NCBI RefSeq assembly: GCF_018977255.1
Contig: NW_024704749.1
Location: forward strand, 2,852,001-2,916,000
Direction of reading: 5' to 3'
Origin: Callorhinchus milii
Taxonomy: Eukaryota
Length of the DNA: 64,000 nucleotides
A program made the position numbers and the translations under genes. The notes beneath the pieces are model-generated. The model was not told the DNA's origin. It ran no database searches and saw only the letters and a list, made by a program, of their open reading frames with translations. This document shows, one piece after another, positions 1 through 64,000 of this stretch. Positions within the stretch are counted from its first letter, which is position 1, and each line of letters starts with the position of its first letter.

Positions 1-300
1 TCAACTTGTCCAGAATAGTAAAACCAGTGGACATGGCCTGCGATTGAAGGGGGTAAATTCTGAACAAATCTACGCAAACACTATTTCAGTGAGCGAATAG
101 TGAACCTGTGGAACAGGCTCCCTTGGGAGACGGTTGAAGCAGGAAGTGTTGATTCTTTCAAACACAGATGAGATAGCTTTCTTTTAGGAAATATTATGGG
201 ATATAGTACATAGATAGTTTGGGACATATGTGCATGTGACTGCCAAGAAAATAGAAGGCGGACCTTGGTCTTTTGTCATTTAGCATTTCTTATGCTCTTA
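1..300 (+). mobile_element. CR1 LINE 3' fragment
   Basis: Degenerate translation SGHGLRLKGGKF..RKHYFSERIVNLWNRLPWETVEAGSVDSFK is the typical CR1 ORF2 C-terminus; ends in a TTCTTATG-like tail. Confidence 0.8.
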
Positions 301-939
301 TCCTGGTGGAACAACAACTTGCATTTATATAGTACCTTTCACGCTGAGTAGGTGGGGGTAAGGAAGCAGAAGCCAGTTTACCTTTCTGCGAGGGAGAGGA
401 ACATTTGAGGAGGGCATCTCTGCTGGGAGCATGTTGGTTGTTCACCTCTCTCCACGTAACGGAATGCATGGGGAAAAAAAATGAGGAAATGGAAAATAAC
501 AGTTTGACAATCAATCAGTGTGCATTCAGTGCATACAGTATAGCTCCTCTAAAGATATTCAGACAGACTCCTAGTGTCCTTCTGCTCAGTCTTATGGAAA
601 TTGATGGGCAATGTAATTGGGAAACCATGGGTTCCATAAACTGCTGATCACAAACATGACCAAACTTTCTGTAAGTGCTTACAATGGAATTTCCCATTCT
701 GAACAAGCACCTAAAGGTGTGTTACAGAGTGGAATCCACTGTTGCTGTTCTTTAGTTTCAAGGCTTTTTCCTCCTGGGGGAAGAAGGGAAGGTAACGTGA
801 TCAAAGATAACATGCTTAGCCATGGAATTTTGGAATTGAGCTAATCCTCTGTGGTGCTCTTGGTAATCGAATTCCTGAGTGAGTACTGCAAAGCATGCTA
901 AAGTCAGACTGGTCAGCCTGGCAAGATTCTGCACACTCA

Positions 940-1240
940 TCCCCAACAAGCCAAAGCCCTAAAGGGTAGGGTGGTCCTAGTTGGATGAGCATTAGGAAAC
1001 TTGCCAGTTACTACTCTCAATGGCAGAGTTTTTAGATGTTAAACTCCTTCAGTCCCACAATATTGTGTGGTCCCCAAGGCTTCGTTTTCATCAACTTGGG
1101 TCTAATCTCTCCAGAATTAGGCAAGCAGGGTGCATCACTCCAGGATGCGAGTGTATATTTCATTCCAGACATGGGGAAATTTCCATGTTTATGTGACATG
1201 TTTTGGTTCGGATACTCTTCAGCATTGTGATCGGCTTCTG
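940..1240 (+). repeat. Old unclassified dispersed repeat (copies ~11950-12240 and ~23200-23340)
   Basis: Shared blocks ctaat(a)ctctccagaattag..aagca..tgca.c.ctccagg..ttccagac and ggatactctt.agca with 11950-12240; ttttag..tccagcagtac shared between 12020 and 23281. Confidence 0.55.
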
Positions 1241-1719
1241 TAGGTATCAGCTGACAAAAAAATGACTGTCGGCAAAATATATATGCAAACATTAAAAGGG
1301 AAAAAATACACAGAAACCCATTTATTCCACTTCAGACAGAAAAAAACACTGTTCCATCCTTCTTCCCTGTCTATGTTTGTGTTCTGGTGCAGGTGACTCA
1401 CTCCCTTCTTTGGAGAGGTGAAAACCCAATGAAAAGATATGCAGCTGATATTTGGCAGTGTTGTTAGGAATAGGGTGATCTGTTCTTGGTTTTTGGATAA
1501 CCCTCCCCCATGGCCAGAACGAGAAGAAAGGAAGGAATAAAAATGAGGACAATCAGCTCATTAAACCCACTTTCTCCATAATCCACATTAAAACTATCTT
1601 ATCATAGATGTCAACCTCATCCACTTTTTCTTCAAGGGGAATGCCCTACCTAGAGAATACCAGATCAAGCAAAAGTTCTATAAATTTTTCCCATCTGTTT
1701 TAACCCTGAACAACTGTTT

Positions 1720-2015
1720 TATCCAAATCTACCTCTCCGATCCGCTTACACCTCACTCCTCCACCCACCCGCTTTGCTCGGCTGGCTTTGCTCTGCATGT
1801 CCCTTCTCCCCTCTTCAAATCAACACCGCAAAACTTTAGAACTTCCTGTCTCAATCTCTCAGCCTTGCCTCCTTCTTACCCGTCTGCAGATCACACCTGA
1901 AGTCCTTCCTCTTCGACTGTGACTATGGTCACCTTCCCTTTCTCTGTAGTTCGGCATTGATCTCTCTACTATTTTGTGCTCTGGGTGAAGGGCGCATATA
2001 TAAATCCAAGTTGTC
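1720..2015 (+). mobile_element. L2 LINE 3' fragment (old)
   Basis: Pyrimidine-rich L2 ORF2 end and 3' tail ggcgcatatataaatccaagttgt. Confidence 0.65.
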
Positions 2016-2017
2016 GT

Positions 2018-2330
2018 GGAGTCCTGCAGCTCAGTGGTTAGAGCACTCACCTTGCAAGTGGGACACCTGGGTTCAATTCCAGGCAGAGTGAAACCTTGGG
2101 CAAGTTTCCTTACTCCACACGCCTAATAATAATCCCTCCAAAAACAAAACAATAATAAACTGATCATTTTCAATCCACGACTGTTTGTGGGACACTGCTG
2201 TGCGCAATTGGCTCCCGCATTTCGCCCACAACTATACAGTCAATTCGCTTTACAGTATATTCTGTGAAGCGCTTTGAGGCGTCGAGAAGACGTGAAAAGC
2301 GCGATATCAAATGCAAGGATTATTATTGTT
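2018..2330 (+). mobile_element. tRNA-Ala-derived Deu-type SINE (young family)
   Basis: A box TGCAGCTCAGTGG (variant), B box GTTCAATTC, TGC anticodon-like loop, Deu-type body (gctgtgcgcaattggct), L2-like tail ending (TAT)n. Confidence 0.9.
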
Positions 2331-3387
2331 GTTGTTTGTGGGACATTAGTGTGCACAAATTGGCTGATATGTTCGCTTACGAACACAGTCATTACACTTC
2401 ACAGTAAGATCCTGTGAGGAGCTTTAAGACAGCTTGACCATGCAACTAGATGCTGCATCAAATGCAAAGATTATTATTGTAATTCAAAGGATTGAGAATT
2501 AATCACAGCAGTTCCCAACAAAGGGAATTAAACTGTTCTGTGAGATATCATCTATGGACGTCATAGCTCAAATGAACAGCAGATGGGGATATTCAGATGG
2601 GCCTGTGTCTCCATTGATCTTTGTGGACAAATTCTTCCCCTGGTGCTGCATCTGCCTCACCAGCTTCCTTTGTCCATAGGCACCATGCATCTCCTCAATT
2701 CTGTGGATTAATATGTTCTTCATACGTGTGTGTTTGGAATGGGATTCCCGTGTATTGGAAAGATTAGTGATTGGCACAGGATAGACCCCATTGTGTAAGC
2801 GGGATCAAATCCTGGAGAGAAAATTAACGTATTGGTTTATTAATTGAGTTTGTTCGCCTCAAAATCGGATTTATTTTCCATTAACCATTGTGCAATCCAC
2901 CAACGAGCCAAAGGGATAACATACACAGTGAGGTCCACTGCAATTATACAAAAAGAGAAGTGAGTTTCTTCCAACTTCCTGGCCAACAATCCTTTAGATA
3001 AAATTGGTCATTCACTTCATGGCTGTTTGTAGGACATTGCAGTTCATTTTACCTACAAATACACAACCACTACACTTTATAGTACATTGTGTGAAGAACT
3101 TTGAGATATTTCAGCAAGGACTTTATCAAATATAAGGCTGTTGATTATTATTATATTATTGTTATAACTGTATGTAACCTGGCATGGAAGGTGAAAGTGG
3201 ATCATAAACAATCTGTGTGAGGCTCTCTCTTAATTTCCCTTGCACTGTGTATGCACTTTTTCTCTCTCACACTCACACACACACTATCTTGCTAGAGTTA
3301 TTTGATGTTTGTACCTCTTGCAAGCTATCCTTTTCCTCCCTTGCCTACTCACTCCATTTCTGGCATTGTTTACCCCCTACAGATTAG

Positions 3388-3710
3388 TGGAGTCCTGTAG
3401 CTCAGTGGTTAGAGCACTCGCTTTGCAAGTGAGAGACCTGAGTTCAATTCCAGGCAGAGGGCGAAACCTTGGGCAAGTTTCCTTACTCCACACAGAGCCT
3501 AATAATAATCCCTCCAAAAACAATAATAAATTGGTCATTTTCAATCTACAACTGTTTGTGGGACATTGCTGTGCGCAATTGGCTGCCGTGTTCGCCCACA
3601 AATATACAGTCAATTCACTTTACAGTGTGTTCTGTGAAGCGCTTTGGGACGTCCTCCCGACGTGAAAAGCGCTATATCAAATGCAAGGATTATTATTATT
3701 ATTATTATTA
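3388..3710 (+). mobile_element. tRNA-Ala-derived Deu-type SINE, full length
   Basis: Near-identical to copies at 4743, 26711, 41111 and 49881; (TAT)n tail. Confidence 0.92.
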
Positions 3711-4742
3711 CGGATGATTAATTTATCTTTTATGCTACATCTCTGTTTGACTCTTGCTTTCTTCCCCTCACTTTGTTTGTTCAATGTCTCTCCATGTCTT
3801 TCTCCTCCTTGTCTAAACTCACAGCTGGTTATCAGTCCTTTGGCTCCTACGTTCTGTGATTCCAGGTTTAAGATTCAGTCCATCTCATTCAGAAGCTGTA
3901 AAATAAGCCCTCTGAATGATCTGAATGACCCATATTTATAGTAACAAAATGCCTGAAAAATATTCTTAGCTGCAGTCAATCTGGGACAGGAGCCAAGCCA
4001 GAGAGGGGGGCTTCCCCCTCGCTCTGAGCAACTTGGTGCTATGGCAGAGAACGTGATGTCATCGGCATCTAGTAGTTTGAGGTTTCACGGGAATGTGAGA
4101 GAACAATTAACATCTTTATCCTTAAGATTCATACATTTGTACTGTTCTTTTGCAAACAGTTTATTTTCCACTCAGTCTAATTTGTCTTCATGTAGGCTTC
4201 ATGTAGAATTACTTGGCACCAGAGCTACGAATGAGCTATGAGGCTGTAACATTAGTGATTGTGTTACGGCTGTGACAGCAATGCCATAAAATACACCTTT
4301 TGGGGTCCAGGAGATTAAAAATTCCTTTGTACCTATTGCCCCTTCACCTATTGTCTCTATAGTTATACACTTCTCTTTTAAACCTTCAAGCTTGTTCCAG
4401 TATATTCATTTGTTAACATGTATGATGGAGACGCTACTTTTTAATTTCAGGTCTAGCAATTTACAACAACACCAACTTGCATTTCATAGCACCCTTCACA
4501 CTGGTCGGCACCTTGGAGCTCTTAAAAATGTATTGACTTGTGTCCTGTTGTACAGAAATCTTAGGCAAAATTTAAACTATAAATTGTTTGCAACATCTTA
4601 AGAAAGTTTCCCTACCAGTAAATCAATCTATCCACCCATCTTACACTTAGATCGGTGACTATCTTAAGAGGATTGGAAAAATAACCTTTTTATTGCATCC
4701 TTAGAAAGGAAGTTAGATTTTGGCCAGGTTCTATTGGTATTG

Positions 4743-5057
4743 GGAGTCCTGTAGCTCAGTGGTTAGAGCACTCGCTTTGCAAGCGAGAGACCTGAGTTCA
4801 ATTCCAGGCAGAGAGCGAAACCTTGGGCAAGTTTCCTTACTCCACACGCCTAATAATATTCCCTTCCAAACCAAAAACAATAATGAATTGGTCATTTTCA
4901 ATCTACGACTGTTTGTGGGACATTGCTATGCGCAATTGGCTGCCGCGTTCGCCCACAAATATACAGTCAATTCACTTTACAGTGTGTTCTGTGAAGCGCT
5001 TTGGGAAGTCCTCCCGACGTGAAAAGCGCTATATCAAATGCAAGGATTATTATTATT
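4743..5057 (+). mobile_element. tRNA-Ala-derived Deu-type SINE, full length
   Basis: Same head, body and tail as the 3388 copy. Confidence 0.92.
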
Positions 5058-5430
5058 AGCACTCTACCCTCTCAATCAGAAGATTATGAGTTCAAGATCC
5101 ACATCAGGACTTTGAACTCGTACTCTAAGCTAACACTGTAGTCCAGTGCTAGGGAGTATTGCAATGCTGGATGTCCTTCAGATGAGACATCAAACCAAAC
5201 TGCTTGTTTAGGCAGATGTTAAAGATCCCATCACACTATTCAAAAGAGAAATTTATCCTGTTGTCTGGGCCATCAATCCTCCAGATCAAATTGGGCATTC
5301 ACTTCATGGCTGTTTGTGGAACATCGTTTGTGAGCAAATTGGCTGCTGCATTCACATAAACTGCACTTTACATGAAAAGTCAGTGAAGCATTTTTGACAT
5401 GAGAAATATCAAATGCAAGTATCATTATTA
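5058..5430 (+). mobile_element. Old long Deu-domain SINE (SacSINE1/AmnSINE1-like)
   Basis: tRNA-like 5' part (cagaagattatgagttcaag) followed by ttcagatgagac..gttaaagatcccat..cactatt and the Deu 3' block. Confidence 0.65.
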
Positions 5431-5449
5431 AAGCAGTTACTCATAACAA

Positions 5450-5750
5450 AGGCATATTGAAAAGTGTGCCAAGGCAGCCAAACAAGGTTGCTAAGGGCAA
5501 ACTCAAGACAGACACCAGAAAGTATTTATTTACATAAAGGGAAATTAATGACTGCAATGGGTTTGAGGAAGAGTGATTGAGGCTAGGACATTAAGAATTG
5601 TTTAAGAAACAGCTTGATGCTGCTATACAATCATACAATACAAATTTGCATTGAAATCGTGCTTTTCATATTGCATTGATCTCTCAAGGCTCCAGAAGGA
5701 TGAGATTGAATGGACCAATTGTCCTTCTTCATCTGAACCTCTTTTGTTGT
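5450..5750 (+). mobile_element. CR1 LINE 3' fragment
   Basis: Degenerate CR1 C-terminal coding (aagggcaaactcaagacagacaccagaaagtatttattt..tttaagaaacagcttgatgc) and 3' UTR. Confidence 0.6.
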
Positions 5751-6989
5751 CATAATAATATATAACATATCGTTGCATTTCATATTGTGCCTTATTATGT
5801 CAAAATGACTTAAGGTGCTTCACAGGATTACAGTAAAATATAATGACTGTATTTGTAAGCAGATCTTGTGAAAACATCGCTAACTTTGGTAGTCAAGGCG
5901 GCATAACATTATTATCCATCCCTCTCAGCATTCAAACTTGTGTGATGTCTTTGTCATGTTTTTCAATTATCTTTATACTGATTCATCATCTCTCTGCATA
6001 AGTGAAACCTGAAATCTCTAAACCATTCTTGTTCTTCTCTTAACCCTCTTCAACTTCCTAAATTACACCTGAATAACCTGGTTCCTGTTCCCATAGTGAC
6101 TCAAATGTCTTAAAGGGATCAGGAAGTGTCACAGAATTTTCGGTCGGACTTGTTCAATGTATTTTCAGCAGTATTTCCCTGAGTTAAATGTGTCATTGTT
6201 TAATTTTGGAAACCATTGCCACATTTTACTTCTTGTGTGATTCCTGTGACTAAATATTCCAGATGCGCACTATTCCTTCCCACGCAACACACGGGTTCAG
6301 GAAAAGAGCTGCTTTCTGCTTCAGAATATTCTTTTGGGTGATTATAATGGTTTGAATCCATAAAGCCCTTTGAGATGTCTCAATGACGTGATAAGGCGCT
6401 ATATCAAGCGCAAAGATTATATTATATCTAAACTCAATTTCTTGAATTATTTTAAGAAATAATGTGCTTCAAAGTGGAATTTCACTTCATTTGGAATTCC
6501 CTTTGTTTTCATGCAGCCCCACATTAGCTACCCTGGCAGGGTATGTAATGGAAAGTTTGCTGTGAACAGGCTTTTAGTGTTGGTCTGTAAGTGCAGTCAT
6601 TCATTCATTATCAAATGGGCTGGTGCCTCTACACAGTGACTTTGGCAGCTTGGGAGTGATTCCAGACTCCCTGAACCTTCCAGTTCCACAAACAGTCATC
6701 TGTCTTTATTAATCTGCTGTAAACCTGTGCAAGTGCACGTCCGGTAACTGAAGCCAAATCATTAACAACCTTTAAACAAAGCATCACACAGCGGAGTCTT
6801 GACTCACATTCTGCTTTCTAATGCATTCCCTTTGGTGGTTTTTCCATGATGCTATAATGGAAATCACAACTGCACTTACTGTAGCACCCTATTGTGTCAG
6901 AACATTTCAAAGCTCTTCAACAGCGAGCTACACTGAAGATCAGTGAATTTATCTAATCATATGTGGCAGGTTATCTACACCCATCAAAC

Positions 6990-7095
6990 CCAGCAGTGAG
7001 CCGCACTAACAGCCTCAGCTGGCTCATCTAAATTGCTTGGCAATAGGAAGCTACAATTGGCCATAAAAGTGCTGTGTTTGAGAGTGGAAAATACA
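6990..7095 (+). mobile_element. LF-SINE-like remnant
   Basis: gctacaattggcc..agtg..gagagtggaaaa resembles the LF-SINE core as recalled; short and degenerate. Confidence 0.4.
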
Positions 7096-7249
7096 TAATG
7101 CAGTTGATCACTGTTCAGTAATATTCTGCTGGAATGGATACTACAACCCCATTCTCCTTACCCCCTCCTGCTCACAAACTCCAGCCGGCTGTGTGTCTCT
7201 TGTGTCCTCCACCCCATCATTCGTGTCTGAGTTTTCAACCACTTTCAGC

Positions 7250-7470
7250 CCTGGATTCTGGAACTCTCTCTCAAAACCGCACTACCTCATTCTCTGCTCC
7301 GCTCCGATCTGCTCTTTGCTTTCAAAACCTTTCTGGAAACCTACTTCTTCAACCACGCCTATGGTTGCCTTACTCTCCCGTCCCCTCTCCTATTAACCAC
7401 CTTGATCCAGTGTTTACTTCACCTCTGTAATGTGCTTCGAGACATTTTCCTATGTGAAAGGCCTAGATAA
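7250..7470 (+). mobile_element. L2 LINE 3' fragment (old)
   Basis: ctggaactctctctc..ttcaaaac..ttcaaccacgcctatggt; tail gtgcttcgagac..gtgaaaggc. Confidence 0.65.
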
Positions 7471-8175
7471 ATACAAAGTTACTGTTAGTATTCATGCTTA
7501 CAGCAGAAAGGTATTCACTAACGTGGTAAATGATAGGAGGTTAAAAATAATAAAAATAATAATATTAATCTTTGCATTTGATATAATGCCTTATCACGTC
7601 TTTGACATATCTCAAAGCACTTCACAGAATATACTGTAAAATGAATTGACTCTATTCTGTGGGCAAAACTCGGCAGCCAATTGCGCACAGTAATCCTCAC
7701 GGTCTCACTATAAGTGAGAAGAGGTTGGTTTATAGGGTTAATCCATCTTCTGGGTATAGGCTACCCCTTGTATTTGGGAAGGGGTGGGTGAAAAATTCAT
7801 TATAATCTAACAATCATCATCTGAAACAGTTACTGTGTCAGAGTGGATTGTGTCTGAGGTGCATTGTTGAGCGATTCAGAAAAGCAGCCTCGAGGGAATA
7901 AAAGTCTCCCACAGGCACAGTGTCATCTTTTAAAACACTTAGAACGAGGAAATCTGTTTGGATGAGACTCGGTAGCTGTCACCCCACCCTCGCTCTTGAT
8001 GCAGTGCATGAAGCAGGAAATTCCAGGAGTTTCGTTCCTGAGTCCAGCCCTTTCTCTGGGAAGACATTGCCTGGGAAGCTGCAGTTGTGTGTGTGATCAG
8101 TGGCTCACTCCGGCAGGGGTCCTCACTGGGTGCCGGGCACTCCATCAGGTTGGCAGAGGTTGAATCTCCTCAGAC

Positions 8176-8265
8176 ATGGATGTCATCATCATCCAGGAAC
8201 GCCTGGTGGAACGTTTGCTGTCTCCCCGGATTCAGTCGGAAAGGAATCGTCATCTACGGCTAAAG
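8176..8265 (+). CDS. SEPT5: Septin-5 alternative first coding exon (MDVIIIQERLVERLLSPRIQSERNRHLRLK)
   Basis: Good Kozak context gacATGG, in-frame TGA upstream at 8161, phase-0 donor AAG|gtagtg matches the phase-0 acceptor at 13901; similar to the human SEPT5 alternative N-terminus MDSLAAPQDRLVEQLLSPRTQAQRRLK (recalled). Confidence 0.8.
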
Positions 8266-8989
8266 GTAGTGTGAGGCTTGGGGAAGCAGGGATTGTGCAA
8301 AGGCTGAAACGTGGTGAGATGGGAAGACAGTGTAAAGGGCAGGATGTGGTCGGAGTGGGGAAAGCTGAAACAAAATGCTGAGTTGACTCATCTGTGCTTT
8401 CAGTTCGGATAATCTTAGTGATTGACCACCAGATTGTACGAGAGGCGATGCAGAGGCTGTGCTTGAGTAGGATTAGTTTGATTGTACTTCTCCAGATTTA
8501 GGCAGAACAGAGAAACTTTGATGGAAACTCCTTCAGTACAATCCATGCTTAGTGAACCCAATGCAGTTGTGTTACTGTGATGTATGTTTGTGCAGAGTGG
8601 TCTCCAATTCAGTGACACAGAGTCCCATTGCTGAGCAGTCCTCAGTGTTTGGTATCTACGTGACACATAGCACTGATACTGAGCATTCCCCAGAGCCTGT
8701 CAATACTGTGACACCAAGTGTTGTCAATATGGCCTCCCTGGTTCTGATGTGTCAGTGACAGAATTGTTCCGCCTTCGTCCCATTGTGCCCATGGCACAGA
8801 CTGCATTCAGTTCTATTTCCCAGCCCAAGAGATCAACAAGTCCAGCATTGGTAAAACTGAAGATAACAAGGATGAATGGTAATTTTCCATTGGCTGGCAT
8901 GCTCTGTATATAGATACAGCAAATAAAACATTAGCAGACTACAGTCTACATTCTGCCAACATCTTGTACAACTCATTAAGAGTTGTTTA

Positions 8990-9152
8990 TGGCATGGAAC
9001 TCTCTCCCTCAATCCCTCTGCGCTTTCAAATCCCATCTAAAGCCCTTTCTTTTTGATCGTGCTTACGGTCACCTCCTGGCTCCCTCTCCCCTGGCTCAGC
9101 GTCAGACTCCGCCACTGTCAAGGGCGCTATAAATGCAAGTTGTTGTTGTTTA
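8990..9152 (+). mobile_element. L2 LINE 3' fragment
   Basis: ggaactctctccctcaatcc..tttcaaatcccatctaaa..gcttacggtcacc..ggcgctataaatgcaagttgttgttg. Confidence 0.7.
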
Positions 9153-9929
9153 TAGCGTCCATCATATTTCATGAAAATGATATTCTATTGCTGTGACCAA
9201 GTCTTGTTGTTCATAATATCAGGAGCAGAACAAATATGTGTACGTGTTCCGGAGTGGTTTAGATCAGAGGGAGTATTGGGATGGCAACTCATTTATCTAT
9301 ATCTGCTCATTCATGCACATCTACTTTCCTGTAACTATTGCTGTAAACGAACCACAGTCACCAGTACAAATAAGGGTGTGTGGCTTTTTTGGCTTGTTGA
9401 TCCTTCAGTCTTTTGCTTCACCATGTGGTTGGTAAGAGGTGTTGAAAGGGTTAACCTTACCTGCTAAGGTGGGGCTGATTCTGTTGCACCTTGAAAAAGT
9501 TGATAATAATGATAATAATAATCCTTGCATTTGATATAGCGCCTTATCACATCTTTGGGATGTCTCAAAACGCTTCACGGAGTATACTGTGGAGCGAACT
9601 GACTGTATATTTTGTGGGCGAAGTTGATGCATTGTGTAAGGAACTGACTGCCTGTGCTCTTGTTGTGAACGGGCTAATCCCCTATTTAAAGAACAAGTTG
9701 GTTCTGGCTTGCTGTGAAATATTCTGCCCTCTTCACCTGTGTTTTACTGTGAAAGGGATAATCTGTTGTATGTTGTTGTGAGAAGCAAAAAATGTATCAA
9801 GAAGATTACTGTTTTCCTGTCTATGTCCAGCTGTGACTGTGTGAGAAGGTTGGTCCTCTGCTGTTTTGAAAGCTCCCTGGACCAGGCACAATGCCAAACA
9901 TTAGCAATCTGGGATATCTTTCGCAGGGC

Positions 9930-10380
9930 AAAAAGCTGGGCAAGTTTCTTTACTCCACACACCTCTGTTTACCTAGGAGTAAATTGCTCGGGTCCATAAC
10001 TCTGTCTGTCCAGCGCCTTGGGACGTCTTCCCGACGTGAAAGGCGCTATATCAATGCAATTTTGTTGTTGTTGTTGGTGTGAGTAAGAACTCAATTGTTA
10101 GTCGATTGGTGGATCGCTTTGCTCGGGGTAATAATTTCTTTTTTTTTAAAAATTATAAATTGGTCACTCAATCCATGACTGTTTGTGGGACACTGCTGTG
10201 TGCAGTTGGCTGCCACATTTCGCCCACAAAATATAATCAATTTTGACTTCACTTCACATTATATTCTGTGAAGTGCTTTGAGACATCTCAAAGATGTGAT
10301 GAGGCAAAGCTTGCCATTTGTCCATGTGTTGCCATTTCAGTCCAGTTGTGTGATCAACTGCAAGGATTATTATTATTATC
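9930..10380 (+). mobile_element. Two 5'-truncated Deu-type SINE fragments
   Basis: gggcaagtttc..tactccacac and a separate Deu body plus tail. Confidence 0.7.
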
Positions 10381-13039
10381 TCGTGTTTTTTCTCTGTCCT
10401 GCCTTCCTTAATCCTGCAGTGTGCTGTTTCAAACTTGTTCCTTTGCCTGTTGTACAAAGTAAGGGAATCTTAAGCAGACTTATCCCAGCATGTGAAATTG
10501 CTCTAATATAATCATTCTTGATGTGATTGTTTTTATCGATCTGTTGTTCTGTAGTTTCTTGGTTTGTACTCAGTCAGTGTGAGTCATTTGTGAGTCAGAA
10601 GGTTGCGAGTTCAAGCCCCATGTCGGGACTTTGTAAAGTGCTTTTAGATGCCTGAACAAAATGTTGAGGTGCTGTATCAAGTATTATATTGCAATGGAGT
10701 GATTGGAATCTGGTGCTGACAGTGTGGGGAGCTGTGCCTGCAGACACATGACAATCACTCTTTGGAGTAGTGTTGGAGGACTCCTGAGAGCAGTACTCGA
10801 GCATGACTGCCTCATATTGGGGTATCAATAAAAAGTTAATTATAACGGGATGATTTACTGGACGGTCTGTCCAAAGCTTGCCATTTGTCCATGTGTTGCC
10901 ATTTCAGTCCATTTGTCTGATTAACTAATTACATCTTTATTCATACAATAATAACCCTAATCTGATTGCTGTAAAGCACAGATACTCTGGTTCCTGAAGG
11001 GAGTGGCAGTAATGGGAGAGAAAGAGAGAGAGGCAGGCAGTGCAGGCTTGCTTGGTTTACAGGCTCCTGGAGTGTGTCATATTGATAGTGGCAGGTTTTT
11101 GGCAAGTAAATCGAACCTCTGGCTCCTTTACCTGACAAGTTTTCTGGAGTCATTATTCACTCGAGAAACTCCTGTACAGTTTGAAGTGACTTTTAGCGGA
11201 ATATAATTGATCCAATTTAATTGTTTTCTTTTATTAGGAATGGAAAGCTGAAACTTGTGCAGTACTTCCAATTCATACTAATAGTTTATCTTGTCTTACT
11301 GTCCATCATAAGTTCCTTTTGTCTCTCTCCCGGGGTGTTTTGAGATTTCCGAGCATGCCATCAGATGAACATTGTACTCTGCAATGAAATGGAATATGTT
11401 CGCCTCCATTGTCCCCTCCACAGAGAGGTCATTCCCCCAGGATTCCTTTGTGGTGAATTTGGCCTTCTATGTTACCTTGTAACAGTAGAACATTTTTCCA
11501 AGTTAGGTAATACAGTACAATCATTACTTTCTTTTAGTGTAAAAAACCCTTTATCTCCCAAAATGCAGAAAGCACTCTGGGACGCTACCCTGTGTAAGGT
11601 GCACTGTGTAAATGCAAGTTGTTGGTGTTGTATCTCAGATTAGCAAAAGCATGATCAGAAGCAGAATAATTTCCTTCTTTCAGAGCCCATTGTTGTACCT
11701 TAACTAGAGTTTGTAACATTCACAATCCCAAAACCAGCTATCTTTGTCATTTCTTTGCCAATTTACTTTCAATTTGTTCATGGCTACTGTCTAACAATGG
11801 ACACATAAATTAGATTGAGACTTTTTCCCAAACTCAAGTCAAATGGCTTCCATATACTCAGTGCAGAGGGATCTTTATCTCACCTGGAAGCAGCAGTTCC
11901 TCCCACTTAAATCTTGTTAATCCTTCAAACCAACTACAGCGGTAACAGGTAGTGTGGTCCTAGCTAGAGAATCAGCAGGAATCTTTCTGGACAGTGCTCT
12001 CAAGGACAAACTGAGGTTTTAGCTGGTTGACCTCCAGCAGTACGTAAAGCAGACTCTGGGGTTCCCAAGACTTGGCTCTTGCCAACCTATGCCTAATACT
12101 CTCCAGAATTAGATAAGCACGTTGCACCCCTCCAGGGAGAGAGCGCACATTTCCATTCCAGACTCAGTAAAATGTTCATGTGTAAATAAATGTATGTGGA
12201 ACTCAGTCTTGTTTGGATACTCTTAAGCAAGATGATGGGTTTCTACATGTATCAGACACCAGGTGACCAAAAGAGACATGGAACCCAGGTACCAAAGGTA
12301 AAAGATCACTGAGTTCACACACTGCACTGTTACAGTAACCTTTAAAATAAGCAGCAACTTTAATTTAATGCAAAAGGTGCAATTAGCTTTTTAAAAATAT
12401 TACATAATATCACAAACTGTTGGTTTCACTGAATACTTTCAACTTCTTCTTTTCAGTTGTTGTCTGATTCTGGAGTAAAACCAGTGCCTTGTGTGCAAAG
12501 CAAGAAACTGTCTGCAGGAAATCACTGTGATAGATTTTTGTTTAATTGATTGTAAATTTAGGAGAAAAGATTTCCCCCTCACCAGACAAAAGCTAGACAT
12601 CGTTTGTGTTTCTGAAATTTCTCTGGCCTTTCTCCAACTCGCCCTTGCTTGTGTGGAGTGCCTCTCAGAGGGCAGACTGGAGACCGAGGACGAGACTGAT
12701 GCCAGTGTAGCAATATTGGAGGTTGCTCGGGGGGTGTCTGAGGTTTTCACTGCAGTGATTGGTTCTTCAGTGTATTCTCCATTCCTAGGGGGGAAAGGCA
12801 TAGTCTTTGCTTAGGGTCAGGAGCTCCTCGTGCATTGAATAATATCCGTCAAACTCTCCTAAAATTCTGCAAACATACCCACACGTCTACCCCTGTAAAA
12901 ACCTGAACTGTTCATTTTAATTTTGAAAAATCATTTTATTGTGACCTAGAGTGCCTATAGAGTTTATTCCAATGGTTAGTTGTCAGGTTTTTCTCATTGA
13001 TGGAATAAACTGGGTTCTCCGCTGTTCCCTGTTGTGAGT

Positions 13040-13260
13040 TCATGAGAAATACCGATGTGGAACTGGCTGACTCAAACCTTAGATGAAGTAAAAAGCATCA
13101 ATGTATTTAAGAGGAAACTTGATGCATTCCTGAGGGAGAGGGCTATAGAAGAGAGGATTCGGAGGGGTGGAGGTTCATGTGGAGTAAAAATGCCAGCAAG
13201 GACTAATTGGGCTGAACAGACGAGATCCATGCTGTAACATTCTATGTAATTCGATGTGTA
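13040..13260 (+). mobile_element. CR1 LINE 3' fragment
   Basis: ORF WNWLTQTLDEVKSINVFKRKLDAFL is a CR1 ORF2 C-terminus; ttctatgt-like tail. Confidence 0.75.
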
Positions 13261-13564
13261 GAAACTCTGGCTGGGTTGCACTCCACATGGAGGTCGCTGT
13301 ATAAATGCAAATGTTGTATAAGCTGGACCAGTGCATAATTCCATGGCAGCACAAGAACCATCATGTTCCCTGGAACTTGTCATCAATTCTATTTCCATTG
13401 GTCTGTACTGTTTTCTGAACAAATTAATCATCATAGCATTTTCATCAAACCCTGCTTGCTTCTGCTGGGATCAGTATGAAGAATTCTGAGGAAGAAAATA
13501 TTCAAGTCTTGTGGCTCTAGTTCAGAGCTCACAAACCAGACTAGCTGTTTACATCGACAGGTCA

Positions 13565-13729
13565 GAAATTCCACCTGGGTCTAGATTTACTCTTACTTAT
13601 GTAGCATTTCAAAGTATCAATATTGTGATAAATTGCTGAATTCAGTTTTAACTTTGAAGTCAGTTTTCTATAGTTTAGGACCTTTATTTGCTACATAAAT
13701 GGAGCAAATCTAAACTCAAATGGAATTTC
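13565..13729. mobile_element. MITE with ~26-bp imperfect terminal inverted repeats
   Basis: Left gaaattccacctgggtctagatttac (13565-13590) pairs with right gcaaatctaaactcaaatggaatttc (13704-13729). Confidence 0.65.
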
Positions 13730-13900
13730 TCTTTCAACAGTACTTTTTTCAGTGTTTTGAAGACTTAGGTCATACCCTTTCTGAGTCTTTTCTCTACAAA
13801 AAACAAGATTATTACTGGAATCATTTTTATTACTGTGAGTTTAAAACCCATGTACGTAGGTTCTTTGTTATCCCAATTTTGAACAGACTATTTATTTCAG

Positions 13901-13997
13901 GATGTGGAAAAGGAATATGTCGGATTTGCCACGTTACCCAACCAGGTTCATCGCAAATCTGTGAAGAAAGGCTTTGACTTCACATTAATGGTAGCAG
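13901..13997 (+). CDS. SEPT5: Septin-5 exon ([32 protein letters not shown])
   Basis: ttcag|GAT..GCAG|gtaagt; 97 nt; polybasic region of SEPT2-group septins. Confidence 0.97.
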
Positions 13998-14507
13998 GTA
14001 AGTGAATTGGCTATGGTGTCTCTGTGCTTGCTTGGAATGTGACAAATGAAAATGACTACACTCAATCTAGCACTACGACAGTGCATAGTCCCAGAGATAT
14101 TGGGTCACACACATATAACAGGAATAGAATCTCTCCTAAGGTAATGGGATAAAATCATAGAAATTACATCATAGGAGCAGGCCATATAACCCACTGGTGA
14201 TTGATTCTCCACTGTAACTAACTAGTCAAATCCCAATTCCATGTCCTTTATACGTAGAAATTAGGGGAACTATGCTGGAAACTTTCGTGAACTTATGTGC
14301 TGCAGAGATGGCGTAGAAAGGTGGAATATAGCTAGTGGTTCGGTCTTTTAAAAAGGTTTGAAAGTGAGATACTGGCAACTATAATGCTGCTATTTCGAAA
14401 ATATTTGTGAACAGTGCCTCTGGTAAAACAAAAAAAATGAAGTGTTACGAATGGGAGTAAAGTCAGTTATCCCAAGCGAACTTTGATTTGTGAAGCTCAA
14501 CTGATAG

Positions 14508-14696
14508 CTGATAGCTCAGTGGTGAAGAGCTTGGCAGAGCAGGAAACTCCCTAGTCTGATCCCCAGTCTAAACTGTGTTAGCTGATCTCAGACAAGACAG
14601 GAATAATGGTGTTGCATTGGTATGAGAGTGATTGCAAGCGCTCTGAGACGCCGTCTGGCGTGAAGGCCGCTATATAAATGCAAGTTGTTGTAGTTG
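14508..14696 (+). mobile_element. LF-SINE-like head joined to an L2-type tail
   Basis: cagagcaggaaactccctagtctgatccccagtctaaactgtgttagctgatctcag matches the recalled LF-SINE 5' region; ends gcgctctgagacg..gtgaagg..gctatataaatgcaagttgttg. Confidence 0.55.
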
Positions 14697-14959
14697 ACTG
14701 TGAGGCTGACAGATCTGAGTGCAGGAGTAACTTATGATGATTGGGTGCAGACTGCTAAGTCCTGCAGGCTGACTAAGTTGATTCAATGCAGCAACTGTTG
14801 TGAGTTGTTAGGTTCCCATCGAAAAGATGTAGGAAAAAAGGTTACTGTTTTTAGCAAGCAGTGTAAGTTGCATGTAAATCCGAATACCACTCTTTGTGAT
14901 TAGATTTACAGCATTTACAGAACTGTATTTATACGCTTAACATTCACTTTCCTCCACAG

Positions 14960-15046
14960 GGGAGTCTGGCTTAGGGAAATCTACCCTTGTAAAGAGTCTC
15001 TTCCTTACAGATCTTTATAAAGACAGGAAGCTTCTCAATGCAGAAG
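14960..15046 (+). CDS. SEPT5: Septin-5 exon with P-loop ([29 protein letters not shown])
   Basis: cacag|..AAG|gtaag; 87 nt; G1 motif GESGLGKST. Confidence 0.97.
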
Positions 15047-15344
15047 GTAAGAGCTGAAAATTACAGTATTTGCTTCTAGTCTGAGGAGTTTGAACTGGCT
15101 CATTCCAGAGAGCAATAGGGAAATTGGGCACGTAGGTGAAAAAAATGTTAATTTCATTTACTAATGGGAATGAAATCTATTCCTATTTTACAACAGGAGT
15201 CAAAAAGGACCAGAACTTTTTCCTGAATTACAGCGGGATGCCAGTCTATGACAAATAGAACCTCCACAGATAACTTTCCTTCAGATCATCAGATTGTTGA
15301 CGTTTCAAAGCAGTCAGTAGCAGTAAATTTGTTATTGTAAATAA

Positions 15345-15750
15345 TAATGATAATAATCCTTAGATTTGATATCCCACATTGTGAGATGTCTCAAAGTGCT
15401 TCACAGGATACGCTGTACACTGATGCTTAGTTGTGGGTGAACACGGCAGCCGATTTGCACATAGCAATATCCCACAAACATGGAGTGAATGACCAATTAT
15501 ATTCGGGTAATTGTTGGCCAGGACACTGTGAGAAACCTCCTTCTCTTTCCGAATGGTGCCATAGGATCTTTAATGTCCACCTGCAGATGAGATGTTGGTT
15601 TAACTTCATAACCAGAGGACCACACCTCCGACAATGCAGCACACCACCAGCAGTGCGTTCGCATGTTAGGATAAACAATATGAATTCAAAGTGCTGACGT
15701 GAGGCTTGAACTCATAACCTTCTGACTCCGAGGCCACCAATTGAGCCAGG
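15345..15750 (-). mobile_element. Old full-length Deu-domain SINE
   Basis: Minus strand: tggctcaattggtgg..gagtcagaaggttatgagttcaagcc head, complete Deu domain (gtggacattaaagatcctatggcacc), tail ggattattat. Confidence 0.7.
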
Positions 15751-16204
15751 CTGACATTGTAGTCATTGTCCCCCATGGATTTTATTGGCTTTCAACAATA
15801 CAGGGAATACTTGAGATGACAAAAGAAACTGATACGGAAATTCCCTAATTGTGTAACAATACCAGACTGTAATTCAGGAACGCAGCAGCTAATTTGAACA
15901 CATCAATTAACTGGAGTTTCCGGCGTGGAGGGCGCTGTATAAATCCAAGTTGTTGCTGTTATTATTGTTGGCACTGGGATAAACTGCTTCCCTTTTGGAA
16001 TAGTGTCATGGATTCTTCTGACCCAGAGGCAAAAGTTCTGCCGACTAAGCCAAGGAATTATGTTGCTTACACTCAGTGGGTTAAATTACAGCAAATGGAA
16101 TAAATATGTTTTTTCCTAATTTGTCAAAATTGTGAAATAAAGATAGAACACTGTGATTGGGTTTGAAGGAGAGTGCTGCTACGTTTTATTGGCCTGTTTT
16201 ACAG

Positions 16205-16328
16205 AAAGGATCAATCAAACGGTGGAGATTATAAAACACACAGTGGACATTGAAGAAAAAGGTGTTAAACTGAAGCTGACGATAGTTGACACGCCGGGAT
16301 TTGGGGATGCTGTGAATAATATGCAGAG
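16205..16328 (+). CDS. SEPT5: Septin-5 exon ([41 protein letters not shown])
   Basis: tacag|AA..AG|gtacg; 124 nt; G3 motif DTPG. Confidence 0.97.
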
Positions 16329-17074
16329 GTACGAAGATAGCTGATGTCACTGAGGTAGAGTTACTGTGCAGAATTCTGCCGAACAAAATGTCAGGAACAA
16401 AAATCCCTATGTCAGGAAGACAAGAGACACACCTCCACGTTCTGTATCCATCCAAAAGGTCGCCAGGGTATACCAGCAGTGGAACTTCACATTTGTACCT
16501 GTAGAATTTTCTCTAATAATGCCACAGAATTGAAATTATTCCACCCCATTCAAAGGACAAGCCTTCAGTCACCAAGCTACTTGACCTTGCTGACTCTCTT
16601 CTTTTCTTTCAATAACCTCTTAAAAAACAATCTATTCACCTGCGCCTTTGTCAATCTTTAAACTTCTCTCACTTCTTGCTTGGAATCTATTTTCTTATCA
16701 GTTAAGACAGTTAAGACATTTGAAACATTATACAGTGTAAATGGCGCTACATAAATGTAAACTGTTATTGTTGTATACTGAAGCCCGAAATTCCACCTGG
16801 GTCCAGAACTTACACTATTCTCTTCAAATGTCCAAAATGTGTCGAATTCTTTAGCCTTAATTTTTAAGCTGGTTTTCTGCAGTTCTTAGAATACTGAAAT
16901 ACCGCCTCGGTGATACTGCACCTTATTCCAGGGTGTACCGTTGGTAAGACACTGACTGTTTAATGAGGTGGGTGAAAAAAGACCATGCTTTGTTGACATC
17001 TGTACCTGAGCTGCAATTGGAAGCCCCCCAGCAATCACTGAATTCCCTGATCTCAGTTGCTCTGTGCTTTGCAG

Positions 17075-17209
17075 CTGGAAACCCATCGCAGATTACATCG
17101 ACCAGCAGTTTGAACAATATTTCCGAGATGAGAGTGGACTAAACCGCAAGAACATTCAGGACAACCGAGTTCACTGCTGCCTGTATTTCATTTCTCCGTA
17201 TGGACATGG
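17075..17209 (+). CDS. SEPT5: Septin-5 exon ([44 protein letters not shown])
   Basis: tgcag|C..GG|gtaag; 135 nt. Confidence 0.97.
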
Positions 17210-17803
17210 GTAAGAGGATGAGCTGGCCATTGGGTGGGGGAGGACAGAGTACGTGGAGTATGTGCTACAGGTTGGTAAATGTTTTGCATCACTCTTTATG
17301 TTACCTCCAGTGTAAACTCGCTTCAGTTTGTGACACAGAGTCAGCATTCCACACCAATGTCAACACTGTTGTGAAGATTTGACGAGGAAAACTATATGAA
17401 TAATGCAGTGAACTCCTGGATATTTACACTGAAGTGCAGCAGATGTTAGGAGCTATCAGATATCTAGCACTTTATTACATCTTCCTGATGTGAAAGGCAT
17501 TATACTGTATAAATATAAATTGTATTGTATTCAATGTTGATACATGTGTAAAGCACTCTTGAAGTCATTGTGGTTGGAAATATTAATTGGATGGGTTAGT
17601 TGGAAATATTTGTGGTCTGTTTTGAGTTCTCTTTGTATAAGGGAAGGAGAAAAGGTTGCTCTTTGATCTTTAGGTTTCTGTGTTATCTGCACAATGTAGA
17701 TCTTAATGTTTGATCTGTTTGTGAGGCTCAGGTGAAGGAAGAGCCTCTCTATTACCTGCTTAGTGTCAGTTTCAGTGAGGGATCTCTTTTTCTCTGGGTG
17801 CAG

Positions 17804-17921
17804 GTTGCGGCCGGTCGACACAGAATTCATGAAGGCGCTACACGAGAAAGTGAACATTGTGCCGGTGATCGCGAAAGCTGACTCGCTCACACCCATTGAG
17901 GTGAAGAAACTCAAAGAGAGG
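17804..17921 (+). CDS. SEPT5: Septin-5 exon ([39 protein letters not shown])
   Basis: tgcag|G..AGG|gtgag; 118 nt; G4 motif AKAD. Confidence 0.97.
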
Positions 17922-18010
17922 GTGAGACACATTATTGTCCCTTCAGGGAGAATTAAAATTTGAAGCTGAAGATGTTCTTTATGATTCAACACTGTGTGTG
18001 TGTTTTCTGT

Positions 18011-18151
18011 NNNNNNNNNNNNNNNNNNNNNNNNNNNNNNNNNNNNNNNNNNNNNNNNNNNNNNNNNNNNNNNNNNNNNNNNNNNNNNNNNNNNNNNNNN
18101 NNNNNNNNNNNNNNNNNNNNNNNNNNNNNNNNNNNNNNNNNNNNNNNNNNN
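18011..18151. other. Assembly gap (N run)
   Basis: 141 consecutive N. Confidence 1.
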
Positions 18152-18166
18152 GCTGCAAAGTGGGTA

Positions 18167-18394
18167 GAAATTCCACATAGGTCTAAATTTACTCTACTAG
18201 CACAGCAATCGGAGTGCAAAGTTTAGCCAATTGTTGAATTCAATTTTGACTTTGAAGATGATTTTCTCTACTTTTATTAAAAAATTTTTACAGAAAACCT
18301 GCATAAACGTTAGATTGCACTTAACAATTTGACAAATTTTGAATGCTCTGAAATGCTACATTGAAAGAATAAATATGGACTTAGGTGGACTTAC
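18167..18394. mobile_element. MITE, same family as 13565-13729
   Basis: Left gaaattccacataggtctaaattt pairs with right aaatatggacttaggtggacttac; internal ttgttgaattcaattttgactttgaag shared with the 13565 copy. Confidence 0.6.
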
Positions 18395-18898
18395 CATCCA
18401 AAGCTGTGTGCCTGTCAGTTTCCCGTATGTTGGAAGCTGTCACTGCGATGAGATAAACCTTAGTAAGGTGTGAACTTTGCGTACATTTTCTTTTAAATAA
18501 CATTTTGCAATTATTTTGATGTAAATTATTCTACAGTATAAGCCAATTAATTGATTAGATATTCCTTTTCTTGGTCAATCTTTATATTCCTATGTTTTCC
18601 AATCACTGTGGTGGGTGGGCGTGGGGCGGGGGAGGGGTTTACATGGTTGTATATAATCATTATCGATCCCCAGGAAAAACTCCATTCTCATTTTGAATGA
18701 TATCACGGGATCTTTAACTTCAACTTGAACTTGGTGGAGACTGTATGGAATGTCACTTGTCTCGATCAAGGATACACCTAGCCTTCAATATAAATCGAAC
18801 AGGAACAGTTTCTCAAGCAGTTGTGCTCTTGTGTGTTTTAAGCATTGACTCTTTGTATTAACACAAACTATATCTTGTTACTCTCTGAACCAACATAG

Positions 18899-19000
18899 AT
18901 TAGAGATGAAATTGAACTGTTCGGAATTAAGATCTATCAATTCCCAGAGTGCGACTCTGATGAGGATGATGATTTTAAACAGCAAGACAAGGAGCTAAAG
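18899..19000 (+). CDS. SEPT5: Septin-5 exon ([34 protein letters not shown])
   Basis: catag|ATT..AAG|gtgagt; 102 nt. Confidence 0.97.
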
Positions 19001-19512
19001 GTGAGTTGGAGTGATGTCTAAGGATGTGGATTGTGAGATGAGGATAAGCAACATAAGAAAAGAGTAAAGAGATGAAATCGGAGCTTCGCAGAAGATCCAG
19101 GTTGGCAGCTGAAGATGAGTGAGGGAAATAGAAATTCATTCAGATTAAAATTGTAACTGAGCCAATCCTGGCTCCAACTCAGATTCCAGCCTCCACTTGG
19201 AGTGCAATTGGGAAAAGAACTTTCTCCAGTTTGCTTGTTGGCTGTACATATTAACACAAAACGTATCTTGTTATTTCTTGCTCTGATATAGATTAGTGAT
19301 GAAACTGGATACTGTAGTTTGAAATGAGTGAGTTAGTGCAATAAGCCATGTTTTAAGCAGAAATGTGAGGCAAATTACCGGGTTTCTCGTTAAATAACTC
19401 CACCACAATACTACTCTTCCCAAGTCATTTTTGGTTTTGTATTCAGTTGTCTTGCCTCCTTGGTTAGTTTTGAGACACTCAATAAGATTTCTTTGTATCT
19501 GGTTATTTACAG

Positions 19513-19609
19513 GAGAGCATTCCCTTTGCAGTCATTGGCAGTAACACGGTAGTGGAAGCACGGGGTCAGAGGGTTCGTGGACGACTGTACCCGTGGGGTA
19601 TTGTAGAAG
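19513..19609 (+). CDS. SEPT5: Septin-5 exon ([32 protein letters not shown])
   Basis: tacag|GAG..AAG|gtgag; 97 nt; septin unique element. Confidence 0.97.
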
Positions 19610-19821
19610 GTGAGCTTTTTCTGGTAAAGAAAGCATTCCACACAGAAGTGTTCAGAACATGAAGTGTGCAGCAACTTCCATCAGACTGCAGTTAAAGTTG
19701 ATTCACTCCATGGCTTTTTGTGGGATATTGCTGTGCGCAACTGGCTACCGTGTTTCATCCACAAAGTTAACAGTCAATCCACTTTACAGTATATCCTGTG
19801 AAGAGCTTTGAGACATTTCAA

Positions 19822-20128
19822 AGTCCTGTAGCTCAGTGGTTAGAGCGCTCGCCTTGCAAGTGAGACACCTGGGTTCAATTCCAGGCAGGGCGAAACCTTG
19901 GACAAGTTTCCTTACTCCACACACCTAATAATAATCCCTCTAAAACAAAACAATAATAAATTGGTCATTTTCAATCCACGACTGTTTGTGGGACACTGCT
20001 GTGTACAATTGGCTGCCTCGTTTCGTCCACAAATATACAGTCAATTCACTTTACAGTCTACTCTGAAGTGCTTTGAGACATCTAGAAGACGTGAAAAGCG
20101 CTATATCAAATGCAAGGATTATTATTAT
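19822..20128 (+). mobile_element. tRNA-Ala-derived Deu-type SINE
   Basis: Head with A and B boxes, Deu body, (TAT)n tail; preceded by an older Deu fragment (~19700-19820). Confidence 0.88.
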
Positions 20129-21681
20129 CTCAATTATGTGATAAGGTGCTATATCAAACTCAAAGATTAATATAATTATTATTAATAGCAATTACTTTGT
20201 TATAAGGTGTACTTGATCTTTTATGAAACATGAAGATTATCAATTTATTATTAAAAGTCAGTTTAGCAATAGCTGTTCTTGTTAGTGGTGGCACAATATC
20301 TAACCAGAATTACTGGGAAAAAAAGTAAGTTGTGAAATAGACAAAAAATTTTCCCATGGCAGGCAGTGAATTCAAACATAAGTGTTTGATGTTCATTCAG
20401 TTTCCTGTTCACTATTCCAGGATTTAAACATATATAAAGCATTGGAGGAAGGGACGGTTGTTTTCAGACTGTTTTGGGCACTTCAGCCACTGATCATATC
20501 TAAAACCTTGAGAGGAAGGAATGTTTGACTATGAAACACTCTTTAAGTACATGGTATTCCAGAATAGGTCAACCATCTGGAGATCACAATAACATGGGAC
20601 TGAATATGCAAGCAGAGAAAAGGGAACATTCCATTGTATGTATGTAACATTTAAAGACTGTATTGTGTGTAGCACTGTACCACCCTATAATTGTGTGTGT
20701 GTTAATGAGATTAAGCACTTACTGTGTCATTCAATTATAAACAAAGGTGTGTCAATGGAGAATGTACCCAAATTGGGCAGTGCATCTACAGACAATGAAC
20801 AAAACATTGTTCCTCCCAGTAATAGGCAGTGTTTCCATAGAGAATAAGTACATAGTATATTATTCAGTGAATGATAACAAAATATCCCATACTTGTCTTA
20901 TCCCATAAGCGCCTTCGGTCACCCTCCCATTCCTTCCCTTCCTGCCCTCCACCCCTCCTGATCCCAACCCCCAGCTTGGGTCCAGATCCCTGACTGTCCA
21001 GGGTCTTCGGACGTCATCCCGACGTGAAAAGTGGTATACATTTGTTGTAGTGTGCATCCACAGTATATTAACACAAAACATATCCAGCAAAATGCAGCTG
21101 TACAACTAAATACCTTGCAGCATTGAGTGGTGCGGGCTCATACAGGGTAGACATCTCCTGTCTATTTCATAATGGAAGAGGGAAGATCGTGTAACTAATA
21201 CTGTTCTTGGGGATATTCCATGGATTCCATGATTTTACATAGATATAGCAGACATAGATTTTACATAGAATGAAAAAAAGGCCATTAACCATCAAGTTTA
21301 TTCTTTCCAGACTCGTGCAAAATCCTATGCTGCTGTGAACTTCGCCAACCCATTCCATCTCCCCAGTCCTTAAAACAAGGAAGAAAAAACACAGAATATT
21401 GCTTCATCCCCAGATTACAATTATTCCACCCTGGTGTACAATCCTCAAAAACATGCCCCTTTGTCCCAACCCAACAATACAGAAAATATAGCAATCCCTT
21501 AGCAGAAAGAAAGAACAAGGAGAGTGAAAAGATTGAAGGATCAGGTTATTTAAACTGAGAAAGCGAGAAATTGCAATCACACATGAATGGGATTAACACA
21601 GAGTGACTAAATGAATATGCCTTGACATTGTGTGCATTTGAAACAGATGATCAAAGTTGGTTTTCTTTTTGTCCTGTGCAG

Positions 21682-21817
21682 TGGAGAACCAGTCGCACTG
21701 CGATTTTGTTAAACTGCGAAATATGCTGATCCGAACACACATGCAGGACTTAAAGGACGTGACCTGGGACGTTCATTATGAGAATTTCAGAGCCAGATGT
21801 ATCCAGGAGATGACTAG
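21682..21817 (+). CDS. SEPT5: Septin-5 exon ([44 protein letters not shown])
   Basis: tgcag|TG..AG|gtcag; 136 nt. Confidence 0.97.
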
Positions 21818-22056
21818 GTCAGTTTTGTTCTCCACCTCTTACTCAGAGCACTCATTAAACAGGATATCAGTGAATTTAGTTTGCATCACAAAAATGTGAC
21901 TAGATGCTAAAATAGTTGTCTTGTGAAGCAAAACTGATGCTTGCGGAATTAAAAATATATAATTGTCACTTTTTTTAGGCAGCTAAAATGTACTGATGTG
22001 CTCAGGGAGAGCAGAGGGTGTTGGTTTGTGCAGGCTAAGGTGTAACACATTTCAGG

Positions 22057-22289
22057 CCTGAAATTATACATAAATTTAGCCTACATGATCATTTGGTCTT
22101 CAAATTGAAGATCATGCAGAATTGTGCATATTCTTAAATGGAGTCTTAATTTGCAATCTGGTTCTGTTGAAGAATTGTTGAATACTCCCTTCCAAATTCA
22201 GGGTAAACTTAAGAATGTTCCACAATTCTACCCGATCTTCAATTTGAAGACAAAATAAGTCCTGCAGGCTAAGATTGTGTGGATTCTGG
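22057..22289. repeat. Fold-back element with ~80-bp inverted arms
   Basis: gtcttcaaattgaagatc (22096-22113) is the exact reverse complement of 22234-22251; agaattgtg/cacaattct and attcttaa/ttaagaat also pair. Confidence 0.8.
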
Positions 22290-22519
22290 ATAGTCTGCTT
22301 TCAACACAGACTGAAATAGTTCTAAAAGCTGAACCTGGAGCTGTCCAGATGCCCAGGGTACACTGAATCAGGCAACATACTCTTAATACTATATAGTATT
22401 TGCTTATGAAAAACAGTTGCTTGTAAATCTAAAAAATGACTGAAATAAATTCACTGGTTGCAGTTCTGATGGTGTCATGGATGGACCTGCAGTTTATGGG
22501 CTAGGAGGTTACTGAGTTT

Positions 22520-22625
22520 GTTGAACTCTGCCAGGCTGCATGAGGAGGCTAAATTAGCCGCAGCCCATCTGTGGTTAGGGAGGGGAAAACCAAGTAGGAT
22601 TCCTGCCCCTCGTCCCTCTTCTTAT
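22520..22625 (+). mobile_element. LF-SINE-like remnant
   Basis: ggttagggaggggaaaaccaagtaggattcctgcccct resembles the recalled LF-SINE core GGCTAGGGAGGGGAAAATCAGCCAGGGTTCCTGCTCCT. Confidence 0.5.
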
Positions 22626-22736
22626 CAAGGAAATGCCTGAACAGGAGTACAGAGACTTACGTCAATGAGGTTAAACCAAAGAAAATGATACGTTTTTCAA
22701 AAAATTAGTTGGATTTAATTTATTTTGAATTCACAG

Positions 22737-22839
22737 TAAATTGACTCAGGACAACCGAGCAGAAAGTCCACTTCCTATCCTACCACTACCAGCTGCAGAC
22801 GCAGAGACGGATAAGCTGATTAAAATGAAAGATGAAGAG
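22737..22839 (+). CDS. SEPT5: Septin-5 exon ([34 protein letters not shown])
   Basis: cacag|T..GAG|gtgag; 103 nt; this C-terminal segment is SEPT5-specific and distinguishes it from SEPT4/SEPT2. Confidence 0.96.
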
Positions 22840-23705
22840 GTGAGTGAGTGCCTGACATTTGTAATCCATGCTGAATGGAGTCTCTCTGTACGTGGTGGTG
22901 AGCGGTCATCGGCTGCGTGGAATCTCTCTGTACATTATGAATCTTCCTGGCTTCTTTTGATTGGAGTTGCTCTGTATTCACCTGATTGGCCCCAGAAAAT
23001 GTGAATTTTCCTTGGGAGCAGGTAAGCCAGGGACTCTTCAGTTAACTTGAAGTGGAATATCAGATTTGGGTCAATTTTCTGTGACCGTTTTGGTTATCCA
23101 CGTACTGAGCCAGGCAGGTTAGCAATGTGCTGTTGATAATGAACCTAGCTCATCAGCACTATTTGGAGGAGCAGACCAGTCACTACTGACTTTGGCTACT
23201 ATTACCCCGGCAAGCCAAGATCCTAATGGACAAGCATCAGAAAGCTTCCTGTCAAAGATGTCAATGGCAAACTGTGTGGTTTTAGTTCCAGCAGTACTTG
23301 CAAAGTATGCCCTGAGTTTCTGAGCCTTTTCCCTCCAGGAAAGAGTGCAAAGACAAATTTCTATGCTTATCAGGAAGGACTCTCGGCAGAACTCTTAATG
23401 ATGGGTTATTCTAAAGATGCTTATGTCAGAAGTGGGATACCAACCCACATCCCTAGAAAAAGACAGAATTCCACTGCATGAATCTGGCCCTTTAGAGCAC
23501 TTGGCCATCATGACCACTGCTGTGTTGGTATATATGTTCATTTCCTGTTGTAATTTTCCATTTAATGTTGTCATTTGTAGATTTTTTTTCAAAGGTGTCA
23601 TGACATGAGCCCCATGTACTTGGAACATTGGCCAATAGACAACCGTATGGCTATTATTTCATAGCCAACGTGTAGCAACAACTTATTGGGCCTTTCTCTC
23701 TGCAG

Positions 23706-23762
23706 CTGCGGCGAATGCAGGAAATGTTGCAGCGAATGCAACAGCAAATGCAGGACCAATGA
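23706..23762 (+). CDS. SEPT5: Septin-5 last coding exon (LRRMQEMLQRMQQQMQDQ*)
   Basis: tgcag|CTG..TGA; matches the human SEPT5 C-terminus; exon sum 1146 nt = 381 aa + stop. Confidence 0.96.
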   Translation: MRRMQEMLQRMQQQMQDQ

Positions 23763-24546
23763 GAGATGCCGGACTTCACTGAGCGAAGAACAGGATTCGC
23801 CTCCGCAGCCAAATCCAATGAGAATAAAGAGGGCGGGAAAAGAGATGGGCCACTCCTCTGGAGAATGCACTGTACAGAACCTATCACATGTTTCCTGTTG
23901 TACTGTAGAGGCAGCTTGAGGGTGACCATGTGTCCGGCCTACTTTGTCTAGTGCCACCATGTCATTTACATATCCTGCTTGTTTGTTTGGGTTTGTATTT
24001 AATATCTTGTCAGTTCAATTGAAGACCATTCGGAGACATATCTGCACCGAATGCTTATGTGGAAAGTGCTCTTTACTAATAAATGTTTCAAATGGGTCTG
24101 ACTTCAGACAGTGTTTTTTTTTTAAGGTGAGCCATACCCACGCTGGGGACTGGAATATTGTCCACTTGGTGCTCAGTGATGTCACGGTGCCCCAGGGCAA
24201 CTGTGCTCAAGAACAGTTCAGATAAAACCTGTCCCTTACATTACTTTTGAAAGTGTATCTGATCCAAAGTGCTTCTGAATGCTATGCCTTACAGCAGTGT
24301 CCAACTCTATCTTCTTGCAGTTTGAAATCAGCTAAAAGTGAATGTGCATCGGCTCTCTATTGTGAACTCTTCATCCTCCACATTGAGGTGCACATGAATT
24401 GAGGATCCAAAATGGTTTCATTGGAAGTGCTCAGACAGAGATCAAGCTCCTGTTCTAACGTACCATTGGTTCATTTCTCCTTCCCAATACAGAAAGACTT
24501 TCCCACCAACGTATATATTACTGTGCCACTCCAACCCCGTCACAGA

Positions 24547-24560
24547 AATAAATAAATAAA
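24547..24560 (+). terminator. Candidate SEPT5 polyadenylation signal (three overlapping AATAAA)
   Basis: aataaataaataaa ~790 nt after the stop; other AATAAA at 23823 and ~25484, so usage is unproven. Confidence 0.45.
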
Positions 24561-26710
24561 AACAAACACAATATACACACAATGCTATTCCAGGTATGCA
24601 TCAGAAATGCCACTTTTTAACTCCTTACCCTTCTAAGAAAGCCCACTTTTTCATCCAATCTTGCATATGATTATATTTTATTAAATAATATCTTCAAACT
24701 GTGCTTGGCAATATGCATGGAAACAATATGACAGATATTAATAATCCTTGCATTTGATATAGCACCTTATCGGGTTGTTGAGACGTCTCAAAGCGTTTCA
24801 CAGAATAGATTGTAAAATTGAATGTTTTGTGGAGGAAACGCGGCAGCAGTGTCTCACAAACAGTCATGGATCGAATGACTTTTTTTATGATTAATAACTT
24901 TTGTCATGAGCTCTGCATAATGCACTGCTGTGTAGTGTTATTCAGGAATGGATCTTGTACAGATGATTTATATCCAAATTTTGAAAACTTCAAGGCCACT
25001 CCGCTAATGCACTGTACAGCAATCAAAATTCTGTAAAATATGAGCTTCAGCATTGACGCCCCCAACTTACATTATTTAACTCAGTGCTGACCGGTGTTCG
25101 AGTCAGGACCTGCATGGTTCAACTATTAAACTTGCCCCAGGGTCCTGCCTGCTCCATGTTCCCACCATCGGTGGTCAGGCCTTCAGCCTCTCTTTCCCCA
25201 CCCTTAGAACTCCATCCCACAGTCCCTTTGCCTTGTTCCCTCCCTTGGCCCCTTCAAGACTTATCTCAAGACTATCCTCTTTGACCATAACTTCGGTCAC
25301 CCTTCCTAATCCTTCCCTCACTTGTCAACCATCCCTACTGATCCCAAATCCCAGCTCGGGTCCAAATCTCTGATCCGGTGCGTTAGAACATCCTCCTGAT
25401 GTGAAAGGCACGATACACATGTAATTTGTTGTTATTACTGAGCCGTTGGGACCTCATAATTTGTGTTGTTAAACGAATGTGTCAATAAAACAAATCTGCA
25501 GTGAAATTAGGCTCCAGACCGTGCTCTTTCATTTTCCTTTTGCGCTTTGAATTCTTTTCATGCGTTGTGAACACGTTCAGAAACAATCTCCCCTTGGCTT
25601 CAAACACAAACCTGCAAAAACTCCAAGATATCAATCTATGATTCTAACTGTGATCATTTGCTTTGCACAGAACAGAGTCCAATAGGTCAGTGGAGCCTAA
25701 AATTATCAGTGCATCTCTGTGAATGTGTATTCATTTCATCACTTTCATAATTTGGTTCATTTTAAAATATAAATTTTATGTTACATGCACTATTGAAAAA
25801 GTATTGCAATATCACCAGCTGTAATTGCTTCTGTTCTTCCAATCTAAAACATCCTTACCCTGAAACAACCTAATTCAATAGCCCTACAATCGTCCAACAG
25901 TCTGTACCATTTTAATTCCATGGAATTGGTAAGGTTGATCACAGTGAGCTTTCCTTGTCTTGTAAATTGCTACTTTTTTGTATATTTCTTCTCCAAATAT
26001 CTTCTTGAGGTCCTCCCATAATAATAATAATAATAATCCTTACATTTGATATAGCCCCTTGTCACATCTTTGAGATGTTTCAAAGTGCTTCACAGCGTGT
26101 GTTGTAAAGTGAATTGATTGTATATATTTTGTGGGCAAAACTTATAATAGGTATAGACATTGTTTGCTATGAATATCCTCCTTACTGTGACTCATTGTGA
26201 ACCTACAAATTCCATCATATTAAATGGTGTTGAAACCAACTATGGTTTTGAGAGTTTACCAATGCTGACTTGAGATCTGTTGTTTTTTGTTGTCATCTGT
26301 AGAATCAATCTGCTCTTTTTTTATACAATAAATTGTTGTGAGTGGCATTAGTTATCTGGGGTGGGGTGCGTGGGGATTATTTTACTGCAATTTGTTCCTG
26401 TACAACCATCATTTTTGCAGCATTTCATGTGACCCCCAACAAGCGAAGAGTTATCCAGAACCAATGTTTCATAATTCTTTTATGCAATCTTTTTGGAATG
26501 CCACCAACCCAGAAGAAATCAATTCACAAGAACGAGTCTGAACAATTTTTGTAACGAGAAGAAAATGTGGCCTACATTTAGAAACAACTGAAACAAGTCC
26601 AATTTGCAGAGTTTCCTAACAGGAATAATTAATAATTAATTTAAATTACTTCAATTGAAATCTTTCCGATAAACAACAACTAATTTATGTTTATAAAATC
26701 ACTTTTACAG

Positions 26711-27036
26711 TGGAGTCCTGTAGCTCAGTGGTTAGAGCACTCGCTTTGCAAGTGAGAGACCTGAGTTCAATTCCAGGCAGAGGGCGAAACCTTGGGCAAG
26801 TTTCCTTACTCCACACAGAGCCTAATAATAATCCCTCCAAAACTAAAAACAATAATTAAATTGGTCATTTTCAATCTACGACTGTTTGTGGGACATTGCT
26901 GTGCGCAATTGGCTGCCGCGTTCGCCCACAAATATACAGTCAATTCACTTTACAGTGTGTTCTGTGAAGCGCTTTGGGACGTCCTCCCGACGTGAAAAGC
27001 GCTATATCAAATGCAAGGATTATTATTATTATTATT
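26711..27036 (+). mobile_element. tRNA-Ala-derived Deu-type SINE, full length
   Basis: Near-identical to the 3388 copy. Confidence 0.92.
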
Positions 27037-28460
27037 TTCATGTTAAGATGACAACCCAAGGTTTTTACCTGACACCAATTCACTTTGACCCAAAACCACT
27101 GGTTTTACCTGACACCAATTCACTAGGCATTCTCTTGGATCAACAGGAATTCTAAGCCATCAATCCAATGCTGAAGACGACTCAATACAGAACAAAAAAC
27201 AACTTCTAAGTAGAACTTCTATGAATATTTTACATCATCATAACTGGAGAAGTAAACAATGCAAAAATTGAAAAACACTCAGCGTGCACAGTGTAGCAAA
27301 AAAGCTACAGGAGGGGTAATGAATGGCAAATGAGGGAAGGAGAAATACAATAATGCAACTTACAGGTGGTGAAATTATTGTCTAGATAATAACATAATAA
27401 CAACATACTCATTTGGTCCATCTTACTCATAAATATTTGATTATTCTGTGTCTGAAATTATTCCAATATAATCCTTTAATTATAATGTGATATTCATCCA
27501 AATCATTGGTAAAAGTAATATAGTATTATTAACAGAACATAGTATTAACCAGTTTTATATTCCACATATAAAATTCATTATTCTCCTGGGAAGAAATTAT
27601 TCTGATCTTCAGTTTGAGGCTGCAGGCAATTAATGACTAATTATTTCCTAACATTCTATGATTATCATTTCAATTAAATAACTGCTTCAACATGTCACAT
27701 CCAAGCTTATCAGTACATTTTATACAATATATCTGTCACTCTTTTTCTGAAATACTTTGAATCGTAATAGCAGATGCGATACTTTCACGGAGTTAGCTTC
27801 CTAGCACTTGCAACTCGTTTCTAGGAATCTAAAACCAAACTGAGCTGACAAATGTTTTGCAAACACGTCCAAGCCTCTGGCACACTCCCCTACCATGCCC
27901 TGATAATGAGTTATCCAGAAGGCTGACAAAGATAAACTCAGAATAAATATGCAAAGTCATCCTACGCTGCTGCTGTCAAAATCCAACTTCGACCAAAAGC
28001 TTTTACTTTTTTACAAAAGTGAAAAGATGAGGATTGCACCTATTTCTATATTAAAATTGTCTTATATATTCGGGGCAGTCTTCAGCAATGCTCTAATAGA
28101 TGCAGTATACATGTCAACAAAATATTTCATTCTATGTACGGACAATGGAATGTAGTGTCTGGGTATGTGGCTGAGTGTCACTCATTGGACATTTCTTTTG
28201 AAATTGTTAGTTCATCCAAAATTGCAGAAATAAATAAACATAAGATTGCTTGTTTGCTCTACTAACCATGTTAGCAGTTTAAAAAAATACTTGTTTGGTA
28301 GTTCTGTGCTTAATATACGGAATTGGATACCGCATTTCGCCCACGAAATACAGTCAAGCCACTTTACAATATATCCTGTGAAGAACTTTGAGACGTCTCA
28401 ACGATGTGATAAGGCGTTATATCAAATACAAGGCTTATACTTCTTATTAACATCAGGCAT

Positions 28461-29437
28461 ATGATAGTTTGTGATACTATTTGGGGTTTCGCAAATGAAT
28501 TCTGAATTATTGGCAATCAGGATGTAAAAGGGAAAAAAACATCCTCTAAGTGAATTAGTATAAACATTTAAGACTTTTAAACTGGGTTATGTGTGAATCA
28601 ATATAAGGATAACTCATTCACCAGCCAGTTGTACTTGATGAATTATGTATTATTTTTCATATTAAACATATTAAACTTTACTTAGCGCACATGCGAAGCC
28701 TAACAATCCTCAAAGCTAAGCGAATGAGATCCGTGTGTCTCTCTGGTCATCAAATAATCAGAGATAAAAACAGGTCCGATATCAAAGATGTGAATTTGTG
28801 TATTTTAACCCGAAAAAAAATTGCAAATAACCATAGGACCCGATGCTATTTTGTTATCTCTCTGCAATGACACAATATTCTGTTGCAGTGCACATTTGTT
28901 CTGTGCATTTTATTGACACGTTTCCGGACTGTATGTGTTTGTCCAGTTTGTGGATTGGCGTTTTATCTGATGATGCACTTCTTTTATCAACTGCGATAGA
29001 GTTCAGCCTCTCACGTAGCCCCGGACCTTGAAGGAGGTATATGACCGTCACAATTCGAACCGTAGCTGAAGAGCATTTAATGAATTATACTGTATTTATT
29101 TCATAATGTGCGCCTCCGTTATGTAATTTTCCACAATATAAACTCGGTTTCATTTTTATTTAAACAGATACGAAGAACGTTCATTGTGAAGCGCATTCAC
29201 ACACTCCGGAGGACATTTAAAGGTAAAGGAGACATGTCATTACGATAGATGGAGTTTTGTTTTAGCCGCGTTGCAGATGATAGTTTGTGATACTACTTGG
29301 GGTTTCTCATTAATTCTGACTTATTGGCAATCAGGGTAAAAGGGAAAAAAGTATCCCCTAAGTGAATTGGTATAAACATTTAAGATTTCGAAACTGGGTT
29401 ATGTGTGAATCAATATAATGATAACTCGTTCACCAGC
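28461..29437 (+). repeat. ~165-bp direct repeat pair (28461-28626 and 29277-29437)
   Basis: atgatagtttgtgatacta.ttggggtttc..ctgggttatgtgtgaatcaatataa.gataactc.ttcaccagcc is present twice, roughly 85-90% identical by eye. Confidence 0.9.
28762..28989 (+). promoter_or_regulatory. GATA/Ets cluster, candidate GP1BB promoter
   Basis: WGATAR sites at 28762, 28854, 28963 and 28984, plus CCGGAA on the minus strand near 28921, in non-repetitive CpG-containing DNA ~1.5 kb upstream of the GP1BB ATG. Confidence 0.4.
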
Positions 29438-30463
29438 CCGGGGTTCGGGTACCCATTAAAATCAATGTATCAGTGAATCATCGGACATGCACATGACCCA
29501 TACAGAAAGTATATGAGTTTGGGAATGATGAGTTTTGCAAAATAAATAGGGGGTGGCATGTACTGGTAAGTGGTTTCTCTCGGTAAAACAACTCTTCTTT
29601 TAATTTCTTTACTCTTTCTCTTCTCCTCTTTGTACATTCATATTTGCAGGCAGGGACTAATAACGCGCAGATCTTTAGACTAAATTCCTGTCAGCACTCT
29701 GTTTCTTCGGTCTCTGTTTATATTTTGACTGTGAAGATCTGAGATTATAGGGAAAATAATTGGTTACTCACCTCATGGCAGTTAATAGGATCTTGCGAGC
29801 GCAAATAGCTGCTCGTGTTTACCTACAAAAGTACAATAACATTTTACATTTAATGTATATAGCGCCTTTTACACCGGGAGGACATCCAGCACTTGATATT
29901 GCTGGCTTCCAAAGTAGTCACTACATTTGACAATAATTAACTATGAATTGTTTAAAGAAGTGCTCTTTGGAAGTGACAGTTCCCTGTTAAAATTTGAGTG
30001 CTTTATATCACTGTGAATTTGCTGGCATATTTTTGAAGGAGATTCGTTATTCAAGACAAACATTCAGTTCCCTTATTAATACCTCAAGATAGCTGCCGCC
30101 TTCATACCTCACTTTACAATTACTACTTTTTCTCTCATAATCTTGCTTACGCACTGCATCAGGATTGACCATAAACTTGGAAGTCACAACCTTTCCATGG
30201 ATACTTTGAATACCCCTTCTCCCCATATAAAAATCCCTTTTGGGAAGGGTCGAATTGGCTTCAATCAGATACACCTGACATAATTGCCCAACTTTGTTAC
30301 AATTTGATTGACCAACCCGTTTGCCTTTCCAATTCGATTGGACACGTCTTTAACCCTATAAATCAAAGCCCCTAATGGGTAGGGTTGTCCGCGCTTTACA
30401 AATAGTTTCCTCCAAGGTTACACTTAATTACGTTAGATGTTTTAATTTTGCAGACAGCTAACT

Positions 30464-31054
30464 ATGTTCCAGATGATGACCAGACCACAAAGTATGTTCC
30501 TCATCCTCTCTCTGATCCCAATGGCTGCATTCCGGTGCTTGGAACATTGCAATTGTTCTGGCACCGTTGTTGACTGCAGTGGACAAATGCTAAACCTCAG
30601 CACTCTCCCCAAGAGCTTCGCTGCCACCACAACACAGATCCATCTGAAAAACAACAAGTTATTCTCGATCCCCAATGGACTGTTTGACAACCTGCAAAGC
30701 CTGAGGTCGATTTCACTGGACAATAACCCATGGGTTTGTGATTGTAATATATTGTACCTGAGATCCTGGCTCCTTAATCAAGACAGAAATTTGCAGGATA
30801 AGAATATAATGTGTTATCTGCCAGTTGAGCTTCGTGATAGACGGATCTTGTATCTAACGGAAGATGAGATTGTCTCCACCTGCCAGAACTGGTACTGTAC
30901 AGTTGCTCTGATTTGCCAGATTGGACTCTTCATCTTTATCATCGTTCAAGCCATTCTTTTGTTGCTTGTTATCATATTTCTGAGAAGATTTGAAGGTTTT
31001 TCCAAAGCAGCCATTGTAATTCCAAAAGGAGATAACTTTAAGAGTACAATGTGA
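30464..31054 (+). CDS. GP1BB: Platelet/thrombocyte glycoprotein Ib beta chain
   Basis: 196-aa ORF: signal peptide, LRRNT CxxxCxC..C, LRR, LRRCT NPWxCDC..C, YLTEDE motif, juxtamembrane Cys145, TM with Gln152, short basic tail; acceptor ttgcag at 30453; lies downstream of SEPT5 as in mammals. Confidence 0.93.
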   Translation: MFQMMTRPQSMFLILSLIPMAAFRCLEHCNCSGTVVDCSGQMLNLSTLPKSFAATTTQIHLKNNKLFSIPNGLFDNLQSLRSISLDNNPWVCDCNILYLRSWLLNQDRNLQDKNIMCYLPVELRDRRILYLTEDEIVSTCQNWYCTVALICQIGLFIFIIVQAILLLLVIIFLRRFEGFSKAAIVIPKGDNFKSTM

Positions 31055-31879
31055 ACACATTACGCGAACTTAATTATCTGCTATCAAACCTAACAGTTAA
31101 TTGCTTGGCTTGTCAGACGTTCTTTACTGGGCTTCCAACCTTTGCACTCAAGAGAATTTTCATCTCCTTTGAATAGTGATGTGAATGGCCACCTTCTGTT
31201 TAAAACAGCTGGGATACATTATGCTGATCTTTTTCTATTGCCCCGTTGCAAACTGCTGTCCAGTTAGATACACTGTTCTGAATAAGTCTTAAACTTCCTT
31301 CAGCTTAATTTCCACAAAACTGAAGCCATCTTCTCTCTAGCACCTACTCACTTTTGACTCTGACTATATCACGCTCTCCTTTAGTCCATTCATCCAATCA
31401 CTGATCAAGTCTGTTTATATCCACCTCCAGAATATTACCTGCTTCTGTCTCTACCTCACAACAACGAAGCCCCAACCCGCATCCATCATTTTATCACCTC
31501 TGAACTTCATTTTTGTACTCTTGTAATGTAAAAGATCCTATCATCAAATTTTTCAGAATTCTGTAGCTTTTACTTTTTACTTTTCAATACCAGGCTCCTC
31601 GCGTCCATCATTCCCATCATCACCTCTTTGACCTCCTGAAATCCTAATCCTCTGTCTACTCTCTCCAGTCTTCAACGCAGACCTGTTCCATGTACTCCAC
31701 TCCTTCCACCTCAGCATTAGTGAATACGATTTCTACCTCTTTGCTCCACTCTCTGAAAATCTCTCCTAAAATTATTCTGGCTTCCACACTCCCTCTCTAC
31801 TTTCAAAGCCTTTCCCCAATTCCACCTTTGGTCACCTCCCTCCTAATACTCCCTCCTTTTAAACAGAAGGTAGCCATTC

Positions 31880-32400
31880 ACAACAACAACAACAACAAGA
31901 TTCCATTTATAGAGCATCTTTCACGTCGGGAGGACGTCCCAAAGCGCTGGACAGTTGGGTCAGGACCTGAGCAGGGGGGAAATGGTCAGGGTGAGGGGAG
32001 GGAAGGGAGGGAGCGAGGAGGTGGGAAATGGTCAGGGTGAGGGGAGGGAAGGGAAGGGTCGAGGAGGGGGTAGAGAGTCGAGAGAGGAGCTGAAGGCACG
32101 GTCAAAGAGAAAGGTCTTGAGACCGGCCTTGAAGGAGGAAAGGGAGGAAGCGGCGAAGGCACTGGGGGATGGAGTTCCAGAGCCTCGGGGCTGAGAGGCT
32201 GAAGGCCCGGCCACCGATGGTAGGGCGGTTGGGGATAGGGATGTGGAGCAGAGTGGAGCCAGAGGAACGGAGGGTACGGGCAGGTAGGTAGGGGGATAGT
32301 AGGTCGGAGAGGTCGGTGGGAGCGAGGCCGTGAATGGCCTTGTAGGTGAGGGTGAGGATCTTGAATTCGATATACCCTTCCTATCTTCTACCTCGCTGAA
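31880..32400 (-). mobile_element. Young L2 LINE 3' fragment
   Basis: Minus ORF RPFTASLPPTSPTYYPPTYLPVPSV.. near-identical to 36800-37150; (TGT)n tail at 31880-31897. Confidence 0.9.
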
Positions 32401-33104
32401 GTCCATGCTTCGTCTCTGCCAACTGCTTTGAGGTATTTTGCTACTTGAAAGGCGCTATATAAGTGTAAGTTGTTATTGTTGTACTATTATATATTTATAT
32501 TACTGATTTGTAGAAGCACAAGTTAATATGGTGAATATGTTGCTCACAAATATGATCATGTACTCAGATGGTTTAGTAAAATTAAGGAGTTGTATTACTC
32601 TTCCAATTCAGGGTAAGAATGTGCTGTCAACTGGATCATATTCTATCTTATAGCAGCTGAAAGTTTAAGGAAATTTATGTTAAAAATAAACTCAGTGCCT
32701 ATAAACTTAAATGAGTGATAAATATGTAACTTCTGGTCAAATATTACTATGTATATAAGGTGTCTCCACAGTTTGTAATTTCTGTTCTGTCTATACAGAA
32801 TAATGCTTATATGCAGACATGAGTAGAGTAGTTGAAATGGCCTCAGTTTCCCTGAAAAATATGAGTCTGAATCTAAATCTAGATAAAAATCAAGAGAACA
32901 AGATTTTCTCTCTGCTAACAATCCGTCTAACATGACATGGATTTGGAAGAGTTAACACTTGCTTCCCAGTAAGCATGAATGAAAGCCCAAGAAACAGAGA
33001 GGTTATAGAGATGATATTTGTAGGAACAATCAACCCTAATGCATTCAAGGCAGTTTCTCGGTCAATTTCACAACACTATGTCTAGTGGTTCATTTCACAA
33101 TTGT

Positions 33105-33320
33105 AATAATAATAATAATCCTTGCATTTGATATAGCGCTTTTCACGTCGGGAGGACGTCCCAAAGCACTTCACAGAACACACTGTAAAGTGAATTGACT
33201 GTATATTTGTGGGCGAACACGGCAGCCAATTGCACACAGCAATGTCCCACAAAGAGTCGTAGATTGAAAATGACCAATTTATTATTGTTTTTTTTTTGGA
33301 GGGATTATTATTAGGCTATT
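33105..33320 (-). mobile_element. 5'-truncated Deu-type SINE
   Basis: Reverse complement of the Deu body and (TAT)n tail. Confidence 0.85.
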
Positions 33321-33649
33321 ATTATTAGGATTATTATTAAGCCAATTCGATAACAGTTTTAAGAGAGCAGTAGATATTTGGGGAGGACAAGGTTGCAGAG
33401 CTTTGGGGAGAGAGAGCGGGGGAGTGGGATTGAATTGGATAGCTCTTTTCAAAGAGCTGGCACAGACATAATAGGCCAAATGGCCTCCTTCTGTGCTGTA
33501 TAATTCTATAATTCTCTTTTGGAATAGTGCCATGGGATCTATGACATTCACCTTGTATGGCAGATGGACCTTGCTTTAACGTATCTATGAAGGATAGCAC
33601 CTCTAAGAATGCAGTACACACCAAGCACTGTACTATGCCTCCTCCAGCA

Positions 33650-34550
33650 TCGACTCCAGGCCCGCCGATGATCTATCAGCTTGTCTGGATGACTGCAAAC
33701 TTCCTGCTGCTGAAAGTGGACAAGACGGAAGCCATACTCCTTGGCTCCTGTTAACGTCTTCACTCCTGCAGATCTAAACTCATCAACCTCCCTGGGCTCT
33801 CTCTCAAACTCACCGAACCAGTGCGCAATTTAGGTATCCGGTTCAACCGGTTCAACCCTGAGCTGTCCTTCCTCACCCACATCTGGTCTCTGACCAGGAC
33901 TGCCTTCCTCAACCTCTGCCACATTGCATGCCTCTGAATGTACCTTACCCCAAAAGCAGCCAAAACCCTTGTGCATGCATTTGTTACCTCCTGCCTGGAT
34001 TACTCAAATGCACTCCTTGCCTGGTCTCCACAGCTCCACTATTCAAAAAATCCAATTCATTCAGAGCTCTGCTTCCTGCATTCTTACCCAGACCAAACTC
34101 CGTACCCTCATCTCACCAGTTCTGGCCCAGGCTGCACTGGCCCCCCATCACCAAATGGATCGACTTCAAGATTCTCACACTTATGTTCAAATCCAATCAC
34201 TCCCTGGCACCTCTCTACTTCTCTGACCTCCTGACTCTCCAATCCACCACCTGGCATCTTTACTTGACTGGCATCGGCCACTTGCTTGTCCCATGCACCC
34301 ACTGCTCCACCATTGGAGGTCACGCTTTCAGCCACTACCCCCTGAAACTATGGAAAACTCTCCCTCAATCCCTCTGTCTTGCCCTCTCTCTCCCCTTTTT
34401 CAAGTCCCACCTGAAAACCAACCTTTTTGACCAAGCTTACGGTCACCTCCCCCACCCTTCCCAGCTCGGAGTCAGACTCCACTAGTATTAAGCACTCTGA
34501 GATGCCACCCTGCGTGGAGGGTGCTTATATAAATGCAAGTTGTTGGAATG
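33650..34550 (+). mobile_element. L2 LINE 3' fragment (RT C-terminus, degenerate)
   Basis: Frames give FLLLKVDKTEAILLGS, YLTPKAAKTLVHAFVTSCLDYSNALL and HWPPITKWIDFKIL; tail gcttatataaatgcaagttgttgg. Confidence 0.85.
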
Positions 34551-35054
34551 TCTACTTCGACTATATGAATTCCAAGTCCCAAAATCCTTTACATCTCATG
34601 TCGTGCCTGTTTCTTTCTGAGTCTTCTCGTTTTATTTATCTCACATCCACTGTATTTCGCTCAGCGAATTGCCCCTCCCTCCTTTCTCTCATCTTTACTT
34701 ACTTTTCTCCTCTTCGTCTACCACTTCTGTATATTCTCCAATTCTCTGACTCTCTATTTTACCTTTCCATTATCTCTTTACTTATCCACACTTTTGCTTG
34801 AATCTCATTCACCCATCTCATGTTGATCTCACACACTCTTCCCTCTCGCACACTCGTTCTTTGTTATTTTTCTCTCGTGCCATGAGCTCAAAAGTGGGCT
34901 GTACGCACGTGCAGAAGTGAGAGAGTGGGATCAGTAAGCCTCACCTCGCTTCCTGACAAGTGGTTGGTCCAGATGATCATAACAATATGCATATTTTTAA
35001 AAATCAGTAATGTAACGGCACAACGTCTGGTCTTTCTCCTCTTCTGTTTAGGAA

Positions 35055-35112
35055 TGCTCACACTAGGGACTGCTCACACTAGGAACTGATCACACTAGGG
35101 ACTGATCACACT
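35055..35112 (+). repeat. 16-bp tandem repeat x3.6 (tgmtcacactagggac)
   Basis: Units start at 35055, 35071, 35087 and 35103; a partial fifth copy lies near 35127. Confidence 0.9.
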
Positions 35113-36276
35113 TGCTCTCCTTCCTGTCACACTAGGGCTAACATGGTTCTCTTCCAACACAACCTCTGGCATTCACATCCATGGCGGGACACAGTACGTA
35201 TGAGACACGCTGAAACTGGACGGAATGGCAAGTGAGCGAGCGACCGAGGAAACAGGATGCTGGCCCTGTGATGTGCCTGAGCGCTGAGACTCTATGGGGA
35301 AGGTACATGAGTTAGGATTATTGGGTCCAAGGATATTTGGCACTGTCACTTTTCAGGCTCTTACTCGCTGTTTTAATGACTGGGTTGTGTAGGAAAGAGA
35401 GTCGGACTGACTGCTTGTCCCTTACATTTATTATTAAGTTTAATTTTCATCTGTTTATAAAGCTTAATGTTCAATGTTCAGATCTTTATTAAGTTTCGTG
35501 TGCCATTCTGCTGAAACGTTTGTAAATCAAGCTTAATATATATAGAAATACTTCATCAGAATGGGCCAATTTGCTAAAGTATTTCCATATCAATACCATG
35601 CAATTATTTCCAAGAAAATATGTTTAGCCTAACATACTTTAAATTTCATTGACATCTGTTTGTGAAATTTATTTATGCGTGTGTGGCCTTGGATGGAGTA
35701 AGGAAAAATCTGTCTTTAGCATTCAGCCAAGGCGTGGGTATGGCTAAGATGGTATTTCATTGACAGGTGTTCCTTCGGGGCTTCTCTCGAAATTTACGAG
35801 CTATAATTTTTCTAATGGATATATGTTCTCACAGAATAGGCTAATACTATGTAATTTATACGTTTTGATTCTTCCTTTGTCAAGGAAAAAGGAAGAAGTC
35901 TGAAGAATGGATTGGCCTCGACCAAACATACATATGGATGTTGTTGCAGATGAGTTGTTTCTGGGCTTCTTATCCTAGTTTCACATAAATAATCCAATCT
36001 TTAATATTATATTTAATAATGACCTAAATTATTTGTATATTGTATAGCAATGTGAAAGTTTGCAATAAAAGGGGAACACATTAATGTGAGACACATGCAA
36101 CTTTGACCCATTGATATAGCGACACCTGCTGATGTCAATAAATCAGCTAAGATGTTGCCAGGCAGAAGTTGGAACCAAAGGTTTCTCAACAGCAGACTTA
36201 AAGGACGAAATCCACTAGTTTGTCATTACATTTAAATTGTGCAGATTTGCGGAAATGTTTAATTTCAACTTAACTG

Positions 36277-37148
36277 AAATTGAAACTGAAAAACTGAGGC
36301 CCTCCTGATTGGCTCACGTCAGCGCCTCCGCACCTCAGGCGCTGACACCATCAGCATCCAAGGCTGCACTCTCCACCTCTCAAAGCCAGTCAGGAACCTC
36401 GGCGTTTTGTTCGACCCTGAGCTGTCCTTTCTCCCTCACATCCGCACCACAACTGGCACCGCCTTCCATCACCTCCGGAACATCGCCAGACTACGGCATT
36501 ACCTCACCCCTCACGCTGCTGAAACCCTGGTTCACGCCTTTGTCACCTCAAGGCTGGACTATGGGAACTCTCTCCTCGCCGGCCTTCCCGCCACCTCCCT
36601 CCACAAGCTGCAGGTCATTCAGAACTCGTGTACTGTCCCGCACCAGGCTTCGGGACCACATCACTCCCACCCTCGCTCGCCTCCACTGGCTCCCCATCCC
36701 CCAGAGGATTGATTTCAAGATCCTCATCCTCACCTACAAGGCCATTCACGGCCTTGTTCCCTCCTACCTCTCCAACCTACTATCCCCCTACCTACCTGCC
36801 CGTACCCTCCGTTCCTCTGGCTCCGGTCTGCTCCACGTCCCCCGCCCCAATCGCCCTACCATCGGTGGTCGGGCCTTCAGCCTCTCAGCCCCCAGGCTCT
36901 GGAACTCCATCCCCCAGTACCTTCGCCTTGCTTCCTCCCTTTCCTCCTTCAAGGCCGGTCTCAAAACCTTTCTCTTTGACCGAGCCTTCAGCTCCCCTCT
37001 CGACTCTCTTCCCCCTCCTCGCTCCCTCCCTTCCCTCCCCTCACCCTGACCGTTTCCCCCCTGCTCGGGTCATGACCCAACTGTGCAGCGCCTTGGGACG
37101 TCCTCCTGACGTGAAAGGCGCTTTATAAATGGAATCTTGTTGTTGTTG
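36277..37148 (+). mobile_element. Young L2 LINE 5'-truncated insertion with 7-bp TSD
   Basis: Encodes KTEALLIGS..FDPELSFLPHIR..HAFVTSRLDYGNSLL..HWLPIPQRIDFKIL; TSD ttaactg at 36270-36276 and 37149-37155; absent from the paralogous site of other clusters. Confidence 0.92.
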
Positions 37149-37627
37149 TTAACTGGGAAGTTTTTTTTAAGAAACAAGCAACTTACGAATTAAAACTGCA
37201 TTCAGGATTCCCCCCTCCCTCCCTCCCTCCCTCCCACCCTCCGATTCCAGACAATATTAACTTTAAGACAAAACGATCTTACAGCCTAAGACTAGATGAG
37301 ATTTTGAGTCTTCGAAGCCTCCAGTAAGACAATATGTCTGTAAACCAAATCCATAAAATGATCGCTATATTATGTTAAACAAATCTGCAGAATAATGCAA
37401 GTAAGATGAAAACCTCAAGGTTTGACTAATCGAAAAGAAAACATGGAAGAAAATGAGGGAAGAAGACAATGTGGAGACATTTTATTATTGTTCGATATTT
37501 GTGTAATATGATACAAGGAGAACATGACGTAAAAATCAACCAAGGATTCAAGCAAACGATATGAACTGCGAATTCATTGTTAGTTACTTGGGAAATTTAT
37601 GACAAAATGAACATAATCAACAACATG

Positions 37628-37806
37628 TTACAAAACAATTATTATTATTAAAGGTAGATTGTCAATGTCACCGCCATCTACAGTCCACTCGACCTCCACA
37701 GCTCCCGGGATAAAATCATTCACCAGACACACCAGGGTCGCCTGGCTCTTTGCTGTGATTTGATCTGGTGAAGGCGGAAGGACAGTCACCGAAGGTCCCT
37801 GTGGTT
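37628..37806 (-). pseudogene. Ig lambda-type C exon relic (3' half deleted; no V upstream)
   Basis: PQGPSVTVLPPSPDQITAKSQATLVCLVNDFIPGAVEVEWTVDG then runs into the 3' UTR; ~215 bp deleted relative to 42174-42388. Confidence 0.92.
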
Positions 37807-39239
37807 CTGGAAGGAAAAGACTTTGTACTCAGATAATGTCCATTATTTGATAACACGAAGGACAGTTGAAAACTAAATATCAAATGTTTGTATCAAATAC
37901 TGTAATGTGTTCTTGTCTGTTGACAATAATATTGAACAGTGACAATGTCCGCCTATAAATGTATTAAATCATTGTGATTTTTTTTGTTAATGAGGGTTGA
38001 TCACCATATACTCTATAGCTTATTATACCACCTGTAGATTCTCACGAATACATTTACGAAATTAAAAATTGCAACCATCAGGAATGACAGCGGACACTAA
38101 ATATCATGTCACAGGGAATATTGCCGGGAGCAGCTCATTGAAAATGCAGTAAAACTTTAGGATTTTTAATTATATCTCTGATAAAACTAATTCACAAGTG
38201 AGAGAACGGGCAAAAAAAATGCAAATAACTGACAGTGTTTGCAACTAAAGGCTCTATTCCAATGAATTCCCTGTAAACGTACATCAGTCGCCTCTATTTC
38301 CAACTATGCCTAATTTTGAGAAGAAATGTGTTAACCTTTGATTACTTTTGGGAGTTTCAATAATCGCCAAACAATAATCGCCAAATAATCGCTGGATACG
38401 ACTTGTAGTTTATACAATGTTCTGTCCTCAGTCGGGAAGAAACTCGATTCAAGATTTACTACTGTGCGGCTTTACTACTGTGCGGATAAGCAATTACGGA
38501 CTTCAACAAACTCGAAGAAGTTCAGGATAAAAATAACAACAAATTACATTTGTATGGCCCCCTTCACTTTGACCACTTCCATCTGCACAATGATAATAAT
38601 AATAATCCTTGCATTTGTTAGAGCGCCTTCTAACATCTTCGAGACGTCTCAAATCACTTCGCACAATATACCGCAAAGTGAAATTACTATATTTTATGGA
38701 GGAAACGCGAGCGAAAGAGAATTAAAAGCCCCACAATCGAAAAGATTTTTGCATACAATCTCCTGGTTCAATACATCATGAAATACAATGATCCATAAAT
38801 AAACACAACCAGAACATTAACAGTTATAGTGATAACGAATCGGTTTGAAGAGGCCACATTGTCAGTTACAGCTGATCGGGATAATTGGAACCCCCCAAAT
38901 TATTTTATCGCCCCTTCTCTAAGAAAATCACCTTTTAGACTAACAATGTTTTACAGACACCAGCGACAGATAGTGAAAACGTTGAAAATCCGGTGTAAAA
39001 AAGCCGAGGGTTCGTTTTCCTCAAATGCTGCATGAAGGAAAAGTCAAAACATTAAGTATCTGAGAAGCACAATGAGGTTCAGCAGCTGAAGAGAGTGATT
39101 GTCAATTTCACAATGTTTTATTGGGCGCGTTAAATATACTGTATTGTATTTATAATAAATATCGCTGCACAGTCTACGGGAAATACACATCTTGAATTTC
39201 CACAATTTATATAACATTGTTCTTTGTACTTTTGCACAG

Positions 39240-39365
39240 GAACATAGGAATTAGGAGCAGGAGTAGACCATTCGGCTCCTCGAGCCTGTCACGTCATTCA
39301 ATAAAATCATGGCTGATCTTCTAACCTAACTCCAACTGCTCGCCATATCCCTTAATCCCTCTATC
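39240..39365 (-). mobile_element. CR1-type 3' fragment in cluster 1 J-C intron
   Basis: ggaacataggaattaggagcaggagtagaccattcggctcctcgagcctg..atcatggctgatct; same family at 49718-49870; absent from clusters 2 and 3. Confidence 0.6.
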
Positions 39366-40809
39366 CTTTTATTTCTGTTTTGACCAGACTGAGCCGCCAC
39401 TCAACCCGTGTCTTCACTGAGCGCTGACTCACATCTGACCATTTTGCAGCAACCTGTGATGAAACACATGTAACACTACTGGGTCTCTTTTGCTAATTGC
39501 AATGTTGCTCCCCTCAGCGACATCAAACGCGGAATTGGGGGAAAATAAAGCATTTTAAACAATCAGAAATCCGAATACAACTTTGAGATTAAAACGATAT
39601 ATACAGACGTCTGTTAATGGGAGAAATATCACAGTGGTTCACAATCACTCGCTGAGCCGACTGTAATATTTGAATTATTCTAAAGCATTATGCTGATTAT
39701 GCTGATGTAAAATAATGGTCAAGGAAACCTCTCTTAGAGTTATTCCCAGCCACCTGGGTACCAGTTGAAGAGTATCACTCGGTCTCTTGGAAGTTTAAAT
39801 TCTTTAAACATTAATTTAGTTACAGAACAGAAACATTTCCACGCTATCCCGTTTCCTCTGAGATTTGAACCTCTCACCAATCGGTCCATTGTAGCCCAAG
39901 GAGAGTCACCCTATGAAAAGCTGCTTTTATTGAGCTGGAGATTCATTAAATATCACCTCATGCTTACAAACTGGGGAAAAATATTGGAAGTAAACATATA
40001 AATCAGTTCATCTGGTACGAGGAGACTTGTCTTCGATCCCACGTCTAAAACTGTTACCTCATTTCACTGCAGTAGCTAATTCTTTACCAGGATGTTTAGA
40101 CGGTGTTGCATTTATTTAGTTTCGTTATTTAGTTTAATATCTAATGTTTATTTAACTCTTAAGGTATAACCAATCACTAACCCTGATGAGTCTTTAATTT
40201 TCGTGATGGAAGTTGCAACCAGTTATTTTTATTAAACTTACTTATACTGTGAAAACGGTATTCAGATCTGTGTGTGTATCAATTCGGCCGTCGCCGCTAC
40301 AGTTTATACGGACCCCCAGACCATCTACTCGATGCCCACCTGCCTCCAAGGCGCCTTCAGGTTTTTATTACGTTCAATGTTCAGATCTTTATTAAGCTTA
40401 ATGTGCTATTTTGCTAAAGTATTTGCATAGCAATGACATATGATTATTTCCAAGAACATATGCTGTTTAAGGTTAAAACTCGTGTTGAAGTTTCATTGGT
40501 ATGTGTTTGTAAAGCTAAATATTTAAAAATGTTTTTGTGGCCTTTCTAATACGTTAGAATAACTATGAAAAAAGTCTGTCTTTGGCACTCAGCCCAAGGC
40601 GTGGTATCGGCTAAGATAGTATTTGATTGACAGACGTTATTTCGGGGCTTCTCTTGAAATTTACGAGATAGTGTTTTTCTAATGGGCGTATCTTCTCACA
40701 AAATAGGCTAATATTATGTCATTTATATGTTTTGACTCTTATTTTGTCAAGGAAAAAGGAAGAAGCCTGAAGTATGGATTGGCATCGAACAAACGTATCT
40801 ATAGATGTT

Positions 40810-40953
40810 CTGACGAATGGTCGTGGACCCGAAACGTTGATTCACATTCCTTTTCCACAGATGCTGCGACCTGCTGAGTGTCCCCAGAGAATTCTGTTTT
40901 TTTTTCAGATTTCCATCATCTGCAGTATTTTGCCTTTTTTTTTTGCGTTTTAC
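40810..40953 (+). mobile_element. Short HE1 SINE/HER1 LINE-like 3' fragment with 13-bp TSD (orthologous copy 61977-62119)
   Basis: ctgacgaa.ggtc..gacccgaaacgtt..cacagatgctgc.acctgctgagt..tttcagatttcca.catctgcagtattttg; TSD atctatagatgtt at 40797-40809 and 40954-40966. Confidence 0.7.
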
Positions 40954-41110
40954 ATCTATAGATGTTGTTTCTGGGCTTCTTATCCTAGTTCCACTTAAAC
41001 AATCCAATTTTTATATTATATTGAATAACGACCTTCAAAATTACTTGTATAATGTTTAACAATGTTGTAGTTTCCAATAAAAAGGATGTTGATGCAGCAA
41101 CATCTGCTGA

Positions 41111-41420
41111 TAATCCTTGCATTTGATATAGTGCTTTTCACGTCGGGAGGACGTCCCAAAGCGCTTCACAGAACACACTGTAAAGTGAATTGACTGTATA
41201 TTTGTGGGCGAACGCGGCAGCCAATTGCGCACAGCAATGTCCCACAAACAGTCGTAGATTGAAAATGACCAATTTATTATTGTTTTTGGTTTTGGAGGGA
41301 TTATTATTAGGCTCTGTGTGGAGTAAGGAAACTTGCCCAAGGTTTCGCCCTCTGCCTGGAATTGAACTCAGGTCTCTCACTTGCAAAGCGAGTGCTCTAA
41401 CCACTGAGCTACAGGTCTCC
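41111..41420 (-). mobile_element. tRNA-Ala-derived Deu-type SINE, full length, cluster-2 specific
   Basis: Reverse-complement full copy; ctgat flanks both sides; absent at the paralogous site near 62320. Confidence 0.92.
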
Positions 41421-42204
41421 ACTGATGTTAATATATCAGCTGAGAAGTTGCCAGGCGGAAGTTGAAAGCAAACGTTTCTGAACAGCAGACATCAAGCACA
41501 AAATCCATCAGATTGTCATAAGACTTAAAATTGCGTAGATTTGCGGAAATGTTTTAATTTCAATCTCAATTGGGAAGTTGGTTCTTTTTTAAGAAATACG
41601 GTCAAGCGAATTACAAATTAAGACTCTATTCAAGATCCCCTCTCTCTCCCTCCCTCCCTCCCCCTTCCCTTCGATTCCAGACCATATTAAAGTTGAAGAG
41701 AAAACGATATTTCAGTTTGAGACGAGGTGGGATTGTCAGACTTCGAAGCCCCCGGAGAGCACAACACAGAATGAAATCTAATGTTGGGGAATGTTCTACA
41801 CCTGTGCTTGACAAGTAGTGTAATATTTCCTCCTGTAAAACAACTTATCTATAAACCAAATCCAAAAAAGTCAAAGAAGTGCAGAGTAATTAATACAAAC
41901 AAGATGAAAACCTCATGGTATGAATAAGCGGAAACAAAATCTGGAAGAAACTCAACGACGCACAGAGGCCAATGCAGAGACATTTTATTATTATTATTCG
42001 ATATTCGTGTAATATGACACATGGAGAACTCGTACAATTCAAACTAAGAATTCCAGCAAACGATATGAACCGCGGATTCATTGTTAACTATTTGGAAAAT
42101 TTATGACAAAATTAACAAAATCGACAAATTATTATAAAACACAAATATTATTATTAAAGGTAGATTGCCAATGGTACATTCGACTATCGGTGCACATTCC
42201 TGAT

Positions 42205-42527
42205 TTAGGTACAACTGGATCTGGCGATGCTTTTCTCGAGCGGAATGGCCAGAGTCTGGTGTTTGACCACACAGGAATACAGGTCGTGTGACTCCCACTC
42301 GGAGGTTGGCAGAGTCAGATAACTGCTCACACTGTACGTGTTGTCCGCCTGCTGTTTGATCGCACTCGTTTCAACACCTTCACTTCTGGCACTGCCATCC
42401 ACAGTCCACTCGACCTCCACAGCTCCCGGGATAAAATCATTCACCAGACACACCAGGGTCGCCTGGCTCTTTGCTGTGATTTGATCTGGTGAAGGCGGAA
42501 GGACAGTCACCGAAGGGCCCTGTGGGT
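42205..42527 (-). CDS. Ig lambda-type (type II/NS3) light-chain C exon, cluster 2
   Basis: ttccag|AC CCA CAG GGC..; C1-set Cys-Trp-Cys (TLVCLV, EWTVDG, YSCVV), terminal SSCT*; 323 nt in phase with the VJ donor. Confidence 0.97.
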
Positions 42528-44866
42528 CTGGAAGGAAAGGATTTTGGATTCAGATAATATCCATAATGTGATAACACGAAGGACAGTTGAAAATTAATTA
42601 TCAAATCACTGTATGAAACATTTCAACGTGTTCTTGTCTGTTAACAATAATGTTGAACAGTGACAATGTCCGCCTATAAATGTATTAAATCAGTGAGAAA
42701 TGGTTAATTTTGATAAGAATTCCTCGCCATATCCTCTGTATCTTATTATACCAGCTGTAGATTCCCACGAATGCATTTACGAAATTGAAGAATACAATCA
42801 ACAGAAACGACAGCAGATAATAAATATGGTGTCAGAAGGAATATTGCCGGGAGCAGCTGATTGAAAGCGCGGTTAAACTTTAGGATTATTAATTATATCT
42901 CTGACCAAGTTAATTCACAAGCCATAGAACGGGCAAAAAAAGGCAATAATTGATTGTGTTTGCAACTAAACTCTCCATTCCAATGAATTCCCCGTAAAGG
43001 TCCATCGAGCGCCTCGACTTCCAACTATGTCGAATATTGTGTGAACCTTCGATGACTTTGGGGAGTTTCAATAAACGCTACACAATGGCTGGACACGACT
43101 TGTAGTTTCTATAGTTTTCTTTCCTCAGTCGGGAAGAACTTCGATTCAAGCTTCACAACTGTGCGGCTGAGCAATGATGGACTTCAACTAATTAGAAGAA
43201 GGTCGGGAATAAAATAATAATAATAATCCTTGCATTTGTTAGAGCGTATTGTAACATTTTCGAGACGACTCAAATTACTTCACAATATACACGGTGAAGG
43301 GAATTGACTATATTTTGTGGAGGAAACGCGAGCAAAAGAAAATTAAAAGACCCACAATCGGAAAGTTGTTTGTGTACAATCTCCAGGTTCAGTACTTCAC
43401 GAAATAAAACGATCTATTTCTAAATACAACCAAAATATTCACAGTTATAGTGATAACGAATCGGTTTGAAGAGGCCACATTGTCAGTTACAGCTGATCGG
43501 GATAGTTGGAAACCCCAAATTATTTTATTCGCCCCTTCTCTAAGAAAATCACCGTTTCGACTAACAGTGTTTTACAGACACCAGCGACAGATAGTGAAAA
43601 CGTTGAAAATCCGGTGCAAAAAAGCCGAGGGTTCGTTTTCCTCAAATGCTGCATGAAGGAAAAGTCAAAATATTAAGTTCTTGAGAAGCACAATGAGGTA
43701 AAGGTTCAGCAGCTGAAGAGAGTGATTGTCAATTTCACAATGTTTTATTGGGCGCGTTAAATAAATATTGTATTTATCATAAATATCGCTGCACAGTTTA
43801 CGGGACATAAACATCTTGAAATTCCACAATTTATATAACATTTTTCTTTGTGCTTTTATTTCTGTTTTGACAAGACAGAGCCGAAGCTCAACCCGTGTCT
43901 TCACTGAGCGCTGATTCACATCTGACCACTTACAGCAACTTGTGACGAAACACATGTAACATTACTGGGTGTCTTTTTCTAATTGCAATGTCGCTCCCCT
44001 CAGCGACACCAAATGCGGAATTGGGAGAAAATAGAGCATTTTAAACAATCATAAATCCAAAAACAACTCTGCGGTTAAAAACATAATATAGAGACATCTC
44101 TTAATGGGAGGAATTCCCATAAATTCCCAGTGGTTCACAATCACTCGCTGAGCCGACTGCAATATTTGAACTATTCCAAAACAATGGATTAGATGTTGAT
44201 GTAAAATAATGGTCAGAGAAACCTCTCTTACAGTTATTCCCAGATATCTGGGCATTAGTTGAAGAGGGTTACTCGGACTTTTGCAAGTTGGAATTCTTCA
44301 AACATTAATTTAGTTACAGAACAGAAACATGTCCACGATATCCTGTTCCCTCTGAGAATTGCGCCGATCACCAATCGGTCCATTGGAGACCAGGGAGAGT
44401 CACCCTGTGGAAGGCTGTTGTTTCACTTGTGCTGGAGATTCTTTTAACTATCACCTCATGGTTACAAACTGGGAAAAAGATTTGAAGTAAACATAATGTA
44501 CATAATGTTATTTTTGAAGTTTACCACCATTTAACTCCTCTTGAATAATTTCATTCCTGCATCCTCCCTTTTGCCTGTACCCGATTTCTGCACTATCCGC
44601 CTTAATTCTTCAGAGATTCACAATGAAACTCAGGGTTCACATGTTTGTTACTTCAAAATATCCGAATTACACATTAAAAAATCTTCACGAAAATTATGTC
44701 CAGATGCGAATATTATAGGAAACGGGCGAAACACTATTGAAGACAGAGCGATGCTCAGACAAAAAACATTTATACTGTAGAATCTTTAAAGTAGAACCAG
44801 ATCAAAATAATTATTGGAAAGTCCAAACCCCCACATGCAAAGTGCACAATGTCGAAGATCACTTAC

Positions 44867-45211
44867 TTTTCAGATTCAGTATAGTCCCTTTACCGAACAG
44901 GAAGGGATACGGACTGGTGCTTAATTCCGCACCACAGAAGTATTCGGCGGCGTCCTCCGGTTGCACACCGCTGATGGTTAAATGCATGTTCGATGAGCCT
45001 TTAGAACCAGTGAATCGATCAGGAATTCCCTGACCTGTGGTGCCGCTTTGATACCAAACAAACAGAGGGGCGCTGCCAGGCTTCCGCTGGTACCAGCTCA
45101 CCCAATAGCTGCCCAGACTGCCTCCGGACATGGTGCAGGCGATCGTGACCGTGTGTCCCGGGGTGGTTGAGATGGACGGTGGCTGAGTCAGGGTAACAGC
45201 TGCAGTTGTCC
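44867..45211 (-). CDS. Germline-joined VJ exon, Ig lambda-type light chain, cluster 2
   Basis: TAAVTLTQPPSISTTPGHTVTIAC..WYQRKPGSAPLFVW..GIPDRFTGS..EDAAEYFCGAELSTSPYPFLFGKGTILNLK|gtaagt; open frame, no RSS between V and J. Confidence 0.97.
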
Positions 45212-45301
45212 CTGGTGAGATAACAAGTCACAAATAGGTCACATTGTAGAACTGTACAAAGTGAATTTAATGTATATCAGTTCGGATTCCACAGCGCTTA
45301 C

Positions 45302-45350
45302 CATGCAGATACAGGAGTAGGGCCACTGGAACTCGGAGCCAATCGCCCAT
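45302..45350 (-). CDS. Leader exon, cluster 2 (MGDWLRVPVALLLYLH)
   Basis: 49 nt, phase-1 donor G|gtaagc; leader+VJ+C = 717 nt = 238 aa + stop. Confidence 0.93.
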
Positions 45351-45475
45351 TCTTAACATTTTGATGAAGATCAGAGAGATGAGAGATTTTCAAGACAAAT
45401 GACACTTTCCTGCTTCTTTGCAAACATCTCCTTAAGAACCATCAGGTGATGCAAGTCCAATTGAATTGATAAACT

Positions 45476-45483
45476 ATGCAAAT
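45476..45483 (-). promoter_or_regulatory. Ig promoter octamer ATTTGCAT, cluster 2
   Basis: Exact octamer in light-chain orientation ~125 nt upstream of the leader ATG; conserved in cluster 3. Confidence 0.85.
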
Positions 45484-48400
45484 CACTCTCCGGGTTGCAT
45501 CGTCCAATAGAGTTCCTTGTTCTGAACAGGAGATTGAAGATCATGCAGATTTGAGGCATTTTACCGCCCATATTTCAAAAGATATTTCATGATAATATAG
45601 CATAACCTTTCTCCCTGAAGAGTTTGATGCACTGAAACGTTTTTATTTCCAATACGAAACAAAGTACTTCATGCTACGTAAAGGTAATATTTTGTGCAGT
45701 TCTGTAGCTTCGTGGCTCCAGCACTCTCGTCGCAAACAACAGGAAGTTTGGGCAAGTTTCCAAAATATGGTCACTCAATCTACGACTGTTTGTAGGACAC
45801 GACAGTGTGCCATTGGCTGCCGAGTTTCCCCCATAAAATGAATAGTAATTTAATTTGACAGCGTTGAGAAACCTAGAAATTGCGATAAATTGCTGTATCA
45901 AATGCAATGATTATTATTAATAGTAACCGAACAAAACACAGTTATTTACAGAATGGTGGAAAAGTTTTATTCCATTAAACATTAATATATGTCATGGTTT
46001 TGCAGCGTGTAAATCCTGCAATATCACTTGCCCAGGTTCACAGGCAATTTCACTGTCGTGGAGCTTATTCCGATGTTGGATAATTATTTCAGCGATTTGT
46101 TGGGTTCTGGGCAATCAGCAGAACAGTACCAGCTTATTCTTTGCAGCCATGCTTTAGGTAAGGATTGACAACAGAGGAACCAAAGACAGTTGCAGTTGCA
46201 GGTTGCACGCTGTCCTGTTACACCTGACTTTTGACAGACTTGCACAGGAAGCTACGCTTTATAAGCAACGCCAGCCATTCTTAAATTATATGTACAGTTT
46301 GTAGATTTTTCCCAACATAAACTGTCCAAGTCACCTTCCTGCGGGTTCCAGTCGTGATGCTGCCCTCACACTGGTATTCTCTTGACTCCACTCCACTACT
46401 GCAGATATGATCTGTTTAGCGAGGTGAATGTATCACCCCTACCGTGGCCCGGCTTCATTTGCGACCTATCTCCCAGAAGATAATGCTCAAAAGCCTCATC
46501 ATCGCCTTCAAAGCCCTCTCCGGCCTCTATACCTCAGTATCACTTTGGTCCCACAGTTACTTCACCTCGCTCCCTCCCATCACTCATTCAATAACCATCT
46601 TAAGACCCCCCTCGTCGTCCACAGCATCAGTCACTCTCCGATCCCTACTCTGCATTCCCTCTATCTCATCTGATCTCAACCCGCAGCTCTGTTCGTAATC
46701 CCTGACTGTCCAGCGCCTTCAGACATCATCTCTAAATGAAAGGCGCTGCACAAGTGTAATTTGTTGTTATTACCAAAAAATACGAGCTCGATTCCCACTT
46801 CCTGAGCCTAAAAGAACGTTTCTCTCTTATAACGTTATAAACGCTGAAAGGAGCCGGGGCTCTGTTGATCTGCCAGCAGGGAGGACAGCAATGCACCTGG
46901 AGGTTGGTGCATGTGAAAAATTATTGATGTAGAATTAGCTCTGTTTGTTACATGTAAAGGCAGTGCCACAAATGAGATTTGCTAATTTGTGATTCCTTTC
47001 GCCAAACATTTCGTTAATCACTTCGATATCAACACAGGGGAATCCGGTCGGCGCTGCGATATCATCTCCGACCTGTCTTTTACATTGCGTTTTGTTTGCT
47101 TCAACCGAAATATCGTGTAGAGCTTATAGTGTGTGGAAAGGTTTGCACTTTGGCAAATTGTTCTCTTCTAACCTTGGAAGAGAGCCTCATAATAAATGTG
47201 TTGGTGAAGGTGGTCTCGCCGTGCTTCAACAATGATTTGCAATGTCTTGCTTGTTTCCCTTTTGCCCTATCATACTGGAGTTTGTTTTACATTTAACAAC
47301 TGTAAATCTACATTTCCTTCCAGGGAACAGGGATGCGATGGCATCAAAACAAAAACACCCAATTGCGTTCTTCTGGACCTGTTTCTGACAACTATAATGT
47401 GCTGTGATATGGAACGAGAAATGTAACAGCAGATTTAAGTTCCTCAACCTGCTGAACCAAGAGTAGTGCTCAAATGCAGGTTTCCACCATCATTCGGACA
47501 CGCCTTGTTTGAATTGTGTGCATGCGTTGATCCAATGCTGCATTTCGGACTCAAATGACTTGCAAATCCACAGAAACATAGAGCAGCTTTCATTTTAAAA
47601 CCTAACTACAGTACTCCTACATTACATGGACTGTATTACTAAAAAAGTAGCAACAACAACAACATCAACAACAACAACTTGGATTTATACAGCGCCCTCC
47701 ATGCCGCACGGTATCTCAGAGCGCTTTACAGTAATGGATCCCAGGACTGAGCCAGGGGGAAGGGTGGAAGGTGACCAAAGGCGCAGTCGAAAAGAAAGGT
47801 CTTCAGCAGAGACCTGAAAATGGGAAGGGAGGGTGCGAGTTGAAGGGAGTGAGGAAGGCAGTTCCAGAGCCTCGGGGCATAGTGGCTGAAGGCACGGCCA
47901 CCGAGGGTGGAGCGGAGGACTCGTGGGATGAGGAGGAGGCCAGAACCGGAGGAACGAAGGTACTGCTTTGAGGAGAGAGGAGGTCAGAGATGTAGGGGGG
48001 TGCAGAGGAGTGCAGGGTGTTTAATACAAGGGTGAGGATCTTGAAATCGATCTTCTCTGTGATAGGGAGCCAGTGCAGTCTGGCGAGGACTGGGGTGATT
48101 GGGGAGCGGAGTTTCGTGTGGGTGAGAATGCGGGCGGCAGAGTTTTGAATGATTTGGATTTGATGGATGGTAGTGGATGGGAGAACGGTGAGAAAGGCGT
48201 TAAAGTAGTCCAGCCGAGAGGTGACAAAGGCATGGAACAGGGTTTCAGCAGATTTGGAGTGAGGTATTGGCGGAGACGGGCAATGCATTGGAGGTGGAAG
48301 AAAACAGTACTGGTGAGGGACCGGATGTGGGGGAGGAAGAATAATTGGGGGTTGAACCTGTCGCCTAGGTTGCATACGGGCTCAGAGAGTTTTAGTGGGA

Positions 48401-49581
48401 GGTCGGGTAGGTGGAGGAGATGAGAGCCGTGAGATTTTAGACATTCACGAGAGCCAAAGAGTATGGCTTCCGTCTTGTCAACGTTCAGCTGAAGGAAATT
48501 TGCGCTCATCCAGCCCTGAGATCTGACAGGTGGGCTGACAGAACATCAAGGGACTGGGGGTCACAAAGAGAGGTGGAAAATTAGAGTTGGGTGTCGTCTG
48601 CATACATGTGGAACTGTAACGCATGTCTGTGGATGACATCCCCAAGAGGGAGCAAATAGATCAGAAAGAGGAGGGGGCCAAGGATGGATCCATGGGGTAC
48701 CCGCAGGTGACCGGGTGAGTGCGGGAGGAGAAGCCATTTGTGCAGATGTACTGCTGGCAGTTTGTGAGGTAGGATTCGAATCAGGTGAGTGCGGTCCCAC
48801 TGTGGTGGATGACTGAGAAAAGGCGGTGGAGGAGGATGGCGTGATCGACTATGTCGAACGCAGCGGAGAGGTCCAGGGAGGCATGGTCTGATCCGGAGGA
48901 GAGGGACTGATTTATTACATCAACCAGTAGTGGGCAGAGGAGGGGGAGCTGGGTGACCAGTAAGTAGGTGGGGAGAGGGTCGAGGCAGCAGGTGGTGGTT
49001 TCATGGAGGTAGTGGTATGTGAGAGGGAGGAGGGAGCGATGGGAAGGAAGGAATGTCGGATGGGGTTGGCACTCGAGCAGACGGGTTTGGGTCTTTAGGC
49101 GGCCGAGATGGTTGTTGTACCGATGGGCTCTGGTGGGTTTTTAGACAGTCCTAGATTTTAGGGGGACAAGGGAGTTGAAGATGGAGGAGAGGCGATCACG
49201 GAGCAGGTGGACAGCAGGTGGAAGGCCAGAGGGATAGGATGTTTGATGATGAGAGGGCCTTTGTGAGGGTCTCAGGAGGGTAGCCTTTTCCAAGGGCAGT
49301 AGAGAATGGTTGAGGGCTTGGTGGAGGGGAGAGGGAATGTGAGAGGAGAAAGAGATGAAAAAGTGGTCCGAGATGGCCTTGCCCACTACGCTGAGGTCGG
49401 AAATATCAAGGCCATGGGTGATGATGAGGTCAAGTGTAGAACCACAGTTGTGGGTGGGTGAGTTTATATGAAGGGTAAGGTTTAGGGAGGAGAGGAGGGC
49501 AGTGAAATCGGCAGAAGTGGTGCAAGGGGAGTTTAGGAAGAGCTTGAAATAGCCCATTATGAGCAGGTGTTCAGAGCAGAG

Positions 49582-49717
49582 NNNNNNNNNNNNNNNNNNN
49601 NNNNNNNNNNNNNNNNNNNNNNNNNNNNNNNNNNNNNNNNNNNNNNNNNNNNNNNNNNNNNNNNNNNNNNNNNNNNNNNNNNNNNNNNNNNNNNNNNNNN
49701 NNNNNNNNNNNNNNNNN
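49582..49717. other. Assembly gap (N run)
   Basis: 136 consecutive N. Confidence 1.
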
Positions 49718-49880
49718 GGCCATTCGGCCCTTCGAGCCTGCCCCGCCATTCAATCATGGCTGAGCTTCTAATCTAACTCCAGCTAATAACCTAACCTTGC
49801 CTTATCCTTATATCCCTTAATCCCTTTTGCAATAAGAAATCTATCTATCTCAGTCTTGAATATGTTCAAGTAGAGTCCTG

Positions 49881-50198
49881 TGGAGTCCTATAGCTCAGTG
49901 GTTAGAGCACTCGCTTTGCAAGTGAGAGACCTAAGTTCAATTCCAGGCAGAGGGCGAAACCTTGGGTAAGTTTCCTTACTCCACACACCTAGTAATAAAC
50001 CCTCCAAAAACCAAAAACAATAATAAATTGGTAATTTTCAATCTATGACTGTTTGTGGGACATTATTGTGCGCAATTGGCTGCCGCGTTCGCCCACAATT
50101 ATACAGTCAATTCACTTTACAGTGTGTTCTGTGAAGCACTTTGGGACGTCCTCCCGACGTGAAAAGCGCTACATCAAATGCAAGGATTATTATTATTA
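49881..50198 (+). mobile_element. tRNA-Ala-derived Deu-type SINE nested in L2
   Basis: Full head, body and (TAT)n tail. Confidence 0.9.
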
Positions 50199-53100
50199 GA
50201 CTAGAGATATCTGTGTGGAAGGAGCCAGGGAGCTTAGGGGGGCGGTAGACAAGGAAGATTTTCAATGGGAGAGAGGGGTTGAAGAGGGTGAGGTGCTCGA
50301 AGGAGGGGAAGTAGCCAGAGGAGGAAGGGGTGAGACCAAGGGAGGCTTTGGAAATGAAGGCCACCCCGTCGCCACATTGGTTTAGACGGGGGGTGTCGTC
50401 AAAGGTGTAGCCTGGAGTGAAGGCTTTCACTAGGCGGAGGGGGTCATTGGGGGAGAGACAGGTTTTTGTGAGCCCAAGAATGTCAAGGTGCTCGTTCAGG
50501 ATGAGGTCGTGGATGGTGAGGGCTTTATTTGAGAGGGAACGGGCATTTTGGAGGGAAATGTGGGTGGGTTTGCTGGAGGCGTGGGTGGGGGGATTGGTGT
50601 GTACCAGAGACTGGTGTGTAGAGGATTTTGGGTTGTACAGGAGAGATGGTTGTGGAAAGTGGTGTGAGTTGACAGTTGGGGAGGATATGTATGAGGGAAG
50701 GGGAAGTTAGGTTTACCTTAAGGAGGCAGTTTGAGTGGTGGGAGTGAGTGATGGGACACGTGCGGTTGCTGCTCTGGGACAGCCAGTGCCGGAAAGCCAA
50801 GATGGGCCTGGCGGAGGATACCCAGGCAAAAGTAGGGGGAAGTGGTGATGGGGTTGAGGAGAGAGAGAAGGCGGGTAGGGCGGTGGGAGAGAAGGACAGA
50901 GGGGAGTAGCGGATAGAAGGGGTTGGGAGAAGGGACATAGAGGGGAGCGGGAGGAGAGACATTTGGAGTGGAGGGGGAGGCTCGGGTCGGGGCGGCAGCC
51001 AAAACGCGCATGCAGAGACCGGGAGCGAGTGATCAGCTTGATGGCATCAGCCCTCAGGCTCAGCCTCCCAGGTCATGACTGCGTTGGCAGTGCCAGAGGC
51101 TTTGTGAATCACACTGCCCCGTCACTCCCGCACTGCACTCTCCTACCTTCGCTCCCAATTGAGTGGCCCCTCACCTGGCTGTGCAACAAAAACATCATCA
51201 ACATTGCATTTGTATATCGCCTTTAATGTTGGGAGGACATCCCATGGTGCTAGACAATCAATGTTTTCGACCCGAGCTGGGAGTGTGGTGCTGGGGTGGG
51301 ATCGGAGAGCTTGGAGGTCAGGGGGAATAGGAGGATGCTTGAAAGCATGGTCAAAAAGGAAGGTCTTGAGTTGTGTCTTGATGAAGGGAAGGGAGGGGAT
51401 GAGGTGGTGGGACTGTGGCATTCCAGAGGATGGGGGCAAAGTGGCTGAATGCCCACCCAGCAATAGTTGGGTGGGCGAGGCTGATGTTGCGAAGCAGGCT
51501 GGAGCCCAGGAGTTGGGTAAGTTACTAGTGGGGAAGTCGGGGGGAAGCAAGACCATGGATAGCTTTCAAGGTGAGGACCAGGATTTTGAACTGTACTTTC
51601 TGTATGATGGGAAGCCAGTGGGGTCGGGCAAGGATGCGGGCAGTGCTGATAGAATCATGGAGCCTGGTGTGCTGTTCACTATGATCTGAAGCCTATGAGG
51701 GGAGGAGTTGGGGAGGTCGACAAGCAGGGAGTGTGCATAGTCAAGCCTGGATGTTATGAATGTGAGTATGAATGTTTCGGTGGCTTCCGGTTTCAGACAA
51801 TTCAAGAGCCAGGCAATGTTGCAGAGGTGGGGGAACCAGAGCAAGACATGGCACCGATAAACATTGGATATAGGAGGGTGTTTCCCGGTGATCCACTGAT
51901 AATACTGTATATATTTTCTAGCCAATTTGGACGCAGCAGAATCTCACAAACAGTCATGAAGCGAATGATAATTGTTATTTCGGGAACTGCTGGCCAGGCG
52001 ACCAGGAGACATTCTCTTCATTTTTATGGAGTGATATGGGATCTTTATCATCCACCACGAATAGGCAAATGGCACGATACTGAAAACAATGCAGTACATC
52101 TCCATCATTGCATTGCCTTGTCAACCTAGACAATAGCAATCAAAGGGCAATCAAATTTAAACCCACAATCTTCTGAATCAGAAACTAGAATGTTACCAAC
52201 TGCGCAATTCTGACACATCATGCTGACACTTGTGAAGAAGTGCTAGACTTCATCATGTCAAACATTGAAAATATCTGCTTGGCTGCATCCTCCTTCCTTA
52301 CATCTCCTTTCGCACGCCCCAGACTATCTACACCACATATCCTGCCACCACAGTCCCTCCAGATCTTTATTACATTCAATGTTCAGATCTCTATTAGCTT
52401 AATGCGCTATTCTGCTGAAGTATTTGCATATTAAAGTTTAATTGACATGGAAATGCTTAATCAGATCTTCCCATCTGCTGAAATGTTTCCATCGCAATAC
52501 AATGTGATTATTTCCAAGAAAATATGTTGTTTAAAATTAAACCTTACATATGTTGATTAAGTTGAATTGATATCTGTTCGCGGAGTTAAACATTTGAATA
52601 TATGTGTGTAGCTTTTCTAATACGTTAGAGCAACAATGAAAAATAACCTGTTGTTGTCACTCAGCCAAGCCGTGGGATCGGCTAAAATGGTATTTGATTG
52701 ACTGCTGTTCCTTTGGGGCTTCTCTCGAAATTTACGGGATATAACATTTCTATTGGATGTATTTCCTAACAGAATAAGCTAATGGGATGTAATTTATATA
52801 TTTTGACTCTTCCGTTATCAAGGAAAAAGGAAGAAGTCTGAAGTATGGATTGTCCTCAACCAAACATACATTTGGATGTTGTTGCAGTCATGTTGTTTCT
52901 GGGCTTCTTGTCCTAGTTCCACTCAAATAATCCAACCTTTAATATTCTATTAAATAATGACCTTCAAAATCACTTGTATAATGTGTAGCAATCCTGTAGC
53001 TTGAAATAAATGGGGAAGACATTAATGTGACATGCATGCAACTTTGACCCATTGATACAGCGACATCTGCTGATGTTAATAAATCAGCTAAGACTTTATC

Positions 53101-53846
53101 AGTTGAAGTTGGAAACAAACGTTTTCTCAACAGAAGACTTAAAGGACGAACTCAACCAATTTGTCATAAGATTTGAATTGCACAGATTTGCGGAAATATT
53201 TTCATTTCAACTTTAATTGGGAAGTTTTTTTTCAGAAATACGGAAAATAAACTTACAAATTGACACCGAATTCAAGATCCCCCTCCTTCCCTCCGTTTCC
53301 ACACTGCATTAAAGTTAAAGACAAAATGATCTTAGGCCTCGACTAGGTGGGATGTTCAGCTTTCGAAACCTTCGGGGCGCACAATACAGAACAAAACCTG
53401 CTGCAGTGGAATGTTTTTATCCTGTTCTCTTATTGCTATGATTTACTATTAGTCTAATTTTTCCTCTCATAAGACAACATGTCTGTAAACCAGTTCTATA
53501 CAACTGTCGTTGTTTGATGCAAAACAAGGCAGAATAATACCAATAAGATTAAAACCTCATCGTTTAACTGATCGGAATCTGGAAGCAAATGAATGACGGC
53601 GCAGAGTACAATGCAGAGACATTTTATTATTCTTCGATAATATTTGTGTAATATGACACAAGGAGAACACGACGTGAAATTCAACGTAAGGATTCCAGCA
53701 AACGAAATGAACTGCGTATTTATTGTTAACAATTTGGAAAATTTATGACAAAATTAGCATAATCGACAACATATTATAAAACACAATTATTATTATTAAA
53801 GGTAGATTGCCAATGGTTCAATCGACTATCGGTGCACATTCCTGGT

Positions 53847-54169
53847 TTAGGTACAACTGGATCTGGCGATGCTTTTTTCGAGCGGAGTGGCCAGAGTCTC
53901 GTGTTTGACCACACAGGAATACAGGTCGTGTGACTCCCACTCGGAGGTTGGCAGAGTCAGATAACTGCTCACACTGTACGTGTTGTCCGCCTGCTGTTTG
54001 ATCGCACTGGTTTCCACACCTTGACTTCTGGCACTGCCATCCACAGTCCACTCGACCTCCACAGCTCCCGGGATAAAATCATTCACCAGACACACCAGGG
54101 TCGCCTTGTTCTTTGCTGTGATTTGATCTGGTGAAGGCGGAAGGACAGTCACCGAAGGGCCCCGCGGGT
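53847..54169 (-). CDS. Ig lambda-type C exon, cluster 3 (open frame; partner V disrupted)
   Basis: ttacag|AC CCG CGG GGC..SSCT*; 323 nt; 6 aa differences from cluster 2. Confidence 0.93.
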
Positions 54170-56169
54170 CTGTAAGGAAAATATATTGTACTGAGATAAT
54201 GTCCATTATTTGATGACACGAAGAACAGTTTAAAATTAAATATTAAATCTTTTAAATTGCAATGCCTTTCTTCAACCGACCTACAAAACAACTCTCGCAG
54301 CACTATTGAATAAATGCAACATGTTCTTGCCCGTTGTCAATAATGTCGAACGGAGACAATATCCATCTATAAAGATATCAAATCAGTGTGAATGGGTAAC
54401 TGTTGATGAGGGTTGCTCACCAAACACGATAGCTTATTTTACCGTCTGTAAATTCTCACGAATACATTTAAGAAATTAAAGACTACAATCATCAGAAATT
54501 ACATCAGACACTAAATGCCATGCCACAGGGAATATGACCCATGAACTACTGAATAAAAGTACAGTAAAACGTTATAGTTATTAATTGTTTCTCTTACAAA
54601 TCGTATACACGAAGGAGAGAACAGCCAAAATGTCAATCTATAACTGTTTGCAACTAAAAGCTCCATTGCCTCTAATTCCAATTGTGCCCAATTTCGGGAA
54701 GCAACGTGTCAAACTTTGAGTACTTTTTTGAGTTTCAATAGTCGCTACACAATCATTGGACCCAACTTGTACTTTTAATAATGTTGTGACTTTAGCTGGG
54801 AGGAAACTGAATTAAATTCCACTACTGTGCGGCTGAGCAATGACTTCAACGAAATCGAAGGTCTAGATAACAACAGCAACAAATTACAGTTCTATAATGC
54901 CTTTCACTTTGACCAGTTACAGGTAAATGATGATGATAATAATGCAATAATAATATCAATGCTTGCATTTGATACAGCGCCTTATCACGTCTTCGCAGAT
55001 TACACTGTAAAGTGTGTATTTATATTTAGCCTGTATACTTAATGGGCGAAACGCAGGCGAAAGAAAATTAGAAGCCCCACAATCGAAGTGTGGTTTGTGT
55101 ACATCTCCTGTTTCAGTACATCACGAAATACTGTTGATAAATATAACAGAACATTACATATTATGTTATAATGATAACGAATCAGTTTGAACAGGCCTCC
55201 TTCTCAGTCACAGCTGATCAAAATAATTGTAAAACCCACAAATTCTTTCATCGCCCCTCTTAAAACAAATCACAGTTTCGATTCAGTGTTTTACAGACAC
55301 CAGTGGCAGATAGTAAAAACGTGAAAATACGAAAAAAGCAGAGTGTTCGTTTTCCTCAAATGCTGTATAAAGGAAAAGTCAAAACATGAAGCATTTGAGA
55401 TGCTCAATGAGGTAAGATTTCAGCAGTTGAATAGAATGATTGCCAATTTCGCAATGTTCAATTGGGCACTTGATATATAAGATTGTATTTATAATAAATA
55501 TCGCTGCATCGTCTACAGGAAATGAAGATATAATATTTCCACAACTTAAGTAATATATTTTTTTCGTACATTTATTTCTGCTTTGACCAGATTGTGCGGC
55601 CGCTCAGGGTGTGTCTTCACTCAGCCCTGAATCACATCTCAACATTTACAGCAGCTTGGGGTGAAATACATGCGACATTACTTAGTCTCTGCAGCTAATT
55701 TCAATGGTGCTCCCTTTAGTGGCATCAACACGGAATGGGGAGAAAATAAAACATTTTAAACAACCCAAATCCTATTACAACTCTGTGAGAAACAAATAAT
55801 ACAGAGAGGTCTATTCATGGGAGGAATAACACGGTGGTTCATTGCACAAGTCTAAATTGTATCAAAATACACATTCACTCACTGAGCCGATTACAACATT
55901 GGAATTATACTAAAATAATAGACTAGACGCGATTGTGCAATAATGATCAGAGAAACCTCTGTTCGAGTTATTCACAGTCATCTGGTTACATGGTCTCTTG
56001 AAAATGTAACTTCTTCAAATGTGCAATTAGTTTCAGGCTAGAAATATTTCCACGGTTACCTCTGAGATTTGAATCGTTCACCAATCGGTCCATTAGAGGC
56101 AAGGGAGAGTGAGCTGGAAGATTGCAGTTTTCTTGTGCTGGAGATTATTTTTATTTTCACAATTTTAAA

Positions 56170-56385
56170 CCCTCCAAATAATCCCTCCAAACCAACGAAA
56201 CAATAATAAATTGGTCATTTTCAGTCCATGACTGTTTGCGGGACACTGCTGTGCACAATTGGCTGCCACATTTCGCCCACAAATAAACGGTCAATTCACT
56301 TTACAGTCTATTCTGTGAAGCACTTTGAGACGTCGCGAAGACGTGAAAAGCACTATATCAAATGCAAAGATTATTATTATTATGA
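56170..56385 (+). mobile_element. 5'-truncated Deu-type SINE in cluster 3 J-C intron
   Basis: aataatccctccaaa..Deu body..aaatgcaaagattattatt. Confidence 0.85.
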
Positions 56386-56901
56386 TTAATTTTGGAAAAA
56401 CTAGAAAGTAAGCATATACCTTAATTAATCTGGCACCATGAGATTGGTGTTCAATCCCTGGTATGAAACTGTTACTTAGTTTTTCCTATTGAAACTCATT
56501 GCTTACCTGGATATTCAGATTATGGTATAGTGAACTTCACATCTTGAGTCCTTCAATATACAGACTGTTAACTGAATAGATGACCGCCATTTAACTCCGC
56601 TTGAGAAAGTTTCATTCCTTACTCCACATTTTTGCCTTTGTTGTTTTTCTGGACTATCCGCCTTAATTCTTCAGAGACTCTCAATTAACCTAAGAATTTG
56701 CATGTTTCTTTCTTCTTCGCATGTTCGATTTCCACATAAGACGAATGGTATGAGTAGTTGTAAATATTACAGGAACAGTGTGAAACACAATTGAACACAG
56801 AGCGAGGCTCAGACAAATAAGCATTATAATTTAGAATCTTTAAAGTAGAACCAGATCAAAATAGTTATCGAAGAATCGAAAAAATGTCAGAAATCACTTA
56901 C

Positions 56902-57614
56902 GTCTCAAACTCAACTTGGTCCCTGTACCGAACAAGAAGTTATATGGACTGTGGGCATACTGGGCACCACAATAGTAATCGGCGGCATCCTCTGGTTGAA
57001 CACCACTGATGGTTAAATGCATTGAGGAGTCCACAGAACCAGTGAATCGACCGGGAATACTGCCAGCGGTGCCTCTGGTCTCATCCCAAACAAACACAGG
57101 GCCGCTGCCAGGCTTCTGCTGGTACCAACAACAACAACAACAAGATTCCATTTATAAAGCGCCTTTCACGTCAGGAGGACGTCCCAAGGCACTGCACAGT
57201 TGGGTCAGGACCCGAGCAGGGGGGAAATGGTCAGGGTGAGGGGAGGGAAGGGAGGGAGGGAGCGAGGAGGGGGGAAAATGGTCAGGGTGAGGGAGGGATG
57301 GGAGGGAGCGATGAGAGGGAAGAGAGTCGAGAGGGGAGCTGAAGGCTCGGTCAAAGAGAAAAACTCGTCCAATAGTTGCCTGACCTCGTGGCTCCGGACA
57401 TGATACAGGTGATCTTGACGGTGTTGCCCGGGGAGGTTGAGATGGAGGTTGGCTGAGTCAGGGTAACAGCTGCTGTTGTATCTGGTGAAATAACAAGTCA
57501 CAAACAGGTCACACTGTAGAACTATACAAAGTAATTCAGAACAGTGCGGATTCCACAACGCTTACCATGGAGACACATGAGCAATGCTGCCAGAACTTGG
57601 AGCCAATTGCCCAT
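56902..57614 (-). pseudogene. Leader + germline-joined VJ of cluster 3, disrupted by an L2 insertion
   Basis: Leader 57614-57566 (MGNWLQVLAALLMCLH); V 57481-57363 ..CIMSGATRSGNYWTS; insertion; then 57127-56902 WYQQKPG..YYCGAQYAHSPYNFLFGTGTKLSLR; read-through into the insert gives FSL*. Confidence 0.93.
57128..57362 (-). mobile_element. Young L2 3' end (~235 bp) inserted in the V exon
   Basis: ttctctttgaccgagccttcagctcccctctcgac..gggacgtcctcctgacgtgaaaggcgctttataaatggaatcttgttgttg, near-identical to 36970-37150. Confidence 0.93.
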
Positions 57615-57738
57615 TGTGAACACTTCGATGAAGATCAGATAGATGAGAGATTTTCAAGACAAATGACACTCTCCTGCTCCTTTCTAAACTCTCCTTAAGA
57701 ACCATTCGGTGATGCAAGTCCAATTAAATTCATAAATT

Positions 57739-57746
57739 ATGCAAAT
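57739..57746 (-). promoter_or_regulatory. Ig promoter octamer ATTTGCAT, cluster 3
   Basis: Same position relative to the leader ATG as in cluster 2. Confidence 0.85.
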
Positions 57747-60088
57747 CACTCTCCGGGTGGCATCGTCCAATGGGATTCCTTATTCGGAACAGGAGATTGA
57801 AGATCATGCAGATTTGAAGCATTTTACCGCTCATATTTCAAAAGATATTTCATGATAATATTGCATAACGTTTCTCCCTGAAGAGTTTGGTTTATTTATA
57901 CATTTTTATTTCAAATATGAAACAAACTATTTCCTGCAAAAGCTTATTGGTTACAACACTTGCCTCGTAGGCAACAGGACCTGGGTCGATTTCCGGGCAG
58001 GGTCAAATGTTGGGCAATTTTCAAAATCTGCTCACTCGATTCACGACTGTTTGTAGGACAGTACATTGCACCATCCCATCTGCTGCCGAGTTTCGCCTAC
58101 AACTTATACAGTCAATTAACTTGACAGCTTTGGGACTTCCAGACGACAAAATAAGGCACTATATCAAATGCAAGGATTATTACAATTTATAGTAATCACA
58201 CAACACACTATTATTTACAGAATAGTAGAAAAGTCTTATACCATTAAATATTTATATATATCATGGCTTTGCAGCGTGTCAATCCTGCAAGACCACTTGC
58301 CTAGTTTAATAGGGAATTTCGCTGTTGTGGAGCTTGTTCTGATGTGCCATAATTGTTTCATCATTTTGTTGGGTTCTGGACAATGAGCAGTATAAGACGA
58401 GCTTATCCTTTATAGCCCTCCTTTATCTAAGGACCCACGAACAGAGGAACCAGACACTTGCACGCTGACCTGCTACACCTGACTTTCGACAGACCCGCAC
58501 TGGAAGCCACATTTTACAAGCTATAGTTGCCATCCTCAAATTATATGTAGTGTTTCGAGAATTTCACACTATAAACTGTCCAAGTCACCTTCCCGCAGTT
58601 TCCAGTCCCCATCCTTCCCTCACACTGGGATCCTATGGACTCCACTATGCCGTATTACAGATGCAATCTGTTTAGCAAGGTGAACCTATCACCCTACCCT
58701 CGCCCGGGGCCATTGCTGCCCACCTCCCAGCTCAAAAGCTTCATGATCGCCTTCAAAGCCCTCTACAGATTTATTCCTCCTTACCTCTGCGTCCTACAAA
58801 TCCCTTCACCTCGCTCCCTCCCTTGACTCCTTCAATGTCCATCTTAAGACCTCCTCGTCGACCGCTTCCTATCCCTACCCTCTCTGCCCTCCACCCATCC
58901 TGATCCCAATCCCCAGCTCGAGACTCAACCCCTTACTGCCTCGCATCTTGAGGCACCCTCCCTACGTGAAAGGCGCTGCACGCATGTAATTAGCTGTTGT
59001 TATTGCCAGAATAGGAGCCCGAGTCCCACTTCCTAATGCTAAAAGAACGTTTCTCTCTTGTAACGTTATCAATGCTGAAAGGAGTCAGGGCTCTGTTGAT
59101 CCGCTAGCAGAGAGGACAGCAACCCACTGAGAGATAGGTACATGCGATATATTATTCATGTAGTGTTTGCTCTGTTTCTAACATGTAAAGACAATGCCAC
59201 AAATGACACCAGGCCCTGCTAATTTGCGATTTCACTCGTCAAACATTTCGTGAATCAGTTCGATATCATCACACAGGAATCGGATTGGGGCTGCGATATC
59301 ATCCTCCACCTGCATTTTAAATTGTCCTTTGGTGCTTTCAGCCGAAATATCAGGTAGAGCCTGTCATGTGTGGAAAGGTTTGCACTTTGGTAAATTGTTC
59401 TCTTCTGATCTTGGAAGAGAGCCTCGTAATAAATGTTTTAGTGAACGTGTCGTCGCCATGCTTAGACAATGATTTGTAATTCCCCGCCTGTTTCCCTTTT
59501 GCCCTATAACACTGGAGTTTTTCTGATAAAATATTAACAGCTGTAAAATCTATATTTCCTTCCAGTGAACAGAGATGGGATGCCATAAAAATATATAGCC
59601 TCAACTCTGACCTTCCTGTTCCTGACAACTATAATGTGATGTGACATGGAACCGGAAATGTCACAATAGATTTATGTTGCTCAATCTGCTGAACGAAGTG
59701 CAAAGTTCAAATGCAGGTTTCCAGGATCATTCTGACGCTTCCTGTGTTGAATTCTGCGCGTGCGTTGATCCAATGTCACATTTATGACTCAAATGACTTG
59801 CAAATTCGCAGAAACATAGAGCAGCTTTCATTTTAAAACATAACTACTGTACTCCTACATTATGTGTACCATATTATTAAAAATAAATACATAATAATAG
59901 CAACAACATCATCAAAATCACATTGTATAGTGCCTTTCACTATGGGAGGATGCCCAAGGTGCTGGACAATCAATGTTTTGGACCCGAGCTGGGAAGCTGG
60001 TGTGGGATCGGGTAGGGTGGAGGGCAAGGTGGGAAGGAGGGAGATCGAAGACACTGTTGAAGAGGAGAGTCTTGAGGAGGAGAGGAGA

Positions 60089-60498
60089 GTCTCCCTCCTA
60101 CCTCTCCGACCTACTACCCCCTACCTACTTGCCCGTACCTTCCATTCCTCTGGCTCCGGTCTGCTCCACATCCCCCGCCCCAATCGCCCTACCATCGGTG
60201 GTCGGGCCTTCAGCCTCTCAGCCCCTAGGCTCTGGAACTCCATCCCCCAGTGCCTTTGCCTTGCTTCTTCCCCTTCCTCCTTCAACGCCGGTCTCAAGAC
60301 CTTTCTCTTTGACCGTGCCTTCAGCTCCCCTCTCGACTCTCTACCCCCTCCTCACTCTCTCCCTTCCCTCCCCTCACCCTGACCATTTCCCCCTTGCTCG
60401 GGTTCTGACCCAACCGTCCAGCGCCTTGGGACGTCCTCCCGACGTGAAAGGCACTCTATAAATGGAATCTTATTGTTTTTGTTGTTGTTGTTGTTGTT
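60089..60498 (+). mobile_element. Young L2 3' fragment nested in an older antisense L2
   Basis: Near-identical to 36760-37150; (TGT)n tail; flanked by older minus-strand L2 sequence homologous to 51180-51930. Confidence 0.88.
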
Positions 60499-63075
60499 GA
60501 GACGGGACTTGAAAGAGGCAAGAGAGGGTGTGAGCTGAGGGTCTTTGGCATTTAATTCCAGAAAGTGGGGGCAGAGTGGCTGAATGCCACGCCTCAATGG
60601 TGGAATGGGTGAGGTGGGGGACATCAAGTAGGATGGAGCCCGGGAGTGGGCAGGTTGTTAGGGAGTTAGGAAGTCGCAGATGTAGGGGAGAGTAAGGTCA
60701 TGTAGGGCTTTGAAGGTGGGAACCAGGATCTTGAACTGTATGATGGGAAGCCAGTGGAGTCTGGGAAAAATGGCTGTGAGGGGGTGGTGGGATAGGATTA
60801 CAGAGCCTGGTGCAGGAGAGGACACAGGCTGCAGAGTTCAGAATGATCTCCTTGGAGGCAGGATTTTGGGAAGCTGACAAGCAGGGAGTTTGCATAGTTA
60901 AGCCTAGTGTTATAAATGCGTGTATGAGGTTTGCAGCATCATGCAATTTGAGACAGTGGAGAAGCCGGGCGATGTTGTGGAGGTGGGGGGAGGCTGTGCT
61001 GGTCGCGGCACAGATATAGAATGGATAATATATTGGATATAGGAGGGCGTTTCCTGATAATCCACTGGATATACTGTGTATAGTTTCTAGGCAAACATGG
61101 CAGCCAATTTGGGCACAGCAGAGTCTCACAAACAAAATGAAATGAATTTGCATTCATCGAATTTCTGTCCAGGAGACCAGAAGAAATTCTTTCTTCTTTT
61201 TCTGGAGCGATATGGGATCTTTACCATCTTTACCATGAATTGGCAAACAGCATGGCACCTGAAACAACGCAGCATATCCAATTTTGCATTGTGGTGTCAC
61301 CCTGGACAATAGGAATTTAAAGGCCTACTGTGTGACTTGAACCCAAAATCTTCTGCATCAGAGACTAGAATGCTGCCGATTGCACAATGCTGAAACATCA
61401 TGCTGACATGTGCAAAGAAGTCCTGGACTTCTTCATGTCAAAGATTGCAAATATTGCTTTGCTGTATCCTCCTTCCTTACGTCTCCTTCCGCATGTCCAG
61501 ACCATCTACTCCACCCCCACCTGTCACCAAGGCCCCTACAGGTCTTTATTTCGTTCAGTGTTCAGATCTTCATTAAGCTTAATGTGCTATTCTGCTGAAG
61601 TATTTGCATAGCAATACCATGTGATTATTTCCAAGAACATATGCTGTTGAAGATTAAAACTCGTGTTGATCAAGTTTCATTGGTATCTGTTTGTGAAAGT
61701 AAGTGTGCCTTTTTAATGCGTTAGAATAACTATGAAGAAAATGCTGTTTGGGGGACACAGCCAAGGCGCGGTATTGCACCAGATGGTATTTAATTGACAT
61801 GTGTTATTTCGGGGCTTGTCTTGAAATTTAAGTGATAGAGATTTTATAAAGTGTGTTTCTTCTCACAACACAGGCTAACGTTATGTCATTTATATATTTT
61901 GACTGTTCCTTTGTCAAGGAAAAAGGAAGAATTCTGAAGTATGCATTGGCATCGAGCAAACATACCTATAGGTGTTCTCACGAGAGGTCGAGGACCCGAA
62001 ACATTGACTCACGTTCCTTCTCCATAGATGCTGCCTGACCTGCAGTGTGTACCCAGCGACTTCGGTTTTTGTTTTAGATTTACAGCATCTGCAATATTTT
62101 GCGTTTCTTTGCGTTTTGTATCTATAGATGTTGTTGCAGACGTGTTGCTTCTGGGCTTCTTATCCCAGTTCCACTCAAATAATCTAATCTTAAACATTAA
62201 ATTGCATAATCAGCTTCAAAAGCAATTGTATAATATTGAACAATGTTGTAGTTTGCAATAAAAGGGGAAGAGTTCAATGTGACACACGTGCAACTTTGAT
62301 CCTTCGATACAGCGACATCTGCTGATGTTGACACTTCAGCCAAGATGTGGTCAGGCGGAAGATTGAAGAAACGTTTCTCAACAGCAGATTTAAACGGCAA
62401 AATCCACCAGTCCGTCATAACATTTTAAAATGGGCAGATTTGCGGAAATGTTTTAATTTCCACCTTAATTGGGAAGTTGATTCTTTTCAAAGAAATACGG
62501 AAAAGGCGATTTACAAATTACGACTGAATTCAAGATTCGATTAAAGTTTAAGATAAAGCGATCTTACAGCTTGAGACGAGGTGGGATTTTGAGCCTTCGA
62601 AGCCTCCGGAGCGCACAGTACAGAATGAAACCTGTTGCAGGGGAATGCTGTTCGCCTGTTAAATTGTTGCTATGATTTACAAGTATGTAATATTTCCTCC
62701 CGAAAGACATGTCTGTAAACCAAATCCATTGATGGTCGCTATTTTATGTCAAACAAAGTGCAGAATAATACAAACAAGACGAAAACCTCATGGTTTGACT
62801 GATCGGCAAGAAAATATGGAAGAAAATGAGCGACGCACTGAGGCCAATGCAGTGACATTTTACTATCGTTCGATATTCGTGTAATATGACACATGGAGAA
62901 CTCGTACAATTCAACATAAGAATTCCAACAAACGATATGAACTGCGTATTCATTGTTAGCTATTTGGGAAATTTATGACATCATTAACATAATCGACTAA
63001 TTATTAAAAACGCAATTATTATTATTAAAGGTAGATTGCCAATTGTACATTCGACTATCGGTGCACATTCCTGGT

Positions 63076-63398
63076 TTAGGTACAACTGGATCTGGCGATG
63101 CTTTTCTCGAGCGGAGTGGCCAGAGTCTGGTGTTTGACCACACAGGAATACAGGTCGTGTGACTCCCACTCGGAGGTTGGCAGAGTCAGATAACTGCTCA
63201 CACTGTACGTGTTGTCCGCCTGCTGTTTGATCGCACTCGTTTCAACACCTTCACTTCTGGCACTGCCATCCACAGTCCACTCGACCTCCACAGCTCCCGG
63301 GATAAAATCATTCACCAGACACACCAGGGTCGCCTTGCTCTTTGCTGTGATTTGATCTGGTGAAGGCGGAAGGACACTCACCGAAGGGCCCTGTGGTT
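63076..63398 (-). CDS. Ig lambda-type C exon, cluster 4 (V beyond window end)
   Basis: ttccag|AA CCA CAG GGC..SSCT*; 323 nt; 3 aa differences from cluster 2. Confidence 0.95.
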
Positions 63399-64000
63399 CT
63401 GGAAGGAAAAGATTTTGCACTCAGATAATGTTCATTATTTGATAACACGAAGGACAGTTGAAAATTAATTATCAAATCACTGTATGAAACATTTCAACGT
63501 GTTCTTGTCTGTTAACAATAATGTTGAACAGTGACAATGTCCGCCTATAAATGTATTAAATCAGTGAGAAATGGTTAATTTTGATAAGAATTCCTCGCCA
63601 TATCCTCTGTATCTTGTTATACCAGCTGTAGATTCCCACGAATGCATTTACGAAATTGATGAATACAATCAACAGAAACGACAGCAGATAATAAATATGG
63701 TGTCAGAAGGAATATTGCCGGGAGCAGCTGATTGAAAGCGCGGTTAAACTTTAGGATTATTAATTATATCTCTGACCAAGTTAATTCACAAGCCATAGAA
63801 CGGGCAAAAAAAGGCAATAATTGATTGTGTTTGCAACTAAATTCTCCATTCCAATGAATTCCCCGTAAAGGTCCATCGAGCGCCTCGACTTCCAACTATG
63901 CCGAATATTGGGAGGAAATGTGTGAACCTTCGATGACTTTGGGGAGTTTCAATAAACGCTACACAATGGCTGGACACGACTTGTAGTTTCTATAGTTTTC

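Follow-up and report, generated by a model that had tools for sequence, protein, structure and literature searches.

Type II (NS3, lambda) light-chain genes of the sandbar shark, ratfish, skate, and nurse shark are arranged as mini-clusters, multiple tandem units whose V and J segments are already fused in germline DNA, and lambda/type II genes have been described as germline joined in all species studied (PMC5192425). In amniotes, the IGL locus (22q11.2 in human; PMC13113880) is of the same isotype according to V phylogeny and the literature, and it shares a chromosome with GP1BB, but it rearranges, and its RSS-flanked V and J-C units lie megabases from that gene, whereas in the shark, pre-joined cassettes make up an array only kilobases away from it. 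Sterlet and gar resemble the shark array in having true lambda outside tetrapods with a defined flanking gene, and differ from it in that the lambda cluster of the sterlet and the C-lambda pseudogene of the gar adjoin IFT81 (human 12q24), the locus being a single cluster or a pseudogene, with RSS in the sterlet (PMC5985310). The shark counterpart of mammalian lambda has been settled mainly by V-region trees, C-region trees mixing kappa and lambda (PMC5985310), and large surveys currently do not tell light-chain types apart (PMC13320880).

We analyzed a stretch of 64,000 nucleotides from the elephant shark Callorhinchus milii (the window), which carries a septin gene followed by GP1BB on the + strand and a light-chain array on the - strand. 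The array shows no essential difference from the known type II mini-clusters, of which it is the elephant shark version, and it brings no new kind of gene or mechanism. New are the identity of its immediate neighbor gene and the finding that, at its edge, intact units occur together with retroposon-hit and truncated ones. We consider it likely that the window holds the junction of a SEPT5-like septin and GP1BB, in that order, with the near end of the type II array, and that this junction descends from a linkage that the gnathostome ancestor already had.

Septin, GP1BB, and the adjoining spacer

The genes on the + strand and the spacer that follows them are as follows.

13916..23780, + strand: septin gene, probably SEPT5 (motif and ORF scans, PDB matches)
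~13916-14003, 14953-15048 (P-loop), 16207-16326 (DTPGFGD), 17076-17210, 17805-17924 (AKAD), + strand: septin coding exons, 5' group
~18890-18985, 19525-19608, 21681-21818, 22738-22839, ~23700-23780 (coiled-coil end, stop), + strand: last five septin coding exons
30464..31054, + strand: GP1BB (platelet glycoprotein Ib beta), intact single-exon CDS, 196 aa
31055..37317, no strand: intergenic spacer between GP1BB and the array, repeat-rich and N-free

Motif scans recovered the GTPase motifs G1, G3, and G4 of the septin, the last as AKAD, while motif and ORF scans of the window located no septin exons 5' of ~13916. Septin-2 and Septin-1 were the top PDB matches (E ~1e-63 to 1e-64), ranking above Septin-7, -9, -3, and -6, which places the gene in the SEPT2 subgroup (SEPT1/2/4/5). 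Its end and the start of GP1BB, both on the + strand, are 6.7 kb apart; in human, SEPT5 lies directly upstream of GP1BB, also on one strand with it. Subgroup membership and the position beside GP1BB together point to SEPT5 as the probable identity. The SEPT5 call of the earlier note is confirmed as to the subgroup and the position; orthology to SEPT5, and not to SEPT4, SEPT2, or SEPT1, is probable by position. An exon scan found no septin exons within 10 kb of GP1BB in other species, so that the septin-GP1BB tandem is not confirmed elsewhere.

The GP1BB product is 99% identical to the UniProt C. milii entry “Glycoprotein Ib platelet subunit beta” (E 4.9e-123) and contains the Pfam domains LRRNT and LRR; vertebrate GP1BB matches contain Pfam GP1BB_C. 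Its identity to elasmobranch proteins is 61 to 67%, six of them named “platelet glycoprotein Ib beta chain” and one an unnamed catshark protein. Judged by sequence, the ORF is orthologous to named GP1BB.

N runs occur in the window only at 18011-18151, inside a septin intron, and at 49582-49717, leaving 18152-49581 unbroken. The layout proposed from the letters alone, with GP1BB ending at 31054, a first C relic 6.6 kb and a first intact C exon 11 kb further on, both convergent with GP1BB, and no N gap between 18151 and 49582, was borne out by the ORF coordinates and the N-run scan: the two distances measured from the GP1BB stop are 6,616 and 11,154 bp, and the relic and first intact C exons are both on the - strand. 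Within the spacer, retroposon-tail copies occupy 31885-32371 and 36288-37150.

Light-chain mini-clusters and their isotype

Starting from the GP1BB side, the array consists of a truncated relic, an intact cluster, a retroposon-hit cluster, and a third unit that leaves the window, all on the - strand.

37318..39998, - strand: relic cluster (tblastn, stop-to-stop reading, blastn colinear with cluster 1)
41984..41989, - strand: cluster 1 AATAAA polyadenylation signal, ~220 nt past the C stop
42205..42527, - strand: cluster 1 C-lambda exon, intact, stop codon included (Pfam C1-set 2.9e-28)
44867..45211, - strand: cluster 1 germline-joined VJ exon (Pfam V-set 6.4e-17)
45302..45359, - strand: cluster 1 leader exon, MLRMGDWLRVPVALLLYLH plus a split Gly codon
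45476..45483, - strand: cluster 1 octamer ATTTGCAT, ~120 bp upstream of the leader ATG, candidate promoter element
53850..57746, - strand: cluster 2, pseudogene, with intact C exon (53850-54146), leader (~57555-57612), and octamer (57739-57746)
61497..64000, - strand: cluster 3, partial, with 3' flank and intact C exon (63079-63375), its VJ lying past the window end

Ig C1-set exons were recognized at 42208-42504, 53850-54146, and 63079-63375, all on the - strand. In cluster 1, direct reading of the exon structure and Pfam gave one V-set and one C1-set domain with a split leader. One open frame spans its VJ exon, beginning at FR1, passing CDR3, and closing with the J motif FGKGTILNLK ahead of a GTAAGT donor, and direct reading of this exon (44867..45211) and its flanks found no RSS; the J-C intron measures ~2.3 kb. 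The splice model agrees with light-chain proteins of Hydrolagus and C. milii in nr and with an annotated H. perlo protein, and the whole chain has a protein match at E 1.6e-151, beyond chance.

The remaining units show different degrees of decay. In cluster 2, the VJ exon is broken into 56897-57127 and 57369-57497 by a ~240-bp retroposon tail (57128-57368) that ends in (TTG)n. What survives of the relic is the 3' flank, a C exon reduced to its first 38 codons (37670-37783, with the acceptor region to ~37810; Pfam C1-set 2.4e-11 over half of the model), and the J-C intron. Compared by blastn with cluster 1, it has an internal deletion corresponding to 42174-42386, and the comparison found neither a VJ exon nor a leader or promoter in 37318..39998.

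The cluster 1 octamer coincides with the end (45483) of the region marked in the earlier note. Cluster 2 repeats the ATTTGCAT octamer at the matching place (57739-57746) and has its polyadenylation signal at the same offset as cluster 1. Octamers are not enriched across the window (10 found versus 5.6 expected), and it is their conserved position that suggests a promoter element. Each cluster would then be its own transcription unit on the - strand, with an octamer promoter, a split leader, a joined VJ exon, a C-lambda exon, and a polyadenylation signal. Since VJ is already joined in the germline, such units need no RAG recombination; as known shark biology suggests, diversity would come from how many clusters there are and from somatic hypermutation. 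Birth and death of units appear to drive the evolution of the array, one being intact, one killed by a retroposon, one truncated, and one seen in part.

The spliced cluster 1 product shows 96% identity to the product of a light-chain cDNA from C. milii, 81% to the Hydrolagus colliei light chain, and 61 to 63% to the “Ig lambda chain” of the sandbar shark, Carcharhinus plumbeus, the type II prototype. The leader differs by one residue from the N terminus of the cDNA-derived light chain, and the whole cDNA-derived protein has ten differences from cluster 1, about half of them in or beside CDR3 and the others scattered. This cDNA may derive from cluster 1 after hypermutation or from a sister unit. 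V and J are also contiguous in Heptranchias, Heterodontus, Pristis, catshark, and a second C. milii locus. With its open VJ exon and its 61 to 81% identity to named type II/lambda chains, the array consists, on sequence grounds, of chondrichthyan type II (lambda) clusters that carry a germline-joined VJ, as had been read from the letters alone.

We also built trees of the V and C domains. The V tree, whose only non-lambda members were macaque kappa and Pristis V genes from a second chromosome, grouped chondrichthyan type II with tetrapod V-lambda against those two (support 90/89). In contrast, the backbone of the C-domain tree was a polytomy in which lambda and kappa were not separated, so that a lambda identity based on C-domain phylogeny was dropped; C-kappa and C-lambda were likewise unresolved in Guselnikov 2018 (PMC5985310). 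In the phylogenetic check proposed in the earlier note, the V part, within that sampling, leaned toward lambda, and the C part did not separate lambda from kappa. Pairwise, the cluster 1 C exon scores 88.5 bits to human lambda C versus 76.4 bits to human kappa C, while the ranking of whole-chain scores in PDB was uninformative on isotype for both C and V. In the trees, the Pristis light-chain genes on the second chromosome have a non-lambda V and a long-branch C. Another isotype (sigma-2/type I) is a likelier identity for them than displaced lambda, and they are probably not unlinked type II clusters of the kind raised in the earlier note.

The GP1BB-lambda junction in cartilaginous fishes

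GP1BB and lambda are on one chromosome in all 13 chondrichthyans with data, C. milii and 12 elasmobranchs (Heptranchias, Heterodontus, Mustelus, Pristis, Mobula birostris, M. hypostoma, Narcine, S. canicula, Leucoraja, Amblyraja, Hypanus, and Hemitrygon), where sharing of a chromosome in the elasmobranchs means that both genes were on sequence records of equal size. Coordinates cover five species, and in each of them lambda lies 4 to 156 kb downstream of GP1BB: besides C. milii, 4.1 kb in H. perlo, 106 kb in catshark, 147 kb in Pristis (GP1BB at 10.81 Mb and lambda at 10.95 Mb on CM019871.1), and 156 kb in Heterodontus. The two genes are convergent in four of the five; one catshark lambda gene is on the strand of GP1BB, in tandem with it, which rules out a universal convergent orientation. 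Heterodontus additionally keeps a GP1BB pseudogene 6 kb 3' of a lambda C exon and convergent with that exon, and therefore a duplicated copy of the junction.

A 6.3-kb spacer full of retroposon copies is the type of sequence in which assemblers err, and the elephant shark assembly might have wrongly joined GP1BB to the array there. Such a misjoin is effectively excluded: no N is present in 18152-49581, the duplicated Heterodontus pseudogene lies beside a lambda cluster, in 12 of 12 elasmobranchs both genes are on one chromosome, and, because the independent H. perlo assembly repeats the arrangement 4.1 kb from GP1BB, the junction is not an assembly artifact. The GP1BB-lambda junction is ancestral for cartilaginous fishes.

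In the papers searched, shark lambda was nowhere tied to GP1BB, SEPT5, or 22q11. As a conserved neighbor, GP1BB gives independent and easily checked evidence for the assignment of shark lambda, and it is a fixed landmark by which the lambda array can be found and delimited in any cartilaginous-fish assembly.

MHC paralogues and the linkage in bony vertebrates

The C. milii scaffold NW_024704749.1 has been reported to carry all huMHCpara-9 hallmark genes together with an IgL lambda cluster (Verissimo 2023, PMC10751288), a placement repeated by Ohta 2025 (PMC12227049), and both papers interpret MHCpara-9 as linked to MHCpara-14. The text and supplements of the two papers, apart from Supplemental File 9 (the scaffold annotation), do not mention SEPT5, GP1BB, or chromosome 22. 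We found C. milii lambda matches at ~3.08 Mb on the 24.7-Mb scaffold MU249839.1, and the published cluster is very probably the array of the window. In contrast to the published reading, the nearest neighbors here are orthologues of 22q11.21 genes.

The array could then be primarily part of the chromosome 9/14 MHC paralogue, that is, of a primordial antigen-receptor complex, with SEPT5 and GP1BB as bystanders and the resemblance to 22q11 uninformative. The hallmark genes on the C. milii scaffold speak for this, as does Pristis, where the GP1BB-lambda pair would lie between C5 (9.9 to 10.0 Mb) and NOTCH1 (18.7 Mb) if CM019871.1 is “Chr23” (PMC10751288, Suppl. Table 1). However, in catshark the chromosome with lambda and GP1BB measures 313.6 Mb while the MHCpara-9 genes are on chr21, and in white shark the contig with lambda measures 147 Mb while the MHCpara-9 genes reach 170.9 Mb on chr8 (PMC10751288, Suppl. 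Table 1). Because the chromosomes do not match in these two species, the MHCpara-9 association is not constant, and since the 313.6-Mb catshark chromosome cannot be chr21, the linkage to GP1BB, found in 13 of 13 species, is the more constant of the two. We therefore regard the bystander explanation as quite improbable, and the published chromosome 9/14 reading is qualified in that the nearest and most constant neighbors of lambda are 22q11.21 orthologues.

Outside cartilaginous fishes, GP1BB and IGL are on one chromosome, again as sequence records of equal size, in the lizards Podarcis muralis (43,033,198 bp) and Hemicordylus capensis (20,671,332 bp), a linkage computed at the chromosome level only, with all amniotes counting as one evolutionary observation. 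Human GP1BB lies in 22q11.21, in the DiGeorge interval, ~2 to 3 Mb from IGL. Because the junction is ancestral in cartilaginous fishes and amniote IGL is on the chromosome of GP1BB, the junction would most simply be a remnant of a linkage between lambda and a 22q11.2-type block that already existed in the gnathostome ancestor, which would lend positional support to type II as the orthologue of tetrapod lambda. Among the genes placed near the shark array, which cover its GP1BB side, there was no further 22q11 gene such as TBX1, MAPK1, PPM1F, or TOP3B, and this weighs against that reading.

Alternatively, lambda might have reached GP1BB in the cartilaginous-fish stem by a rearrangement of its own, the amniote state being a coincidence or the outcome of one large ancestral chromosome; if so, the shared chromosome says little about orthology. 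Only two lineages, Chondrichthyes and Amniota, are compared, the genes are kilobases apart in sharks versus chromosome scale in amniotes, ray-finned lambda is reported beside IFT81 and not GP1BB (PMC5985310), and antigen-receptor clusters are known to move and duplicate, an example being the second light-chain family on another Pristis chromosome. Against this, the chance of a random placement at ~2 to 3 Mb (the human distance) in a 3.1-Gb genome is ~0.002, the genes are syntenic in the two squamates as well, and the lambda identity of type II is separately backed by V phylogeny (our V tree; PMC5985310). An independent origin of the two linkages thus seems rather unlikely, and we infer that they are homologous.

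Under the preferred reading of an ancestral linkage, the earlier note's argument that type II is the orthologue of tetrapod lambda by position is kept as useful evidence, since C-domain trees fail to part kappa from lambda, with the amniote side given at the chromosome level only. Its proposed synteny comparison found support in the 13 chondrichthyans and the two squamates, and ray-finned lambda beside IFT81 (PMC5985310) did not fit. The ancient GP1BB-lambda linkage is well supported. The data do not reach as far as the phrase that the locus “stayed at this address”, because amniotes are compared at the chromosome level, ray-finned lambda lies beside IFT81, and the published placement is MHCpara-9; since jawed vertebrates first arose, the lambda locus has probably kept about the same address. 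The switch between germline-joined clusters and a rearranging translocon that the earlier note adds would follow from known biology.

The MHC-paralogue and 22q11 readings are compatible if the 22q11.2 block once sat on that proto-chromosome.

We put forward only tentatively, as a possibility, that the SEPT5-GP1BB/lambda junction has been a microsyntenic anchor for more than 420 million years and that an IGL-bearing block of the 22q11.2 type was once on the proto-chromosome of the human chromosome 9/12/14 MHC paralogues. If true, the lambda locus would be physically tied to the primordial antigen-receptor/MHC complex, and lambda in MHCpara-9, ray-finned IFT81 (12q24), and human 22q11 would be reconciled in one ancestral map.

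Gene order and light-chain units

The genes of the window are of known kinds and ordinary for a cartilaginous fish. A motif and ORF scan located a septin gene on the plus strand, followed by GP1BB, and all the immunoglobulin pieces lie on the minus strand:

14959, plus: septin, G1 motif GESGLGKST
16288, plus: septin, G3 motif DTPGFGD
about 17860, plus: septin, G4 motif AKAD
end near 23780, plus: septin, C-terminal coiled-coil exon
30464-31054, plus: GP1BB, intact ORF with Pfam LRRNT and one LRR
37318-39998, minus: relic cluster, the unit nearest GP1BB; its 3' flank, C region, and J-C intron are colinear with those of cluster 1
42527-42205, minus: cluster 1, C exon, after a 2.3-kb intron; AATAAA about 220 nt downstream
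45211-44867, minus: cluster 1, VJ exon, open from FR1 through CDR3 and the J motif FGKGTILNLK to the donor GTAAGT
45359-45302, minus: cluster 1, leader exon, followed by a short intron
45483-45476, minus: cluster 1, octamer ATTTGCAT
53850-54146, minus: cluster 2, intact C exon
57128-57368, read on the minus strand: cluster 2, ~240-bp retroposon tail with a terminal (TTG)n
63079-63375, minus: cluster 3, C exon with 3' flank; the rest of the unit is past the window end

The best solved-structure matches of the septin GTPase-exon string were Septin-2 and Septin-1 (E about 1e-63 to 1e-64), with Septin-7, -9, -3, and -6 ranking behind, and the gene is therefore a member of the SEPT1/2/4/5 subgroup. 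It is probably SEPT5, to judge from its location: GP1BB follows it on the same strand after 6.7 kb, an arrangement shared with human SEPT5. The UniProt GP1BB of Callorhinchus milii shares 99% identity with the GP1BB of the window; six elasmobranch entries called platelet glycoprotein Ib beta chain and one unnamed catshark protein share 61 to 67%.

Cluster 1 is a complete unit, and its V and J are germline-joined, since a single open exon runs from FR1 through J. The retroposon tail interrupts the V exon of cluster 2 exactly at the CDR1/FR2 border, making this unit a pseudogene; its leader and octamer, like its C exon, are intact. In the relic, an internal deletion of ~210 bp removes most of the C exon, and the VJ exon, leader, and promoter are absent. 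The earlier note had placed this relic 6.6 kb and the first intact C exon 11 kb past GP1BB, in the opposite orientation and without a gap, all of which is correct; the window has only two N runs, at 18011-18151 and 49582-49717. The first falls within a septin intron, between the exon at 17805-17924 and the one at about 18890, apparently with no exon missing.

Once spliced, cluster 1 encodes a chain that shares 96% identity with a cDNA-derived C. milii "immunoglobulin light chain," 81% with a Hydrolagus colliei chain, and 61 to 63% with the type II prototype, the "Ig lambda chain" of the sandbar shark. The J-C splice inferred for cluster 1 (...LNLK/NPQGPSV...) matches the Hydrolagus protein and an annotated Heptranchias protein. 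In every cartilaginous fish studied, V and J of lambda (type II, NS3) are fused in the germline (PMC5192425), and a published table pairs elephant shark lambda with type II (PMC5985310, Table 2). In a tree of V-J domains, chondrichthyan type II and tetrapod V-lambda formed one group, with macaque kappa outside it (support 90/89), while the C-domain tree was a polytomy without kappa/lambda separation, in agreement with the published observation that C-kappa and C-lambda branches intermingle (PMC5985310). By sequence, lambda identity would have good evidence in V and weak evidence in C, which makes positional evidence worthwhile.

Linkage of GP1BB and lambda in cartilaginous fishes

The size of the contig carrying each protein match was used as a chromosome fingerprint, and GP1BB and type II genes were compared within each species. 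In twelve elasmobranchs, both were found on identically sized contigs:

Contigs carrying both GP1BB and type II genes (bp)
Heptranchias perlo: 48,464,211
Heterodontus francisci: 83,741,193
Mustelus asterias: 109,010,392
Pristis pectinata: 45,060,308
Mobula birostris: 250,740,734
Mobula hypostoma: 252,427,829
Narcine bancroftii: 321,486,706
Scyliorhinus canicula: 313,568,160
Leucoraja erinacea: 33,294,918
Amblyraja radiata: 38,239,757
Hypanus sabinus: 167,937,546
Hemitrygon akajei: 179,570,447

Among the species with chromosome-level assemblies, all close type II matches fell on that single chromosome. Coordinates from four elasmobranchs placed a lambda gene downstream of GP1BB at these distances:

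H. perlo: 4.1 kb, convergent, germline-joined gene
Heterodontus: 156 kb, convergent
Pristis: 147 kb, convergent
Catshark (LR744030.1): 106 kb, same strand

Convergent orientation is therefore not universal, as the catshark gene lies on the GP1BB strand. It is followed there by an uncharacterized gene with a 614-aa product without a Pfam match. Heterodontus (CM071058.1) also carries a GP1BB pseudogene, disrupted by stops and frameshifts (positions 19851-20546 of the stretch retrieved, L004), whose position is 6 kb 3' to a lambda C exon, convergent with it and 156 kb from the functional GP1BB. The two GP1BB copies have 68% nucleotide identity, flanks included. The pseudogene and its lambda cluster are a duplicated fossil of the convergent GP1BB/lambda junction.

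An assembly misjoin between GP1BB and the array in the elephant shark is not credible, given the recurrence of the junction across elasmobranch assemblies: the linkage in twelve species, the coordinates in four, and the duplicated junction in Heterodontus. The junction is older than the holocephalan-elasmobranch divergence of about 420 Myr ago (PMC3964593). We found no statement on the shark lambda-GP1BB neighborhood in the searchable literature, where it appears to be unreported; it is of moderate interest for comparative immunologists.

Chromosomal affiliation of the lambda locus

In bony vertebrates, chromosome-level linkage of GP1BB with annotated lambda chains was found in Podarcis muralis (43,033,198 bp) and Hemicordylus capensis (20,671,332 bp). 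Human GP1BB lies in the DiGeorge interval at 22q11.21, some 2 to 3 Mb from IGL, the tetrapod lambda locus; the probability of such a distance under random placement in a 3.1-Gb genome is about 0.002. The published location of human IGL is 22q11.2 (PMC13113880). Taken together, the amniotes are a single evolutionary observation. The only published neighbor of true lambda in ray-finned fishes (sterlet IgL3 and a gar pseudogene) is IFT81 (PMC5985310). In human, IFT81 is located at 12q24.

The earlier note had read the junction as ancestral 22q11 linkage. This stands in part: the positional case for lambda orthology is real and now much stronger than that note could know. One possible alternative is that the lambda array arrived independently beside GP1BB in stem chondrichthyans. 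Ancient linkage of lambda with a 22q11.2-type block is, we consider, the best explanation and quite likely. The locus may also have kept its address unchanged and switched between cluster and translocon organization, as that note proposed.

A second alternative is that the array is primarily affiliated with the MHCpara-9/14 region (MHC paralogue regions named after human chromosomes 9 and 14), which may be compatible with ancient linkage. The C. milii scaffold NW_024704749.1 holds all the hallmark genes of the human chromosome 9 MHC paralogue together with an IgL lambda cluster (Verissimo et al. 2023; PMC10751288), and our C. milii data fit that placement, with a further portion of the array near 3.08 Mb on the 24.7-Mb scaffold MU249839.1, which very probably carries the same array. 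The Pristis data, with GP1BB and lambda at 10.8 to 10.95 Mb of CM019871.1, probably fit as well, the pair being 0.8 Mb from C5 if this is the published Chr23. In the catshark, GP1BB and lambda lie together on a chromosome of 313.6 Mb and the MHCpara-9 genes are on chr21; in the white shark, the contig with lambda measures 147 Mb and MHCpara-9 has chr8 coordinates of >170 Mb (PMC10751288, Suppl. Table 1). The association with GP1BB is thus the more constant one. Ohta et al. describe the distribution of Ig miniclusters across the genome as poorly known (PMC12227049). GP1BB, septin, and chromosome 22 are unmentioned in the text and text supplements of these two papers, a body that apparently leaves aside the C. 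milii scaffold-annotation supplement.

Further light-chain stretches and repeats

Three further units, spaced about 12 to 13 kb apart, were found in C. milii at 3.07-3.09 Mb of MU249839.1. Their nucleotide identity to the units of the window was 78 to 81% in V regions and about 95% in C exons; C is therefore far more homogenized than V in this array. Pristis pectinata has a second germline-joined light-chain family (CM019878.1, 6.07 Mb), on a different chromosome from lambda. Its V is distant from lambda and sigma-like, with a long CDR2/FR3, and its C forms a long branch within batoid lambda in the C tree; either the family belongs to sigma-2/type I and this C placement is an artifact of the tree, or its C exon was exchanged.

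Seven Rfam tRNA matches in the window (2020, 3395, 4749, 19822, 26718, 41352 on the minus strand, and 49891) were rejected as tRNA genes; they are the heads of a ~310-bp tRNA-derived SINE family dispersed in the septin introns and the array. A second repeat family (31885-32371, 36288-37150, 47778-48266, and 60092-60483), probably a LINE or SINE tail, has long proline/serine-rich pseudo-ORFs ("FLFDRAFSS..."). Its 3' end is common with the cluster 2 insert, and it is present also in the MU249839.1 part of the array.
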